This document shows positions 1-55,584 of a stretch of DNA of 55,584 nucleotides, in pieces; position 1 is the first letter of the stretch; each line of letters begins with the position of its first letter. The notes under the pieces were generated by a model. It searched no databases. It had not been told where the DNA came from and was given only the letters and a program-made list of their open reading frames with translations. Source of the stretch: a virus (lineage: Duplodnaviria > Caudoviricetes); the IMG/VR virus record IMGVR_UViG_3300012985_000002, positions 1 to 55,584 of that record; one strand, written 5' to 3'. The position numbers were made by a program, and so were the translations under genes.

Positions 1-123
1 GACGGCGAAGAACAATGCCTGACCTACGGTCATCATTGTAATACCTACTCTCTGAGTAACTAGGTTAAAGAGACTATTCTCTTATTCCATCCCTGTTACC
101 CCTAAAGATACTTTAGTATTGCA
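1..123 (+). repeat. Terminal direct repeat, left copy (identical to 55462-55584)
   Basis: GACGGCGAAGAACAATG...CTTTAGTATTGCA occurs at both ends. It starts inside a CDS, so it is probably the assembly overlap of a circular or permuted genome. Confidence 0.95.
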
Positions 124-229
124 TGCCCATAGCCATGGGCGACCACTAGCCAGTGGTCTGAGGCAGCCGCCGAGAGCTACGAGTCCGTAGCATTGCTTGA
201 CACAGTAGAAGGAGCTCGCCCCGAGTTGC

Positions 230-635
230 GTAACCAAGCGTAACTACGGGAAGTGGGAGCGTAACCGGGCGCGTAACCGGCCCGGTTACCATGCGAGACA
301 TGGCAAGGTGGGCAACGTAACCAGCGTAACCACCCCCGGCAAACCCCCCTAGGTTACTATGATCTTGTACGTTATTATCTAACTTCCCTTCAAGGGATGA
401 GAAGAAGTAAATGTAGGTTACAGAGGCCAGTTCCAAAAAACCGGTTACGCCGGTTACGTTGGGCAGGTTCCCATGCGAGACATGGGAAGCAGGCCGGTTA
501 CGCGACTAGTTACGCGAACCCTTGCCGTAGTTACGTGTGGTTACGCAGTTCGGGCGTAACCATGACGTTGGTTGTGAGCAAGGGTAAAGAGCGGCCATGC
601 AGCTAACCAGGAAGCAGAGACATGCGGTAACCGCA
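230..635. repeat. Array of 17 GTAAC/GTTAC motifs, candidate origin or protein-binding array
   Basis: GTAAC at 230, 240, 261, 273, 317, 326, 556, 627. GTTAC at 285, 353, 417, 444, 453, 497, 509, 530, 540. Confidence 0.75.
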
Positions 636-790
636 AGTGACTATACGTACACCCTGTGCGCCTAGGTGACTTGTAGTGCAACAGCAAGTTACCTACGTCG
701 CCGTCCCACCGGGACTTAAGACGTGACATGCTATATGTTAAAGCTAGTTGTTACTAGCTAGTCATGTTCATAATACATAAATTGTTTTGA

Positions 791-915
791 GCTCAGCACT
801 ATAGACTTACTCGTCTACTGGTGGGTGACCACGTCTGGTTCCCAGACGCAAGCGCCAGTAGCTAGAATAAGTCAGTTGATAGGTCAGGTCTGTCGTCATA
901 GACTAAGTGCTGAGC
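791..915. ncRNA. Candidate structured non-coding element
   Basis: Nested stems 791-800/906-915 (perfect 10 bp), 804-809/868-873, 815-821/855-861 and 832-838/842-848. Confidence 0.35.
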
Positions 916-922
916 CATTACA

Positions 923-980
923 TTAAAAAGAAAAAGTGAACATGACTAGGAACCCGTTCCCCTACGGGTCCCTAGCCATG
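923..980 (-). terminator. Intrinsic terminator after the 987-1226 gene
   Basis: Minus-strand stem CATGGCTAGGGACCCGT/ACGGGTTCCTAGTCATG with G-U pairs, followed by TTCACTTTTTCTTTTT. Confidence 0.8.
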
Positions 981-986
981 TGGTTG

Positions 987-1226
987 TCAGGCCGACTGAG
1001 CCAGGTTGTTCTGGATGAACACCTGGACCGCAGCCTTGTTGGCATCGCGGTAGGCCTCGATGGTTGCAGCAACCTGAGGCAGGTTGGCAGCAGCGTTGAG
1101 CACGTGAACTCCAGACATGTCCTGGAAGTTCTCGATGTCGACCGCGAGGGTACGAGTGGTGTTGACGTAGAAGCGCTCGAGCTGTTCGAGCGGGTTACGT
1201 CGGGCAGGACGCTTGTCCTTAGCCAT
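987..1226 (-). CDS. Hypothetical protein, 79 aa (MAKDKRPARRNPLEQ...)
   Basis: RBS AAGGAG upstream of the ATG at 1226, phage-like codon use, own terminator. Confidence 0.75.
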   Translation of the reverse strand: MAKDKRPARRNPLEQLERFYVNTTRTLAVDIENFQDMSGVHVLNAAANLPQVAATIEAYRDANKAAVQVFIQNNLAQSA

Positions 1227-1732
1227 GATGGTCTCCTTAGATGGTAGCATAGACTATACTAGATAGCATAGCAAAAGATATACAATAACAGCAGAAGCAT
1301 AAAGCCACAGCAAAGCAATTAGATCATGTAACATGTACATGTAAGATGGAACAGGTAGCCACAAAAGTAGCAGAGCACGAGCACCACCAGGTTTCAGTAG
1401 TAGTAGCACAAGTAGTAGCACGAGAGGGACGACGAGTTCAAGAAAGTGTCAAAAGAGATACTTATATGTATTAATATAGGGGGGTATATGATGTCTTTAT
1501 TGTGTTATTAGTATATCTTCCATCTGCTCACAAAAGTTTTCCCGAAAATCCTAGTCATGTCACCCAGACTCTTACCTCCTCTGAAACGCGCAAGGTAACG
1601 CGTGTGGTAGCAGAAAGGCACAGACGAGGGCGGTAGCGCGATTCGTAGCACCTGTGGGCTACTGGGAGGCCCTGCTCAGTGCCCGTGATCGAGAGCGGCG
1701 GCCCCGTCTTGCCCCCGCGACCGTCCGAGTCG

Positions 1733-1741
1733 TGTTACAAT
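1733..1741 (+). promoter_or_regulatory. Extended -10 promoter (TGtTACAAT) for the giant gene
   Basis: TGn-TACAAT about 50 nt upstream of RBS AAGGAG and GTG at 1794. Confidence 0.5.
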
Positions 1742-1793
1742 GTCCTAGGCCAACCGTTTCCGGTTCGCTGACAAAGACTTAGAAGGAGTCGCA

Positions 1794-4700
1794 GTGGCTT
1801 GGACTGATGAGGTCGCCGACAAGGACCCCTTCAACTACGCGCCGAAGGGTCTCAAGCAGACTCGCGAGCTCGCGTGGGCTGATGGTGCTGCGAGCCTGGA
1901 CCCTGGACTGCGGGTCGGCTGGCAGACGGGTGGACGTGTCGGCGGTACGGAGAACGCGTTCAACGACGAGTTCTTCACTCGGATGTACGACCAGTACGAC
2001 GAGGAACAGCAGAAGATCCAGGACAACCCGGACTATGTCTCCGACCTGTTCCTCCGCCCTGACTTCACCGGCATCGTCGGCTGGAACCAGACGTTCGCGA
2101 AAGACGGCTACTTCAAGGGTAACGCCCAGCTCAGCGAGGGCGACCGCCAGTTCAAGGTCGGCGATGTCTACGACAACGGTGTCTTCCAGGGCAACGTGTA
2201 CGATCGGGACTCCGGCTTCACGCGGGAAGAGGCGAATGCCTACGTCGCCCCGCACATCTTCGGCAAGGACGCCGCTGACAAGTATCGCGAGGCCGACGGC
2301 GACCAGGACAAGCTCTATGAGATGATCCAGGAGCAGGGTGCCAAGGAAGGTAAGCTGGTCGAGGCTTACGTCACCCGCGCGCCCTACCAGCAGTCCGTCA
2401 ACAAGCTGCTGAGCGACTGGGAAGGTGGAGCCTGGGACGAGTTCCTGATCCCGGTCGCGGGCTTCGCTGGCGGTGCGGCTGCTGGTGCTGCGTTCGGCTG
2501 GCCGGGTGCGATCGTCGGTGGCATCGCGGGTGCTGTCGGCAGTCTCGCGAACGTCGATGAGGCCCGCACCATGGCGGCTCAGGCGTTCGTCAGCACCGGC
2601 CTCATGGCTGAGGAAGGCACCGACGCTCAGATCGCGCACCTGACGGCCAAGGCAGGTGAGTTCGGCGTCAGCCGCATGAACGTCCTGACCAACCTGACCG
2701 CTGGTGCCGTCGATGTCTTCTCCGGCAACTGGGGCGACGACCTCTCTGAGATCCGCGAGGCGCAGGCTGCTGGTAACTGGGGCGCGGACGTCGCCCTCGG
2801 GGTCACCGGGTTCGTGGACGGCATGCTCATGTCGTCCAACAAGGCCGCTGTTGCTGCCTACACTGCCTCGATGGGCGGCTCTGCCCTCGGCAACGCCTAC
2901 AACAAGGCCACGAACGACGGGGAGTGGGATGAAGTCACAGGCTCCTTCCACAAGTACGAGAGCATGGAGCAGCGACTTGCTGCAGCTGGTGCTTCCGCGA
3001 TCGACATCAGCCAGATGCTCATGCCCAGTCTGCTCCGATACTCCGCTAGCCGGAACGTCGGTGGGACGAAGAACAGTGCACTGGACGACCTGGCCCCTCG
3101 CAACCCCGACGCCGTCCGCACCACCACCACGATGGACCGCACCTTCGACGTCAAGATGGGAGCAGACGGTGTCGTGCGCGCAGAGCGAGAGTCTCTCGCT
3201 CAGACTATCACCGCCTGGATGGTCCCCAGCACCGCTATCAATCGTCTGGCGGTACGTGGATCGGCCTATGCAGACGTGCTCCGACGGGGTGGCAGCTCTG
3301 TCACCGCGGACGATCTGTATCAGGCGGCGGTGCGCATGGAACGCGCCACAGTACCCTGGAAGCTTGCCCTCGTCAACGGCTTCGGCGAGGCCACTGAAGA
3401 AGTCCTCCAGACGTACCTGAACGGTGCGGCAACTGGTTGGGCTGCTCAGCCGCAGGAGCTCCTGAACGCTGCCGTCGCAGGCTTCGCGATGGGCGCGGGT
3501 ATGAGTGTCGGCTCCAGGGTCGGCACGTTCTCCGCCGACGAGCGCGCCAGGTACCGCGCCAACACCCTCCTGCTGAACGACGGACAGCAGCCCTTCAGCC
3601 GCACGGAGTGGAAAGCTGTCGACCCCGCCACGAAGCGCATGCTGTCGACCGCCAACCAGACCACGGAGCGTCGCCTCCGTCGTCAGCGCGAAGACTACAT
3701 GGACGACACGACGCAGCAGCTCGTGAGCTCTGTCGTCGCGGCGTATCAGAAGGAAGACGCCCTCAAGACGATCCTCAAGAAGCAGCAGCTCACTCCCGGC
3801 GAGTGGGAAGACGCTCTCGAGGACATGGCCGACATCCTGCCGTTCAACGACGTGCGGATGCCCAGCTACATGATCTTCCACTCCGCGAAGACCACGCTGG
3901 CCAAGCTGAACAACCGCCTGAGCGCTCTGAGCCAGCAGCTCATCGAAGAGGACACCGACCAGCAGCAGGACCAGAACGTGCAGGGCGTCCACGACACCCT
4001 CGCCGGGCTGATGACCGAGCTCAACGGCCTCTACGAAGAGTACGTGCGTACCAACGGCACGGACCCGCTCGCGCGCATCAACCGTCTCCTGCAGGACTAC
4101 TGGGACGGCACTGCTCAGGTCGACGCACCCAGCATCCTGCAGCAGCAGGCGGTGGAGCTCATCTTCTCCCGCCTCCCGAACGACAACCCCGGCTCGTTCC
4201 AGATGCTTCTGCCTCAGATCGACTTCGAGATGGAGGCCAACAACGCTCACGGGATGAGCAAGGTCTCCCAGTCGTTCGAGAAGCTGCTCAGCCACGACAA
4301 CGACGGCGACAAGCTCAAGCACATGGCGCGGTATGTCCCGAACCGGGGCGCTCGCGAGCAGCTCCGCCTGGGCATGAACCACTGGGCACCCGTCGAGGGC
4401 GTCGAGGAAGCGGGTACCCGTGGCGGCGGCTTCCTGAACGTCGCCAAGCGTGGCTACGAGGACGCGATCCTCATGCTGCAGCAGTTCACGCTGGCCGGGT
4501 TCGACGTCGACGCGCAGAAGGAAGTGCGCAACACGTACGACGCCCTGGTCAAGGACCTCAAGCAGTCTCTGCCCGGCGTGCGCTCCAGCACGTTCACGAA
4601 CTTCCGCAACATGCTGGAGAAGAACCCGGACGGCGCGAAGCAGGAGTTCTACCGCGCCCTCGCGCTCGACTACTCCAAGCTCATCAGCCTCGGTCGCTCG

Positions 4701-7700
4701 GGTACCAAGCCCGAGTACGTCAAGAACAACTCGCTCAAGCCTGAGCAGATCGTCAAGCCCGGTACCTCCATCGGCATCTGGATCGAAGACAAGATCCAGC
4801 AGCACCTGGAGGTCTGGCGCGACGCCCACGCGACCCGTGAGACGGCAGAGTTCGTCAAGAGCGGCACGAAGGGTGCACAGCCCCAGGGCCTGCAGGCGGG
4901 TACCCCCAGCACGGTAGAGACGGCAGCTGCAACCCTCGGTCAGACCAACGAGCAGCGCTCTGGTGGCTCCGACCCGTTCCGCTCGATGGGTGGCCTGCAG
5001 TACGGCCCCATCAACTCGGTCGCTCGGGACGCTGACGGTCGGCACAACCCCTCCGAGCTCCGCCAGGCGATCATCGAGTGGTACACCAACCTCACCCGCC
5101 TCCGCCCGTACAGCGCTCTCACCACGCTGCGTCAGGGCGGCTCGCCCGTCGTTCGTGAGGCTCGGGCTGACCTGGAGAACCTGGCGTACCAGAAGTACCC
5201 CGACCTGATGAAGAACCCGGCGACGAGGGATGAGACCCTCATTCGCCTGGCCAACTCCCCGTTCTGGAACGTGGACGAGAGCCAGGTCGACACGTTCGAC
5301 TTCCAGGTCCACGACGCCTCTGCCACGATCGGCTCGGTGCTCATCAAGGCTGCTGCTGCTCGTCAGGCGGCGCTGGCTCCCGTCGCGTTCGGTGAGCTCG
5401 ACGCCAACGAGGCATACGCCACTGTTACTCCCGCGCGCGCGATGCAGCTGCTCAACGGTGCAGTCACTCCGAGCACGGTGCTCCCGAAGGAGCAGGCAGA
5501 CCAGCTCGGCGCGTTCTCGTCCCTCGACTCGCTCATCCGTGACTACACGATGATCCAGAGCCGTCAGCAGCGCTCTGACTGGCGCGCTCGGGCAGAGCTC
5601 CACAGCGCGTACACCGAGCTCAACGCCGTGGGCGAGCCCTCGCTCTACCGTCTGCTGGTGGACACCATCCGTGAGGCGAGCGACAAGGAACTCAGCCACG
5701 CTGCTGACGGCACGGCACAGGGTCGTCTCGCCCGTGAGGACAAGACGTTCCACGAGAAGCACGTGCTGCCGATCTTCCAGAACCTCGCGCACATGATGGA
5801 CACGCTCGGGCTCAGGGGCCTGAGCCGCCAGGGGATCATCAACACCCTGGAGAATAACAGCCGTGTTCTCCAGAACGTGCTGAGCATGTTCCCCGCCGAG
5901 ATGCAGCTCGCGATCCTGAAGGCCCCGAACCCGAAGGCCAGTCCTCGCGACTTCGCCATTCCCGGCTGGTTCTTCGACATGCTGCTCGAAGAGAACGCCG
6001 AGAAGGCCGCGTTCATCTACTGGGACGCCATGCTCCAGATGGACCTGGACATGTACGGCAAGGATGCACACCCCGGCAACGCGTGGGTGCAGCTGTACTC
6101 GACCCTCGACGCCGCTGGCAAGCAGACCCTGGACGACATGCGAGCCACGGCGACCTCGGTTCAGCAGTTCGTGGACGAGGTCAACCGCGAGATCACGTTC
6201 AACCAGGCCCCGCTCCTGGCCTGGCGCACGGACACCACGCTCTACTCGCCCGACTCCACCAAGAGTGGCTGGCAGTGGAGCGCGCCGTCGGCAGAGCGTC
6301 GTCAGGCGATCCGTGACGCGGCCAAGTACTTCAAGGAGAACGCTCAGGCGCTCCCGTCCGAGGTCGAACTCCAGGCCCGTAACCTCGGCTACGCGACCGA
6401 CCTGCTGAACGCTCTGCAGAAGCCCGACACGTACAAGAGCGCTCAGCTCAGTGACGCGATCAAGGCTCTGGACAACCGTCTGAAGCAGAGTGGGGTCCTT
6501 CGTCAGCCGACGATGGGTCCTCGTGGCCGTCGTGCCTTCGTGGAGCGCTCCTTCCGTGGTATCGACCCCGGCTCCGCCTCCAAGGGTGTGGCCAGCCCTG
6601 GCATCGCTCAGTACGGCGACACCGACGTTCGTCGTGACCAGACTGCTTTCGGCTCCCAGCTCGACCAGACGTTCAGCGCTCTGCTCGCCGGTGACGCCAA
6701 GAGCATCTCGTTCAACCCCCAGGCTCTGATGCAGGAACTTCGCCTGCAGACCGAGTCCGGTGCGATCATCGACTGGACTCCGCTGACCACCGAGCAGTTC
6801 CTCCAGCTGTTCATCATGGAGGACGGCGCGTACCAGAACCTGCTCTTCGCGCTGATCAACCCGTCGGTGTACGAAGAGACTGGCCCCGGTAAGGCGGTGC
6901 AGCAGTATCTCTTCCCGCAGGACCTCGAGAAGATCGTCGGCACGACGTTCTATAAGGACCTGATCAACGGTACGGGTGGTCGGAACAAGCACGAGACCAA
7001 CGAGCTCTTCCTGAGCTACGTCGACTCGCTCACCAACGGCAACCTCGTCACTCGCATGCTCGCCGACTCGGCGATCGCGCGGACCACGACAATCGAGACC
7101 CTCACCAACTCCGCCTACGAGAGCATCGTGGCTGACGTGGCGGAGGCGATTCGCTCGCTCATGGGTCTGGCCCCTGGTCAGGGTGACGCGCTCCGTGGCC
7201 TGCTGGAGACGCAGGCACTCAAGGACTACGAGCCGATCCCCGGTCTGGGACAGCTCGGCGCTCTTCCTGCTCCCGCGCGCGAGGCGCAGATCGACAACAT
7301 GATCCAGCTCTATCAGGGCGCGCTCGACGTCGCCGTGAAGAACTGGGAGGCCAACAAGACGATCGACAACGCCGACCTCGTGTACGAGGCTTCGGAGAAG
7401 CTTGGCATCGCCCAGGGTCTCAAGAACACTCGCAAGTACGGCGAGCTTCAGATGAACGCTCTCAAGATCGACTGGGACAGCCCGACCGCCCAGCGCGTGA
7501 CCAAGACGATGATCACGCAGTACATCGAGACGTTCGGCCCGTCCCTCGCCACCACCATGACGGGTGACGACGCCAAGACCCTGTCCAAGTGGAACCTGGC
7601 TCAGACCGACCACATGGACATCTTCAAGTCGTTCAGCACGGACGAAGCCGCAGACCGCAAGGTGTGGGACGAGCTCAGCAAGATCGTCGCCCTGCACCGC

Positions 7701-10700
7701 ACGCTGACGAAGAGCGGCTACCTGGCGAGTGACTCGATCGCGTCGCCGACCACGAAGGAGTGGGGTCAGTTCGACCCGACGTTCGTCTACCTGACCAAGG
7801 ACATGGTCAGCGACGAGTTTCTGAGCGTGCTCAGCAACCTCCGCAAGGCCGTCCCCGACGCCATGCCGCCTCGCAAGAGCGTGGACGCGGTCGTCACTGA
7901 CCTGAACAAGACGGTGCTCCGCCCGAAGAACTTCGGCAAGTGGGTCCCCGACCTGGTCATGCAGCACTCCGGCTCCAGCCGGTATCTGGACAGCTCGGGC
8001 TCGCCCCAGCAGATCGCGATCGGTGGCGAGCTCCTGAAGAGCATGATCGCCGCCACAATCAGCGCTCGTCGTACGAACACGCACCCCACGCCGGATATGG
8101 CGCGCGCGTACAAGATCGACGCAGAGGAACTGATCGCTAGCGAGACCGACTTCTTCGGTCGTGGTCTGCAGGGCGAGCCTTGGGCAATGCTCGAAGGCGC
8201 GTCAGTTGTTGCCCCTCGCTACAACAGCGAGACGGGCAAGACCGAGGGTGCAGGTCCTGTGCTCATCGCTCGGGACACAGCAGGCAACGTCATCAAGGAG
8301 ATCCCGCTGACGCTCGCCACCAGCCGTATCACGAACGGTGGCAAGGACCTGGAGGGTGTGCCCGGCACGATCGCTCAGATCACGCACCAGTCGATGATCG
8401 AGGCTGTCAAGACGGCCATGAGCACCTTCAAGGGCTCTGCCGTGGCAGGCTCCTACTCGTCTATCTCCGTCGAGTTCCAGATGTTCAACCCCGTCATGAA
8501 GCCTGCGATGGACCCCTCGAAGCCTGCCGATAAGCAGGTCAACTGGGCGAACAACATTCACTTCGACGGTACGCTGGGTCAGACGGACACCAGCACGAGC
8601 ATCTACGCCGCCCTGCTGGCAGGTGTGGACGGTCTCGTGCAGCGTCTGGAGCGTGCTGCTCTCGACGCGATCAAGGGCTCGCTGGCGATCTTCACGACGG
8701 CTCACCCGCGTGGCTTCGACGGCAAGGACCCGAACCAGCTGCTCGACCTGCTGTACGACATCACTGCTGACGTCATGCGTACCCCGATGGGGGAGGACTA
8801 CCTGTTCCCGAACAACGCCTACAAGGGCGTGTTCCGTCTGGTCCGTGACCGTCTGCTGGTCACTGGTCAGGACGCGGAGGGCAACAAGGTCACGCTCTCG
8901 TCCGAGCAGGCTCTGACGACCGACCTCTCGCAGTACACCGACCTCAAGGTGGTCGAGCTCAGCACCCGCTCGCTGGAGACTCTGCGTGGTGCAACGGGTG
9001 GCTCCGGTCACCCGCGCAACCTGCAGAAGGCTCCGCGAATCGGTGGTGAGGGCGAGCCGTGGAAGGGGTACTACGAGCCGTTCCAGCTGGAGCGTATGCC
9101 TCAGCTCGGCACTCAGCTCACCGACCTCAACCAGATCGCAGAGGCCCTGCGCACGTCGGGCCTGCTGGACCGTGACCGCGTGCAGACGTTCCAGTACGGC
9201 ACGCACACGGCTGACGAGCGTACCCAGCAGCACCGCAAGTTCGAAGAGTTCATCGAAGAGCGGTCGGCAATCGCCAAGGCTCGTCGCGAGCGTGGTACTC
9301 AGAAGCGCTACCGCTCCGTCAACACCGGTGTCGCGATCGCGTGGCGCAACCTGCTTCGTCAGGACCAGCGTGTGCGTCGTGCCACGACCGACGCCCTGCA
9401 GGAGGACCTCGGCGGTGTCAAGCCGAATCGCGATCTGACGATCCAGGACGCTCACCGCTCGCTGAGCAACATCCTCTCGTACGCGAACGGCAACGAGGCA
9501 CGCCTGTTCCTCGTGGACCCGAGCGATCTGCAGGCGAACGGTGACGAGGGTCGCCTCACGTCCGTCCGCAAGGACCAGGGCGAGCGCTGGAGCAACGTCC
9601 GCCCGGTCAACGACATCGTGATCCTACAGCTGGACGGCTACGAAGAGGCTCCCGGTACCCCTGAGTGGAACCGTCTCGTCGTGGACGAGCTCGCCGCCAT
9701 GAAAGAGCGCGGTCTGACCATCGGCCTCACGTCGGCCAAGGACCCGAACGCTGCCAGTATGGCCCGCGACCTGCTCCTGCAGAGCCAGGGTCCGTACGAG
9801 TCGGTGAACGATGACCTGTTCATCTTCGCCCCTGTGACTCGTGTGGACGAGGGTCGTACCCTCGCTGCCCGTCGTGCTACCCTGACGGAAGCCAAGGTGC
9901 AGAGCCTGCGCGGCTACGTGCTCGCGGCCTACTCCGAGGACGGCTTCTACGCCACTGACGCTGAGGGCGTGCAGATCGACCCGCTCAGCAAGTGGCTGGG
10001 CTACACCCAGGGCTACGCCTCGGACATCGTGCCGACCACCGGCATGAACCAGTACCACTCGCCGGGCACGCCTCAGGCTGGCCAGCGCATCGCACAGGTC
10101 TACGACTACCTGCTCAAGAACAACGGCGCGCTGTACCTCATGGAGCAGCAGGCCATGGGCGGTGGCGGTGACACGACCCTGGAAGAGTTCCAGACTCTGC
10201 TCCAGCGGGCGTACGACAACCTGGACCGTGCAACCGGTCGTCCCAAGGTGAACACCGAGTTCCGCCCTGGCGACCTCGTGGCCACGATCAACGAGATCGG
10301 GAGCCTCACGTTCACGCGCTGGGGCTACGACTCCACCGACGTGGACTTCGAGTCGCAGGACCGTAACGGCCTCGACGGCATCTCGATCGAGGGTATTCCG
10401 TCCACAAAGTCGATCCGTCTCGTGGCAGGCAAGAAGCTGCCCCATGACAAGGCATCGCTCCGTGGTGGTACGATCGAGCAGGTCTTCATCGACCCGGTCT
10501 TCGGTCTCCGCATCCTGTTCAAGAACGACATCAACCTCTACGGTGCGAAGATGGTCGATGAGCACGGAACGAAGACTCGCTCCGTGATCCTGGCCGAGAA
10601 CAAGCTCCCGTCGGTGCCGATGTTCAATGACACGCGGCCCGCCATGTACGCGGACTACCCGACGACCATCAAGAAGGGTGTCAATGCGCAAGGTACGGTA

Positions 10701-13700
10701 CTCAACGCCCGCGAAGGCATCTTCGTCTACGGCATGGACTTCCACCGCACTCTGGCCAACGCCCTCTGGTACGGCACGCCTGGCACGCCGTACTACGATG
10801 TGGACACTTGGGCTGCTCTGGACCCTGATGAGCGTGCAGGTATCTCTGCCCGCGTGGTGAACGCTCTCGAGCTCGCTCGTCTCAAGGAGACCGAGCGCAT
10901 CTCCGACAACGAGGACCTGGCGTTCTCGGTGTACAAGAGCAACCAGCTCTCCGAGACGGCTCGCGCCCTCATCGAAGAGCAGGGCGGTGCTACCCTCGGC
11001 TCGGCTCAGCTCCGCGCCAAGTACGCTGCTGCTGGTGTGAACGTCGATGAACTCCAGGTCGAGCAGCTGTACCTGTCTGCTGCCCTGCAGTACCTCAAGG
11101 GTAACGGCACGTCGGTGTATCACGTGCTCGGCTCCCCTGGTTTCGAGCAGGATGCGAACATCGAGGACCGCGAGTCGCTCAAGATGCCCGCGATTCTGAC
11201 GCAGTTCATCGACATGAACCTGCCCCTCCGCAAGTACGTGATTGGAGACGTCAATGCCCGGATGTCGTCAAACGAATACGATCCCCTCGACGGCTCCCTC
11301 GTCCAGGGCTGGCTGGTCCAGTCGGATTGGCGTGTACTCCTGCGGCGTGCCAACGGAACTAGCAATACCGTGGTCCTTCGATCGGTACGCGCTGAGGCCA
11401 CAGGTGAGGACCACAGCGAACGGTCTGAACTCAACAGTGATCTGGCTACCCACGATGTTGCCTCGAACCAGCAGCAGATGTTCGCCCGCGAGACCATCGG
11501 ACTCGATCTTGGCTACGCTCGACGCGATCCTAAGCTTTCGCGACTCCTTGAGGCAACGGCCTATTCCGAAGAGCGCGTCCGAGACCTTACGTTCGGGCGT
11601 GCCGCAGAGCGCCTGGCAGGTCGAAGCTCTGAAGAGCAGTCTTATCGGGATGAGAACAGCAGCAAGGCCCGCGGCTACCTGACCCCGATCACTCGTGAGC
11701 TCGGCACGGTCGCCGACGAGAAGGTCGTCGACCGCATGTACGACGAGGCTTACAAGCACCTGGGCCTCGTCAAGAGCGGTACCGCCAAGCGCATGGTCGA
11801 CTCGATGATCCGCATGTACTACCGTGCAGTCAGCGACCCGAACAACCCCGAGGTCGACAAGCGGAACGCGGCTCAGATGAAGGAGGCGCTGGCCTCGATC
11901 AACGCCTCGCTCGCTGCCTACCGCTGGCCGATGGACTCGTCTGCCATGCCTCTCATGCACGGTGACGTAGTGGACTACATCGCCCGCAACGGTACCTGGA
12001 CGCCAGAGAACGTCACGGTGACGGGTGACAAGCGTGCCTTCATGCTGCAGAACGCCCTGGACAACACCATGGCTTCGGCGCAGGAGGTCCCGGTCGAGGC
12101 GCAGCGTGAGATCGACGCTCTGTTCGCTACCTACGAGAAGTACTTCTCGAAGGGCTTCTGGCCCGCGTCGGCCTACCCGGCTGTCATCGAGCGTCTCGCG
12201 TCGGCAGGAGACGGTACGTTCGTGTCGTCCATCGACCCGTACCGCCAGATGCAGCTGGAGGGTGGCGACCCCTACGCTGAGTACGACGGCATCGCACCCG
12301 ACTCTGCCTACGTCGGTACGACCGGCGCTGGCACGAAGCTGGAATCCAGCCGTCGAGCATGGCGTACCCGCGAGCGCACCAAGGATCGTGGCGGCGACCA
12401 GCCCACGAACATGCTGACTCGCGCCAACCAGGGTGCTCAGTACCGCGACAAGGTCAACTATGTCGCTGGGTTCTGGCGCAACGCCCACGCTCTGCGTACC
12501 ATCACTCCTCAGCTCAACCCGTGGCTGTGGATCTGGAACCCGATCGACTTCCAGTGGCGGCGGATGCCTGCAGCAATGCAGCAGGCTGTCTCTGGTCAGG
12601 GTGTCAACTGGGCTGGCCAGCGTATCCGTGACGGTGTCCAGTTCCTCGCGGACAAGACCGAGTCCTCGCTCCTGACAATGGACCCGGAATCGCGCAAGGC
12701 TGCTGCTCTGCAGGCCTGGACGGACGCGTTCGGCGTCACCCAGCCGTGGATCACGCCCGAGGCGAACGCGTTCCTCAAGGAGACGGTCGACACGATGATG
12801 GCGAACCAGGACTTCCGGTCCGCCCTTGCCGAAGAGTCGCGCCACCACCCTGATGACGAGCTCCTGACTCGCGGTGACCGTCAGCGTCAGAAGGCAGTGG
12901 ACTGGGCGAGCCGCTCGCAGGACCTCCTGCGTGGTCTCGCGAGCCGTGCACAGGTCGAGGCTTACCTCGTCGCCCTCATGGAGAACGAGCGGATCAACAA
13001 CCCGAACGTCACTGCCATGCAGATTCTCGAGCGCCTGCACCGCAACCCTCTCGCGTTCAAGCAGATGGGTCCGTTCGACTCCCACACCAAGGGCGTCCGC
13101 ACGGTGCAGAACTTCAAGGGCGCGAAGCTGACTGCGATCGGTGCTCTGGTCGACCGCATCCTCATCCCGATGTCTGAGAGCCCCAACGCGATCCTGTCGG
13201 GACCGGCGAACACCCTGCTGCTCATGGCCAAGTTCCGCAACTTCGCCTTCTCGTCTGCAGTGCAGATGATGGGCGGGCAGGCTGTCGACGCTGCTGCGAC
13301 GATTCTCATGCAGGCTGTGGCCTTCCGCAAGCAGGCTTATCGTCGTGCGCGTGGCCTGGAGCCTGAGACGCCCAACGACTACATCTCTCGTACGATGGAG
13401 TCGGCAGACATGGCCGACCTGTTCATCAGGTCGGGTATGTCCCTCACCGGTCTCTTCTTCGCGGGCCTGGCGTTCAACGCCGCAGGTCTTACGGGTGAGA
13501 CCGAAGAAGAACGGCGGAAGCGTAGGATCGAGCTCCTGCAGGGTCTCGGTACGCTGTACGACCCCCGCGACATCGCGAACTCGTTCCTGAACGAGAACGC
13601 CGTCTGGCTGGAGGGTCTTGCGAACGGGCCTCTTGCACCGCTCGCCGCGTGGTTCCGAGTGGAGACCGGTGAGGGTCAGCCCATGCGTTCCCCTGCTCAG

Positions 13701-15248
13701 ATGCACTGGACGCTGAACTTCTTCGTGTCGCCCATCATGGGTGTCGCAGAGTTCATGCAGACCGGTGACTTCTCTGACCTCGCGGACGGCTTCTTCGGCG
13801 CGATCGGCAGCATGCCCCTCATCAACACCAACATGTTCTGGGATGCCTGGACCACGACGGAGAAGATGTACGCTGCTGCTTCCGAAGAAGCCCCCGTGGA
13901 CGTGCAGCAGGGCTCGCAGGTGACCGGTCAGCTCATCAAGGTCGCCGCCACGCTGGAGAAGATGCTGCTCGAGTTCGCGTTCGTGAACGAGCTCGCTGCT
14001 GCCTCTGACGAGTACATGCGCGACCCGTGGACAATGCCTGCAGTCAACGAGTCCGGTCAGCTCGACCGTACTGCTGACGGCCAGCCTCGTCAGACGGACG
14101 TCACCGACGAGCAGCGGGACGAAGAGGGCTTCGTCTACGAGGACGAGATTCAGCGTCCGTACAACGAGGGCCTGTGGCGGTACTACACCGGCTCGCAGCA
14201 GACGCTGGCGTTCCTGTCCTCGCTCGTGACTGGCTTCACGTCGAACAACACGGCTCAGTCGTTCTGGCGTCAGGACCAGGTGGTCGACGGTACCACGATC
14301 AAGCGTGAGGGTCTGGACATGGAGACGGCTGAGGCCGTGATCATGTCGGTCTACAACGAAGATACGGGCCAAGAGGTTCTCACCACAGAGGGCATGATCC
14401 GCCTCTTCGACTCGCTGCACGCCGGTACTGCCAAGGCTACCGACCCCGCTCTGCAGAACATCTTCATCACTGGCGACCAGCGAGCCGAGCTCAGCGACAT
14501 CATCCAGAAGAAGATCTACGTCGAGGGTGTGGAGACGCTCGGGCTGTCCGAAGACGACGCCATGCAGCGCATGTACGACATCTGGAACGGCCCGAAGAAC
14601 AACCCGTACGTCACGCCTCTGTGGCAGGTCGTGTGGAGCCAGGGCGAATTCCAGAACGAGAACGGTCTGCCGTTCAACGAGACGGTGCGCTACAACCAGC
14701 TCAACACCACTTGGGCTGTCGGCCCTGACGGTAAGATGTGGGCAACAGGTGTGGCTCGTCACAGCGTTCCCGGTCTGGCAGGAGGCGTGCTCCCGCTCAC
14801 GGGCTACCAGGGTTCGGGTGCAGGTGGCCTGCAGGGTAACCTGGGCGTGGACGAGGTTCTCAACTCGACCGACGACGTCATGGGCGTCAACACCGGCTAC
14901 CGCATGCTGACGCGTGTCAACAACAACCTGGAGATTCCCAACGAGGAAGACATCATCAAGGCGATCGAGGACTCGACCAAGCGCGTTGTCGATGAGATCA
15001 AGAACCTCGACTCCGACCTGTACAACAACCTCGACCGCTACCGTGGAGGCTACCGCTACGGTAGCGGTGGTGGAGGCTACGGCGGTGGCGGTGGATCGAA
15101 CCCGTACATGCCGTTCCTCAACGGTATGCGGACGCCGTACGCGGACAACATTCCGAACCTCTACATCAACAACATCAACCCCCGCCGCGCGAGCGTACGT
15201 CGTGAGCGGTTCTCCAGCGAGCGAGGAAGGCTGAACCAGCAGCAATGA
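1794..15248 (+). CDS. Giant 4484-aa protein, putative virion-packaged two-barrel RNA polymerase / ejection protein
   Basis: RBS AAGGAG and strong GC3 bias. Beta'-like IFSRLP...HDNDGD (nt 4161-4310). Beta-like YDNLD..G..GD..AGKKLP..GTIEQVFI..GAKMVDEHGTK (nt 10212-10574). Gly/Ala-rich hydrophobic segments near both ends. The CDS is certain; the function is inferred. Confidence 0.7.
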   Translation: MAWTDEVADKDPFNYAPKGLKQTRELAWADGAASLDPGLRVGWQTGGRVGGTENAFNDEFFTRMYDQYDEEQQKIQDNPDYVSDLFLRPDFTGIVGWNQTFAKDGYFKGNAQLSEGDRQFKVGDVYDNGVFQGNVYDRDSGFTREEANAYVAPHIFGKDAADKYREADGDQDKLYEMIQEQGAKEGKLVEAYVTRAPYQQSVNKLLSDWEGGAWDEFLIPVAGFAGGAAAGAAFGWPGAIVGGIAGAVGSLANVDEARTMAAQAFVSTGLMAEEGTDAQIAHLTAKAGEFGVSRMNVLTNLTAGAVDVFSGNWGDDLSEIREAQAAGNWGADVALGVTGFVDGMLMSSNKAAVAAYTASMGGSALGNAYNKATNDGEWDEVTGSFHKYESMEQRLAAAGASAIDISQMLMPSLLRYSASRNVGGTKNSALDDLAPRNPDAVRTTTTMDRTFDVKMGADGVVRAERESLAQTITAWMVPSTAINRLAVRGSAYADVLRRGGSSVTADDLYQAAVRMERATVPWKLALVNGFGEATEEVLQTYLNGAATGWAAQPQELLNAAVAGFAMGAGMSVGSRVGTFSADERARYRANTLLLNDGQQPFSRTEWKAVDPATKRMLSTANQTTERRLRRQREDYMDDTTQQLVSSVVAAYQKEDALKTILKKQQLTPGEWEDALEDMADILPFNDVRMPSYMIFHSAKTTLAKLNNRLSALSQQLIEEDTDQQQDQNVQGVHDTLAGLMTELNGLYEEYVRTNGTDPLARINRLLQDYWDGTAQVDAPSILQQQAVELIFSRLPNDNPGSFQMLLPQIDFEMEANNAHGMSKVSQSFEKLLSHDNDGDKLKHMARYVPNRGAREQLRLGMNHWAPVEGVEEAGTRGGGFLNVAKRGYEDAILMLQQFTLAGFDVDAQKEVRNTYDALVKDLKQSLPGVRSSTFTNFRNMLEKNPDGAKQEFYRALALDYSKLISLGRSGTKPEYVKNNSLKPEQIVKPGTSIGIWIEDKIQQHLEVWRDAHATRETAEFVKSGTKGAQPQGLQAGTPSTVETAAATLGQTNEQRSGGSDPFRSMGGLQYGPINSVARDADGRHNPSELRQAIIEWYTNLTRLRPYSALTTLRQGGSPVVREARADLENLAYQKYPDLMKNPATRDETLIRLANSPFWNVDESQVDTFDFQVHDASATIGSVLIKAAAARQAALAPVAFGELDANEAYATVTPARAMQLLNGAVTPSTVLPKEQADQLGAFSSLDSLIRDYTMIQSRQQRSDWRARAELHSAYTELNAVGEPSLYRLLVDTIREASDKELSHAADGTAQGRLAREDKTFHEKHVLPIFQNLAHMMDTLGLRGLSRQGIINTLENNSRVLQNVLSMFPAEMQLAILKAPNPKASPRDFAIPGWFFDMLLEENAEKAAFIYWDAMLQMDLDMYGKDAHPGNAWVQLYSTLDAAGKQTLDDMRATATSVQQFVDEVNREITFNQAPLLAWRTDTTLYSPDSTKSGWQWSAPSAERRQAIRDAAKYFKENAQALPSEVELQARNLGYATDLLNALQKPDTYKSAQLSDAIKALDNRLKQSGVLRQPTMGPRGRRAFVERSFRGIDPGSASKGVASPGIAQYGDTDVRRDQTAFGSQLDQTFSALLAGDAKSISFNPQALMQELRLQTESGAIIDWTPLTTEQFLQLFIMEDGAYQNLLFALINPSVYEETGPGKAVQQYLFPQDLEKIVGTTFYKDLINGTGGRNKHETNELFLSYVDSLTNGNLVTRMLADSAIARTTTIETLTNSAYESIVADVAEAIRSLMGLAPGQGDALRGLLETQALKDYEPIPGLGQLGALPAPAREAQIDNMIQLYQGALDVAVKNWEANKTIDNADLVYEASEKLGIAQGLKNTRKYGELQMNALKIDWDSPTAQRVTKTMITQYIETFGPSLATTMTGDDAKTLSKWNLAQTDHMDIFKSFSTDEAADRKVWDELSKIVALHRTLTKSGYLASDSIASPTTKEWGQFDPTFVYLTKDMVSDEFLSVLSNLRKAVPDAMPPRKSVDAVVTDLNKTVLRPKNFGKWVPDLVMQHSGSSRYLDSSGSPQQIAIGGELLKSMIAATISARRTNTHPTPDMARAYKIDAEELIASETDFFGRGLQGEPWAMLEGASVVAPRYNSETGKTEGAGPVLIARDTAGNVIKEIPLTLATSRITNGGKDLEGVPGTIAQITHQSMIEAVKTAMSTFKGSAVAGSYSSISVEFQMFNPVMKPAMDPSKPADKQVNWANNIHFDGTLGQTDTSTSIYAALLAGVDGLVQRLERAALDAIKGSLAIFTTAHPRGFDGKDPNQLLDLLYDITADVMRTPMGEDYLFPNNAYKGVFRLVRDRLLVTGQDAEGNKVTLSSEQALTTDLSQYTDLKVVELSTRSLETLRGATGGSGHPRNLQKAPRIGGEGEPWKGYYEPFQLERMPQLGTQLTDLNQIAEALRTSGLLDRDRVQTFQYGTHTADERTQQHRKFEEFIEERSAIAKARRERGTQKRYRSVNTGVAIAWRNLLRQDQRVRRATTDALQEDLGGVKPNRDLTIQDAHRSLSNILSYANGNEARLFLVDPSDLQANGDEGRLTSVRKDQGERWSNVRPVNDIVILQLDGYEEAPGTPEWNRLVVDELAAMKERGLTIGLTSAKDPNAASMARDLLLQSQGPYESVNDDLFIFAPVTRVDEGRTLAARRATLTEAKVQSLRGYVLAAYSEDGFYATDAEGVQIDPLSKWLGYTQGYASDIVPTTGMNQYHSPGTPQAGQRIAQVYDYLLKNNGALYLMEQQAMGGGGDTTLEEFQTLLQRAYDNLDRATGRPKVNTEFRPGDLVATINEIGSLTFTRWGYDSTDVDFESQDRNGLDGISIEGIPSTKSIRLVAGKKLPHDKASLRGGTIEQVFIDPVFGLRILFKNDINLYGAKMVDEHGTKTRSVILAENKLPSVPMFNDTRPAMYADYPTTIKKGVNAQGTVLNAREGIFVYGMDFHRTLANALWYGTPGTPYYDVDTWAALDPDERAGISARVVNALELARLKETERISDNEDLAFSVYKSNQLSETARALIEEQGGATLGSAQLRAKYAAAGVNVDELQVEQLYLSAALQYLKGNGTSVYHVLGSPGFEQDANIEDRESLKMPAILTQFIDMNLPLRKYVIGDVNARMSSNEYDPLDGSLVQGWLVQSDWRVLLRRANGTSNTVVLRSVRAEATGEDHSERSELNSDLATHDVASNQQQMFARETIGLDLGYARRDPKLSRLLEATAYSEERVRDLTFGRAAERLAGRSSEEQSYRDENSSKARGYLTPITRELGTVADEKVVDRMYDEAYKHLGLVKSGTAKRMVDSMIRMYYRAVSDPNNPEVDKRNAAQMKEALASINASLAAYRWPMDSSAMPLMHGDVVDYIARNGTWTPENVTVTGDKRAFMLQNALDNTMASAQEVPVEAQREIDALFATYEKYFSKGFWPASAYPAVIERLASAGDGTFVSSIDPYRQMQLEGGDPYAEYDGIAPDSAYVGTTGAGTKLESSRRAWRTRERTKDRGGDQPTNMLTRANQGAQYRDKVNYVAGFWRNAHALRTITPQLNPWLWIWNPIDFQWRRMPAAMQQAVSGQGVNWAGQRIRDGVQFLADKTESSLLTMDPESRKAAALQAWTDAFGVTQPWITPEANAFLKETVDTMMANQDFRSALAEESRHHPDDELLTRGDRQRQKAVDWASRSQDLLRGLASRAQVEAYLVALMENERINNPNVTAMQILERLHRNPLAFKQMGPFDSHTKGVRTVQNFKGAKLTAIGALVDRILIPMSESPNAILSGPANTLLLMAKFRNFAFSSAVQMMGGQAVDAAATILMQAVAFRKQAYRRARGLEPETPNDYISRTMESADMADLFIRSGMSLTGLFFAGLAFNAAGLTGETEEERRKRRIELLQGLGTLYDPRDIANSFLNENAVWLEGLANGPLAPLAAWFRVETGEGQPMRSPAQMHWTLNFFVSPIMGVAEFMQTGDFSDLADGFFGAIGSMPLINTNMFWDAWTTTEKMYAAASEEAPVDVQQGSQVTGQLIKVAATLEKMLLEFAFVNELAAASDEYMRDPWTMPAVNESGQLDRTADGQPRQTDVTDEQRDEEGFVYEDEIQRPYNEGLWRYYTGSQQTLAFLSSLVTGFTSNNTAQSFWRQDQVVDGTTIKREGLDMETAEAVIMSVYNEDTGQEVLTTEGMIRLFDSLHAGTAKATDPALQNIFITGDQRAELSDIIQKKIYVEGVETLGLSEDDAMQRMYDIWNGPKNNPYVTPLWQVVWSQGEFQNENGLPFNETVRYNQLNTTWAVGPDGKMWATGVARHSVPGLAGGVLPLTGYQGSGAGGLQGNLGVDEVLNSTDDVMGVNTGYRMLTRVNNNLEIPNEEDIIKAIEDSTKRVVDEIKNLDSDLYNNLDRYRGGYRYGSGGGGYGGGGGSNPYMPFLNGMRTPYADNIPNLYINNINPRRASVRRERFSSERGRLNQQQ
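11254..11682 (+). CDS. Putative overprinted +1-frame gene inside the giant gene (142 aa)
   Basis: GGAG 6 nt before the ATG at 11254. The host frame shows an island of rare A/T-ending codons over this ORF. Confidence 0.4.
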   Translation: MPGCRQTNTIPSTAPSSRAGWSSRIGVYSCGVPTELAIPWSFDRYALRPQVRTTANGLNSTVIWLPTMLPRTSSRCSPARPSDSILATLDAILSFRDSLRQRPIPKSASETLRSGVPQSAWQVEALKSSLIGMRTAARPAAT

Positions 15249-17281
15249 AGAACGAATACGAAACCGTCACGGACTTCGACGACTGGTACACCACGTCGCA
15301 GACCAACACCCAGGGCGCGCGTATCGCCAAGGGCTTCGGTGGCTGTGCCCGGAAGAAGGTGAATCAGTTCCGTCGCTGGAGGACGGAGATGAACACTCGT
15401 ACCAAGGACTACTGGAAGTACGAGAAGCAGGCCGCGGCCGAAGTCGTCAAGGACATCGACGGGATGCCCAACATCTCGTCTGGCGAGTCCGCAGGCTTCA
15501 TCCGCCGTATCTCGCGCAACGTCGTGCAGCACACCCCGAACGTGTTCATCTCGAACCAGTTCGATGACGACTCGCCCGAGGGCATCCTGGCACGCTACGT
15601 CCTCAAGACCAAGATCATCGGTGACGATGAGTACAGCAACGACATGCAGCAGAACCTGGTTACCTCTGCACGTCGCGGGCTGACCATCGGCTACGACGCG
15701 GTCGTCCCGCTGCTGGAGCAGGACGCCCAGGGTCGGTGGAAGACGCAGTACGACACGGTACACTACCGTGACGTGTTCCCGGAGCCAGGAGCCAAGGACA
15801 TCCGTCGGGCCAAGGAGACGTACGTCCGGCGCTGGCTGACCAAGGGCATGATCCACTCCATCATCCGTGACCAGACTCCGGGTTGGGACATCACGGCTCT
15901 CAAGACGATCCTCACGTACGCGCCGACGAAGAGCAAGGAGTCGAACGACCACGAGTCGCGCAAGCACTCTTGGAACCCGGACGCCTACGAGGTCATCACC
16001 TGGTACAACAGCTACGGTGACCCGTTCCTGACGTGGGAAGAGCGGACCTCGCTGCTTGTCCGCATCGAGCAGAACACCGACCCTCTGAAGCGCTCGCCCG
16101 TGCTGTTCTTCATCCCGGAGCGCGACGACCAGCAGCCCTTCGGCAAGTCCATCCTCTCGCTGACCTACGGTCGGCAGGAGTTCCAGGACCTGTTCATGAA
16201 CGGCGCGATGAAGATGTTCTACCGGAACATCAACCCGCCGATCATCGGCTACGGCACGGTCAACGCCATTCCGAACTTCTCGCCTGGCAAGTACACCGAG
16301 GTCAGCAACCCGAACGCCAAGATCGAAGCCCTGGAAATCAACACCCAGGCGCTCATGATGTTCGGCACCATCAGCCAGCAGAACCAGGGTGCGATGGTGC
16401 AGCTCATCGGTGCTGCCGACCAGCAAATGGCTATGCAGTCCTCCGGTGGTCAGATGTCTCAGACGCCTCAGGGTGTCGAGGCGCAGCAGCAGATGGTCGA
16501 CATCACGACCAACAACTACCAGAAGGCGATGGAGAACTTCTTCTCCTACTACTGCTCGCTCGCGCTCACACTGTACTTCCAGGAGCTCAAGGGCTCTGGA
16601 GCGATCACCCCTCCCGCCGACGTGCGTCAGCAGCTCATCGATGCCGGTGTGCCGCCCGAGGCGTTCCTGCACGAAGAGCAGAAGGTCCCGATCTACGACG
16701 ACGAGGGTATGCTCATCGACGTGCAGACCATCCCTGCCGACGACACGGGTTGGCCGGACGGTGCGTTCAAGCCGGACTGGGACAAGCTCGCCGTGGTGTA
16801 CTATGTGCAGTGCGTGCCCGGCTCTCTGGTCGAGCTCGAGGACGAGAAGCAGCTGCGCATCCTGCAGCAGGTTCTCGTTCCCATCAGCCAGGCGATGCCT
16901 GCTATGGCTGCTGCTGGTGACCAGGACGGTCTCGCCAAGACCAGCCAGGCCATTCAGTACATCGTGCAGAAGACCATCGAGCTCTCTGGCTCGGCCCACT
17001 CCTCGGAGCTCACCAAGATCTTCACTGGTGAGACCCAGCAGGGCCAGCAGACAGCAGCACGCCTTGACGCTCTGGAGAGGGCACTCAGCGAGGACGTGTT
17101 CGATGAGAACGAAGCACAGTTTTCCGTGCTCGACGCTCTCCGGGAGAGGATGGCTGGCATCGAGGCAGCGATCGTGGAGGCGGCTCAGGCCCGCCAGGCG
17201 GTCGCGGGGGGCCAAAGCGAAGGATTCGCCGCCCCTGCCCCGGTTTCCGCCCTCCCCGCTCCCGCAACGCTTGCCTCGTAA
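15245..17281 (+). CDS. Portal protein (podovirus head-tail connector)
   Basis: 678 aa. The segment PFGKSILSLTYGRQEFQDLFMNGAMKMFYRNINPPII is typical of P22/T7-like portals. Lies just before the capsid gene; ATGA overlap. Confidence 0.75.
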   Translation: MKNEYETVTDFDDWYTTSQTNTQGARIAKGFGGCARKKVNQFRRWRTEMNTRTKDYWKYEKQAAAEVVKDIDGMPNISSGESAGFIRRISRNVVQHTPNVFISNQFDDDSPEGILARYVLKTKIIGDDEYSNDMQQNLVTSARRGLTIGYDAVVPLLEQDAQGRWKTQYDTVHYRDVFPEPGAKDIRRAKETYVRRWLTKGMIHSIIRDQTPGWDITALKTILTYAPTKSKESNDHESRKHSWNPDAYEVITWYNSYGDPFLTWEERTSLLVRIEQNTDPLKRSPVLFFIPERDDQQPFGKSILSLTYGRQEFQDLFMNGAMKMFYRNINPPIIGYGTVNAIPNFSPGKYTEVSNPNAKIEALEINTQALMMFGTISQQNQGAMVQLIGAADQQMAMQSSGGQMSQTPQGVEAQQQMVDITTNNYQKAMENFFSYYCSLALTLYFQELKGSGAITPPADVRQQLIDAGVPPEAFLHEEQKVPIYDDEGMLIDVQTIPADDTGWPDGAFKPDWDKLAVVYYVQCVPGSLVELEDEKQLRILQQVLVPISQAMPAMAAAGDQDGLAKTSQAIQYIVQKTIELSGSAHSSELTKIFTGETQQGQQTAARLDALERALSEDVFDENEAQFSVLDALRERMAGIEAAIVEAAQARQAVAGGQSEGFAAPAPVSALPAPATLAS

Positions 17282-17338
17282 GGTAAGATACCAGTAACAG
17301 GACGCACCTGTGTCCTCTATCCCGAAAGGAATCCAGGA

Positions 17339-19009
17339 ATGGCAACCATCGCGCCATACCAGATGGACACACTGACTTTCCATCAGCGCGTCCTTCACGA
17401 GTACATGCAGATCGCCTCGCCGATCAATGGCATGTTCTCGGGCAACGTCATCGACGCGGGCGAGTTCATGAACTCCCGCGTCATCTCCGTGCCCGACATC
17501 CGCGTGGACGACTACATCGTCGACGCAGAGATCGCGCGCATCGGCATCGACCACTACTCGGGCTCGGAGTTCACGGGCAAGTGGAAGAACGGTCTGCCCC
17601 CGATCGAGTGGCGCGAGTACACCATGTCGCGTCGCCGCTCGTTCGGCTACGAGGTCTGGGAGGACCAGGAGCGCTACAGCCCCATCAAGAACCTCCCGCA
17701 GGAGTACCTCGCGCGGAAGATGTCGACCACGGTCCTCCGTGACCACGACAAGTACATGCTGCTCGCGATCGTCCTCGGACGCATGTCGGGCAAGCTCGTC
17801 CCCCGCACGTCGCAGGACACGTACACGTCGGTCATCGAGAACACCACCGGCATCTCGGCGGCAGAGGTCTCGTGCACGGGCAACCAGGCCGACTACAAGT
17901 GGATCGCCCAGCCCGGCGAGCGCTCGGACAACGAGGTGCAGCCCGGCTTCGCGACCATCAAGGGCATGGAGCTCAACGCGCAGGACCCGCTCAAGACGCT
18001 CGACGCCCTGACCACGATGTTCGGCGAGAACTGGTTCGACACCAACATGCCGAACAGCGACCGGTTCTTCCTGATCACGCCCGCCCTGGAGCTCTCGTTC
18101 CGCGACGCGCTGATCAAGGCCGGCACGTACGTCGACGGCGGCTTCGACATCTACAAGAACGCGGACCACTCCGGTGTGACCGGCCCCGCGTTCTTCGGCT
18201 CGCTCCGCGGCTGGACCTTCGTGAAGATCCACCCCGAGTTCATGCCGAAGGTGTTCGTGGACGCGAGCAACGTCGTGGACCCGTCGCCGACCCTCACGGG
18301 TGTCGGCACCGCCGCATCGCGCACCCTCAAGCAGGTCGTCGCCCTCGCCGCCTACAAGGGCTCGGCGCAGACGTACGACTTCTACGAGGACAAGCGTGAG
18401 GACGACGGTCGCACGCGCGGCAAGTTCAAGGAGTACGTGCAGGAATTCGCGTACGACGCCTGGGTCATCGACCAGAAGTCGGAGGGCATCGTTCCGATCT
18501 TCCTCCCGACCGACCTCGACGGCAACGGCACGACCGACGTGAACTACACCCCGGTGAACGACTCGTTCAACCGCGTGGCGGCGCTCCTGTCGGCGGCTCG
18601 CGCTCAGCTCGGCACGTCGCCGTCCGTGTACCCGGCCTCGGGTCCGAACGTCAACCTGCCCGCGCCCGAGTGGTACAACCAGTCGCGTCAGTACTCCGAC
18701 ACGAACCGCCTCAACACCGGTCTCGCTGTGCAGGAGACGGGCGACACGTCGCACCGCTACCCGACGCTCCCCCAGGACTTCCCGACCGTCAACCAGCTCG
18801 CTGGCGCGGTCGAGTCGATCGTGGACGGTGCGACGGCCCGCGCGAACTCGGCGGCGGTCACCCTCGGCCAGAAGGCCCGCTTCACGAACGGTGCCCTCTT
18901 CGAGGTCACGGTCGCGGGCAACACGGCGGCGGCACAGCCGAACGTCACGGGCGTCGGTGTCGGCGAGACCATCGTCGACGGCACGGCCACCTGGAAGCGC
19001 CTGCTCTGA
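17339..19009 (+). CDS. Major capsid protein with C-terminal carbohydrate-binding-like extension
   Basis: Follows the portal, has the strongest codon bias in the arm and is followed by a UUCG hairpin. C-terminal FEVTVAGNT..QP..IVDGTATWKRL motif. Confidence 0.7.
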   Translation: MATIAPYQMDTLTFHQRVLHEYMQIASPINGMFSGNVIDAGEFMNSRVISVPDIRVDDYIVDAEIARIGIDHYSGSEFTGKWKNGLPPIEWREYTMSRRRSFGYEVWEDQERYSPIKNLPQEYLARKMSTTVLRDHDKYMLLAIVLGRMSGKLVPRTSQDTYTSVIENTTGISAAEVSCTGNQADYKWIAQPGERSDNEVQPGFATIKGMELNAQDPLKTLDALTTMFGENWFDTNMPNSDRFFLITPALELSFRDALIKAGTYVDGGFDIYKNADHSGVTGPAFFGSLRGWTFVKIHPEFMPKVFVDASNVVDPSPTLTGVGTAASRTLKQVVALAAYKGSAQTYDFYEDKREDDGRTRGKFKEYVQEFAYDAWVIDQKSEGIVPIFLPTDLDGNGTTDVNYTPVNDSFNRVAALLSAARAQLGTSPSVYPASGPNVNLPAPEWYNQSRQYSDTNRLNTGLAVQETGDTSHRYPTLPQDFPTVNQLAGAVESIVDGATARANSAAVTLGQKARFTNGALFEVTVAGNTAAAQPNVTGVGVGETIVDGTATWKRLL

Positions 19010-19013
19010 GGTA

Positions 19014-19047
19014 GAATGGGTGGGTAGTTTCGGCTACCCACCCGTTC
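19014..19047 (+). terminator. Hairpin / terminator after the capsid gene
   Basis: GAATGGGTGGGTAGT-TTCG-GCTACCCACCCGTTC. The U-tract is weak. Confidence 0.6.
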
Positions 19048-19071
19048 CAACCTCACGACAAGGAGACCAAG

Positions 19072-19224
19072 ATGGATCCTCTCGAAGCACTTCGCCAGAT
19101 CGCACAGCAGCTGAACGACCTCTCGGGCGGCATGCTGGACATCCTCAACCAGCTCGGAGGCGCACAGGGCGGCGGCGCACCCTCCGAGGAAGGTGCGGTT
19201 CCTGCTCCCCCTTCCGGCGAGTAA
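19072..19224 (+). CDS. Small hypothetical protein, 50 aa (MDPLEALRQIAQQLNDLSGG...)
   Basis: RBS AAGGAG and good codon use. Too short for the supplied ORF track. Confidence 0.7.
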   Translation: MDPLEALRQIAQQLNDLSGGMLDILNQLGGAQGGGAPSEEGAVPAPPSGE

Positions 19225-19245
19225 TCGCTCGTAACGCAGAAGCAC

Positions 19246-19286
19246 TGGAGCGGGGGCGGCAATCCTTCCTTGCCGTCCCCGCTCCA
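19246..19286 (+). terminator. 17-bp stem-loop, possible terminator
   Basis: TGGAGCGGGGGCGGCAA-TCCTTCC-TTGCCGTCCCCGCTCCA. Confidence 0.55.
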
Positions 19287-19305
19287 ATCATGAAAGGACA
19301 GGTCC

Positions 19306-20166
19306 ATGGCGTACGTGGGTAACAGCCCCGAGAGCGAGACCGTTCTCCGCCTGCAGGCTCGCAAGTCCTTCTCGCTTGGTGTCTGGATCGAAGACCAGAA
19401 CGGCAAGCCCCTCGACATCACCGGCTGCTCGTTCCGGTTCGTGGCCCGCAAGAAGGTTGTCGAGGCAGACAACGACGACACCGGCAACCTCATCGCCAAC
19501 TACATGGGGCTCCTCCAGGCTCCGACTCTCGGCTACCTGACGTTCAACTTCCAGGCGGCTGAGCTCGACTGGACTCCCGGCGAGTACCAGTACACGATCA
19601 CTCTTAGTGACGCGGGCTTCTCCACTGTCATCGTGCAGGGCGTGATTCAGCTGGAGCAGAACACCGAGTTCACCAGCATGACAGAGTCCTACGTTCCCGG
19701 CGCGCCACCGACCGCGCTCCGCGTCGTGCTCCGCGAGAACGCCTCGATCATCGTTCGCACCGGCCCCACGCTCGCTCCCGGTGAAGCTCTCTTCACGGTA
19801 GACGACGAGCGCAAGCTGGATGAGATCTATGCAGGCAAGCTCGCAGAGGGCTCGACGCTCAACGCCGACATGATTCCTGACGGTACCACCAAGGTCATCA
19901 TGACGCTGGCAGAGCGCAACCAACTCGCCAACCTGTCTCTGGAGTGGGACGACATCATCGGGAAGCCGGACTTCGGCGACATCATCACCCATGACGTGTC
20001 GGAGTTCATTCTCAAGGGTGGCATCAACGCGTCCACCGACTTCGCCTCGGGTACTATCCCGACGGCTCGCCTGCCGATCGTGTCCTCCCAGCCTGGCATG
20101 GTCATCACGACTGGAGCACCTGTAGCTGGCAACCCTGGTCGCATCACGCTCAAGTACACCCCGTAG
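19306..20166 (+). CDS. Minor tail protein with BppU-like N-terminal domain
   Basis: DQNGKPLDITGCSFRF-type motif. The N-terminus is paralogous to that of 21912-23882. Confidence 0.6.
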   Translation: MAYVGNSPESETVLRLQARKSFSLGVWIEDQNGKPLDITGCSFRFVARKKVVEADNDDTGNLIANYMGLLQAPTLGYLTFNFQAAELDWTPGEYQYTITLSDAGFSTVIVQGVIQLEQNTEFTSMTESYVPGAPPTALRVVLRENASIIVRTGPTLAPGEALFTVDDERKLDEIYAGKLAEGSTLNADMIPDGTTKVIMTLAERNQLANLSLEWDDIIGKPDFGDIITHDVSEFILKGGINASTDFASGTIPTARLPIVSSQPGMVITTGAPVAGNPGRITLKYTP

Positions 20167-20172
20167 GTCGTC

Positions 20173-21915
20173 ATGGCGTCCTGGGATCACAGAGCGGGGA
20201 CTGGTAACGGGGCTTACCAGCTTTACCTCTTCGTCAACGAGACAGGTTTCTCGCGTGGTGGCGGGCCTGGACAGGTCTCCCTCGACTGGGAACTCGGCAT
20301 CATCAAGGTCGGTTCCTCGGGAGGCTTCGCATCGTCTGACGGTGCCGTCGAGTGGGAAGTCCACATGTACGGCAACAACAACGGCGACCGCTCTGGCACG
20401 TCGGCGTTCTCCATCGGTGCGAACGAGGCGATCGGTACTCGCAAGGTTCTCGCCACGCAGGCCGGATGGACGTTCGCGTACAACGGAGACTATCTCGGCA
20501 ACCTGTCACTCAACACAATGGCGCGAGCGACGTTCGCCAACTCGATCGGCTCGCCTCAGATCGGGTGGGGCTGGGTCGCCATGTCGGCGGTCGCCTTCAA
20601 TGGTATTGCCCCAGCTGTCCCGATCCTCGTCGCGCGCAACAGTGACACGTCTGTCACGATCCGTGGCTACGACTCGAACGACTGGGGTGTTGGCGGCTCG
20701 GCACTCCAGCACAACCAGGACCGCTCGGACTTCAGCAACTTCACCCCGCTGACCAGTACCGGCTATCCGACGACTGCAGGTGGCGCTGCTCACGACGTCA
20801 CGCACACGATCAACGCACACGCGACGTACTACTTCCGCAACGCAGTTCGAGACCGTGCAGGTTCGTGGCTGGCGTCGGCTGGCCTGACGTTCTACGGTCG
20901 TCCTAGCAAGCCAGGCCCGCCCGAAGTCACGACGGCTACGACGAACTCTCTCACGCTGAACCTGCCCGCTCCGTCGTACACGGGCGCAGCAGTCACGTCG
21001 CGCGAGACTCAGCTCAGCACTGCTGCAGACATGTCGTCCCCGCTGACGAGCACTGCCTCGCCCGCCGTGTTCAACAGCCTGCCGCGTGCAACCAAGCACT
21101 ACACGCGGCAACGTCTCACGACGAGTGCAGGCACGAGTGACTGGTCTGACATCGTCGAGGTCTCTACAATCGGCTCGCCTCCGAGCGCTCCGACTGGCTA
21201 CGGCATCACGGACCTCGCCTCGACCTCTGCCACGGTGACGACCGGCTCCCTCGCTGACAATGGTGGTGCGGTACCGTCGCAGGTGCGCGTCAAGCTCAGC
21301 ACGACGGCGAGCGACGCAGGCCTGCTGTCTACGACCACCCAGACCTCGTGGAACCCGCTCCGCCTCAACAGTCTGACGGAGAACACCACGTACTATGTCG
21401 CTGAGGCGGCGTACAACGACGTGCCTGGTGGTGGGTGGGGTCCGTACGGTGCGTGGGTGCCGTTCACCACGCTCAACACCGTACCCAATTCGCCGGTGCT
21501 GTCGGCGTCTGGCATCACTGGCAACTCGGCAACGCTGCAGTGGACTGTGCCCTCTGACCTCAACGGTGCAGTCATCACGGCGTACAAGCTCCGCGTGGCT
21601 CGCGACGCCGCTCTGACTCAGAGCGTGCAGGACTTCACTCTCGCCCCTGGCTCGCTCGCTCAGGTGCTCTCGGGTCTGGCGACAGCGACGCAGTACTTCG
21701 CGACCGTCTGGACGGAGACCGACAAGGGTCGAGGCTCGTCCTCTAACGTGCTGTCGTTCGCAACCACGGGTGGTGGCGGCGTACAGTCTGGCGTGTACAT
21801 CGATGTGGCAGGCGTGCCGAAGTTCGCAGAGGTCTGGCTCGACGTGGCCGGTGTCCCGAAGCGGTGCGAAGTCTACATCGACGTGGCAGGTGTCCCGAAG
21901 CTGGTGATCCAGTGA
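20173..21915 (+). CDS. Minor tail protein with fibronectin type III repeats
   Basis: Fn3-like motifs (PSAPTG..., VPNSPVLS..SATLQWTVP..ITAYKL..LSGLATATQY) and a triple C-terminal repeat. Confidence 0.7.
   Translation: MASWDHRAGTGNGAYQLYLFVNETGFSRGGGPGQVSLDWELGIIKVGSSGGFASSDGAVEWEVHMYGNNNGDRSGTSAFSIGANEAIGTRKVLATQAGWTFAYNGDYLGNLSLNTMARATFANSIGSPQIGWGWVAMSAVAFNGIAPAVPILVARNSDTSVTIRGYDSNDWGVGGSALQHNQDRSDFSNFTPLTSTGYPTTAGGAAHDVTHTINAHATYYFRNAVRDRAGSWLASAGLTFYGRPSKPGPPEVTTATTNSLTLNLPAPSYTGAAVTSRETQLSTAADMSSPLTSTASPAVFNSLPRATKHYTRQRLTTSAGTSDWSDIVEVSTIGSPPSAPTGYGITDLASTSATVTTGSLADNGGAVPSQVRVKLSTTASDAGLLSTTTQTSWNPLRLNSLTENTTYYVAEAAYNDVPGGGWGPYGAWVPFTTLNTVPNSPVLSASGITGNSATLQWTVPSDLNGAVITAYKLRVARDAALTQSVQDFTLAPGSLAQVLSGLATATQYFATVWTETDKGRGSSSNVLSFATTGGGGVQSGVYIDVAGVPKFAEVWLDVAGVPKRCEVYIDVAGVPKLVIQ
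21793..21900 (+). repeat. Three 39-nt-period coding repeats, V(Y/W)(I/L)DVAGVPK
   Basis: VYIDVAGVPKFAE / VWLDVAGVPKRCE / VYIDVAGVPK. Confidence 0.9.
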
Positions 21916-23882
21916 ACACCCTGACCAACACACCCATCGACGTCACTGTCATCGAGGCAGAGGCACGCAAGTCGTTCTCGTTCGGCATCTGGATTGTCGA
22001 CAGCAACAAGGCTCCCGTCGACCTCACCGATTCCTCAACCACATTCACAGTGGCGAAGTTCGACAAGTTCGGTCTGCCGACCGTGCTCATCTCCAAGATT
22101 GCCCCCATCCAGGCGCCTACGCTCGGCTACATGGTTGTGCCCATCCAGGCTGACGAGATGGATCTCAAGCCTGGTACTTACAACTTCACCACGACACTCC
22201 GCATCCAGGGTTACAGTGTCGTGCTGATGAAGGGCGAATTCAAGGTCCTGCAGAACACGGAGTTCGAGAGTGTCAACGAGGACTACGTCGTCAACAACCC
22301 GTCTCAGAACCTGCAGGTCGTTCTCCGCAATCAGCTGCAGGTTCACATCGAGCTCACTTCGATGCTCCCGCCCAACCTCATCATTCCGAGCGACGCGTCT
22401 GACGCCGCTGTCGCAGGCTATTTCAACAACCCTGCTTCGCTGACTCGCGGTGTCACTGACGCGCTCTACGCTACGATCGTCTATGTCGACCAGGTGACCA
22501 GTGACCTGCAAGGGCAGATCGACACGCAGATGACGTGGCTCGAAGGTCATGACAACGCGATCAGCCAGCTGCAGAGTGATTCGCTCTTCCGTCAGGACTT
22601 CGACCTCAAGGGTGACATCCTCGTCGGGCAGACGGATAACCAGTACGACACCCTGCACGCAGGCCCCAACAACCGATTCCTCATCGCTGACTCGACGCAG
22701 CCTCTCGGTCTCCGCTGGACGCCTGGCTCTCACCTGACGGGTGGGAGTATCAGTCAGGGCGGCGGTACTGCTCGGTACGTCCGCGTGGCAGTCCTCGACG
22801 GTGCCAACGTGAACAGTGGTGCTGCCCTTGAACTGGAGTACGGGGCCGGTGCCAATTACGGCACTATGGCCCTGCTGACAGGTCGCATCCACTTCCAGCA
22901 GCGCGGTGACAACGGTGTGTCGTGCACGATCCTCAACGACGTGCCCGCTCACGGCGGTGGCGAGTTCCCACTCTTCTACACCAGGCAGACCAGCACGTAC
23001 GTCTTCGAGCTTTGGGCTCTGCTCTCGACGTTCAGCATGACGATGACCGTGCGCCAGCTCAACGCGTTCCCGCTGGAAGACACACGCGCTCGTGTCACGA
23101 TGGACAGCGCTCAGACTGCTGCTCCAAGTTCGCTCGTCCGTGTCTGGCCGACTCCACTGGAGGCTCGGGGCTCGACGGCACAGAGAGACCAGACGTATGG
23201 CGTGCCTGCGAACGCTACAGAGCAGGCCGCTCTCGCGAACAAGACTCCGACGTGGTGGAACACCGACAAGGCGTGGTTGGAGGGCTACTACGCCCCGACC
23301 GGCCTCGCTGGCCTGACTGCTCTCGGCCTGCTGGCAGGTCGGCCTGCTGGCTGGTACCCCATCTCGGGCAAGCTCCCACGAGTCAAGATCCAGGTTCCTG
23401 CGATCAGTGGTATCGGCGCAAACCAGTATCGCTTCCGGACAGGGTACTGGAACAACCCTCCTGCAGACCAGATCGACGGCATCACCGTCGACAACACCAA
23501 TGGTCTCCTGACTCTTCCGCAGATCGGTCTGTACCGGGCAAGCTGGATGATTGCTCAGGGTACGGGTGCTGGAATGAGCCTCATCATCGGTGCTGCTCTC
23601 AATACGACGACTCCGACCTCCGCTCCAGGTGGTACAACCTTCGGCGTCAACGGAGTCTTCGGCGCAACGGAGATGCCAAGCAGCTCTACGAACTACACGT
23701 TCAACGTCTCTCCGCCGACGTTCTTGGTTGCGACCGTTGCTGCAACCGACCACATCACGTTCTGGTTCAACGGGGGTACAGGTACCTCCAACATCATCGG
23801 CTGGGTCTCCAGCTATCCTGGTATGGTGCAGGCACAAGCGCTCTGCGTCGAATACGTCGGGCCGCCGTTCGTAGCCCGGTAA
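21912..23882 (+). CDS. Tail fibre / receptor-binding protein (656 aa)
   Basis: GTG start overlaps the upstream stop. BppU-like N-terminus, short coiled coil, KGDILVG fibre-like motif, beta-rich C-terminus. Confidence 0.65.
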   Translation: MNTLTNTPIDVTVIEAEARKSFSFGIWIVDSNKAPVDLTDSSTTFTVAKFDKFGLPTVLISKIAPIQAPTLGYMVVPIQADEMDLKPGTYNFTTTLRIQGYSVVLMKGEFKVLQNTEFESVNEDYVVNNPSQNLQVVLRNQLQVHIELTSMLPPNLIIPSDASDAAVAGYFNNPASLTRGVTDALYATIVYVDQVTSDLQGQIDTQMTWLEGHDNAISQLQSDSLFRQDFDLKGDILVGQTDNQYDTLHAGPNNRFLIADSTQPLGLRWTPGSHLTGGSISQGGGTARYVRVAVLDGANVNSGAALELEYGAGANYGTMALLTGRIHFQQRGDNGVSCTILNDVPAHGGGEFPLFYTRQTSTYVFELWALLSTFSMTMTVRQLNAFPLEDTRARVTMDSAQTAAPSSLVRVWPTPLEARGSTAQRDQTYGVPANATEQAALANKTPTWWNTDKAWLEGYYAPTGLAGLTALGLLAGRPAGWYPISGKLPRVKIQVPAISGIGANQYRFRTGYWNNPPADQIDGITVDNTNGLLTLPQIGLYRASWMIAQGTGAGMSLIIGAALNTTTPTSAPGGTTFGVNGVFGATEMPSSSTNYTFNVSPPTFLVATVAATDHITFWFNGGTGTSNIIGWVSSYPGMVQAQALCVEYVGPPFVAR

Positions 23883-23905
23883 CCAAAGAGAAGGAAGGAA
23901 AGGCA

Positions 23906-24181
23906 ATGGCAGAAGCAAAGACCAAGGAGCAGGTCCTCGCAGAGCTCAGCGACAACGATCGCGCGCAGCTGCACGGTGCGCTCAAGACGTGGCGCAAGGA
24001 GGGAGTGGAGAACCCGCTCATCCCTCTCGGCGACGTCGACGGAGACGGGATCATCGAGGCGTGGGCGCTCGACCTCGAGGGTGAGCTCACCCTCGTCGCC
24101 ACGGGCCTCGACGAGACCGTGTTCGAGAGCACCGGCGAGGGCATCGAGCTCGGCGGCATCCCCCAGGAAGGAGCAGAGTAA
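23906..24181 (+). CDS. Acidic hypothetical protein, 91 aa
   Basis: RBS GGAAAGG, stop coupled to the endolysin start (TAATG), GDVDGDG motif. Confidence 0.75.
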   Translation: MAEAKTKEQVLAELSDNDRAQLHGALKTWRKEGVENPLIPLGDVDGDGIIEAWALDLEGELTLVATGLDETVFESTGEGIELGGIPQEGAE

Positions 24182-25017
24182 TGGCATTCGTCTACGAGAC
24201 CATCGACGGTCAGCGCGTCGAGAACTCGGTCGGCGCGGCGTTCCGTCGCATGGCGGCTGACTTCCAGGCCGCGACCGGCTGCTCGCTCCACATCTCGTCC
24301 GGCACCCGCACGGACGCTGAGCAGGAAGCGATCTTCCGCGCTCGCTACGTGCTGGCAGGCCAGGTCAACGGTCGTCGTGTCTACGACACCCGCTGGTGGG
24401 CAGGCCAGATGTGGTACCGCATCTCGTCCGCTGGCACGGTCGCCCCTCCGGGATCGTCCAACCACCAGGAGGGCGGTCCGAACGGGCCTCGCTCGATCGA
24501 CGTGTACGACTCCGGTGCAGACGCGGGCGTGACCCGCTTCGGCACTCGTCGCAACCAGTGGATGCACGACAACGCGCACCGCTACGAGTTCGAGAACGAG
24601 GGCGAGAAGTTCAACGAGGCGTGGCACAAGACGTTCCGCGGCTCGCTGGAGGACGCCGTCGTGCCGCCCCAGCCGCCCACCAACCTGCCCGGCCCCGAGG
24701 CCATGCTGGAGTGGAACTGGACCGGCATCCAGGAGATGCTGCGTGGGACGGGCCGGTACAACGGTCGGATCGACAACGACCCCGGCCACGGCACCATCTC
24801 CGGCTTCCAGGACTTCCTCAACGACTTCGGTTACAGCCGCGCCGTCTTCGGTCGCGACATCGCCGAAGACGGTGCCTTCGGCAAGGAGTCCTGCATGGCC
24901 GCTCAGCAGTGGCTCAAGGCCAAGTGGGGATACTCCGGCTCGATCGACGGCATCCCCGGTCCCGGCACGCACGCGGCATGGACACGAGCGGAGGCGGCGA
25001 ACGCGCAGGCGTTCTGA
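24181..25017 (+). CDS. Endolysin: M15 (VanY-like) zinc peptidase plus peptidoglycan-binding domains
   Basis: SGTRT..EQ, APPGSSNH..G..SIDV and EAWH motifs. C-terminal YNGRIDN.PG and YSGSIDGIPGPGT repeats resemble PG_binding_1. Confidence 0.9.
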   Translation: MAFVYETIDGQRVENSVGAAFRRMAADFQAATGCSLHISSGTRTDAEQEAIFRARYVLAGQVNGRRVYDTRWWAGQMWYRISSAGTVAPPGSSNHQEGGPNGPRSIDVYDSGADAGVTRFGTRRNQWMHDNAHRYEFENEGEKFNEAWHKTFRGSLEDAVVPPQPPTNLPGPEAMLEWNWTGIQEMLRGTGRYNGRIDNDPGHGTISGFQDFLNDFGYSRAVFGRDIAEDGAFGKESCMAAQQWLKAKWGYSGSIDGIPGPGTHAAWTRAEAANAQAF

Positions 25018-25023
25018 CCTCAC

Positions 25024-25488
25024 ATGTTCACTCATCTGCCGAAGTCCTCGCAAGTGCTGTTGCGAATCGCGCTCTCCGGAGCGTGGTTCTTCAGCATGCT
25101 CGCAGGTCTGAGTGCAGTGGTGTTCCTGAGTCCGGTTAACGACGCGGGCTTCCTCTTCGAAGCCCGCGTCGTGGCCGGGATCAGTCTTACAGTGGCAACA
25201 GCATTCGCAACGGTTGGAGTTGCCTTCAACCGCTATCGGATGGAGTGGGTGTCTAGCTGGTTCGCAGCCGCTGGCTTCACACCTTACATCACCCTGTACT
25301 GGTCGGTTGTACCCGACAACATCGACGGTACTCTGCCTGTTGCATTCCTGATGATGAGCCTCGTAACGTTCTACGCGTTCCGTGGTGTGTCAGGGGGTGC
25401 GCACGCGGCACGTCTCCGCGAGATCCACAAGAAAGCGGAAACGGGGCCGATCATCCAACTAGAGAAGGAGGTAAACGACGATGAATGA
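25024..25488 (+). CDS. Membrane protein with about 4 TM segments, lysis cassette
   Basis: Four hydrophobic stretches, directly after the endolysin. Confidence 0.7.
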   Translation: MFTHLPKSSQVLLRIALSGAWFFSMLAGLSAVVFLSPVNDAGFLFEARVVAGISLTVATAFATVGVAFNRYRMEWVSSWFAAAGFTPYITLYWSVVPDNIDGTLPVAFLMMSLVTFYAFRGVSGGAHAARLREIHKKAETGPIIQLEKEVNDDE

Positions 25489-25870
25489 GTGGCTGCCCTG
25501 GGTCGTTGCGCTGGTTCCCCTCGGCGTAGCGCTCGTCGCTGGCGTCAACGCGTGGCGCAAGCAGCGCGATGACAAGCGACAGGGGGTAGCCGCAAGTGAA
25601 ACGGCAGAGAACGACTCGGAAGCGGCTCGATGGAAGAGCATCATCGAGACGCAGACCAAGGCTCTCCTGGAGCCCATGAAAGCTCAACTGCAAGAACACG
25701 CGGACAAGATTCGCGGATTGGAGGCAGAGCTCGAGTCCCGCACGAAGAAGTACTGGCAGGCAATCGGACTCATCAGAGCTCTCTATCTCTGGATCGAACG
25801 CAACGTGTCGATCGATCCTGACAAACAGCCTGTCCCCTCTCCCACAGAACTGATTAAGGAAGACATCTGA
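25481..25870 (+). CDS. Membrane-anchored coiled-coil protein, lysis cassette
   Basis: N-terminal TM segment followed by a heptad helix; RBS AAGGAGG. Confidence 0.7.
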   Translation: MNEWLPWVVALVPLGVALVAGVNAWRKQRDDKRQGVAASETAENDSEAARWKSIIETQTKALLEPMKAQLQEHADKIRGLEAELESRTKKYWQAIGLIRALYLWIERNVSIDPDKQPVPSPTELIKEDI

Positions 25871-26196
25871 TGATCACCTTCGACTTCAACATCCTCACCC
25901 TGCTGACGTTCATCGTCGCGATCTTCCTGCCCTTGCTGGTGGGTCTCGTGACCAAGGTCGTCACCAAGCCGGGTGTGCGAGCCGTGCTGCTCGCCCTGTT
26001 CGCCGCGATCGCGGGCTTCCTCAACGAACTCATCGCGGCACTCACGACCGGCGGTGCGTTCAATGTGTCGGAAGCCCTCTTCCTGTGGGTCGGCATCTTC
26101 GTCGTTGCGGTGGCTACCCACTTCGGTATCTGGAAGCCCACCGGGACGAGCACCAGGGCACAGGCCGCGCTGGGCGGCGACACCCCGAACGTCTGA
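25870..26196 (+). CDS. Putative holin
   Basis: 108 aa, about 3 TM segments, TGATG coupling, C-terminal HFGIWKPTG motif resembling actinophage holins. Confidence 0.65.
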   Translation: MITFDFNILTLLTFIVAIFLPLLVGLVTKVVTKPGVRAVLLALFAAIAGFLNELIAALTTGGAFNVSEALFLWVGIFVVAVATHFGIWKPTGTSTRAQAALGGDTPNV

Positions 26197-26201
26197 GTTC
26201 G

Positions 26202-26210
26202 TGGTATAAT
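26202..26210 (+). promoter_or_regulatory. Extended -10 promoter TGGTATAAT
   Basis: Intergenic, upstream of RBS GAGGAG and ATG at 26232. Confidence 0.65.
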
Positions 26211-26231
26211 CCGATTCGAGAGGAGTGGACG

Positions 26232-27626
26232 ATGAGCTTCCTGGATGATGTAATCAACTTCCTGAGCGGACGTGGAACACCCGCACAGTCGAAGACCCCG
26301 GCGAAGCCGTCGTCCACTCCGTCTCCCAAGACACAGACGCGGACTGTATCTCCGGGACGCGTGCAGTCCGCGTCTGTACCGGTCCTCTCCGGGGGCGGTG
26401 GAGGCGGTGGAGGCGGTGGCATGCGAGGCATGTCACTGTCTGCACCTGCCCCGTCGCCTGAACCAGCACCCGCGCCTGACCCCGTGCAGACCTTCATCCA
26501 GCCCACTCAGCCGGAAGAAAAGAAGCCCGAGAAGAAGGAATACAACTTCTGGGACGACCTCGGCGCGTGGTTCACGTCTCCTGCTGAGGGTAGCATCTTC
26601 ACCACGCCCATCGCTGGTGCTGCTCAGAAGAAGGAAGACGAGCAGAACCTCTGGAACAGCGTCATGGGCGAGGGCAATCTCACGCCCGAGGGTGGCATCA
26701 AGATTCCGACCAACGAACAGCTCAAGCAGCTCGGTCGCGAAGATGAAGTTATCAACGTCGACGGCGACCTCCGGCCTGTTACCAACTCGCCGTTCGAGAA
26801 CGTCGCCAACCGGGAGGCTGCTGCAGCTGCAGACGCAATCAACGCTCGCGAGGGCTTCACTGACTCGCTCTACAACTTCGAAGGTCCGCGCCAGGTGCGT
26901 GAGCTCACTCCTGAAGAGTGGGCAGGACTCTCGCCTGAGCAGCAGAAGGGCGTCATCGCCACGTACGCTCTGTATGAGGCGTCTCTCGCCGACCGCACGG
27001 CTGAGGGCAAGGCCGATGAAGACTACAACCAGGCTGTCCTGGACATCTTCGGTGAGGGTGGCGGGTCCGACACCTACATGCCGAACACGATCAAGGTGCT
27101 GCAGGACCTCGGTTATAACACTGAGACCGGCGACCTCGACAACTTCCGTACGACGAACGCGATCGCTGACTACCGAGACATCCTCGGCTCAGGCGGTCTC
27201 AAGGGCGAGGGACAGCGGCTGGAGGTCTTCAACGACCTCGCCGCCAGCCCCGCGTTCAACGACGAAAGCGTCCAGGTGTCCCTGGAAGCAGGTGCAAGCC
27301 TGCTCGACTCGCTCCGGAACAGCGGGTCGTTTGCTCCCAGCGTATTCGAGTTCGGTGGTCTTTCTACTCCGGTTACCGAGCTCGGCGCTGAGGATCAGGA
27401 CTACCTCATGACCATGCTCAAGGGCCTGGCCAGCAGGGACATCTGGGCGCGACTGTCCGAGGAACAGAACCTCAACGACGAAGTCACGGCTGACCTCCAG
27501 GCCGCTCGTGACAAGTACGGTGATGACGTCATCTCCACGTTCTTCCTCAACAACATCTCGGGCTTCACCAACAACACCGACTTCATGACGCCGGAAGAGT
27601 TCCGCACAAACTGGATTGGAGGCTGA
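26232..27626 (+). CDS. Putative internal virion / ejection protein (464 aa)
   Basis: RBS and ATG at 26232. Pro/Gly low-complexity N-terminus and acidic helical body. Lies before the tail adaptor genes. Confidence 0.5.
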   Translation: MSFLDDVINFLSGRGTPAQSKTPAKPSSTPSPKTQTRTVSPGRVQSASVPVLSGGGGGGGGGGMRGMSLSAPAPSPEPAPAPDPVQTFIQPTQPEEKKPEKKEYNFWDDLGAWFTSPAEGSIFTTPIAGAAQKKEDEQNLWNSVMGEGNLTPEGGIKIPTNEQLKQLGREDEVINVDGDLRPVTNSPFENVANREAAAAADAINAREGFTDSLYNFEGPRQVRELTPEEWAGLSPEQQKGVIATYALYEASLADRTAEGKADEDYNQAVLDIFGEGGGSDTYMPNTIKVLQDLGYNTETGDLDNFRTTNAIADYRDILGSGGLKGEGQRLEVFNDLAASPAFNDESVQVSLEAGASLLDSLRNSGSFAPSVFEFGGLSTPVTELGAEDQDYLMTMLKGLASRDIWARLSEEQNLNDEVTADLQAARDKYGDDVISTFFLNNISGFTNNTDFMTPEEFRTNWIGG

Positions 27627-27627
27627 C

Positions 27628-28701
27628 GTGGCTAAGGACGTCAACGACATCTACGACCTGTCTCTGTTCGGGTCGAAGAAGAGCAAGCCGCCGTCGCCTG
27701 CTCAGGTGGCGCGCACCAACGCCGCGTCGCAGGCCCGCTACGAAGGTCAGGCCGCGCGCTACGCTGCCATGCAGGGTGGGGTGCTCAAGGCCCCCGACGA
27801 CCCGACCACGACCACGACGAGGAACCCCGGTCCCGTCACCAGGTCGACGAACACGAACAATGGCGGTGGTGGTCCGTCTGCGTCGGAGCTCGCCGCTCGC
27901 AAGGCGGGCAAGGACGCGTCGGCCAAGCAGAACCAGGCGACGCAGGACATCATCAATGCCCTGCTCAACTCGCTCGGCGGGTTCGCCTCGGGCCGTGACA
28001 CGCAGATCGCGAATGCCAGTCGTCAGCTGGAGGCCAGCCTCAACGGCATCCTCAAGAACTACACTGCTGCAGTGGATGACTACGAGGAGTCGGCTGAGGG
28101 CAACCAGCAGGACCAGGCCGCGAAGAGTGCTGCCAACGCCACGAACCGTGCGCGCGAGCGTATCTCGCTGCTGCTGCAGGCTGCAAGCCAGGGTGCGGGC
28201 GAGACCGACCAGTTCCGTTCTTCGATCATGGCCGCACTCAACGCTGACGCCAACCAGCAGGAAATCGACCGCTCGTTCTTCGACACCGAGCGCTCGATCA
28301 ACTCGCAGATCGCTGGTGCCAACAGCCAGGCTGAGAGCCAGCGTCGGTCTGCGTGGGAGCAGAACCAGGAGCAGGTCGGCTCGGCGTGGAATGAGTACTG
28401 GAAGAACTACAGTGACACCATGACCAACGTTCAGCGCACCGCGGCGAGCAACACCAACGTCGACTCCGACTACTCGACCGCGTTCAACGCCGACCTGCGT
28501 GGCATGAACGCCGTGGACGAGGCGTCGAAGTACGCTGGCAAGACGTACCAGACCGAGAACAAGGACGACGAGTGGTTCAAGAACTTCGTCGGTCGTAAGG
28601 AGGGGAAGAACACTGACGTGACCTCGACCTCCCGCGCCGGTGCTGTTCAGATCGCCGCCCCCAAGTCTGCTGAGGGCGCAACGCTGAGGAAGTCGGCATG
28701 A
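27628..28701 (+). CDS. Putative internal virion / ejection protein (Ala/Gln/Asn-rich helical, 357 aa)
   Basis: RBS GGAGG and GTG at 27628. Composition resembles podovirus pilot or ejection proteins. Confidence 0.5.
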   Translation: MAKDVNDIYDLSLFGSKKSKPPSPAQVARTNAASQARYEGQAARYAAMQGGVLKAPDDPTTTTTRNPGPVTRSTNTNNGGGGPSASELAARKAGKDASAKQNQATQDIINALLNSLGGFASGRDTQIANASRQLEASLNGILKNYTAAVDDYEESAEGNQQDQAAKSAANATNRARERISLLLQAASQGAGETDQFRSSIMAALNADANQQEIDRSFFDTERSINSQIAGANSQAESQRRSAWEQNQEQVGSAWNEYWKNYSDTMTNVQRTAASNTNVDSDYSTAFNADLRGMNAVDEASKYAGKTYQTENKDDEWFKNFVGRKEGKNTDVTSTSRAGAVQIAAPKSAEGATLRKSA

Positions 28702-29486
28702 ACCCCGATGTCGGCCTGACGCTGGACGAGGCCGTCGCAGAGGTCCAAGGCCTGCTCACGGGTCTGGACTTGGAGCTCGACCCTGAGCTCGACCAGTACA
28801 ACGCGATCACGCGTCAGCTGAACCGTGGACTCAGGGCCGTCGCTCTGGAGTCGGAGTGGTCGTACTACTCGTCCACCGAGAACGTCGGCACGGTGCACGC
28901 CAACGACCGGTCTGTCGTCATCCGCTCCACTCTCCGTCCTCGCATCATCGGCAACGACTCATGTCGCCTGGTGAGGCCTGACGGACAGGTCGTGGAGTGG
29001 ATCGCGTGGGTTCCTCGGGACGCCCTGCAGGTGTACGCCTGGCAGCACGGCCTGTGGGCTGCTCACACACGCTCTGCGATCATGCTCTCCCGCCCGATCT
29101 TCCAGCACGAAGACGGTCTGGAGTTCCACGTGCCTGTCATGCGGGAGCCGGTCATGTTCCGTCTGCCGCTCCAGCCCACTGACGGCTCGGACACCGTGCC
29201 GGTGCCTGACGACGTACGAGAGCAGCTAGTCGACTTCGACTACCCTGACCTCGTCGTTCGCAAGGCCGCGTACTTCTACGCTCAGACGAACCCGCTGTGG
29301 CAGCCCCGTGTGCAGACACTGGAAGCCAACTACAAGGAGCTCCTGTACCCGCTGGTCGAGCGCGACACTCGTTACACTGACGCGCCTCCGCAGAACGAGT
29401 GGCTCCTGCCCATCTCGGGCAGCATCGGTGACGACCGCTCTGGTCGTTCGCCTCGTCCGTCTGCCGATTGGGATCGACTGTTCTAA
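28698..29486 (+). CDS. Putative tail adaptor (tail tubular protein A-like)
   Basis: 262 aa, directly before the nozzle-like gene, ALESEWSY motif. Confidence 0.5.
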   Translation: MNPDVGLTLDEAVAEVQGLLTGLDLELDPELDQYNAITRQLNRGLRAVALESEWSYYSSTENVGTVHANDRSVVIRSTLRPRIIGNDSCRLVRPDGQVVEWIAWVPRDALQVYAWQHGLWAAHTRSAIMLSRPIFQHEDGLEFHVPVMREPVMFRLPLQPTDGSDTVPVPDDVREQLVDFDYPDLVVRKAAYFYAQTNPLWQPRVQTLEANYKELLYPLVERDTRYTDAPPQNEWLLPISGSIGDDRSGRSPRPSADWDRLF

Positions 29487-31876
29487 TGGCTGAGAAGAAG
29501 AGCATCCCGGCACCCATCGACCGTCCGCTGGCTCGCGCCTACCTGCGTGAGTTCAGTGGATGGTCGACGGCGTACCCTCCTGGACTCAGTGACCCGACGA
29601 GTCTCCGCACGATGGAGAACGTCTACGTCACGCGAGAGGGTGCAGCACGCCAGCGTCCGGGTATCCGCTCTGTCTTCACCGAGGACTGGTGGCTCGGCAA
29701 CGCCGGTGAGTCCATCGTCGGCTCGTTCGAGCACTTCGTGTATGACTCGTTCGGCACGCCTGCTCTGCTGTTCGCAGTGCGTGACGCGAGCAACAACGTC
29801 AAGTTCCGTGTGGTCACCTACAACGCGGGCACCCAGCGGTACAACGACCAGCCTGGCGTGTTTCCAGGCCTGACGTTCTCTGCAGCAACGACCTACGTCA
29901 AGTACCTGCAGATCGACAACAAGATCCTCGCGCTGTCCAATGACCCCGACGAGTCGGCGATCATGTTCTTCGTGGGTGACACGAAGAGCGCGAAGAAGAT
30001 TCCGCCTGGCGGACTCGCCCTGCCTGCTGCTACGGATGCCCTCATCGTGACGCACCCCGAAGCGGCCTGGATCGATGACACCACCAAGGGTCGTGTCGGT
30101 CCACCTGCTATCGGTTCGGAGACTCCGACCGTCAACACGCTCATCCACAGCACGCCTGCGAACAACACGTACTCGTTCGCGTACTTCTATACTTTCGAGA
30201 CAGAGTTCGGCGAGTCCGCCGCTTCCGCCATTCAGGTCATCAAGACCCAGCGAGGCTGGAGCCAGTGGAAGTTCAACTCGCCTGACGCATCCGGTAACCC
30301 GGAGACCACGATCGTGACCGACCCGACGTTGGCCATGGACCAGCTTGTTGCTCAGCTTCCGGCTGGTCAGTACGCATCCGCGAAAGCAGCAGGAGCGATC
30401 AAGTGGAATCTGTACCAGTTCACATGGAACGACACCAGCCCGGTTCCGTCAGTGGCGACGCTCGTCGGCACCCGGAAGATTACCGCGAGCGGAACGGAAG
30501 AGACAGAGTCGTGGATCATCAACACGGCGGCGGCACTCTCCGACACGTACGTCGTCCCTGTACCGAACTCTGAGAACAGAGAGAACTACTCGGGTGCGCC
30601 GTTCGCTCGCAACGGAATCGCGGCGGGCGACCGGCTCATCCTGGTCTACGACGGTGAGAACCAGGCTCGCATCCACTGGTCTTCGAACATTCCTGGTGAG
30701 TACACCAACTTCTCTCCTGCCAAGGGCGGCGGGCGCAAGACTCTGTCCAGCGGTAACCTGCTCGTTCCCCTGAACGTGCAGCTGTGGCAGAACCCTCAGG
30801 CGACTGACACGCTCACGATCACCTGCAAGGGACTCAATGGATACCACGCCGCCTACTACATGGCCCCCGCGTCGGTCAACGGTCAAACCGACTCGACTCT
30901 CATCATGGGCTTCGAGGAAACGACGGCAACTCCTGGCACGGTTGCTCCGTATGGGGTTGAGGTTCTGAACAACAAGCTGTACCACGCCCTCGAAGCGGAG
31001 CTCATGGCGAGCACTGCGGCGAACTACAGCATCAGCCACAAGACGATGACAACTGACATCGCGAACAAGTGGCAGAACCTCGCGGACAAGGAGAGCATCA
31101 TCTCCGCTCAGCACGACAACCGCCTGTACTTCATCGTGCACAACCCTGACGGCGAGACGCTCGAACAGGACTGCATGGGCAACGAGGTCTGGGTCCTCGA
31201 CCTCGGTATCGAGACCCCGACGTGGTCGCGATGGCTCGTGCAGGGTATCAGTCTGCACAAACTGCAGGTCGGCAACAAGCTGTACATGGCGATCGTCAAG
31301 CCGGACGCGATCTTCATCTTCGATGAAATGGCGTTCGCAGACGAGTACGCCGTAGGTGCAGACACTCAGCTGCAGAACATCAAGTGGGCGCTGGAAACCA
31401 ACACCCTCGGTGCGAACAAGGCTCACGACATGTGGGCTCTGCTCTACCAGGCTCAGCTGCACATCGGCGACTTCGTCGGCGAGTTCGAGTGGGGCATTCG
31501 CGGTTACGACGTACGGAACCGCTACGTGGAGTTCACGAAGAACACCAAGAGCGCTCAGGACAACACCGGTATCACGTTCACGGGTGGTCGCATCAGTGGT
31601 GGCGTGGACCTCGGAGACACGAACGACTTCCTCGAAATCAAGCGCAACATGATGGAGTGGACGTTCTTCGCCCGCTCCGTGGTGGATGGTGCGACTGTCA
31701 AGATGTTCTTCGGACAGATCGACTTCGCACAGTTCATGCTGATGCAGCAGTCCACGAATGTCAACACCGAGCTCGGTTCGATCCAGACGTTCGAGTACCA
31801 GCGCAACGCACAGTACGGCAACAACCCCATCACTGCCAACGGCATCCCGATGCCCAACGATCCTCGGAGACCGTAA
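29486..31876 (+). CDS. Tail nozzle (tail tubular protein B / P22 gp10-like), 796 aa
   Basis: N-terminal MENVYVTREGAARQRPG motif, IHWSS and WSRW motifs, beta-rich, typical size. Confidence 0.7.
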   Translation: MAEKKSIPAPIDRPLARAYLREFSGWSTAYPPGLSDPTSLRTMENVYVTREGAARQRPGIRSVFTEDWWLGNAGESIVGSFEHFVYDSFGTPALLFAVRDASNNVKFRVVTYNAGTQRYNDQPGVFPGLTFSAATTYVKYLQIDNKILALSNDPDESAIMFFVGDTKSAKKIPPGGLALPAATDALIVTHPEAAWIDDTTKGRVGPPAIGSETPTVNTLIHSTPANNTYSFAYFYTFETEFGESAASAIQVIKTQRGWSQWKFNSPDASGNPETTIVTDPTLAMDQLVAQLPAGQYASAKAAGAIKWNLYQFTWNDTSPVPSVATLVGTRKITASGTEETESWIINTAAALSDTYVVPVPNSENRENYSGAPFARNGIAAGDRLILVYDGENQARIHWSSNIPGEYTNFSPAKGGGRKTLSSGNLLVPLNVQLWQNPQATDTLTITCKGLNGYHAAYYMAPASVNGQTDSTLIMGFEETTATPGTVAPYGVEVLNNKLYHALEAELMASTAANYSISHKTMTTDIANKWQNLADKESIISAQHDNRLYFIVHNPDGETLEQDCMGNEVWVLDLGIETPTWSRWLVQGISLHKLQVGNKLYMAIVKPDAIFIFDEMAFADEYAVGADTQLQNIKWALETNTLGANKAHDMWALLYQAQLHIGDFVGEFEWGIRGYDVRNRYVEFTKNTKSAQDNTGITFTGGRISGGVDLGDTNDFLEIKRNMMEWTFFARSVVDGATVKMFFGQIDFAQFMLMQQSTNVNTELGSIQTFEYQRNAQYGNNPITANGIPMPNDPRRP

Positions 31877-32427
31877 TGTACAACGGAATGGGAAACGAGC
31901 TCTACTCCATCCTGGCAGAGCTCTACCGACTCAACGGAAAGGGAACCCCTCCAGTGTTCACGACCAAGGGCAAGGCCCTCACCGACATCGTCTACGAGGC
32001 CGAGCGCCTCGACACGGGTGCCTACGGTACCTACCCGGCCTACACGTCGGAGGGTGACCTGCTCGACCGGCTCGGTATCGCGCTCGCGGGTACCACCATC
32101 AGTGCAGGAGAGGCCCCTCTCGCTACGACCACGATCAACGTGCCCGGTGCGGGTGTGACGGTCGGAACAGGTACGCCGACAGGTACCATCGTCGCGAAGA
32201 AGTTCGCGAACCGTGTCGAACTGGAGTTCGACATCTCTGGTCCTGCCGCGTGGGCGTTCGGCTTCGCACACACCACTGACGTGCCCCGCCCGAAGTACAA
32301 CGGCTTCTTCGAGCACGACGTCACCGGCAACGGTTACCTGAGCGTCAACGGCGGCGCGGCGAACATCGATGTTGTGTCCGGCACCGCTTGGACGTGGACC
32401 GATATCCTGATCGCCTACACGTACTAG
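31876..32427 (+). CDS. Hypothetical virion protein (183 aa)
   Basis: TAATG coupling to the nozzle gene, good codon use. Confidence 0.65.
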   Translation: MYNGMGNELYSILAELYRLNGKGTPPVFTTKGKALTDIVYEAERLDTGAYGTYPAYTSEGDLLDRLGIALAGTTISAGEAPLATTTINVPGAGVTVGTGTPTGTIVAKKFANRVELEFDISGPAAWAFGFAHTTDVPRPKYNGFFEHDVTGNGYLSVNGGAANIDVVSGTAWTWTDILIAYTY

Positions 32428-32449
32428 CCCCTCCGCCGCCCGGAAACCG

Positions 32450-32457
32450 GGTATAAT
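32450..32457 (+). promoter_or_regulatory. -10 element GGTATAAT
   Basis: Intergenic, upstream of RBS GGAGG and 32505. Confidence 0.6.
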
Positions 32458-32504
32458 GGCGGTGAGTGGCCGAAAATGGCCCCCAACCGCCCTAGGAGGA
32501 TGCC

Positions 32505-33425
32505 GTGGCTGTTCCACGCAAAGCAGTGCTCTGGCAGCAGTTGAAGGCTGCTGCAGAGGTCGGGGTGCCCGTGCCCTTCGACAAGCCGTTCGTCAACTAC
32601 ACCGAAGCAGAGCTCGAAGGTCTCGTGGCTCAGTACCTCGGCGACACGTACGAGGAAGAGACGCCGCCCGCGCCGGAACCGGCCCCGATCGACCTGGCCA
32701 GTCTCCCCACCGCTGGCGCTCTCGCAGCCGCTCGCGGCCCCGTTCCGGAGGCGGGTGACCCCGGCATCCCCGCGCCGGAAGCGCCCCAGACGCGGGCACC
32801 TGGCGCGCCGCACCCCGCCGACTGTGACTCCAGCACGAAGTGCGGGAAGCTCATTCACCACCACTTCGAGTGGAGCCAGTACTCTCCTGAGACCCTCGCA
32901 CGCCTTCTGGGTGTGCCGTTCTCGGACGAGGCCAGCCGCCGTGCAGGTCTCACGTTCAACACCCACGGCCCCGACGACCCGATCCGTGTCGACTCGTCGG
33001 GCAAGGTGTGGTTCCTCGATGAGGTCCCCAAGCCTGCTCGCCCGCTCCCGCGCATGATCCGCAAGGTCCGCTACGTCAACACCGGCGTGCAGGACCACGA
33101 GCGTCGGCTCGGCAACGGCCAGCTCGATGAGTCGTTCGAGATTCCCGGAACGGGTACCGAAGTCGGCGAGATCAAGGTGACCCTGCCCTCGATGCAGGTC
33201 GGTGTGTACAAGGAGCAGCGTCTGCCCTTCAAGGTACACATCTACAACATGCAGCGAGGCTTCGACCGTCTCGATGTCGTGCGCTACTTCGGTGGCATCG
33301 ACCTCGTCCCGACCTCCATCGGCACGCTCTACGTCGGCAGCGACCTCTGCTACGACATCAAGCAGACGATGGACACCATGGAGCGCATGCTCCGCGACCT
33401 GCAGCTTGGAAGGAGCTACATCTAA
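32505..33425 (+). CDS. Hypothetical protein (306 aa)
   Basis: RBS GGAGG, GC3 bias, Pro/Ala linker. Confidence 0.8.
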   Translation: MAVPRKAVLWQQLKAAAEVGVPVPFDKPFVNYTEAELEGLVAQYLGDTYEEETPPAPEPAPIDLASLPTAGALAAARGPVPEAGDPGIPAPEAPQTRAPGAPHPADCDSSTKCGKLIHHHFEWSQYSPETLARLLGVPFSDEASRRAGLTFNTHGPDDPIRVDSSGKVWFLDEVPKPARPLPRMIRKVRYVNTGVQDHERRLGNGQLDESFEIPGTGTEVGEIKVTLPSMQVGVYKEQRLPFKVHIYNMQRGFDRLDVVRYFGGIDLVPTSIGTLYVGSDLCYDIKQTMDTMERMLRDLQLGRSYI

Positions 33426-34063
33426 TGTCCGAAACCCCCATCGAAGTCCCGGAACTCGTCGCCGACCCCGACATCGAGCTCGAGGACGAGAACCCGATGA
33501 ACCGCCCCGAGATGCAGGAGGCGATTCAGAAGGCTCAGACCGGCCAGTACGAGACGACCATGTTCCAGATGTGGGACGAAACCCTCCAGGTCGCGATCAA
33601 CCAGGCCAAGCAGCCGCTCAGCGTGTCCGTCGCCCTCGGACTCCTGCGCGACTACCCCTGGCTCCGCCACAAGGACCTGCCGATGTACCTCGCCGAGCGT
33701 GTCAAGATGCTCGAAGAGGCCCTCCGCGTGCTCCGCAAGTGCTACCCGAAGGACCCCATCGAGCTCTTCGCGGAGAACAAGGACGACTGGAAGGAGCACG
33801 AGCAGGCGTACCACTCGGTGCTCGTCGGCTGGACCCGCGCCTCGAACCGTTGGCACCGTCGCTGGGAGGCAATCCCCTTGACGCGCGGTGACAAGGGCAT
33901 CATCCACGCCGTCGTGCTCGACGCGTCGGCACTCATCATCCACCCGTCCGCTGGTCTGTTCACCAACGTTCGTGAGATGGCTGGCTTCTCGTTCTCGGAC
34001 GCCCAGCACAACGCGAACCAGGTCCGCATCAGCGCCGAGACCGACTGGACCGACGATGTCTGA
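33425..34063 (+). CDS. Hypothetical protein (212 aa)
   Basis: RBS AAGGAG, TAATG coupling. Confidence 0.8.
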   Translation: MSETPIEVPELVADPDIELEDENPMNRPEMQEAIQKAQTGQYETTMFQMWDETLQVAINQAKQPLSVSVALGLLRDYPWLRHKDLPMYLAERVKMLEEALRVLRKCYPKDPIELFAENKDDWKEHEQAYHSVLVGWTRASNRWHRRWEAIPLTRGDKGIIHAVVLDASALIIHPSAGLFTNVREMAGFSFSDAQHNANQVRISAETDWTDDV

Positions 34064-35180
34064 TGTCAATCCGACTGGCGACTACCACTCTGAAATCAAT
34101 CCGCTTTTTGCGGCTGCTTTCAACAAAGTTCAGGCACAGGAGGCTGCTGCGGCGGCAGGCCAGAGCGGAGAAGCGGCTGGCGCTCCTGCAGAAGGAGCTC
34201 CGGCACCAACTCCTGGTGACCAAGGAGCTGGAGCAGCTGCTGGAGATGGAGCAGCACCGGGAGACGGAACTCTCGCCGGTGCCCCCAGTGCCGGTGATCT
34301 TGCGGCAGGAACCGGAGTTCAGACTCCGGGAGCTGGAGTTCAGCCGCCTGCCTCTGGAGCCGGAGCTGGATCATCCGCTCCTGCTGGAGCTCCTGAATCT
34401 CCCGCCGCAGGAGAACTCCGAGGACACGAAGCTGCTGAAGTCACCCGAATCCTCGGAGACGCCCAGTCCGCCGCCAACGAGCGACTCGACGCCGCAATCA
34501 AGAACCAAGCTCTGAGCGAGTACCGGGACTCCATCAACCCCGAGATTCTCGAAGCGCTTCGGTTCTCGCCGACCGAGCTCGTCGGCACGGAGGTTCCGAG
34601 CATCCAGCGTGGAGCACAGCCCGGCACGAAGGTGCTCATCCGGGACGGCCAGCAGGCTCGTGACTACATCGAAGGCGCGAGCAAGCTGATCGAGCGTGGG
34701 GTCGAGGACTTGGTGGGTACCAAGAACCGCGAGCTCCAGCCACTCCGCTCTGTGATCCAGGAGTCGTTCCTGCTCTTCCAGAACAACCCCGACATCGTGG
34801 AAGGTTCCAAGACCTTCGACAAGGAGCTGGCAACGCGGTTCGCGTCCATGGCTCAGTCGTTCGCGTTCATCCACAACGGGCAGACCATCGGCTACCAGGG
34901 CAACGTCCAGCCGATGCTGAACGAACTCCGCACCAACCTCGCCAAGGAGCGCGGTGCGAGCGGTGAGCGGGTCAACGCCGCTCAGCGTGCAGAGCAGCAG
35001 CGACAGGTCGCCGCTCAGCAGCAGCGTCAGCCCAACGGTCAGTTCCAGGGTCAGCAGCCCCAGGCTGGCATTCCCTCGACACAGGGCATGTCTGCCGACA
35101 AGGGCGAGGACGACGACTACGGCGCGTTCTGGCAGGCCAGCGGTGCTGCACACCTTCGGCGGGGAGTCACCCCGCTGTAA
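34056..35180 (+). CDS. Hypothetical protein, possibly capsid scaffolding (374 aa)
   Basis: Disordered Ala/Gly/Pro N-terminus, helical core, Gln-rich tail. The function is inferred. Confidence 0.55.
   Translation: MSDVNPTGDYHSEINPLFAAAFNKVQAQEAAAAAGQSGEAAGAPAEGAPAPTPGDQGAGAAAGDGAAPGDGTLAGAPSAGDLAAGTGVQTPGAGVQPPASGAGAGSSAPAGAPESPAAGELRGHEAAEVTRILGDAQSAANERLDAAIKNQALSEYRDSINPEILEALRFSPTELVGTEVPSIQRGAQPGTKVLIRDGQQARDYIEGASKLIERGVEDLVGTKNRELQPLRSVIQESFLLFQNNPDIVEGSKTFDKELATRFASMAQSFAFIHNGQTIGYQGNVQPMLNELRTNLAKERGASGERVNAAQRAEQQRQVAAQQQRQPNGQFQGQQPQAGIPSTQGMSADKGEDDDYGAFWQASGAAHLRRGVTPL
34063..34515 (+). CDS. Putative overprinted +1-frame gene (150 aa, Leu/Glu/Arg-rich)
   Basis: ATG overlaps the upstream stop (TGATG). 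Uses preferred CTG/GAG/CAG codons while the 34056 frame uses rare GGA/GCT/CAA/TTT. Confidence 0.5.
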   Translation: MSIRLATTTLKSIRFLRLLSTKFRHRRLLRRQARAEKRLALLQKELRHQLLVTKELEQLLEMEQHRETELSPVPPVPVILRQEPEFRLRELEFSRLPLEPELDHPLLLELLNLPPQENSEDTKLLKSPESSETPSPPPTSDSTPQSRTKL

Positions 35181-35284
35181 CCGACCGGGAGGGCGTCGTA
35201 ACACCCCCAGCCTGTTCCCCGGCAGGTGCGGCGTCCTCCCACTCAACTTCCAGAACGCGTCTGGGAGAGAAAAGGATGATCATC

Positions 35285-35545
35285 ATGGCAGAAACCGCCG
35301 CGGCCAAGAAGGCCAAGGAGGAAGAGGCGAAGGCAGCTGCAGCCGCCGACGCCTCGAAGGACGAGCAGTCGGAGCCCCTGCTCGACAAGACGCCGGAAGA
35401 CTCGGAGCTCACGCTCAACGAGCGCCTCAACAACGTCTGGGTCGAGCTCACGAACGGGTACATCGACAACCCCGCCCGCGCCACCGCCGTCCGTCACCTG
35501 GAGGGGCTGCAGCTCGCGGTCCTCGAGCTCGAGCCGATCGAGTAA
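35285..35545 (+). CDS. Hypothetical protein (86 aa)
   Basis: RBS AAAGGA, strong codon bias. Alternative start at 35276. Confidence 0.75.
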   Translation: MAETAAAKKAKEEEAKAAAAADASKDEQSEPLLDKTPEDSELTLNERLNNVWVELTNGYIDNPARATAVRHLEGLQLAVLELEPIE

Positions 35546-35548
35546 CAC

Positions 35549-37057
35549 GTGGCCGACGTCTTCCCAAGCTTCTACAGGCCTCGCCCGTACCAGGCAGAAC
35601 TGCACTCGTGCTACCGGAACTACCGGATCGGCATCGGCGTGTTCGCCCGGCAGACGGGCAAGGACGTGACGATGTCGATGGAGAACATCGACGCGCGTGT
35701 GAAGTACAAGAAGACGACGGGTGTGTACGTCGGCACCGACAACCCCTCCATCCGCAACATCCTCTGGGATAAGACGTATTGGGACCCCGAGCGTCAAGTC
35801 CAGGTCCACATGCTCAAGGACAATGTCCCCGTCGAACTCATGAAGGGCGGCGCGAGCGGGTGGAAAGATACGCGGATGGAGGGGTTGTTCCACAACGGTT
35901 CCAAGCTCAAGCTGGAAGGTTACTTCCAGAGTGGCAAGGACCAGAACGGTGTCGGTACGTCGTTTGACGACTACTCGTTCACCGAGCTCTCGCTGTTCGT
36001 GCGAGAGAACCCCATCCCCCGCCTGCTCCCGATTATCGACTCGGGCCAGGGTCACAAGCGTCTGATGATCGCCGCTACCCCTCGTGGCAAGCGCAACAAT
36101 CCGCTGTGGACCCTGATGCAGATCGCTGAGGGTCGTAAGGATGCCAAGGTTCTTATCCGTGGTATTGACGACATCAACGCGATCATGAAGCTCAACGGCC
36201 TCCCGCCTGTTCTGACCAAGGAACAGCTGGAGCAGATTCAGCAGAACTACCTCGTCCTCTTCGGTAACGCCCGTATGTTCGAGCAGGAGTACCACTGCTC
36301 TTTCGAAGAGATGGACTCCGCCGCCGTCTACGGTGAGGCGTACGCTCGCATGATCAAGGAGAAGCGGACCGACCCCTTCAACTGGGATCGAGGCTTCCCC
36401 ATCCACGTGGCCTTCGACATTGGCTCGGCTGGTGTCCACAACGACGCTACGTCCTGGATCGCGTTCCAGTGGATCAACAACAAGCTCTTCCTCATCGACT
36501 GCGGTGAGGGCCACGGTCGTCCTCTTCCTGAGTACGTGGACGACCTACAGATGAAGCCGTGGTTCAACCAGCTCGGCAAGATCATCCTGCCTTGGGACGG
36601 CGAGCACCACAACTCCGCCGTGCGTGAGACTCCTGCTGACATGATGCGGGAGCGGTGGGCGAACACGACCGTCCTGCAGAAGGGTACGAACCTCTGGACG
36701 GTCAAGGGACTGCCCAATACCGCCAGCAGTGACGTCATCACGATGGTCCAGCGAGTCCGCCTCACCCTGCTGAACACCTACATCAACGGCATCACGGAGG
36801 CGGAGCGTAAGCTCGGGACTGATCGCCCCAACTGCGACAAGGTCCTCGACTGTTTCGAGAACTACAAGTACGCGTATAACACCAAGCTCGAGATGTGGTC
36901 GCCGTTCCCGGTCCACGACAAGTACTCGCACTTGATGGACACCCTGCGCTACGTGGTGCAGGCCACCAAGGAAGTCAACTTCTTCGGCGACTTCATCGGG
37001 CAGGGCACTGCCACGAGCCGTGACTACGTCGAAGACTACTCAGGCGTCTGGAGTTAG
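35549..37057 (+). CDS. terL: Terminase large subunit
   Basis: Q motif YRPRPYQ, Walker A ARQTGKD, Walker B YSFTE, coupling motif ATPRG, nuclease motifs AFDIG..DATS and SHLMDTLRY. Confidence 0.92.
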   Translation: MADVFPSFYRPRPYQAELHSCYRNYRIGIGVFARQTGKDVTMSMENIDARVKYKKTTGVYVGTDNPSIRNILWDKTYWDPERQVQVHMLKDNVPVELMKGGASGWKDTRMEGLFHNGSKLKLEGYFQSGKDQNGVGTSFDDYSFTELSLFVRENPIPRLLPIIDSGQGHKRLMIAATPRGKRNNPLWTLMQIAEGRKDAKVLIRGIDDINAIMKLNGLPPVLTKEQLEQIQQNYLVLFGNARMFEQEYHCSFEEMDSAAVYGEAYARMIKEKRTDPFNWDRGFPIHVAFDIGSAGVHNDATSWIAFQWINNKLFLIDCGEGHGRPLPEYVDDLQMKPWFNQLGKIILPWDGEHHNSAVRETPADMMRERWANTTVLQKGTNLWTVKGLPNTASSDVITMVQRVRLTLLNTYINGITEAERKLGTDRPNCDKVLDCFENYKYAYNTKLEMWSPFPVHDKYSHLMDTLRYVVQATKEVNFFGDFIGQGTATSRDYVEDYSGVWS

Positions 37058-37068
37058 GAAGGACTACG

Positions 37069-37413
37069 ATGCCACTACTCAAGAAGTTCAAGACCATCAA
37101 ACAGGCGTTGCAGTACGTGCAGCAGAACCCTGGCTGGCCCAGCGATCGGATCACCGACCGCATGGACATGCCTGCCTGGGAGATGATGTCACGCAACATC
37201 TTCGACATGGCCAGCATCCGGCCTTCGAACCGCACCGAGATGAACATGGCGACGCGAGCTCAGAAGATCTTGCTCGACCGCCTGGGTGGTACCCGCCGCA
37301 TGGGTACCAACCCGGCAGTGCGCAAGGACAAGGCCCTGCAGATCGTCGACCTTACGCAGTACAGCGCTGAGGTTCCGGTGCCGGAGATGGAAGACGAGAA
37401 CGACAATGAGTAA
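37069..37413 (+). CDS. Hypothetical protein (114 aa)
   Basis: RBS GGAAGGA, follows terL. Confidence 0.7.
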   Translation: MPLLKKFKTIKQALQYVQQNPGWPSDRITDRMDMPAWEMMSRNIFDMASIRPSNRTEMNMATRAQKILLDRLGGTRRMGTNPAVRKDKALQIVDLTQYSAEVPVPEMEDENDNE

Positions 37414-37690
37414 CGTAGTCCCGATCGGGCGCAAGCTCCGCACCGAGATTCCGGAAGAGCACCGTCAGACGCCGGATACCCGCATTCAGTGGTTGTGGAT
37501 GCAGCGTGTCATTGTCGTGCAATCCATCTTCTCTCGCTCGCCTGACCCGCTGGACGTGGTTGCGGCTGGTCTCATTCTGAATGCTGCGTGGTCTGCGAAT
37601 CTTCAGTCGATAGAAATCGTTCTTCGACGTCTTGAAGGAGGCGCAGTACCTGACTCGGTAGTTCAGGAAGATGGGCCACTACCGATTTGA
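37406..37690 (+). CDS. Hypothetical protein (94 aa)
   Basis: ATG overlaps the upstream gene end; last rightward gene. Confidence 0.6.
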   Translation: MSNVVPIGRKLRTEIPEEHRQTPDTRIQWLWMQRVIVVQSIFSRSPDPLDVVAAGLILNAAWSANLQSIEIVLRRLEGGAVPDSVVQEDGPLPI

Positions 37691-37958
37691 CGGCAGGCGG
37701 GATCGGCTTCATGAGGAGTCGCACTTGCTTGATGTGGTACCGACCCTCGCACGACCCGCACTCGCACGCTAGCGGGTGCCAGAACGCTTCCTCCAGGGAG
37801 TAGGTCTCGCGGAGTTCCCCGCGCTCTTCTAGCGGAAGAGCCTTGATCGGATTTGCCTCTGCCTGAATCCTTCTACGTCTCTCTAGTTCCTTGACCCTGT
37901 GACGAGCGTACCACCGCTCGTAAGCCTCAGGCGAGAGCTCCTGCTTCTTGCTGCTCAC
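37572..37958 (-). CDS. Hypothetical protein with CxCxxC motif (128 aa)
   Basis: GTGA coupling with 37955-38515. Its 3' end overlaps the convergent gene. Confidence 0.5.
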   Translation of the reverse strand: MSSKKQELSPEAYERWYARHRVKELERRRRIQAEANPIKALPLEERGELRETYSLEEAFWHPLACECGSCEGRYHIKQVRLLMKPIPPAVKSVVAHLPELPSQVLRLLQDVEERFLSTEDSQTTQHSE

Positions 37959-38515
37959 GGCGTCAGCGTCCCGTTCTCCCACTCGGGCCAGAGCGTCAGG
38001 TTCGCCGGACGCTTGAGCTTGACCCGGAATCCCTTGCGTACCTTGTACGCCTTACCGACCTCACGCCCTGCGATCTTGGTCTTGTACGGCTTGCCGAAGT
38101 ACTCCTGCAGCACCCAGTTGATGTGGCGCAGGTGGCTGTTGGCAGAGCCGTTCTGCCCTCCGCCCCTTGGACTCACGTCCTGCAGACCCTCGGCTTCGAT
38201 CAGGTCAGTGACCTTGATACCCGTCGTCCACTCATAGACCATCACGGCAGTGATACGATGAGCAGTCTTGTCGCTCATCGTGGCGAGTGCGGCGCGGACC
38301 TCCCGCTCCCACGCTACACGCTGAGGGTTCTCTGCGATGACGAACTTCTCTTGTGTCAGAGGCATGCGACCACGAGACTCTACGGGCAGAGCCAGGTCCT
38401 CAATGTACTCAGACGTACGCGGTTCAAGAGCCGTGCTCGTGAACTGCTGTCTGATGTTCGGGTTGTGCCTTGCCTGTAGCTCGCGCTCGATGTCGCTGAG
38501 TTCCCTCTCGGCCAT
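37955..38515 (-). CDS. Hypothetical protein (186 aa), basic C-terminus
   Basis: RBS GGAAGGA, own GGTATAAT promoter. Confidence 0.8.
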   Translation of the reverse strand: MAERELSDIERELQARHNPNIRQQFTSTALEPRTSEYIEDLALPVESRGRMPLTQEKFVIAENPQRVAWEREVRAALATMSDKTAHRITAVMVYEWTTGIKVTDLIEAEGLQDVSPRGGGQNGSANSHLRHINWVLQEYFGKPYKTKIAGREVGKAYKVRKGFRVKLKRPANLTLWPEWENGTLTP

Positions 38516-38547
38516 GACTGTCCTTCCGTGCCGGGGTCTGTTCCCCC

Positions 38548-38555
38548 ATTATACC
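38548..38555 (-). promoter_or_regulatory. -10 element GGTATAAT
   Basis: Directly downstream of a terminator and upstream of 38515. Confidence 0.6.
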
Positions 38556-38557
38556 GT

Positions 38558-38605
38558 AAAAAGAAAAAGAGTGGGGGTGCAGGCCGAAGCCCGCACCCCC
38601 TACTC
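38558..38605 (-). terminator. Intrinsic terminator after Prim-Pol
   Basis: GGGGGTGCGGGC-TTCG-GCCTGCACCCCC followed by TTTTTCTTTTT. Confidence 0.9.
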
Positions 38606-38606
38606 A

Positions 38607-39428
38607 TCACGCGTAGTTCGCCACGTTCCTGATGAGCTCCTCGACCTCGTCAGGCGGCAGACCGACTTCGAGTCCTCGACGCCGAACCTCAGCCTCCCAG
38701 TTCGGGAAGTTCGCGGCCTGCATCCTGGCCCCGATCTTGTAGAGCTGGTTGTTCCGGCTACCCGCTGTGAACTTTGAGTTGAGCTTCGTCAACAGCGAGT
38801 CGTGAAGAATAGCGAGCTCTTCCTCGTCCAGTGCCAGTGCACCGTGTGCGGTGACCCTGGTCTGGTAACGAATCTCACGAGCCCTGCCGATGAGCTCACC
38901 CAGCGACGGAGGCAGTGGAGCCACGTCGAGGTTGTTGAACTTCTGGTTGGCGAAGTGGAACACGATGCCGGTGCCCTTGATGTCCACGCCGGGAATCAGG
39001 CCGATGACGTCAGGGAACTCATCGTACCCGTACTCCACGTCCCACACCGTGTATGGGACGCTGTAGAACAGGTGATACCCGTTCCCGCCCTTCGATCTCT
39101 CCGCCAGTGTCTTCGGCAGAGCCATGACCTTGCTCGTGCCGATGCCACCGTTCTTGCCGTCGATGTCGACACAGATCATCGGCAGAGACCGCATGACGAT
39201 GCCGTACGGCTGAGCGTAGCGGTCGAACAGTCGCAGAGACCGCTCCACCTGGAAGTGACCCTCAGCCTGGTTGCGAACGAACTCGTCTCGACCCCACCCC
39301 TTCTGAGTGGTGCCGTTGGAGTTGACTCGGACCAGGCTAGCCTTGGGCCAGTTGGCTAGTTGTGCAGGGAGGTCACGAGAGAAGTACTGATCGTGATCTT
39401 CGAACCACTGCTGATTGGGACGCAGCAT
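38607..39428 (-). CDS. Bifunctional DNA primase/polymerase (AEP Prim-Pol) with PriCT-like C-terminus
   Basis: CVDIDGKNG, SKGGNGYHLFY, GVDIKG and GSRNNQLY motifs. Confidence 0.85.
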   Translation of the reverse strand: MLRPNQQWFEDHDQYFSRDLPAQLANWPKASLVRVNSNGTTQKGWGRDEFVRNQAEGHFQVERSLRLFDRYAQPYGIVMRSLPMICVDIDGKNGGIGTSKVMALPKTLAERSKGGNGYHLFYSVPYTVWDVEYGYDEFPDVIGLIPGVDIKGTGIVFHFANQKFNNLDVAPLPPSLGELIGRAREIRYQTRVTAHGALALDEEELAILHDSLLTKLNSKFTAGSRNNQLYKIGARMQAANFPNWEAEVRRRGLEVGLPPDEVEELIRNVANYA

Positions 39429-39431
39429 TGC

Positions 39432-40871
39432 TTACTCCAGTTCTCGGATGACTTCGAGGTCATCCGCTGTAACTCCCTCCAGGCTGGCACCTGCAAGGAG
39501 CATGTTGATTGCATTGAGTGTGTCGGGCAGTACAGTCTTGATGTACCTTGCCGACGTGGGCTTCTTCTCTCCGCCAGGCGTTTTCGCCAACCGGAAAGTT
39601 TTCCTGTCTGTGACGAAGTTGTGAGTCATCTGACGCAGGAGGTAGTCGTCCTCCATGTTCTTGTAGCCGTTCGTTTCCAGCCACACGCGGTAGTTCTCGA
39701 GGAACGGGTTGACAAGCATCTTCCCATCGAGAATGTCCTGCAGTGTTTCGGGCGTACGACCACTGACCCACTCCAGGTAACGCAGCATCGGGCTGACGTT
39801 CCAGACAGCCTGAAGCTGCAGGTCCAGAGACTCTGCCGTGAGGCGGAGCTTGTCCTTGAGGTCTTCCTTGTTGACCCAGTGCTGACGCAACAGATACAGG
39901 AACGCCGCGAGCATCTCCGGCGTCTGCATGTTGTCGGCGAACGTCGGGTCGTCCTCGTACACGTTCGGGAACTTGAACCGTGTCAGTCGCTTCTGCAGAG
40001 CAGGAGACTTGTCACTCGTGTTCGGCTCATCGTTCAGAGCCTCCACGAACAGACAGTACGTCTGAACCTTGGTGGTCCCGTTCTCGTACAGACGACGGAG
40101 CCAGATCGGTTCACCAGCGATCAGCGTCTTCTCGGTCGATGAGTCCTTGAGGAAGTCCTTGGGACCATCGTACACGAGGTTCAGCATCTTGCTGTTGAGC
40201 TCAGGCAGGGTGACTTCCTTCGCCGCCATGTCCTGCCGTGTCATGCCTGAGATGTTGTCCTCTCCCAGCAGACCGTGCAGCATCTTGATCAGCGTACCCT
40301 TGCCGTTGTACCCTTCACCGATGAGCAGCACGTACTTGCGTGCGCTGAACGTCGGCTGCAGCATGGTAGCCAGGTGGTACAGCAGGGAGTGTGCCTGCTC
40401 TTCGCTGTTGAGCCAGCCCGCCATGATCTGAAACAGCTTCTCCGCAGGCTCGGCATCCTCCTTGTAGGGGATGTTGAGGTAGTTCGGGACGAAGTCTCCT
40501 GTCACGGGTACCAGCTCACCGGCGCCGTTGAGCTGGGCTACGTGACTCTCCTCGATCCGAACCAGGATTCCTGTCGCCTTCTCTACATGTGTAGAGAACT
40601 GCTCACACATGAAGACGAACGAGGCGAACTCTGACGGGGCGGCGAACAGCAGGTCGAGCCGGTCATTGGCCAGGTCTCTGAGCTCTCGCAGGCTGAGGCG
40701 GTGCCAGACCTTCTCGACCGGCTTGAACCGCCTGCCTGCCAGACCTTCGTACTCCCCTGTCAGGAAGTGGACCGGCACATAGAGGGAGTGACCGTGCTCC
40801 ACCATGTTGAACAGTCGAACGAGAGCCTCAGCAAGCGTTGCCCGCCCCTGCACGTTGAAAACTTGTGGCAT
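39432..40871 (-). CDS. SF3 (D5-like) helicase
   Basis: Walker A GEGYNGKGT, KTLIAGE..RRLY, ALN..P and KRL..F.FPN motifs; adjacent to Prim-Pol. Confidence 0.85.
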   Translation of the reverse strand: MPQVFNVQGRATLAEALVRLFNMVEHGHSLYVPVHFLTGEYEGLAGRRFKPVEKVWHRLSLRELRDLANDRLDLLFAAPSEFASFVFMCEQFSTHVEKATGILVRIEESHVAQLNGAGELVPVTGDFVPNYLNIPYKEDAEPAEKLFQIMAGWLNSEEQAHSLLYHLATMLQPTFSARKYVLLIGEGYNGKGTLIKMLHGLLGEDNISGMTRQDMAAKEVTLPELNSKMLNLVYDGPKDFLKDSSTEKTLIAGEPIWLRRLYENGTTKVQTYCLFVEALNDEPNTSDKSPALQKRLTRFKFPNVYEDDPTFADNMQTPEMLAAFLYLLRQHWVNKEDLKDKLRLTAESLDLQLQAVWNVSPMLRYLEWVSGRTPETLQDILDGKMLVNPFLENYRVWLETNGYKNMEDDYLLRQMTHNFVTDRKTFRLAKTPGGEKKPTSARYIKTVLPDTLNAINMLLAGASLEGVTADDLEVIRELE

Positions 40872-40898
40872 AATAGAGGTATCCTCTCGGTGGGGTCA

Positions 40899-40929
40899 GG
40901 GGGAGGTCGCGGCCACGGCGACCTCCCCC
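40899..40929. terminator. 12-bp GC-rich stem-loop
   Basis: GGGGGAGGTCGC-GGCCACG-GCGACCTCCCCC. There is no clear U-tract. Confidence 0.5.
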
Positions 40930-40934
40930 ATTCT

Positions 40935-41090
40935 TCAGTTGTCGCGGAGTGCGCTCGGAGCCACCATGACAGGCGGTGGTGCCATGTCCTTGAGCAATTC
41001 GAACTTCTCCTTGATGATCTTCGTCTCGTAGCCGTCTGCTGCGGGGACCTGCTCGATGAGTTCCTCGACAGCCTTGTTGATAGCAGCCAT
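40935..41090 (-). CDS. Small hypothetical protein, 51 aa (MAAINKAVEELIEQ...)
   Basis: Fills the gap between the helicases, good codon use, GGTATAAT just upstream. Confidence 0.65.
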   Translation of the reverse strand: MAAINKAVEELIEQVPAADGYETKIIKEKFELLKDMAPPPVMVAPSALRDN

Positions 41091-41147
41091 GATCATTATA
41101 CCCTCTCTGGGTGTCGGTGTGGTGTAGTGTTCCGTTACGTGTGATGG

Positions 41148-42374
41148 CTACTTGATGGTTGCTGTGACGACGACACGTTCCAGTTCGTCGCCCTTTCCTC
41201 GCGGGAGGATTCGTCCGATGACCTGTCGGCGCTTTGCGTGGTCGCCTCGAATGTCATCCAGGATGAGAAGGGATTGACAGGTCTTGTCCAGCCCATCCAG
41301 TCCTTCAGCGATCGCGGTGGTGCCGATGAGGAAACCACGATCAGACGCGATGAACTTGGACTTGATGGGTTCGACGTCTCTACCCTTGGTGTCTCCATCG
41401 ATCTGGAACACCTCCCTGAATCTGAGCGAGAGCGACTTGTTAGCCGCATCTGCTACTGTCTTGTGCGAGCAGAAGACCAGCCACTGCTTGCGGTCAGGGT
41501 AGTGGGCCAGCATCTCCATCACCGACTCGGTGATGTCCTCGTGGAGCATGCCCCAACGAGGATCGATGTACTGCTGGTCCACCCGCTTGTGGAACTTCTC
41601 CATGAGACTCGCCACGACCCGCTTGTGCTGACGGCTGTACCCGTAGCGTTCGTAGATCATGTTGAAGTGGTCAGGCAGTTCGAGGTTCACCCTCGTCCAG
41701 TCCGCTGTGTCCTCGATGTAGAAGCACCAGCGCTTGTCGGAGATGTAGTCGATCACCGAGTCGTGACGCTTGAACTCCACGAAGTCAGGGTAGATCGAGT
41801 ACCTACTCGCCTTGACCTCGCAGTGGAAGATGAGCCAGTCCATGTAGTTGCGGATCGCACTCTGGTCTGCCAGCACGTCGAGGCAGAACGCCCGCTCTGC
41901 CTTGTTGTAGTTCGGCGTTGCTGACATGAGCACGACCTCATGCTGGAACTTCCTCATCATCCGCTCGAAGCGTTGCCAGCCTGCAGCGTCCCGTCCTCCG
42001 AGCCTGTGTACCTCGTCCACGATCCACGGAATGTCTCTCGTGAACTTGGTCTCAGGTCGGATGAAGAGCTCAGGTGAGTAGAGATGAAGCTTCATCCCCA
42101 TCAGCTGTGCTGCCCTGTACCAGCCACCGTGCGTCTTCTTCGGAGCGATGACGTTGACCTCCTTCCAGCCCCGCACTCGGATGAGTGCGAGGCTGGTGTA
42201 GGTCTTACCCTCACCCGTTGGGAAGAACAGCAGGCACCGCTTGAGGTTCAGCGCCTCCCATGAGTGGAAGGCATCCGTCTGCGACGGCTTCCACTTGTCG
42301 AAGTCCTTGACGAACTTCGTGAGGATACCCTCAAGCGCTGTCCAGATGGAATCGGCATCGGTGAGTGCACTCAC
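41148..42374 (-). CDS. SF2 DNA helicase
   Basis: PTGEGKT, DEVH, SAT, EGLD and QVIGRI motifs; RBS AAGGAGG. Confidence 0.88.
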   Translation of the reverse strand: MSALTDADSIWTALEGILTKFVKDFDKWKPSQTDAFHSWEALNLKRCLLFFPTGEGKTYTSLALIRVRGWKEVNVIAPKKTHGGWYRAAQLMGMKLHLYSPELFIRPETKFTRDIPWIVDEVHRLGGRDAAGWQRFERMMRKFQHEVVLMSATPNYNKAERAFCLDVLADQSAIRNYMDWLIFHCEVKASRYSIYPDFVEFKRHDSVIDYISDKRWCFYIEDTADWTRVNLELPDHFNMIYERYGYSRQHKRVVASLMEKFHKRVDQQYIDPRWGMLHEDITESVMEMLAHYPDRKQWLVFCSHKTVADAANKSLSLRFREVFQIDGDTKGRDVEPIKSKFIASDRGFLIGTTAIAEGLDGLDKTCQSLLILDDIRGDHAKRRQVIGRILPRGKGDELERVVVTATIK

Positions 42375-42446
42375 TGCCGTCCTCCTTACAGGTCACGTGA
42401 GCCTCGGGCGAGCAGACCGGACACTCAGGGTCTCGGAGTCCAGGCC

Positions 42447-42995
42447 TCACTGGTCGATGTTCCGGTACGGGTTGCCGAAGCCTTCGATCGCTCGGCCCTC
42501 GCCCTGGTGTCCACGGTTCTTGATCTCCATGTACTCCCGAGCGGTGGTCGCCTCGATCATGTCAGGACCGATGACGCTCTTGGCGATGCTGAGGTAACCC
42601 TCGACATCGTCATAGCTGTCCTTGTAGTCCGGCATCTTGCCGATGCGGTGTGCCTTGATCAAGATCATGATGATCGGCACGTCGACCGGTCGCACCTGCC
42701 GTCCGCTCAGGTAGGCGTTGATCATCGCCGCCTGCTCGACCTGGTTCTGGACCTTGTCACCGTACGCCGTACGACCGTCGAGGATCGCAGGCGTGGTCAC
42801 GACCTCGACCTTGTCCTCATCTCCCGGTCCCTTCAGCTCCCACGGAGCAGGCCGGGCCTCGTGCCCGTTGCACGAGAACCAGAGCCAGCGCGGAGAGCCG
42901 TCGTTGTCCGTGCTTCCGTCACGCGCCTCGACGCTCCAGTCGTGTGCGTCGTGTGCCTGCGTCTTGAAGCAGTTGCGCGGCTCGTAGTCACTCAT
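42447..42995 (-). CDS. DUF6378-like domain protein (182 aa)
   Basis: R.AYGD..N...A.MI.AYL...DV.I.MILIK..R....DSY.D..GY pattern. Confidence 0.65.
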   Translation of the reverse strand: MSDYEPRNCFKTQAHDAHDWSVEARDGSTDNDGSPRWLWFSCNGHEARPAPWELKGPGDEDKVEVVTTPAILDGRTAYGDKVQNQVEQAAMINAYLSGRQVRPVDVPIIMILIKAHRIGKMPDYKDSYDDVEGYLSIAKSVIGPDMIEATTAREYMEIKNRGHQGEGRAIEGFGNPYRNIDQ

Positions 42996-43314
42996 CGTCT
43001 TCTCCATCTTCCTTGTCTTCCTTCTTGACGAGTCCCAGACGCTCGGCGAGCGCCTGTCGTTCTTTGGGTTCCAGCCCGCCGAACACACCTTCACGACGAT
43101 AGCCATTCGGCTCTCGCGTCAGGATATAGAACAAGCACTCGACTCTCTTCGAGCACTTGGTGTTGCAGATTTCCTTGGCCTCGGCTCGGACCTTAAGGTC
43201 ACCCGTGAACCACCGCTCCGTGTCCATACCATGACACGCAGCGACATCCATCCACGGGAACGGATCAGGGTTCTCGAAGTCGAGGTCGTTGTCTACATAG
43301 ACACGAGTTGCCAT
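42988..43314 (-). CDS. whiB: WhiB-family Fe-S transcription factor
   Basis: WMDVAAC...WF...AKEIC...C....EC...GVFGGL...ER. Confidence 0.92.
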   Translation of the reverse strand: MATRVYVDNDLDFENPDPFPWMDVAACHGMDTERWFTGDLKVRAEAKEICNTKCSKRVECLFYILTREPNGYRREGVFGGLEPKERQALAERLGLVKKEDKEDGEDDE

Positions 43315-43811
43315 GGCGTTCCCTCCGGGTAGAGCATGTCCTCGAAGAACTGGCAGATCACCTCGTTGGCCGCATCGTCTCTGTACCCTCGCATGAGGGC
43401 CACCCGCGCCGCCGACTTGAGGTCAGCGTGGTTGGTGGGCAGATCGAAGCGGTCTACCTTGAAGAGCCTCAGCGTGTGGTTGGTCACCACCTGTCTGATG
43501 CCTGTGTTGTCCTCGACCTGGAACTCCTGGATGCGACCGATCCGCTGTACGAGTGTGGTCATCATCCTGTCCTGGATCATGTTACGACCACGAGGCCTGT
43601 AGCCTTCCACGCCTGCGAGGGTGGCACCGGCCACCACACTCATGACGAGCAGAGCCTGCTCGTCTACGTAGACCTTGTCCTCGTTGTGGTTCACCATGCG
43701 GTGAAAGACCTGTGCATGCACAGCCCACTCCCGCTTGTCTGAGTCGAGGTTGATCCTGACCAGCCCTGTATCGACGATGCCAGGGTCCACGCCGGTCAGA
43801 GCGATCTTCAT
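43293..43811 (-). CDS. RuvC-like Holliday junction resolvase
   Basis: N-terminal GVDPGIVDTG, GVE, and C-terminal HADLKSA. Confidence 0.7.
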   Translation of the reverse strand: MKIALTGVDPGIVDTGLVRINLDSDKREWAVHAQVFHRMVNHNEDKVYVDEQALLVMSVVAGATLAGVEGYRPRGRNMIQDRMMTTLVQRIGRIQEFQVEDNTGIRQVVTNHTLRLFKVDRFDLPTNHADLKSAARVALMRGYRDDAANEVICQFFEDMLYPEGTPWQLVSM

Positions 43812-44083
43812 CGCGCGTGCTCGGTCTTGTACTGCTTGATGAAGCCCATGACCTCGCCGTACATGCCGCCGATCGCCAGGTGGTTCTTGTACTCCACGAT
43901 CGGAACCTGCTTGATGCTCAGGTCCTCGGTGAAGTAGCGGAGGTTCTCCGCGTTCTCCGGCGTAGTCAGGTCTTCAACTCGGAAGTCCTCGCCCTCCTTG
44001 AGCTCGTGCTGCTGCAGCTGGCGGATGACGCCAGGGCAGCGCGTGCAGGTGGGAGTCTTCCAGATGATGATACGATCGTCCAC
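43808..44083 (-). CDS. nrdH: NrdH-like glutaredoxin
   Basis: TPTCTRC (CxxC) and cis-Pro motif QVPIV; 91 aa. Confidence 0.85.
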   Translation of the reverse strand: MDDRIIIWKTPTCTRCPGVIRQLQQHELKEGEDFRVEDLTTPENAENLRYFTEDLSIKQVPIVEYKNHLAIGGMYGEVMGFIKQYKTEHAR

Positions 44084-44099
44084 GATGTTTCCTTTCTAT

Positions 44100-44127
44100 G
44101 GGGCGGGTGTTGTGGTACACCCGCCCC
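44100..44127 (-). terminator. 11-bp stem-loop after the polymerase gene
   Basis: Plus strand GGGGCGGGTGT-TGTGGT-ACACCCGCCCC. Confidence 0.5.
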
Positions 44128-44134
44128 GTGTTGG

Positions 44135-46399
44135 TTACTTGATGTAGCGATGACCGGACTTGATGTCCGCCACCAGTGGGAAGCCCTCGACCCGACAGTA
44201 TGTCATGGCCGTGTCGAGGATCTTCATCACAGCGTCGTGAGACCACAGACCGGGTTGCCAGTCCACAGCGATCTCATCGTGGAACTGTCCACAGGGCAGA
44301 GCGTTCGTGACGCCACCCGTGTCCAGCATGTCGAACAGCGCGTGCACACTGTCCATGAACATCTCGCGGCAGAACGACTGCACGACGATGCCAGTGATCT
44401 TGCCACCGTACACCTTGTTGAAGACCTCGAGAGGCTTGTTGGTCCTCGGGTCCTTCTTCTTCGGGTGCTGGTATGTCGCCTTCCACAGAGGCTTGTCCGG
44501 GTTGTAGTACTCGGCAGGCTTGTAGTGCAGCAGGCTGACGTTGAACCCGTCGTCGTTGAGCTTGAGGTACAGACCGTGCAGGAACCGCGTGACGAACGGC
44601 GTACCGTCCGGCAGCAGCACCTGCACTGCCACGCTCAGAGAACCGGGGTGCTGCTCCGCCATGCTCTTCAGCACGAACGGAGTTGTCTTGATCGACAGCC
44701 CGTTGGCGACTCGCACCGTCAGACTCTCGTTGAGACGCACCGTGTCCTTCATCAGGTTGTCCATGGTCTCCCAGAACTTGACGATAGCAGGGTTTGCCTT
44801 GCGCCAGTTCATGACGTCCTCGACCGCCGTCTCGATGTCAACCGAGAAGCCGAGACGGAACATGAAGTCCTGCAGCACAGATGCAGACGACTGGTACCCA
44901 CAGCTGAGCTCCGAGTACTTGCCTCTCGGACGCTGGTCCTTCGTAACCTCTTCGTAGGAGATGTTGAAGAACTTGGAGGCCAGGACCTTGTACACGTCCT
45001 TGCCCTCCATGTAGGTCTGCGTCTTCCAGTCCTCGCCAGCGATCCAGGCCAGTGCTCGAGACTCGACAGAGCTGAAGTCACCGACGATGACCTCACCTTC
45101 CGGGTGACGGGACTCGAACACCTGACGCAGCTGACCAGCCATGTCACCGTTGCTCCAGTGGTGCTGGAGGTTGTAGACCGTGCTGATGTCGATGACCACG
45201 TCCTCGCCGTCCTCGTCCTTACCCATCACGAGCTTAGCGAGGTTCTGCATCTGCACACCCTTACCTGACGTACGGAACGTCTGGCTCGCGCCTGCGTGGA
45301 CGTACTGGTCCCGAAGGATACCGTCCTTGTCGCTCAGGTTGAGGATCACCGGTAGCTTGGACAGCGTGCTTCCACCGATTTCCAGCTTGGCTTCGAGCAT
45401 AGCCTCAGCCTCCTTGAGCAGGCCGATGCTCCGTGTGATGGACGGGTAGTCGTCCCGCCCATCCTCACCCAGCATCTCTTCGCCTCGGGCGATACGATCC
45501 TTGACCCGCTCCAGCACGAGAGGCAGGTGGTACTTGTCCAGGCTCTTGGCCTGTACCCCACGATCGTTCAGATACTTCTTCAACTGCTGGTGGCTGTTGA
45601 AGTTGATCTGGTCACCCGTCTCGTTGACGAACGCCCGCTGTGCGATGATGCCGTTGGCCCACGACCGCTGGCGCATCTTGTCCACGAGCGGGATGTCGAC
45701 TTGCCACCCGTTCTGGTTCATGCGGTAGCACTCCCACTCCCGCTCAGCCTCACGCTCGATGAGACCAGGGTCCAGCGGGTCCATGATCTCATGCGCGACG
45801 AGCCTGATCTCTCGCGAGCCAGCCGCGTCGACCTCGCAGTAGTGGATGAACTCCATCCACTTGTCCATGTGCCCGTGCTTCTCGATGAGCTCGGGCGTGG
45901 GACCGTCGGGGTAGAACTCGTTCGGCACGCAGAAGAGCATGATGAGCTCCTTGCCGACCTCGAGCTTCGCCTCGTCGGTGAGTTGACGAGACGCGACCTC
46001 GAGCTTCTCGCCCACGCCCAGCATGCGTGCGTCGACAGCACTGTCCTGGAACCTACGGACAGGGAACTTCGGCAGGATCGTACGAGTCACTGCACGCTCG
46101 AACGGGGCGTTGTGTGCCATGATGATCCTGTTGGCGTGGACGCCGTTGAGCAGGTCCCACTCGAACGAATCGAGAACCTCTCTGTCGTCGTCCAGCTGCT
46201 CCTGCATGATGCCGTCCTGCCAGTAGCAGCGGAACACGAAGTCGTACGTGAACTTCCCGTACTTGTCGGCGGTACTCACGATGAGCGCCTTGAACTCGGG
46301 GTCTGTCACGTAATTGAACAGACCCTTCTCGGGCAGGTTCGTCCGAGACCAGGTCTCGTAGTCCAGCCCGACGTACAGCTCTTCGAGGTCAATCGTCAT
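44135..46399 (-). CDS. polA: Family A DNA polymerase with 3'-5' exonuclease (754 aa)
   Basis: Exonuclease motifs LDYET, AHNAPFE, YCEVD. Polymerase motifs QMQNL, A (GDFSSVESR), B (RGKYSELSCGY), C (FHDEI). Start trimmed to MTIDLEE. Confidence 0.93.
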   Translation of the reverse strand: MTIDLEELYVGLDYETWSRTNLPEKGLFNYVTDPEFKALIVSTADKYGKFTYDFVFRCYWQDGIMQEQLDDDREVLDSFEWDLLNGVHANRIIMAHNAPFERAVTRTILPKFPVRRFQDSAVDARMLGVGEKLEVASRQLTDEAKLEVGKELIMLFCVPNEFYPDGPTPELIEKHGHMDKWMEFIHYCEVDAAGSREIRLVAHEIMDPLDPGLIEREAEREWECYRMNQNGWQVDIPLVDKMRQRSWANGIIAQRAFVNETGDQINFNSHQQLKKYLNDRGVQAKSLDKYHLPLVLERVKDRIARGEEMLGEDGRDDYPSITRSIGLLKEAEAMLEAKLEIGGSTLSKLPVILNLSDKDGILRDQYVHAGASQTFRTSGKGVQMQNLAKLVMGKDEDGEDVVIDISTVYNLQHHWSNGDMAGQLRQVFESRHPEGEVIVGDFSSVESRALAWIAGEDWKTQTYMEGKDVYKVLASKFFNISYEEVTKDQRPRGKYSELSCGYQSSASVLQDFMFRLGFSVDIETAVEDVMNWRKANPAIVKFWETMDNLMKDTVRLNESLTVRVANGLSIKTTPFVLKSMAEQHPGSLSVAVQVLLPDGTPFVTRFLHGLYLKLNDDGFNVSLLHYKPAEYYNPDKPLWKATYQHPKKKDPRTNKPLEVFNKVYGGKITGIVVQSFCREMFMDSVHALFDMLDTGGVTNALPCGQFHDEIAVDWQPGLWSHDAVMKILDTAMTYCRVEGFPLVADIKSGHRYIK

Positions 46400-46652
46400 T
46401 CCCACACTCCTCACATTTGAACGCGTGGATGAGTGCCACGTCGTAGTCGTTGGTCTCGAACCCGCAGCCAAACACGGCCATGAACAGAGGCGGATCGTTC
46501 TCAACGTCCGCATCTGCCTCCTGCAGGATCGCAGCAATCACCTTATCAGCGAGCTCGAAGCTCTCTTCTTCGTTGATGTACTGGTTGTAGAAGTCTGCGG
46601 CGGCCACGTCGTAACCCTCAATGGCCGCCGCAATCTTCTCACGCAGGCTCAC
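46389..46652 (-). CDS. Hypothetical protein (87 aa)
   Basis: GTGA coupling, C-terminal CxxC. Confidence 0.65.
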   Translation of the reverse strand: MSLREKIAAAIEGYDVAAADFYNQYINEEESFELADKVIAAILQEADADVENDPPLFMAVFGCGFETNDYDVALIHAFKCEECGNDD

Positions 46653-47221
46653 GCCGTTGCCTTCTTCATCGTGTCGAGAGCGAGGACCGCCGGGTCGTCG
46701 TCAGCGAGTTCACCGGCCCACGCATCCGGGTTGTTCGGATCGTGAGCCTTGATGTACTCTTCGAGACGCTCGATGATCTCTTTCTGGATCGCCTCGTACG
46801 TGGTCTCGTCGTCCTTGTACTCGACGAACTTCCACTTGTTCATGTCGAGCCCGAACTCCTTGGCCCAGTGTTCTGCTGCCAGCACGTTGTTCGTGATGAG
46901 CGTGGTGAACCACCCATCCATCCCGTCCCAGTGCTGGACCTGCCCCGCCTTCGGGTGCGGCGACCCGTCGTAGATCGTAGCGGGGTAGACCACGTCCTCG
47001 CCCTCAAGGTACTTCTTGAGGTCGAACTTCTCTGCGTCGTTCGCGAACTCGAACACGTCCCACAGCCCGGAAGCGATGACGTTGTTCGGCACGTCCGTCC
47101 ACGCGCAGTAGTCATCGTTCGTGATGTGAGCCTTGAGCTTGCCCTCGTCATCGAACAGCAGGTACGTGTAGTACCAGCTGTCGGTGATCTTCTGCAGCTC
47201 GTCGTACTCTGGCCTAGTCAA
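46649..47221 (-). CDS. Hypothetical protein (190 aa)
   Basis: RBS GAAGGAG with TTG at 47221, strong codon bias. Confidence 0.75.
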   Translation of the reverse strand: MTRPEYDELQKITDSWYYTYLLFDDEGKLKAHITNDDYCAWTDVPNNVIASGLWDVFEFANDAEKFDLKKYLEGEDVVYPATIYDGSPHPKAGQVQHWDGMDGWFTTLITNNVLAAEHWAKEFGLDMNKWKFVEYKDDETTYEAIQKEIIERLEEYIKAHDPNNPDAWAGELADDDPAVLALDTMKKATA

Positions 47222-48485
47222 GATCGTCTCCTTCCATAGACGAGTCTGTGGCTGCATCGTCACGAGCACCGTACAAGACGGTCATCATGACGGGGCAGGC
47301 CTTGGAACCACGGTCAGACCGTGAGTGCGGATTCGCCGGGCAGAACTTGCAGTGCTCGCCCGGCGTCAGAGTGAGGTCACCACCGAGGATCTTGTCCTCG
47401 CTGGACTGCATGTCCTCTTTCCAGGCCGTGAGCTTCTCTTGGCTCACGTCCCAGTAATCGATGTTGTTCCGTTGCATGATGTGCAGCCGGACCTTGGCGT
47501 ACAGGTGTGCGCTGAACGTAACAGCATAGTACATCAGCTGTTCGTTCTCGATGGGCGAGACTTCGATCTCACCCATCTTGAGGTCGATGACCTCCATACG
47601 CCCGAGCTTCTTCGAGCGAATGATGAGGTCGACCGTGGTCTTCGGAGCAGTCTCCAACCACGTCGCTGCCTTCTTGACCTCGGACAGGACCTCGATGTCG
47701 TCAGCGCCAGCAGCCTCCATCTCATCGATGATGTCTGCCACACGCTCCAGAGCATCGGCGAGGAACTGAAGTCGACGAGGCGGAGCGCCAGCGATGACCC
47801 AGACCTCGTTGCCCTCGGCATCGATCTTCTCGTTACCGTTCTCGTCGATCGCCCGCTTCTTGTGCATGAGCGCCTGATAGATCACGGCGTGAGAGAGCGG
47901 CGGAGCCGTCTTGAACTGCATGAACCACCAGACGATGAACGTCTTCGCGTCCTCAAGGATCTTGCGACGCTCGACCCAGTGAATGGACACGATCAGTCGA
48001 AGGAGCTTGGCCTTGTCACGCAGGTTGCTCACGTCAGAAAGCGCCTCCTCGAAAATTTTGTGGAGACGCGTGCCCTCGCCCTTCATACCGTTCTCGTTAC
48101 GAGGCGGGTACTCGAAGCCCTCGATCGCCTCGGTGAGGTTCGCAGAGCCGTGGCAGTTGTGGTACCGGCTCGCTACCGACGCCGAGAAACGGAAATCCGT
48201 CTCACTCGGGTTGTCGGCATCGAGCTCATCGATGAGTGTATCGCTCAACTCGTATGTCCTTCCTCTGCCCATGACGAGCGTGGGCATGTAGCCTGCTCGT
48301 CGCAGGAGTTGGGTGTGTGTCTTGCAGGTAGTGTACACACCCCACGAGGGTGCATCACACGTTGGTAGAGCGCAGTGCCACGGTGTTGTGTGAGCGTGAC
48401 ACTCAGTCGTCCCACGCAGAGCTTTGCGTGGACACCATTGATGCTCGCAGTCAGTGGTCGTAGACAGAGCCGTCGCCACTGACAT
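47214..48485 (-). CDS. Cas4-like PD-(D/E)XK exonuclease (DUF2800-like)
   Basis: SAS...R...C.GS, EGT.LH, TVD, IDLKMG, QLMYYA and CKFCPA motifs. The start is uncertain. Confidence 0.85.
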   Translation of the reverse strand: MSVATALSTTTDCEHQWCPRKALRGTTECHAHTTPWHCALPTCDAPSWGVYTTCKTHTQLLRRAGYMPTLVMGRGRTYELSDTLIDELDADNPSETDFRFSASVASRYHNCHGSANLTEAIEGFEYPPRNENGMKGEGTRLHKIFEEALSDVSNLRDKAKLLRLIVSIHWVERRKILEDAKTFIVWWFMQFKTAPPLSHAVIYQALMHKKRAIDENGNEKIDAEGNEVWVIAGAPPRRLQFLADALERVADIIDEMEAAGADDIEVLSEVKKAATWLETAPKTTVDLIIRSKKLGRMEVIDLKMGEIEVSPIENEQLMYYAVTFSAHLYAKVRLHIMQRNNIDYWDVSQEKLTAWKEDMQSSEDKILGGDLTLTPGEHCKFCPANPHSRSDRGSKACPVMMTVLYGARDDAATDSSMEGDDLD

Positions 48486-48597
48486 GGTGCTTCTCGGTCT
48501 CGTCTGCTCCGGGCTGCTGGCCGTGGCCCTTGAGCAGGCAGCACTGATGTGCTACACCGTCCTCGACCCACGGGAACTGACACCATTCGAAGGGCAT
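48451..48597 (-). CDS. Small Cys/His-rich protein (48 aa)
   Basis: TAATG coupling, CxxxxGH motif. Confidence 0.5.
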   Translation of the reverse strand: MPFEWCQFPWVEDGVAHQCCLLKGHGQQPGADETEKHHVSGDGSVYDH

Positions 48598-48731
48598 TAC
48601 CTGTACTTCCTCACGACACAGAACTCTGTGCCCAGTGTGCGATCGGCGAGGAACATGTCGAGCCACGCACGGAACTCGTCCTCCGTCATCTCGGTGTCAG
48701 GCTTGTTGTCCTGTGCAACGATGATCTTCAT
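48597..48731 (-). CDS. Small hypothetical protein (44 aa)
   Basis: RBS AGGAG, sequence MKIIVAQDNK... Confidence 0.6.
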   Translation of the reverse strand: MKIIVAQDNKPDTEMTEDEFRAWLDMFLADRTLGTEFCVVRKYR

Positions 48732-48746
48732 TGTGTCTCCTAACGG

Positions 48747-48782
48747 AAATGGGCGGACACCCCGAAGGGTGCCCGCCCATTC
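48747..48782 (-). terminator. UUCG hairpin / terminator after the SSB gene
   Basis: AATGGGCGGGCACCC-TTCG-GGGTGTCCGCCCATTT. Confidence 0.7.
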
Positions 48783-48786
48783 AGGC

Positions 48787-49527
48787 TTACGCCCAGTCCT
48801 GGTCGTCGCCGTCCTCGACCATCTCGGCGTCGGCCGCATTGCCGCCGATCACCGGCAGTCCCTTGTGAGGGAGCAGGTAGATCGCCGGAGCGGAGTAGCC
48901 GGAGATGCCGACGAACGGAGACTCGAAGCCACCGAAGCGCAGCGACGCCCTCCAGTCCCAGCCCGAGCCCCACCACAGGCGGCTCGTGTCCGACCGCTCT
49001 TCAGGGATAACCTCGTCCTCGATGAGGTCACGGATCGAGCGGACCTTGGTCTTGCCGTCCGCGCCCTTGACCAGGGCCTTGGTGCCCAGGTCCTGCTGGT
49101 ACGGACCGAAGAACTTGATCTTGCCGACGTACTCGTGGTCCTCGCCGAGGTTCTCCTCGTCCTTCTTGGTGAGCCCACGGAGCGGGAGGTTCGGACGCGC
49201 CTTCTTCTTGTCGGTCGGATCGATCCACACGCCGTCCTTGATCTGTGCGATCAAGTCCTCGTGGTAGACGCCGTCGAGGTGCTTCTTGCCGTTGGCCTCC
49301 AGCACCTGCTGGAACGGGAAGAACACTTCGAGGAGGTACGTACGCGCCTTCTCGAAGTTCTCCTTGTCGAGGAAGAGCGTCGCGCCGATCTTGTCCGGGA
49401 ACTGTGCGGCGGGCTTGCCCTTCTTCTTGCGCCACTCCACGATCTGCTCGATGTTCTTGTTCGAGTAGAGCGGGAATGCCAGCTGCCCCTGAACCTTCAG
49501 GTTGTCGGGGTATTCGATCTCAGCCAT
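48787..49527 (-). CDS. Putative ssDNA-binding protein (gp2.5/DUF2815-like)
   Basis: L.FP.L motif near the N-terminus, acidic-aromatic tail EDGDDQDWA, near the DUF2800-like nuclease and PolA, high codon bias. Confidence 0.55.
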   Translation of the reverse strand: MAEIEYPDNLKVQGQLAFPLYSNKNIEQIVEWRKKKGKPAAQFPDKIGATLFLDKENFEKARTYLLEVFFPFQQVLEANGKKHLDGVYHEDLIAQIKDGVWIDPTDKKKARPNLPLRGLTKKDEENLGEDHEYVGKIKFFGPYQQDLGTKALVKGADGKTKVRSIRDLIEDEVIPEERSDTSRLWWGSGWDWRASLRFGGFESPFVGISGYSAPAIYLLPHKGLPVIGGNAADAEMVEDGDDQDWA

Positions 49528-49635
49528 GGTTTCTCTTTCGTTTCTTGTTGATGGTTGCTGTGACTCGTTTGTACGGAGAGTCAGACCGCTGGTTCTATGG
49601 TGGTACGAGGTACTCCTACCTAGTGGTCCCAGAGT

Positions 49636-49833
49636 CTAGACCCACACCCAGACGAACGGATGTCCGCTGAGTGTGGCGATGCCGTAGATGAACAGCATGA
49701 CGACTGCGAAGATGATCCAGATCAGGAGGAACAGCATGATCCCCTGGAACGGGTCACCGCCCAGCGGGTCGAACAGACCCGCCAGGCCAGCGATGATGCT
49801 GACGAGCAGCACTGCGAGAACGATCCACAGCAT
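49636..49833 (-). CDS. Small membrane protein (2 TM)
   Basis: TGATG coupling, two hydrophobic segments. Confidence 0.7.
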   Translation of the reverse strand: MLWIVLAVLLVSIIAGLAGLFDPLGGDPFQGIMLFLLIWIIFAVVMLFIYGIATLSGHPFVWVWV

Positions 49834-50822
49834 CAGACGAGCGCTGCCTCACGAGCGAGGTCAGCAGCCTGACGGAGCGTGGTGTCCGGCGTCAGCATGC
49901 TCCGCTTGAAGCGGGTCATGTTGCTCTGCGCCTCACGCACCCACGACTGGTACGAGGACGCAGCCTCGAACAGACCGAGGGCAGTGCCACGCACGCCGTC
50001 GTTGAAGTCGCCCATGTACTCGCCGATGAGCTCGACACGAGCCAGCTTCACGTTGTCCTGCACACGTTCGGAAGCGAGCTCCGGCATCCACAGGAACTGC
50101 TCCACGAACCAGGCGGTCTGCTCGACCGTGACGGGCATGGAGGCCAGCTCTTCCTTGGCGTCCTTCCACAGGTCGATGCCCGATCGCCATGCCACGAGCT
50201 TCTCTTCGAGCTCGGTCATGCGCTCCAGCAGGTTCTGCGTGTGAGCCAGCGACAGGTTCATGCCTGCCGCCTCCGCCGAGAAGTCAGCAGCGTTGCTCAT
50301 GTTCTGGCAGACCACCCGCACGTTGGTGGGCTGCACACGCAGTGCCTTGTTGCGGGTGTACGCGTTCTGGAACGCGATGTACGACACGGTCTCGCCCTTG
50401 TGGTCGCCGATGATGAACACCGGCTCGCTGAACTTGAGCAGCACGTACATGTCTGCTCCGCCGTTGTACGTGCCCGCCGTCTCCACGTCGAGCGTGCCGT
50501 AGCCCAGGTTCTTCATGGCCTGCTGAGCGTTCTCGACCACGTCCCAGACCTCGTTGGGCTGAGGGTCGACACGCACCTTCGGTACCATGTCGAAGACCTG
50601 CTTGGTGTCACGACGAACGTTGAGTTCGAAGTCATCAGCCATGTAGTACTCACCGCTGTTGACGTCGTAACGATAGAGGGGCTCACGATCCACCTTGTAC
50701 GAGTGGACGTGAGCCTCGGCTGTTGCTCGGTCAGGCGCTACAGCGTAGATGTCGCTGAGGTTGTGCCAAGCGGGGTCGCGAACGACAAGAGCCTTGTCGT
50801 TCTCATTCATTCCGTGTGCCAC
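49833..50822 (-). CDS. DUF932-family protein (329 aa)
   Basis: PAWHNL, ETAG..NGG and TNVRVVCQN motifs; RBS AAGGAAGG with GTG at 50822. Confidence 0.85.
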   Translation of the reverse strand: MAHGMNENDKALVVRDPAWHNLSDIYAVAPDRATAEAHVHSYKVDREPLYRYDVNSGEYYMADDFELNVRRDTKQVFDMVPKVRVDPQPNEVWDVVENAQQAMKNLGYGTLDVETAGTYNGGADMYVLLKFSEPVFIIGDHKGETVSYIAFQNAYTRNKALRVQPTNVRVVCQNMSNAADFSAEAAGMNLSLAHTQNLLERMTELEEKLVAWRSGIDLWKDAKEELASMPVTVEQTAWFVEQFLWMPELASERVQDNVKLARVELIGEYMGDFNDGVRGTALGLFEAASSYQSWVREAQSNMTRFKRSMLTPDTTLRQAADLAREAALV

Positions 50823-50843
50823 GATCGATCCTTCCTTCGATCC

Positions 50844-50852
50844 ATTATACCA
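50844..50852 (-). promoter_or_regulatory. Extended -10 promoter TGGTATAAT
   Basis: Directly upstream of the DUF932 RBS. Confidence 0.65.
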
Positions 50853-50897
50853 TGAAAGTGCCGGGTCCGCTGAAAATTTTGCGAACCCGGCGGGCCT

Positions 50898-51008
50898 CCA
50901 GCCTGGCCCCAGGTGCCACGCTCTCGCGTCCAACCCCCACCCCAATGGGGGAGGGACAGCCCGCCCCACACGGGCGGAGAGCGTGGCACCCGGCCCCAGT
51001 CCGGCTGG
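50898..51008. ncRNA. Candidate structured intergenic element (multi-way junction)
   Basis: Perfect 14-bp inverted repeat 50912-50925/50977-50990 enclosing two small hairpins. Confidence 0.35.
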
Positions 51009-51009
51009 C

Positions 51010-51264
51010 CTAGCCGGTAGCCTCCCACCAAACCCAGGTGTAGACGGTGTCCCACTCCGTCTCCTGGACTGTTGGGAGAACACCCTCGGGAACCTGGTGG
51101 TCCCGCTTGAACCGATCGAGGTCGTCCTCCTTGACCTCGCCCAGTGTGGTGATGTGCACGTCAGGCTCTGTGTCGAAGAACTGTGGCAGGCCCTTGGAGA
51201 CCATGCACGTCTTCTCCTTCTGCACCATCACCGGCTTCTCGGTGAAGATGATGCGCACGCTCAC
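51010..51264 (-). CDS. Hypothetical protein (84 aa)
   Basis: GTGA coupling, codon use. Confidence 0.65.
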   Translation of the reverse strand: MSVRIIFTEKPVMVQKEKTCMVSKGLPQFFDTEPDVHITTLGEVKEDDLDRFKRDHQVPEGVLPTVQETEWDTVYTWVWWEATG

Positions 51265-51539
51265 AGCCCGACCTCGACGTGCTGACCGTCGAGGCACTTG
51301 CAGTTGTCGACGGCGAGCGCGTCGAACCGTGCCTTCTCGATCTGAGCCGAGAGCTGCTCACGCTCTTCGAACGACAGGGACTCGTCGTTCTGCAGCGTCT
51401 GCTCCCAGCCCGATGCGATTGCTCGGATGAACTCCGCCTTCATGCGGTGAGCCTTGACGAGCTCACGCCGCTGATGTGCCTCGTACGAACGACGAGACAT
51501 CTTGACGGCGTACCGCTCCTTGATAACCAGGATCTTCAT
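51261..51539 (-). CDS. Hypothetical protein (92 aa)
   Basis: ATGA coupling, RBS GGAG. Confidence 0.7.
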   Translation of the reverse strand: MKILVIKERYAVKMSRRSYEAHQRRELVKAHRMKAEFIRAIASGWEQTLQNDESLSFEEREQLSAQIEKARFDALAVDNCKCLDGQHVEVGL

Positions 51540-51829
51540 GTCTTCTCCAATGCTAGAAGGATCTTGTACAGCTTGGGTTGCAGCACACGATCGTCTACCT
51601 CGTAGGTGACGGGTGCGCTCTTGCTCATGGACAGGTGTATCCGAACTTGTTTGTTCGGAAGCGGCTGAAGCGTGATGAACACGTCAGCCGCATTGGTCTG
51701 ACACTTGATCGAGCGACCAGCACCAGAGTAGAACAGGATGTGAGGGATCTGCAGCTTAGCGAGGATATCCTTCAATTGCCTGTTGTACTTGACTTCCCTC
51801 TGCAGCAGGGAGACTACGCTTTCGTGCAT
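51536..51829 (-). CDS. Hypothetical protein (97 aa)
   Basis: RBS AAGGAG. Confidence 0.65.
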   Translation of the reverse strand: MHESVVSLLQREVKYNRQLKDILAKLQIPHILFYSGAGRSIKCQTNAADVFITLQPLPNKQVRIHLSMSKSAPVTYEVDDRVLQPKLYKILLALEKT

Positions 51830-52088
51830 CGAGCTCCTTCACGATGATGGTAGCGGTGGCCTGCTCACTGACCGTGAGCGTCTGTTGCTCGTTGAGCATG
51901 AGGAGCAGCGACATCTGCAACATGTGCAGCTGACACTGTCTCATGACGTGAGCGCCACGAGACGTGTAGCACTCGCTCATGAGCTGGTACACCCACTCCC
52001 ACGTGATGCCGACGACCTCGACGCGCTCGCCGCAGGCAGGGCAGTCGTAGACGAGGTCAGGCTTGATGCTGTTGCTAGGCACGTTCAC
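51756..52088 (-). CDS. Hypothetical Zn-ribbon protein (110 aa)
   Basis: YDCPACGE motif. Confidence 0.6.
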   Translation of the reverse strand: MNVPSNSIKPDLVYDCPACGERVEVVGITWEWVYQLMSECYTSRGAHVMRQCQLHMLQMSLLLMLNEQQTLTVSEQATATIIVKELDARKRSLPAAEGSQVQQAIEGYPR

Positions 52089-52398
52089 CCACCACCATGA
52101 TCGGGAACCCGAGCGGGTTCTGCAGCATGACGACCGTCCAGCCCTCGATGGTCTTGATGTTCGTCTCTCTGATGTTGGACGGCGTGTTGGTGAGAGCAGT
52201 CTGGATGAGCACGTCGAAGTCTACCCACCGTTCAGGCTTGAGCATGACGATGTAGTCGGTGTACTTCCACTTACCGGACGGATTGAAGAACTGAATCTCC
52301 CACACGTTCGTACGCTCGCCGACGCTCTCCACGTCTCGATCGTGCTGCTTGAGGATAGCACGAGCGTCCTCACGATCCTTCGCAACCCAGTCAGTCAT
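52075..52398 (-). CDS. Hypothetical protein (107 aa)
   Basis: ATGA coupling, RBS AAGGA. Confidence 0.7.
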   Translation of the reverse strand: MTDWVAKDREDARAILKQHDRDVESVGERTNVWEIQFFNPSGKWKYTDYIVMLKPERWVDFDVLIQTALTNTPSNIRETNIKTIEGWTVVMLQNPLGFPIMVVGERA

Positions 52399-52682
52399 GA
52401 CTCATCCTTCCGCATGATCGCCTCTTCGAGAGCGATCTCACAGTAGTAGATCGAGCCCTCGCTCTTGATGTACGTGACAGCGACGTTCCCGATGGGCGTG
52501 TGATAGACACGACGCCAGCGGTTCTCGCCCTGAAGCTTGACCATGTACGATGAGGCACGCTCGTTGTAGCCTCGATCGAACTTGGTTTGGTTGTTGATCA
52601 CCGTCTTGACGTCGGCGATCGCGTCCATCTTGAGGTTGTGGACGTTGTTGTTGGTCACATCGACCAAGGCACTATCAATCAT
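52395..52682 (-). CDS. Hypothetical protein (95 aa)
   Basis: RBS AAGGAG with ATG at 52682. Confidence 0.7.
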   Translation of the reverse strand: MIDSALVDVTNNNVHNLKMDAIADVKTVINNQTKFDRGYNERASSYMVKLQGENRWRRVYHTPIGNVAVTYIKSEGSIYYCEIALEEAIMRKDES

Positions 52683-52703
52683 GATTCTCCTTGTCGTATA
52701 TAC

Positions 52704-52740
52704 AACGAGGCCCGCCACCCAGAAGGTGACGGGCCTCGTT
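52704..52740 (-). terminator. 16-bp stem-loop after the 52756-53238 gene
   Basis: AACGAGGCCCGTCACC-TTCTG-GGTGGCGGGCCTCGTT. Confidence 0.6.
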
Positions 52741-52755
52741 AGAGGGCGGCGGCGC

Positions 52756-53238
52756 TCAGGCCAGGCCGGCTGCCTTGAGCAGCTCGGCGAGCGTGGCCTG
52801 GTCGTCCTCGCTGATGCCACCGGCGAGGATGTCCTGGATCTTCTCGACCTTGGACTTCTTCGCACGCGGCGTGGTGGGCGTGACCTTCTTCGCCGCGACC
52901 TCGGGGTCGAAGACGAAGCCGACGTAGCCGTTGAGCGGGTCCTCGTTGGTGAGGGCCTTGATCGACTGCTCGACCTGCTTGGCGGTCGCGGCGGCGACGG
53001 CCTTCTCGATCGGGTTGTCGACGTGCTCGCCGTGCTCCTCGATGAAGGCCTCGATCGCCTCGACCTGACCGGCGAAGAACTCGTCGACACGGTCGGGCTC
53101 GGCGTCACGGACGGTGAGGTAGTGCTGGACGAAGCGGACCTGCGACTGGCGCGGCACGTTGCGGACGGCGTCGCGCGCGGCCTGCGCCTCGGGCGACAGC
53201 TCGGTCGTGGTGGTCTCTTCGGTGTTCTTGCGAGCCAT
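52756..53238 (-). CDS. Hypothetical protein, probably highly expressed (160 aa)
   Basis: RBS GGAAGGA, very strong codon bias, own promoter, structured leader and downstream hairpin. Confidence 0.85.
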   Translation of the reverse strand: MARKNTEETTTTELSPEAQAARDAVRNVPRQSQVRFVQHYLTVRDAEPDRVDEFFAGQVEAIEAFIEEHGEHVDNPIEKAVAAATAKQVEQSIKALTNEDPLNGYVGFVFDPEVAAKKVTPTTPRAKKSKVEKIQDILAGGISEDDQATLAELLKAAGLA

Positions 53239-53382
53239 GAGCTCTTTCCTTCCATTGTTGGGCGGTGTTGTACCGGTACTGGGTTCGGCCCAGTGTGCCG
53301 GGTAGGGTGAGGGACGCCGGTGCCCCACCCTACCCGACGCACCGGGGAGAGTCGGTGACTCTCGGTGCTTGGGCGTAGAACT

Positions 53383-53391
53383 AGTATACCA
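53383..53391 (-). promoter_or_regulatory. Extended -10 promoter TGGTATACT
   Basis: Intergenic, upstream of a three-hairpin leader. Confidence 0.6.
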
Positions 53392-53468
53392 TGTCCGCGC
53401 GCCCGGCGGGTTGCGGACTACGTACTTGGTCCTACATGTGTGTCGTGATCGGGCTCACGCCACGCTTG

Positions 53469-53921
53469 TCAACGACCGTTGTCGGGATCGTTGAACGGGT
53501 CGTACATGAGGTCGTTGAAGCTCTGGTTCTTGAGCTTCTCCGCTTCCTCATCCACGATCTTCTCGATGCGCTTGATCTGGTCCTCTTCGCTCTCGCCAAG
53601 CGGACCATCCCACGATGCATCGTCGGGACGAGCGATCGCATCGAAACAGAACTCGCAGAAGCCGCTGATCCTGACCTCTGCCACGCCGAGCTGAGTGTAG
53701 CAGTGGCCCGGCATCAGCGATGCGACCGCTCCGTAGTGGAAGCAGGGGAACTTGCAGTTCACGCAGTGCGTGAGGATCCCCTGCATCTGCTTGACGTGCT
53801 CGAGAGCCTCGAGCCACGGGAACGTGTTCTCCCCCTGCGGAGGCAGCTCATCGGCAGGCCAGGTCTTGAAGGCCTCGATGAACTGATCGAGCGTCCAGTC
53901 CTTAGTGTCGCCGAGCTCCAC
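53469..53921 (-). CDS. Hypothetical Cys-rich protein (150 aa)
   Basis: CVNC and CEFC motifs, RBS GAGGA. Confidence 0.7.
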   Translation of the reverse strand: MELGDTKDWTLDQFIEAFKTWPADELPPQGENTFPWLEALEHVKQMQGILTHCVNCKFPCFHYGAVASLMPGHCYTQLGVAEVRISGFCEFCFDAIARPDDASWDGPLGESEEDQIKRIEKIVDEEAEKLKNQSFNDLMYDPFNDPDNGR

Positions 53922-53922
53922 G

Positions 53923-54327
53923 TCAGTCCTCGCTCTCGATGATGTTGTTGGCGTCCTCGATGCGACGAGCCTTGGCGAGCTCGATCTGCTCTCGGATGTC
54001 GGGCACGAGGTCCTTGACCAGCGCCTGCCACTCGGTCAGGACCTGGTTGGCAGCCGTGAGGTTGTGGATGTGCGAGCGCATCGTGGCCTGCACCTCACGG
54101 TGCGTGTCGGCCTGCGACTGGATCTGACCGTGCAGACGAGCGATCTCGTTCTGGAACTCGAGACGCTGCTGCTCGCCCTCCACGATGATCTGCTCAGCGT
54201 CGGCGAGGTTGCCTGCACCCTGCTTGTTCATCGTCCACATGTCGACGATGACTCGGGCCTGGTCGAGGACCAGGGTCGTGGCACTCACTGCGTGCTGCAC
54301 GACTTCTTCGGGCGTGGACTGGTTCAT
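53923..54327 (-). CDS. Hypothetical coiled-coil protein (134 aa)
   Basis: RBS GGAGG, ATGA coupling. Confidence 0.7.
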   Translation of the reverse strand: MNQSTPEEVVQHAVSATTLVLDQARVIVDMWTMNKQGAGNLADAEQIIVEGEQQRLEFQNEIARLHGQIQSQADTHREVQATMRSHIHNLTAANQVLTEWQALVKDLVPDIREQIELAKARRIEDANNIIESED

Positions 54328-54533
54328 GCTTCCCCTCCAAGGGTGATGGTGATCTGGTTCGGTCGGCCTGCAGCCTCCCAAACGTTGGGGTCGACGTGTG
54401 CCGTGATGATCGGCACTTCCACGTCTGCGTACTCCTGGTAGTTCACTCGCTGCTTGACCGTGACGGTCTCGTCGCTCTTGAAGGACGCAGCCTTCTTGTT
54501 GAGCGAAGCGAGCGATGCGGTGTGTTGCGTCAT
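54324..54533 (-). CDS. Hypothetical protein (69 aa)
   Basis: RBS AGAAGGA. Confidence 0.65.
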   Translation of the reverse strand: MTQHTASLASLNKKAASFKSDETVTVKQRVNYQEYADVEVPIITAHVDPNVWEAAGRPNQITITLGGEA

Positions 54534-54559
54534 CTCATTTCCTTCTATCGGTGGTGGAA

Positions 54560-54620
54560 CACCGGGCGGGGCGTTGTGCCACAGCCCCGCCCGGTGGGTC
54601 AAGCCTTCGAACAGTATACC
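54560..54620 (-). promoter_or_regulatory. -10 element GGTATACT (54613-54620) followed by a 13-bp hairpin (54560-54596)
   Basis: CACCGGGCGGGGC / GCCCCGCCCGGTG stem. Confidence 0.5.
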
Positions 54621-54970
54621 GCGTGCGGAGCGCAATAGCACTCTGCACAGAGCTTCTGGAGGTTGGCGACGGCCAGGCCGTACCGACCCTCATTTGAACG
54701 GGTGCGCTTGAAGCGCTCCACGTCGTGAATCTCTTCGAGTGTCATGGTCTCCAGCAGCTTGTTGAGGACCACGCGTCGTTGCATGACAGCGAGCTGAGTG
54801 CGACCGAGCGCCACAGCCAGTTCCTCGTCAGTTGCCTGACGAGTACGTGGCGTGTAGCCGAACAGGTAGCGGTCAATGACCGCCTGATCCTCGTCGGCAG
54901 TCCAGTACTGACGGTGGTTGTCAGCGGTCTTAAGCGTCCGCTGACGTACCTCTTCACGCTTCTCGTTCAT
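54599..54970 (-). CDS. Myb/SANT-like HTH DNA-binding protein with C-terminal Cys cluster (123 aa)
   Basis: WTADED...ELAVALGRT..AV..RR and CAECYC..H...C motifs. Confidence 0.7.
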   Translation of the reverse strand: MNEKREEVRQRTLKTADNHRQYWTADEDQAVIDRYLFGYTPRTRQATDEELAVALGRTQLAVMQRRVVLNKLLETMTLEEIHDVERFKRTRSNEGRYGLAVANLQKLCAECYCAPHAVYCSKA

Positions 54971-55154
54971 CAATGACCTCAATCTCTCCGGTGTTCGTGA
55001 CCTCAGCCTCGCCAAGCGCGAGGTTGTTCAGGCTCCGATTCACGAAGCCCATGTTGTGCTTGTCCATCTCGTTCATGCCGACGATGGTGAGCCACACGAT
55101 CAGCAAGCTGATCAGTAGCGCACCACCGCCGACGGCGAGGAGCAACTCAAACAC
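54954..55154 (-). CDS. Small membrane protein (66 aa)
   Basis: N-terminal TM segment. Confidence 0.6.
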   Translation of the reverse strand: MFELLLAVGGGALLISLLIVWLTIVGMNEMDKHNMGFVNRSLNNLALGEAEVTNTGEIEVIDEREA

Positions 55155-55497
55155 TGGTGTTGATGAGGTCGAAGGCCACGTACTCGCCGGACCGAAGCTG
55201 CAGCTTGAGCCGCAGGTTGTAGTCCATCGAGTACTGCGAAACAGCCGACACGGCCTGGTAGGCTGTGTCGTACTTCTTGGTTTCCACGAACTCGTCAGTC
55301 CGAGCGTCGTGAAGCGTCACCAGAGCCTGCACCACTTCGTGGGGCTCGAGCTCAGCGATGCGAGCGTACAGCATCGAGCTGTCGGTGAGCGACTCACCGT
55401 GCTTGTAGCCGACGTTGTAGAAGATGAGACCTGCAACAATGCAGAGGATCACGCCGAAGATGACGGCGAAGAACAATGCCTGACCTACGGTCATCAT
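55147..55497 (-). CDS. Membrane-anchored hypothetical protein (116 aa), first gene of the leftward arm
   Basis: N-terminal TM segment. The 5' end is duplicated at 1-36 by the terminal overlap. Confidence 0.7.
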   Translation of the reverse strand: MMTVGQALFFAVIFGVILCIVAGLIFYNVGYKHGESLTDSSMLYARIAELEPHEVVQALVTLHDARTDEFVETKKYDTAYQAVSAVSQYSMDYNLRLKLQLRSGEYVAFDLINTSV

Positions 55498-55584
55498 TGT
55501 AATACCTACTCTCTGAGTAACTAGGTTAAAGAGACTATTCTCTTATTCCATCCCTGTTACCCCTAAAGATACTTTAGTATTGCA
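55462..55584 (+). repeat. Terminal direct repeat, right copy
   Basis: Identical to 1-123. Confidence 0.95.

What the first reader, a model, noticed from the sequence alone, without database searches (positions are those of the whole stretch)
1794..15248. The 4484-aa giant protein carries both catalytic halves of a two-barrel RNA polymerase: probable unrecognised virion RNAP
Seen (1): aa 790-839 read IFSRLPNDNPGSFQMLLPQI...SFEKLLSHDNDGD. This parallels bacterial beta' LLNRAPTLHRLGIQAFEP...YNADFDGD (R425; D460/462/464). The R-to-D spacing is 42 here and 35 in E. coli. Seen (2): aa 2807 to about 2965 read YDNLDRATGRPKVNTEFRPGDLV...LVAGKKLP..ASLRGGTIEQVFI...GAKMVDEHGTK..ILAENKLPSVPMFNDTRP. This is collinear with beta/Rpb2 motifs KLD.DG...G.V..GD.LVGK.TP, GIVDQV, GDKMAGRHGNKG and EDMP. 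K2919/K2927 have the same 8-residue spacing as E. coli beta K1065/K1073. Known: crAss-like phage phi14:2 packages a single-chain two-barrel RNAP (gp66) for early transcription. Inference: since the gene is coupled to the portal gene, this is an injected RNAP of an actinobacterial podophage. I recall similar giant proteins in Microbacterium EK/EM phages being left without a function, but could not verify that.
Basis: partly seen in the sequence, partly recalled or inferred. Interest (0 to 1): 0.95.

Follow-up and report, generated by a model that had tools for sequence, protein, structure and literature searches.

The report
Giant phage protein hides RNA polymerase
The 4,484-residue protein encoded next to the portal gene of this Microbacterium-type short-tailed phage carries the catalytic loop of the largest RNA polymerase subunit and, about 2,080 residues later, a domain folded like the second-largest subunit, so this published "mystery" gene probably encodes a polymerase carried in the virus particle.

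Summary
ORF 1794-15248 (+) is an open 4,484-codon gene, and every quoted motif sits at the stated residue.

In 122 full-length family rows, all under 50% identical to each other, R793, P795 and D835/D837/G838/D839 are 100% conserved. K2919 and K2927 are 98-99% conserved.

- **Beta'-like half:** profile-profile comparison aligns aa 789-841 to beta' 421-466 at P 2.4e-5, matching R425 and D460/462/464.
- **Beta-like half:** a confident AlphaFold model of aa 2700-3040 (pLDDT 81) retrieves only second-largest RNAP subunits.

Not shown:
- the barrel fold of the beta'-like half (low-confidence model);
- a bridge helix or trigger loop;
- contact between the barrels;
- any enzymatic activity.

Papers and databases call the family function-unknown or "tape measure". 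A relative's giant protein is virion-associated.

Best reading, at 0.7: a virion-packaged, injected two-barrel RNA polymerase with its barrels in reversed order.

This scan reached the same reading for this family on several other genomes. This is therefore a further member, not a first sighting.

The parts
1794..15248 (+). Giant gene, 4,484 aa, no cysteine. It belongs to the giant-gene family of Microbacterium/Arthrobacter podophages.
   Evidence: Searches show the open frame. It is 46% identical to Akoni gp31 and 24-29% identical to ArMaWen, Burro, Arete and MissAmericana. The representative library holds 165 clusters at E<=1e-3. Cysteine count is 0, against about 28 expected.
3801..4523 (+). 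Region A (aa 670-910): candidate beta'-type barrel (DPBB-A) with an inserted helical hairpin.
   Evidence: In alignment A8 (40 rows), N763, R793, P795, D835, D837, G838, D839 and G860 are invariant. In the AF2 model of aa 620-1000, the helices at model residues 72-134 (aa 691-753) are modelled at pLDDT about 67-88, while the stretch holding the motif is below 50.
4158..4316 (+). Core of the beta'-like block (aa 789-841): R-x-P ... G-S ... D-x-D-G-D.
   Evidence: hhalign against a beta' profile gives P 2.4e-5 for aa 789-841 versus beta' 421-466. hmmsearch scores 11.9 bits at RpoC 445-474, against a best of 4.3 in 3,000 shuffles.
4296..4310 (+). D835-N-D837-G-D839, the putative Mg-binding catalytic triad.
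   Evidence: 100% conserved in 122 of 122 rows. It aligns to beta' D460/D462/D464.
9891..10913 (+). Region B (aa 2700-3040): beta/Rpb2-like flap(wall) plus hybrid-binding (DPBB-B) domain.
10548..10574 (+). K2919 ... K2927, the pair of lysines equivalent to beta K1065/K1073.
   Evidence: They are 98% and 99% conserved. The best local hhalign alignment of aa 2880-2990 to beta places them on GDKMAGRHGNKG, but P is only 0.07.
2439..2498 (+). Hydrophobic glycine/alanine-rich segment (aa 216-235), a possible membrane-inserting element.
   Evidence: The Kyte-Doolittle 19-residue mean peaks at 1.57. The family mean is 1.04.
13419..13475 (+). Second hydrophobic segment (aa 3876-3894).
   Evidence: The hydropathy peak is 1.49. 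In 73% of family rows the mean exceeds 1.0.
13491..15245 (+). Most conserved part of the protein (aa 3900-4484), ending in an invariant Arg-rich tail. Its function is unknown; it may serve packaging or portal docking, or act as an ejection module.
   Evidence: 64 of the 145 positions that are at least 90% conserved lie in aa 3901-4484.
15245..17281 (+). Portal gene, overlapping the giant gene's stop by 4 nt.
   Evidence: 64% identity to Akoni's annotated portal protein. The giant-gene-then-portal order is the same in 5 of 5 annotated relatives.

Best explanation
The gene encodes a giant internal virion protein that contains the catalytic core of a two-barrel (cellular-type) RNA polymerase. A beta'-type barrel carries the Mg-binding D835-x-D837-G-D839 loop and R793-x-P795. 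About 2,080 residues downstream lies a beta/Rpb2-type flap plus hybrid-binding domain with the invariant K2919/K2927 pair. The rest is inferred. The cysteine-free chain would be packaged next to the portal, possibly after proteolytic processing. It would be ejected through the short tail with the DNA, and the two barrels would come together to form an active centre. That centre would transcribe the first phage genes independently of host RNA polymerase, and may help draw the genome in. The hydrophobic segments and the highly conserved C-terminal 600 residues would serve ejection, membrane passage or packaging. Shown here: the motifs, their near-invariance, homology-level similarity of the A block to beta', and the beta-like fold of region B. 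Inferred: barrel pairing, polymerase activity, injection and an early-transcription role.
Confidence: 0.7

Rival explanations
1. The protein is an ejection or scaffolding ('tape-measure-like') virion protein whose RNAP-derived domains have been exapted for structure or nucleic-acid binding and no longer polymerise.
For: Some records annotate relatives as tape measure protein. Two hydrophobic segments and the best-conserved C-terminal 600 residues lie outside the RNAP-like blocks. No bridge helix or trigger loop was detected.
Against: Inactive derivatives normally lose catalytic residues. Here the three Asp, the Arg and both Lys are 98-100% conserved across rows that are about 20% identical in these two regions. 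Podophages have no long tail to measure.
Confidence: 0.12
2. It is an active two-barrel polymerase with another job, such as a primase or replication initiator, an RNA-dependent RNA polymerase like QDE-1, or a PolD-like DNA polymerase, rather than an early transcriptase.
For: The two-barrel superfamily includes RdRPs and PolD (passages of PMC10770324). No dedicated primase domain was recognised among the 20 ORFs scanned. One ORF carries DUF5906.
Against: Every structural neighbour of region B is a DNA-dependent RNAP beta/Rpb2 chain, including the flap/wall domain. Neither PolD nor QDE-1 appears among the rows shown. The phage has its own family A DNA polymerase. Its position in the virion module beside the portal fits a packaged enzyme.
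Confidence: 0.1
3. The similarity is convergent or due to chance. On this reading the D-x-D-G-D loop is a different metal site, the region B fold is a generic beta-rich arrangement, and there is no evolutionary link to RNA polymerases.
Against: Two independent methods, applied to two separate regions, point to the two partner subunits of the same enzyme, at the catalytic residues of each. All the residues concerned are near-invariant.
Confidence: 0.06

Closest known systems
Giant >13-kb gene products of Microbacterium podophages (clusters EK1/EK2: Akoni gp31, ArMaWen gp31, TinyTimothy; Burro gp27 and Arete gp27; Arthrobacter phage MissAmericana gp30)
   Same: It has the same family, length and position in front of the portal gene. 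Identity is 46% to Akoni and 24-29% to the others, collinear over the whole length.
   Different: This is a distinct lineage: no phage record covers at least 80% of the gene at the DNA level. The published view of the family is 'roles unclear', with no similarity to N4 vRNAP (passages of PMC7302621 and PMC8281081). The RNAP reading is not in those texts.
Catalytic core of multisubunit RNA polymerases (bacterial beta'/beta, Rpb1/Rpb2)
   Same: The R-x-P ... D-x-D-G-D block aligns to beta' 421-466. Region B resembles the beta flap/wall plus hybrid-binding domain with the two lysines. By these scores it is closer to cellular subunits than to gp66.
   Different: It is one chain with the beta'-like part first. 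There are no cysteines, so the Zn-binding elements of beta' cannot be present (their existence in beta' is recalled, not from a call). No other beta'/beta region is detectable by sequence. No alpha or omega partner is evident.
Virion RNAP gp66 of crAss-like Cellulophaga phage phi14:2 (PDB 6VR4)
   Same: It is a large virion-packaged single-chain two-barrel RNAP of a podophage, used for early transcription (abstract of 10.1101/2020.03.07.982082; record annotation).
   Different: gp66 has 2,180 aa and a DFDID motif at 1361. Its barrels lie in B-then-A order, as implied by PMC10770324. Similarity is P 0.017 at the motif only. gp66 does not appear among the structural neighbours of region B that were shown.
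Tape-measure-fused virion RNAP gp96 of Thermus phage P23-45
   Same: A two-barrel RNAP is embedded in a giant (5,002-aa) multifunctional virion protein that passes through the tail (abstract and passages of PMC10770324).
   Different: gp96 belongs to a siphovirus. Its RNAP sits at the N-terminus of a genuine tape measure, it is compact (active fragment 327-1124), and it lies in the QDE-1/gp66 clade.
N4 gp50 virion RNAP (Schitoviridae)
   Same: It is a giant (about 3,500-aa) encapsidated polymerase, ejected to transcribe early genes (abstract of PMC13434306).
   Different: It has an unrelated, T7-like single-subunit fold (recalled). Jacobs-Sera et al. report no similarity. No such Pfam domain was found here.

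Membership tests
Two-barrel (double-psi beta-barrel) RNA polymerase superfamily | Metal-binding D-x-D-x-D loop in a beta'-type context (R-x-P upstream) | tested here: met
   D835/D837/D839, R793 and P795 are 100% conserved in 122 rows. hhalign to beta' 421-466 gives P 2.4e-5 with residue-for-residue correspondence.
Two-barrel (double-psi beta-barrel) RNA polymerase superfamily | Region A adopts a double-psi beta-barrel fold (DPBB-A) | tested here: inconclusive
   The AF2 model built from 15 sequences has pLDDT below 50 across the motif. Foldseek on that model finds no match below E 0.5.
Two-barrel (double-psi beta-barrel) RNA polymerase superfamily | Second barrel of beta/Rpb2 type (hybrid-binding domain) with conserved lysines | tested here: met
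Two-barrel (double-psi beta-barrel) RNA polymerase superfamily | The two barrels face each other to form one active centre | not testable with these tools
   The regions are 2,084 residues apart, and a single fold job takes at most 1,200 residues. This needs a full-length or tiled model, or an experimental structure.
Two-barrel (double-psi beta-barrel) RNA polymerase superfamily | Bridge helix and trigger loop after DPBB-A | tested here: inconclusive
   hhalign tiling of aa 401-3550 against full-length beta' and beta found only the DPBB-A block. Sequence methods are weak at this distance, and no fold of aa 850-1500 was made.
Two-barrel (double-psi beta-barrel) RNA polymerase superfamily | Template-dependent NTP polymerisation | not testable with these tools
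   This needs a biochemical assay.
crAss-like gp66-type single-chain virion RNAP | Barrel order DPBB-B then DPBB-A within a compact core, and detectable similarity to gp66 | tested here: not met
   Here the A block (aa 835) precedes the B block (aa 2919). Similarity to gp66 is P 0.017 at the motif only. The order in gp66 is taken from passages of PMC10770324.
N4 gp50 / T7-like single-subunit RNAP | T7-type polymerase domain | tested here: not met
   Pfam at E<=1 returns only ApoLp-III at E 0.12. PDB sequence search finds nothing below E 3. Jacobs-Sera et al. report no shared motifs.
Giant-gene family of Microbacterium/Arthrobacter podophages (EK, Burro-like) | A collinear homologue of about 4,400-4,900 aa immediately upstream of the portal gene | tested here: met
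   Identity is 46% to Akoni gp31 over 4,353 aligned positions. The portal neighbour is 64% identical. 121 full-length representatives were found.
Tail tape measure protein (annotation in some relatives) | Defines the length of a long tail; TMP domains present | tested here: not met
   The relatives are podoviruses. The giant protein has no TMP family hit in Pfam or PHROGs.

The most novel reading that the evidence does not exclude
The giant chain is a complete ejectosome-plus-transcription machine. On this reading a cysteine-free polyprotein threads through the short tail of a Gram-positive podophage. Its hydrophobic segments insert into the envelope. It then refolds into an RNAP of cellular size and type, whose halves are arranged beta'-then-beta. 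The D835-to-K2919 distance of 2,084 residues is close to the roughly 2,010 expected for a head-to-tail beta'-beta fusion. Transcription by this enzyme would pull the genome into the cell. That would make it an independently evolved, circularly re-ordered fusion of both large RNAP subunits, and the largest single-chain RNAP known.
Probability: 0.3. Interest if true: 0.9.

Novelty: new variant of a known kind. Interest (0 to 1): 0.78.

Why it matters
The 13-kb gene takes up a quarter of these genomes. In 2020 it was called their most striking feature, with no role assigned. Databases still name it hypothetical, uncharacterized or tape measure.

An RNAP core would do three things:
- It would explain the gene.
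- It would add a large family to the few known virion-packaged RNA polymerases: at least 165 clusters at 50% identity, mostly from metagenomes.
- It would extend the strategy of injecting one's own transcriptase to podophages of Gram-positive Actinobacteria.

The reversed and widely separated barrel order bears on how two-barrel polymerases were assembled in evolution. The hypothesis can be tested directly in cultured, non-pathogenic phage-host pairs (Microbacterium foliorum with EK phages).

This scan has already reached the same reading for relatives on other genomes. The present window therefore adds a divergent member and independent checks, not a first discovery.

Tried and rejected
**Sequence and feature searches**
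- Pfam, PHROGs and PDB sequence searches of the whole protein found nothing relevant.
- Profiles of region A (15 sequences) and region B (10 sequences) against PDB sequences gave only coiled-coil noise, plus AR9 beta' at E 1.3-1.4 on the DxDGD stretch.
- A Pfam scan of every member of both alignments gave no RNAP family.
- ESM Atlas feature searches of both cores gave TPR/DUF rows at 0.87 or below, or nothing usable.
- The A8 profile against the whole E. coli chromosome and the phi14:2 genome gave no match at E<=10.

**Structure**
- AF2 of region A with 15 sequences gave low confidence at the motif.
- Foldseek on that model gave nothing below E 0.5.
- Complex prediction with region A (241 aa, 40 rows), region B (300 aa, 35 rows) and Mg gave the verdict 'no answer', score 0.01 against a mark of 0.32. 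This counts neither for nor against.

**Alignment attempt**
- Aligning the 381-aa fragment with 42 full-length giants scattered the fragment's ends over the alignment, so A6 was not used.

**Ideas not supported**
- hhalign of region B against beta gave only non-significant, though collinear, top alignments.
- Tiling aa 401-3550 against full-length beta' and beta found no further region. The idea of a full-size beta'-beta fusion therefore has no sequence support.
- I considered whether some relatives split the gene. L020 has two overlapping ORFs, with the Asp motif in the first and the Lys motif in the second. Several short library proteins end in Arg/Pro/Ser-rich tails that look like frameshift artefacts. 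I could not check their contigs.

**Other searches**
- No relative was found in one genome per bacterial species.
- A crude repeat search found no candidate promoter family.
- Literature: four searches found no paper in the held library that assigns an RNA polymerase to this family. Subscription journals and supplements were not visible. Supplementary Data 3 of PMC10770324, which holds 23 RNAP family alignments, could bear on this.
Full report
**What is there**

The window is a complete 55,584-bp phage record whose first 123 nt are repeated at its end. ORF 1794-15248 (+) is open for 4,484 codons.

The E. coli reference points also hold on the K-12 record:
- beta' has NRAPTLH at 424 and NADFDGD at 458, which gives R425 and D460/462/464;
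- beta has GDKMAGRHGNKG at 1063, which gives K1065 and K1073.

The R-to-D spacing is 42 here and 35 in E. coli. The Lys-Lys spacing is 8 in both.

**What phage this is**

At the DNA level only short pieces match known phages. Ten records match, all Microbacterium phages, and none covers 80% of the gene. At the protein level, region A finds 58 phage records, 57 from Microbacterium and 1 from Arthrobacter. Region B finds 47 records. All are under 60% identical.

In Akoni, ArMaWen, Burro, Arete and MissAmericana the homologue is a gene of 4,434-4,494 codons sitting directly in front of the portal gene. It is annotated 'hypothetical protein' or, in MissAmericana, 'tape measure protein'.

Whole-length identity to the window's protein is 46% for Akoni and 24-29% for the others. 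The downstream gene is 64% identical to Akoni's annotated portal.

The rest of the window fits this group:
- terminase, tail proteins and an endolysin-like protein on the + strand;
- a family A DNA polymerase, helicases, a PD-(D/E)XK nuclease and DUF932 on the - strand.

No other RNA polymerase or sigma factor turned up among the 20 large ORFs scanned.

**What is published**

I read passages of Jacobs-Sera et al. 2020 (PMC7302621). They call the gene of over 13 kb the most striking feature of cluster EK and Burro. They say the roles are unclear and that there is no similarity to the N4 virion RNAP. They report a virion protein of about 250 kDa in Burro, attributed to processed gp27.

The Akoni announcement (passages of PMC8281081) and a 2026 EK2 announcement (passages of PMC13460095) give no function.

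Of 41 members read in ten family clusters, 14 carry source names. All of those names are 'hypothetical', 'uncharacterized' or 'tape measure'. Four full-text searches found no paper that assigns an RNAP to this family.

**Is it more than chance?**

The bare motifs are not rare. D.D.D occurs twice and K-x7-K five times in this protein. Conservation is the real test.

Pattern scans gave 10 IMG/VR loci and 5 metagenome loci, and none in one genome per bacterial species. A profile search of 1.84 billion representatives gave 165 clusters at E<=1e-3. Of the 150 listed, 121 are full length, at 4,370-4,898 aa.

I aligned those 121 with the window's protein, making 122 rows. Median identity to the window in these two regions is about 20%. 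Conservation at the key residues:

| Residue | Conserved |
|---|---|
| R793, P795, D835, D837, G838, D839 | 100% each |
| G860 | 99% |
| G2826 | 99% |
| R2842 | 96% |
| G2844 | 98% |
| K2919 | 98% |
| K2927 | 99% |
| K2961 | 98% |

Only 145 of 4,484 positions reach 90%.

**Region A and beta'**

HMMER-level searches do not connect the family to RNAPs. Profile-profile comparison does.

I compared family aa 680-900 with a profile of 81 beta' segments (E. coli plus 80 loci, nearly all proteobacterial). This gave P 2.4e-5 and probability 75%. It aligned aa 789-841 to beta' 421-466, with R793=R425, P795=P427 and the three Asp on D460/462/464. The cross-controls gave P 0.43 and 0.36.

I then scanned 53 windows over E. 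coli RpoC and RpoB and over phi14:2 gp66. The top hit was RpoC 421-466 at P 3.4e-5. The best gp66 hit (P 0.017) spans its DFDID site at 1361. An HMM of the core scores 11.9 bits on RpoC 445-474, against at most 4.3 on 3,000 shuffled sequences.

The fold itself was not obtained. AF2 with 15 sequences gave pLDDT 63.7 overall and below 50 across the motif, with a well-modelled helical hairpin just upstream. That model has no meaningful Foldseek neighbour.

**Region B and beta**

With a 35-row alignment, AF2 gave pLDDT 81.4 and pTM 0.70 for aa 2700-3040.

- *Foldseek against PDB.* All 49 rows shown are chains from multisubunit RNAP entries, of bacterial, plastid, Pol I and Pol II origin. Nine have E<=1e-3, and the best is 4.9e-4. 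Their lengths and chain letters are those of the second-largest subunit; I infer the subunit identity from convention and from the residue ranges below.
- *Foldseek against BFVD.* Three family members come first, all named 'uncharacterized'. Of the next 26 rows, 23 are named DNA-directed RNA polymerase of large DNA viruses, best E 3.8e-5, and 3 are unnamed.

E. coli residue 1057 is 8 residues before K1065, and model residue 213 is 7 before K2919, so the register fits.

Neither is significant alone.

**What was not found**

Tiling aa 401-3550 against full-length beta' and beta found no other similar stretch. A bridge helix and a trigger loop are therefore undetected. The idea that the 2,084-residue spacing reflects a head-to-tail beta'-beta fusion is only numerology so far.

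[quoted passage not shown] This implies B-then-A order. Here the order is A-then-B.

**Other properties**

The protein has no cysteine. About 28 would be expected from the other ORFs' frequency. Of the 122 family rows, 99 have none and 117 have at most two.

Two hydrophobic segments lie outside the RNAP-like blocks, at aa 216-235 and 3876-3894, as does the most conserved part of the chain, aa 3900-4484. These features fit a protein that leaves the capsid unfolded and also has ejection or membrane functions.

**Conclusion**

The most likely reading, at 0.7, is a virion-packaged, injected two-barrel RNA polymerase embedded in a multifunctional giant protein.

It works like crAss gp66, P23-45 gp96 and N4 gp50, but belongs to none of their families. 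By the scores available its catalytic blocks look closer to cellular beta'/beta.

The remaining probability is split among three rivals:
- an exapted, inactive derivative;
- a two-barrel enzyme with another role;
- chance.

**Relation to earlier notes**

This scan holds follow-up reports on relatives in other genomes that reached the same reading. They agree with what I tested here, but they are not independent evidence.

Noticed in passing
window 1794-15248: The 4,484-aa protein has no cysteine, against about 28 expected from 23 other ORFs of the window (0.62%). Of 122 full-length family rows, 99 have none and 117 have at most two.
   Followed up: partly
window 1-123 and 55462-55584: An exact 123-nt direct repeat lies at the two ends of the record. 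It may be a terminal repeat or an assembly overlap of a circular or permuted genome. The first 3 kb have lower G+C (0.56 against about 0.63).
   Followed up: no
window 1794-3600 (aa 1-600): Several blocks upstream of the RNAP-like region are invariant across the family: G123-D124, N253/D255, P478-S479, E532/E535/E536/Q539 and G563/G567/G569. No family hit explains them. They may form a further enzymatic or ejection domain.
   Followed up: no
L020 422-4429 and 4426-10773: In one metagenome contig the giant gene is in two overlapping ORFs in different frames. The D-F-D-G-D motif is in the first ORF and the G-D-K...G-M-K motif in the second. This could be a real split or a frameshift error. Several short library proteins (P0021, P0107, P0049) end in Arg/Pro/Ser-rich tails that look like frameshift artefacts.
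   Followed up: partly
L005 12093-25397 (MissAmericana gp30); RefSeq records of Arete and Araxxi; UniRef entry for RicoCaldo: Relatives of the giant protein are annotated 'tape measure protein', although these are short-tailed phages.
   Followed up: no
window 15245-17281 and 17339-19009: Neither the portal homologue nor the presumed capsid gene matches any Pfam or PHROGs family at E<=1e-3, so the head module of this group is very divergent.
   Followed up: no
window 24181-25017: This 278-aa protein matches endolysin PHROGs in its C-terminal part. Its N-terminal part matches a PHROG of unknown function and a stretch of a tape-measure family, which suggests a lysin-type domain shared with tail proteins.
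   Followed up: no
window 39432-40871 (-), 49833-51083 (-): The early/replication arm encodes a DUF5906 protein (possibly the NTPase part of a primase-helicase) and a DUF932 protein. No separate primase domain was recognised.
   Followed up: no

What the first reader, a model, noticed from the sequence alone, without database searches (positions are those of the whole stretch)
4161..10700. Reversed, widely split barrel order (beta'-like first, beta-like about 2080 aa later)
Seen: DNDGD at nt 4296-4310 precedes GAKMVDEHGTK at nt 10542-10574. Known: in QDE-1-type single-chain enzymes and natural rpoBC fusions the Lys-bearing barrel comes before the Asp-bearing barrel. Inference: an independent fusion or permutation defining a separate RNAP lineage. 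The chain may be cleaved into subunits, and the long spacer may hold promoter-recognition or DNA-translocation domains.
Basis: partly seen in the sequence, partly recalled or inferred. Interest (0 to 1): 0.8.

Follow-up and report, generated by a model that had tools for sequence, protein, structure and literature searches.

The report
Reversed-order RNA polymerase in giant phage protein
The 4,484-residue virion-type protein of this Microbacterium-phage-like podovirus, whose function is called unknown in the papers I read, carries the two catalytic barrels of a cell-type RNA polymerase joined in the opposite order to the one-chain forms I found described, so the phage probably brings its own transcription enzyme.

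Summary
Observation confirmed. DNDGD (nt 4296-4310, residues 835-839) and GAKMVDEHGTK (nt 10542-10574, residues 2917-2927) lie in one 4,484-aa ORF (1794-15248, +), 2,080 residues apart. In an alignment of 126 full-length family members (median 22% identity to the window), R793, P795, D835, D837, G838 and D839 are kept in 126 of 126, K2919 in 122 and K2927 in 125. The Asp-to-Lys spacing is 2,033-2,282 in all 126.

AlphaFold2 models (mean pLDDT about 77) match RNA polymerase largest subunits for residues 673-1033: the top 13 of 48,161 PDB representatives, Z up to 10.5-11.4. Residues 2698-3211 match second-largest subunits: Foldseek E 1e-6, all 50 listed rows, Z 7-8.4.

I found no second copy of either barrel and no conserved Lys or Arg upstream of the Asp motif. 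The beta-prime-then-beta order therefore holds on predicted structure.

The single-chain forms I could check in papers (QDE-1, crAss gp66, P23-45 gp96/gp64, yeast plasmid Orf6, NCgl1702) have the opposite order.

Published work calls this gene "function unknown" and shows a processed ~250 kDa product in virions of Burro, a distant relative.

Activity, cleavage and the 1,660-residue spacer remain untested. This scan noted reversed-order polymerases earlier in other uncultured phages; I did not check those notes.

The parts
1794..15248 (+). Giant ORF, 4,484 aa, 494.7 kDa. It starts at a GTG with GGAG 7-8 nt upstream, and its TGA stop overlaps the ATG of the next gene.
   Evidence: The same 4,484-aa protein is on record (P0004). 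Homologues of 4,170-4,898 aa are.
2439..2543 (+). N-terminal hydrophobic glycine-zipper-like segment (residues 216-250), a candidate membrane-inserting piece.
   Evidence: Kyte-Doolittle scan. G231, G235, G238 and G246 are conserved. Its role is inferred.
3375..3518 (+). Invariant acidic and glycine motif block (E532, E535, E536, Q539; G563, G567, G569). The module is unknown.
   Evidence: E532, E535, E536, G563 and G567 are kept in 126 of 126; Q539 and G569 in 124 of 126. No family match.
3810..4892 (+). Beta-prime-like active-site module (residues 673-1033): a double-psi beta-barrel with a helical insertion, plus the region that follows the barrel in largest subunits.
   Evidence: Model m2f9559ceb6d6. 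VIA Z 11.1-11.4, 229-250 residues aligned to T. thermophilus beta-prime 623-963 and E. coli beta-prime 350-637. The top 13 of 48,161 representatives are all RNA polymerase largest subunits.
4170..4178 (+). R793-L-P795, the RxP motif of the beta-prime-type barrel.
   Evidence: 126 of 126. It aligns with NRAP of E. coli beta-prime in hhalign.
4296..4310 (+). D835-N-D-G-D839, the candidate Mg-binding aspartate triad.
   Evidence: 126 of 126. It aligns with DFDGD 460-464 of E. coli beta-prime.
4893..9884 (+). Spacer between the two modules (residues 1034-2697), content unassigned. Residues 1034-1300 were modelled as mostly helical and gave no match of their own.
   Evidence: Scattered conserved residues include R1063, Y1070, K1597, W1958 and G2078.
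9471..9839 (+). Rossmann-like alpha/beta piece (residues 2560-2682) just upstream of the beta-like module. Unexplained.
   Evidence: VIA-wide Z 5.3-6.7, about 100-115 residues aligned to parts of SAM-dependent methyltransferases. This is a middling score. G2586 and D2607 are conserved.
9885..11426 (+). Beta-like module (residues 2698-3211): a double-psi beta-barrel with large insertions, within a hybrid-binding-like domain.
   Evidence: Model m2b62c9ead0ff. Foldseek gave 161 matches at E<=0.001, best 1.1e-6, and all 50 listed rows are second-largest subunits. VIA Z 7-8.4, about 245 aligned. The top 3 of 48,161 representatives are vaccinia, ASFV and Pol I second-largest subunits, with generic DPBB hits spanning model residues 146-645.
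9963..9965 (+). E2724, a candidate for the fourth acidic residue of two-barrel polymerases. The assignment is inferred.
   Evidence: 122 of 126. It lies at the start of the part that aligns with yeast Rpb2 800-1103, which contains Rpb2 D837 according to PMC2919709.
10548..10574 (+). K2919-x7-K2927, the candidate basic pair that contacts the nucleotide and the RNA 3' end.
   Evidence: 122 and 125 of 126. The family consensus is G-D-K...G-x-K. The best local hhalign match of this module to E. coli beta is beta 1063-1107, but it is not significant (E 0.28).
13419..15245 (+). C-terminal module (residues 3876-4484), the most conserved part of the protein, with a hydrophobic segment at 3876-3894. 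Function unknown; packaging or ejection is inferred.
15245..17281 (+). Next gene, in the position of the annotated portal gene of related phages. Its start overlaps the giant gene's stop.
   Evidence: Pfam found nothing for it; the portal name comes from the annotation of relatives.

Best explanation
The giant gene encodes a virion-type protein that contains a complete two-barrel RNA polymerase catalytic centre of the multisubunit (beta/beta-prime) kind, arranged in the order beta-prime-like then beta-like.

Residues about 673-1033 form the barrel that carries RxP and the DxDGD aspartates, which would hold the catalytic magnesium. Residues about 2698-3211, some 2,080 residues further on, form the barrel that carries the K-x7-K pair, and probably E2724, which would hold the incoming nucleotide and the RNA 3' end. 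The two barrels would pack face to face, either within one chain or after cleavage into two roughly 250 kDa halves.

The hydrophobic N-terminal region and the strongly conserved C-terminal region would serve packaging and passage through the Gram-positive envelope. The enzyme would be ejected with the DNA and would transcribe the first (leftward) genes.

Shown here: motif conservation and predicted folds. Taken from a paper: virion association and processing, in a distant relative. Inferred: activity, barrel pairing, ejection and the early-gene role.
For: 1. Seven of the eight residues that PMC2919709 (passages read) lists as invariant in all two-barrel polymerases have positional equivalents here. 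R793, P795, D835, D837 and D839 are kept in 126 of 126, K2919 in 122 and K2927 in 125. E2724 (122 of 126) is a candidate for the eighth.

2. Beta-prime-like fold. The model has mean pLDDT 76.7. All 50 listed Foldseek rows are RNA polymerase largest subunits; 49 are multisubunit-type and one, rank 35, is QDE-1. The best E-value is 1.8e-3 and no row reaches 0.001. VIA gives Z 11.4 with 235-250 residues aligned. In a search independent of Foldseek, the top 13 of 48,161 representatives are all largest subunits, and all 8 rows with Z>=8 are among them.

3. Beta-like fold. The model has mean pLDDT 77.0. Foldseek's best E-value is 1.1e-6, 161 matches reach E<=0.001, and all 50 listed rows are second-largest subunits. 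The top 3 of 48,161 in the independent search are also second-largest subunits.

4. The family profile aligned to E. coli beta-prime pairs residues 786-845 with beta-prime 418-470 (E 1.6e-3). This was the only window of the whole protein to score below 0.05 against rpoC or rpoB.

5. The architecture is fixed across the family. There were 159 cluster representatives at E<=1e-3. Of the 150 listed, nearly all are 4.4-4.9 kaa long with the motif region at about residues 620-1250.

6. Context. The gene sits directly upstream of the portal-position gene in the rightward structural block. Pfam found no other polymerase of RNA among the 20 larger ORFs scanned.

7. PMC7302621 (passages read) reports a ~250 kDa protein in Burro virions that must derive from its giant gene. 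Burro's protein is a family member, 18% identical over this region.
Against: - There is no biochemical evidence for any family member.
- No Pfam, PHROGs or PDB sequence match was found for the protein or its fragments. The Pfam Rpb1 domain 2 model finds nothing in this genome.
- The beta-like assignment rests on predicted structure with middling Z (7-8.4), in the range the tool warns can be common. Its sequence signal is not significant (E 0.28).
- For the beta-prime-like model, no Foldseek match reached E 0.001.
- Both models come from shallow alignments (26 and 24 rows). Confidence is lower at the catalytic loops: block means are 55 at DxDGD and 66-75 at the lysines.
- A bridge helix and trigger loop were not identified. 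The fourth acidic residue is E rather than D, and its equivalence is inferred.
- The 1,660-residue spacer is unassigned.
- The virion evidence comes from a relative that is only 18% identical in this region.
Confidence: 0.7

Rival explanations
1. The gene is a polyprotein. The product is cut between the two modules, and the mature enzyme is a two-subunit polymerase (a beta-prime-like N-half and a beta-like C-half). On this view the reversed order is a matter of gene order only, not of a single working chain.
For: PMC7302621 reports a ~250 kDa virion protein in Burro, against a predicted product of more than 4,400 residues. The window's product is 494.7 kDa, and cutting near residue 2250 would give halves of 246 and 248 kDa. 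Conservation is lowest at about residues 1800-2200 and 2500-2600.
Against: No cleavage site or protease was identified. No naturally split gene pair was seen: the shorter hits were not examined and may be truncated contigs. This rival changes the mature form, not the polymerase assignment or the unusual order of the coding sequence.
Confidence: 0.45
2. The protein is a structural or ejection protein (an internal-core or 'tape-measure-like' protein) in which the barrels are relics without catalysis.
For: Hydrophobic segments lie at both ends and the C-terminus is the most conserved part. One homologue is annotated as a tape measure protein. No sequence family match was found.
Against: Every catalytic-type residue is kept across 126 relatives at a median identity of 22%. 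That is hard to explain without selection on the active site. The relatives are podoviruses (PMC7302621, PMC13069448), and the gene is not in a tail-gene position. An ejection role and a polymerase role are not exclusive.
Confidence: 0.1
3. It is a two-barrel enzyme of another activity: a PolD-like DNA polymerase or primase, or an RNA-dependent polymerase of the QDE-1 kind.
For: The barrel pair is shared with PolD and QDE-1 (PMC7708050, PMC2919709). QDE-1, RDR2 and P23-45 gp96 appear among the matches to the barrel alone, at Z 5.1-5.9.
Against: No PolD chain is among the rows listed. The motif is DxDGD, whereas PolD's consensus is NxDGD (PMC7708050). Multisubunit largest subunits align over 212-250 residues at Z 9-11, against about 100 residues at Z 5-6 for QDE-1-type enzymes. 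The genome already encodes a family A DNA polymerase and primase-type proteins.
Confidence: 0.07

Closest known systems
Beta-prime and beta subunits of multisubunit RNA polymerases (bacterial, archaeal, eukaryotic, poxvirus, ASFV, and the split phage forms of AR9 and PhiKZ)
   Same: They are the best structural matches for both modules. The beta-prime-like part covers the barrel plus about 170 following residues (Z 9-11.4). The beta-like part covers the hybrid-binding-type region (Z 7-8.4). The motifs RxP, DxDGD and K-x7-K sit at equivalent places.
   Different: Here both parts are in one ORF in the order beta-prime then beta, embedded in a 4,484-aa virion-type protein. The curated Pfam models find nothing. 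No bridge helix, trigger loop, clamp, lobe or protrusion was identified.
crAss-like phage phi14:2 gp66 and Neurospora QDE-1 (single-chain two-barrel polymerases)
   Same: They have two barrels in one chain. gp66 is a large virion-packaged enzyme that transcribes early genes (bioRxiv 10.1101/2020.03.07.982082, passages read).
   Different: In both, the Lys/Arg barrel comes first and is joined to the Asp barrel by a connector of about 140 residues. Here the order is reversed and the gap is about 2,080 residues. QDE-1 matches only the barrel (Z 5.6, 106 residues aligned).
Thermus phage P23-45 gp96 (polymerase fused to the tape measure protein) and gp64
   Same: A two-barrel polymerase forms part of a giant virion protein and is proposed to act during DNA entry (PMC10770324, passages and section 12 read).
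   Different: The order there is DPBB-B, connector, DPBB-A, and the polymerase sits at the N-terminus of a true tape measure in a long-tailed phage. gp96 matches only the barrel here (Z 5.1, 97 residues aligned).
Coliphage N4 virion RNA polymerase (about 3,500 aa)
   Same: It works the same way in outline: a giant polymerase of a podovirus is packaged in the capsid and ejected to transcribe early genes (search listings of PMC13434306 and PMC12633501; otherwise recalled).
   Different: N4's enzyme is of the T7-like single-subunit kind (recalled), not two-barrel. PMC7302621 reports no similarity or shared motifs.
Giant genes of Microbacterium phage cluster EK and singleton Burro, and Arthrobacter phage MissAmericana gp30
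   Same: They are true homologues: 45% (Akoni group), about 24-28% (ArMaWen/TinyTimothy group) and 26% (MissAmericana) identity to the window. They have the same length, the same position before the portal gene and the same motifs.
   Different: They are annotated 'hypothetical protein' or, in one case, 'tape measure protein'. The papers I read call the function unknown or elusive (PMC7302621 in 2020, PMC13069448 in 2026). The window itself is an uncultured relative from a virus-contig collection.

Membership tests
Two-barrel (double-psi beta-barrel) nucleotide polymerase superfamily | A beta-prime-type barrel carrying RxP and the DxDGD aspartate triad | tested here: met
   The motifs are kept in 126 of 126. 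The predicted barrel matches largest subunits. hhalign to E. coli beta-prime 418-470 gives E 1.6e-3.
Two-barrel (double-psi beta-barrel) nucleotide polymerase superfamily | A beta-type barrel carrying two basic residues (K-x7-K in DNA-dependent enzymes) | tested here: met
   K2919 is kept in 122 of 126 and K2927 in 125 of 126. The predicted fold matches second-largest subunits and generic DPBB domains. The sequence-level match is not significant.
Two-barrel (double-psi beta-barrel) nucleotide polymerase superfamily | A fourth invariant acidic residue in the beta-type barrel (Rpb2 D837 according to PMC2919709) | tested here: inconclusive
   E2724 (122 of 126) lies in the right part of the module. 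No residue-level structural alignment was available, and the residue is Glu, not Asp.
Two-barrel (double-psi beta-barrel) nucleotide polymerase superfamily | The two barrels are juxtaposed so that the Asp and Lys residues share one active site | tested here: inconclusive
   I obtained no model containing both barrels that could be read residue by residue; see Tried and rejected. This needs a full-length model or an experimental structure.
Two-barrel (double-psi beta-barrel) nucleotide polymerase superfamily | A bridge helix and trigger loop following the Asp barrel | tested here: inconclusive
   Model residues 395-661 (protein residues 1034-1300) are helical. They have low-confidence stretches and gave no specific match. 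hhalign found nothing.
Multisubunit-type (beta/beta-prime) clade, as opposed to the QDE-1/YonO/crAss clade | Similarity extends beyond the barrels into subunit-specific regions | tested here: met
   212-250 residues align with largest subunits at Z 9-11.4, against about 100 residues at Z 5-6 for QDE-1, RDR2 and gp96. About 245 residues align with second-largest subunits.
Multisubunit-type (beta/beta-prime) clade | Recognition by the curated Pfam RNA polymerase domain models | tested here: not met
   There were no RNA polymerase Pfam hits for the whole protein or for 8+8 fragment sequences at E up to 10. PF00623 finds nothing in the genome, while all 14 control genomes match.
QDE-1 / crAss gp66 / P23-45-type single-chain polymerases | Order: Lys-bearing barrel, short connector (about 140 residues), then Asp-bearing barrel | tested here: not met
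   The Asp barrel is at residues 673-860 and the Lys barrel at 2700-3211, with spacing of 2,033-2,282 in 126 of 126. No second copy of either barrel was found.
N4-like virion RNA polymerase (T7-like single-subunit) | A T7-like polymerase domain | tested here: inconclusive
   There was no sequence match to any PDB chain or Pfam family. Only two stretches, 1,362 of the 4,484 residues, were modelled. PMC7302621 reports no similarity.
Tail tape measure protein (the annotation of the MissAmericana homologue) | Encoded among tail genes of a long-tailed phage, with length matching tail length | tested here: not met
   The gene lies before the portal gene. The relatives are podoviruses (PMC7302621, PMC13069448). 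No tape-measure family hit was found.

The most novel reading that the evidence does not exclude
The whole stretch from about residue 670 to about 3220 is a complete beta-prime-beta fusion, with the spacer holding the remaining core elements (bridge helix, trigger loop, clamp, lobe, protrusion). Its size fits: about 2,010 residues separate the aspartates of E. coli beta-prime from K1065 of beta if the two are joined in that order.

The same chain, through its membrane-active N- and C-terminal modules, would form the conduit across the Gram-positive envelope. One protein would then couple ejection, first transcription and transcription-driven DNA entry. It would represent a capture or fusion event independent of all described single-chain polymerases, possibly shared with the other reversed-order phage enzymes noted by this scan.
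Probability: 0.25. Interest if true: 0.9.

Novelty: new variant of a known kind. Interest (0 to 1): 0.75.

Why it matters
- It would assign a function to the largest gene of actinobacteriophages, which takes up a quarter of the genome. Papers from 2020 to 2026 describe it as unknown or "elusive".
- It would add Gram-positive podoviruses to the short list of phages that inject their own RNA polymerase (N4-like, crAss-like, P23-45-like, PhiKZ-like).
- The beta-prime-then-beta order, with about 2,100 residues between the barrels, is conserved in at least 126 divergent proteins. If the chain stays whole, a two-barrel active site can be assembled with either connectivity. That bears on how fusions and splits of the two large subunits arose.
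- The hosts (Microbacterium foliorum) and phages are in routine teaching-lab use, so the predictions can be tested directly.

Tried and rejected
Sequence searches that found nothing useful:
- Pfam and PHROGs on the whole protein.
- phmmer of the whole protein against PDB sequences.
- Profile searches of both regions against PDB sequences; only chance-level hits.
- Pfam on each of 8+8 fragment sequences.
- PF00623 over the genome.
- ESM Atlas on the spacer, residues 1040-2690; no usable hit.
- hhalign of 300-residue family windows along the whole protein against single E. coli rpoC and rpoB sequences. Only the Asp-motif window scored below 0.05. The templates were single sequences, so this is a weak test.
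- A scan of bacterial and archaeal genome contigs: 34 pattern matches, none a relative.
- A scan of metagenome contigs: only 7 loci.

Co-folding. I sent the two modules (residues 669-1039 and 2694-3214, each with its alignment) to complex prediction. The verdict was "no answer": run scores 0.47, 0.24 and 0.00, median 0.24, below the mark of 0.32. Controls were not run. This is neither support nor evidence against.

Considered and set aside:
- That the window is phage Burro. Rejected: Burro's piece is only 18% identical over residues 640-1300, against 43% for Truong.
- That a conserved FR...LQY-like stretch near R1063-Y1070 marks the start of a bridge-helix region. No tool result supports it, so I dropped it.
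- That a 'GFY' stretch before E2724 mirrors the beta motif before its acidic pair. It lies in an insertion present in only about 13 of 126 sequences, so I dropped it.

Not done:
- No barrel phylogeny.
- The shorter hits (under 4,000 aa) were left out of the 126-sequence alignment and not examined, so split forms are not excluded.
- The searches for longer or shorter relatives with the search for homologous proteins were not run.
Supplementary Data 3 of PMC10770324 (alignments of 23 polymerase families) and the supplements of the crAss paper might contain this family or a reversed-order form, and I could not see them.

The claim that the polymerase reading is not in print rests on searches, and on passages of PMC7302621 and PMC13069448. 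The YonO barrel order was not verified (one search gave no statement).

Full report
**What is there.** The window is a complete 55,584-bp virus record with direct terminal repeats, about 62% G+C. A single ORF runs from a GTG at 1794, with GGAG 7-8 nt upstream, to a TGA at 15246-15248 that overlaps the ATG of the next gene. It encodes 4,484 residues, 494.7 kDa. DNDGD is residues 835-839 (nt 4296-4310) and GAKMVDEHGTK is residues 2917-2927 (nt 10542-10574), so D839 and K2919 are 2,080 residues apart. The long opposite-strand ORFs are what a G+C-rich coding region produces, and I did not pursue them.

**Whose gene it is.** tblastn against phage records finds only the giant genes of Microbacterium podoviruses of cluster EK: 45% identity to the Akoni group and about 24% to the TinyTimothy/ArMaWen group. 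It also finds one Arthrobacter phage. In all of them the gene is 13.3-13.5 kb and lies at the head of the rightward structural block, just before the portal gene. The window is not phage Burro. Burro's protein is 18% identical over residues 640-1300, against 43% for Truong.

Jacobs-Sera et al. 2020 (PMC7302621, passages read) describe these genes as the largest in any actinobacteriophage. They report:
- the function is unknown;
- there is no similarity to the N4 virion polymerase;
- Burro virions contain a ~250 kDa protein that must be a processed product of the gene.

A 2026 note on phage TicTac still says the function "remains elusive" (PMC13069448, passages read). One homologue is annotated "tape measure protein", which does not fit a podovirus or the gene's position.

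**Is it more than chance.** A profile of residues 640-1100 was searched against 1.84 billion representative proteins. It found 159 at E<=1e-3. Of the 150 listed, nearly all are 4.4-4.9 kaa long, with the matched region always near residues 620-1250. I aligned the 126 sequences of at least 4,000 aa, the window's included. The shorter hits were left out and not examined. Median identity to the window is 22%.

Conservation across the 126 sequences:

| Residue(s) | Kept in |
|---|---|
| R793, P795, D835, D837, G838, D839 | 126 of 126 |
| K2919 | 122 |
| G2925 | 113 |
| K2927 | 125 |
| K2961 | 121 |
| R2842 | 121 |
| G2844 | 124 |
| E2724 | 122 |

The second residue of the Asp motif varies (N, Y, W, F). 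The Asp-to-Lys distance is 2,033-2,282 in all 126.

Ruprich-Robert and Thuriaux 2010 (PMC2919709, passages read) list eight residues as invariant in every two-barrel polymerase: an R and a P before the aspartate triad in the Rpb1-type barrel, and one Asp plus two Lys eight apart in the Rpb2-type barrel. Seven of these have clear equivalents here, with the same K-to-K spacing. E2724 is a candidate for the eighth.

**Sequence-level link.** Curated models see nothing. The family profile aligned to E. coli beta-prime (fetched) pairs residues 786-845 with beta-prime 418-470, so that RxP falls on NRAP and DNDGD on DFDGD (E 1.6e-3). This was the only one of the overlapping windows along the whole protein to score below 0.05 against rpoC or rpoB. 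The best local match of the Lys region to E. coli beta is at beta 1063-1107, placing K2919 and K2927 on K1065 and K1073, but it is not significant (E 0.28).

**Predicted structure.** Two AlphaFold2 models were made with family alignments of 26 and 24 rows.

- **Residues 640-1300** (mean pLDDT 76.7). The model shows six strands interrupted by a long helical hairpin, then helices.
  - Foldseek against the PDB: all 50 listed rows are RNA polymerase largest subunits. 49 are multisubunit-type and one, rank 35, is QDE-1. The best E-value is only 1.8e-3.
  - VIA second look: Z 11.1-11.4 with 229-250 residues aligned. Model residues 34-394 align to T. thermophilus beta-prime 623-963 and E. coli beta-prime 350-637.
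  - Foldseek-independent search of 48,161 representatives: the top 13 are all largest subunits (Pol I, IV, V, vaccinia, archaeal, Pol III, AR9, ASFV, plastid, mycobacterial, PhiKZ, human Pol I, Pol II). All 8 rows with Z>=8 are among them.
  - Generic barrels and the single-chain enzymes QDE-1, RDR2 and P23-45 gp96 match only about 100 residues, at Z 5-6.
- **Residues 2560-3260** (mean pLDDT 77.0).
  - Foldseek: 161 matches at E<=0.001, best 1.1e-6. All 50 listed rows are second-largest subunits.
  - VIA: Z 7-8.4, about 245 residues aligned. Model residues 139-652 align to roughly 740-1060 of Rpb2-type chains.
  - Independent search: the top 3 of 48,161 are the vaccinia, ASFV and Pol I second-largest subunits (Z 6.8-7.0). 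Designed and Cdc48-type double-psi barrels match about 84 residues spread over model residues 146-645. That fits a barrel with large insertions whose first half holds E2724 and whose second half holds the lysines.
  - These Z values are in the range the tool calls common. The beta-like call therefore rests on consistent ranking, the Foldseek E-values and the motifs together.

**Order of the barrels.** The beta-prime-like module (residues 673-1033) precedes the beta-like module (2698-3211). A profile-profile scan of both barrel cores against every 300-residue window of the family alignment found only self-matches. No Lys or Arg is conserved at 85% or more anywhere in residues 1-792. This holds at the level of sequence profiles only, because residues 1-639 were not folded.

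In the papers I could check, the opposite order holds:
- QDE-1 has D709/R738/K743 before R962/P964/D1007-1011.
- gp66 and QDE-1 have a connector of about 140 residues between the barrels, with the gp66 Asp motif at 1361.
- The yeast plasmid Orf6 is an Rpb2::Rpb1 fusion, and C. glutamicum NCgl1702 is a beta::beta-prime fusion.

Natural rpoBC fusions I know only from recall. YonO's order was not stated in what I read.

**What it most likely does.**
- *Shown:* a conserved, complete set of two-barrel catalytic motifs and two predicted modules of the multisubunit kind, in a protein encoded with the virion genes.
- *From the literature:* virion association and processing, in a distant family member.
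- *Inferred:* the two barrels pack into one active centre; the enzyme is packaged and ejected; the hydrophobic N-terminal segment (216-250) and the strongly conserved C-terminal 600 residues (with a hydrophobic segment at 3876-3894) serve packaging or envelope passage; and the enzyme transcribes the leftward early genes.

Pfam found no other RNA polymerase among the 20 larger ORFs scanned. The gap between motifs is about what a beta-prime-then-beta fusion of full-size subunits would give: in E. coli, 1407-464+1065 is about 2,008. This suggests, but does not show, that the spacer holds the rest of the core. A cut near the middle would give two halves of about 247 kDa each, close to the published Burro band, so a two-chain mature enzyme is a serious possibility.

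**Limits.** There is no activity data. The model alignments are shallow and confidence is lower at the catalytic loops. A bridge helix and trigger loop were not found. The spacer is unassigned. Residues 2560-2682 form a Rossmann-like piece that I cannot explain.

**Novelty.** Injected giant polymerases and single-chain two-barrel enzymes are known kinds. New here are the assignment of this large family (at least 159 clusters at 50% identity), its multisubunit-type modules, and the reversed, widely split order. I found no paper stating this.

This scan's own notes report reversed-order two-barrel polymerases in other uncultured phages (e1-5870099, e1-5870109, e1-5987130, e1-5690636). I did not test those notes. 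A look-up by sequence found no look-alike of this family among earlier windows. The reversed order may therefore recur in several phage groups.

Noticed in passing
window 9471-9839 (residues 2560-2682): A Rossmann-like alpha/beta piece lies just before the beta-like module. It matches parts of SAM-dependent methyltransferases at a middling Z of 5.3-6.7. G2586 and D2607 are conserved across the family. The domain may start upstream of the modelled stretch. It is unexplained.
   Followed up: partly
window 3375-3518 (residues 528-575): A motif block with E532, E535, E536, G563 and G567 is kept in 126 of 126 relatives, and Q539 and G569 in 124 of 126. It is as conserved as the catalytic aspartates but has no family match.
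   Followed up: no
window 13419-15248: The C-terminal ~600 residues are the most conserved part of the protein. They include a hydrophobic segment (3876-3894), a glycine run near 4419-4434 and a conserved basic C-terminal tail. The stop codon overlaps the start of the portal-position gene (ATGA).
   Followed up: partly
L003 2631-15935 (Arthrobacter phage MissAmericana gp30): This homologue is annotated 'tape measure protein'. It carries DWDGD and the lysine pair and sits before the portal gene, so the name is probably wrong.
   Followed up: partly
window 1-1793: The non-coding stretch before the giant gene has two sigma-70-like sites at 839-904 (+), one at 403-374 (-), and a terminator-like hairpin with an 18-pair stem at 981-940 (-). 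The counts are near what shuffles give. First-reader notes list mini-hairpins at 46-191 and a GTAAC array at 230-635, which could be tested as promoters for the proposed polymerase.
   Followed up: no
window 11254-11682 and 34056-34515: First-reader notes propose an overprinted gene inside the giant ORF, just downstream of the beta-like module, and a dual-coding region further on. I did not examine either.
   Followed up: no
window 20173-21915 and 24181-25017: A tail-region protein has a fibronectin type III domain. A VanY-type D-Ala-D-Ala carboxypeptidase with a peptidoglycan-binding domain is the likely lysin.
   Followed up: no
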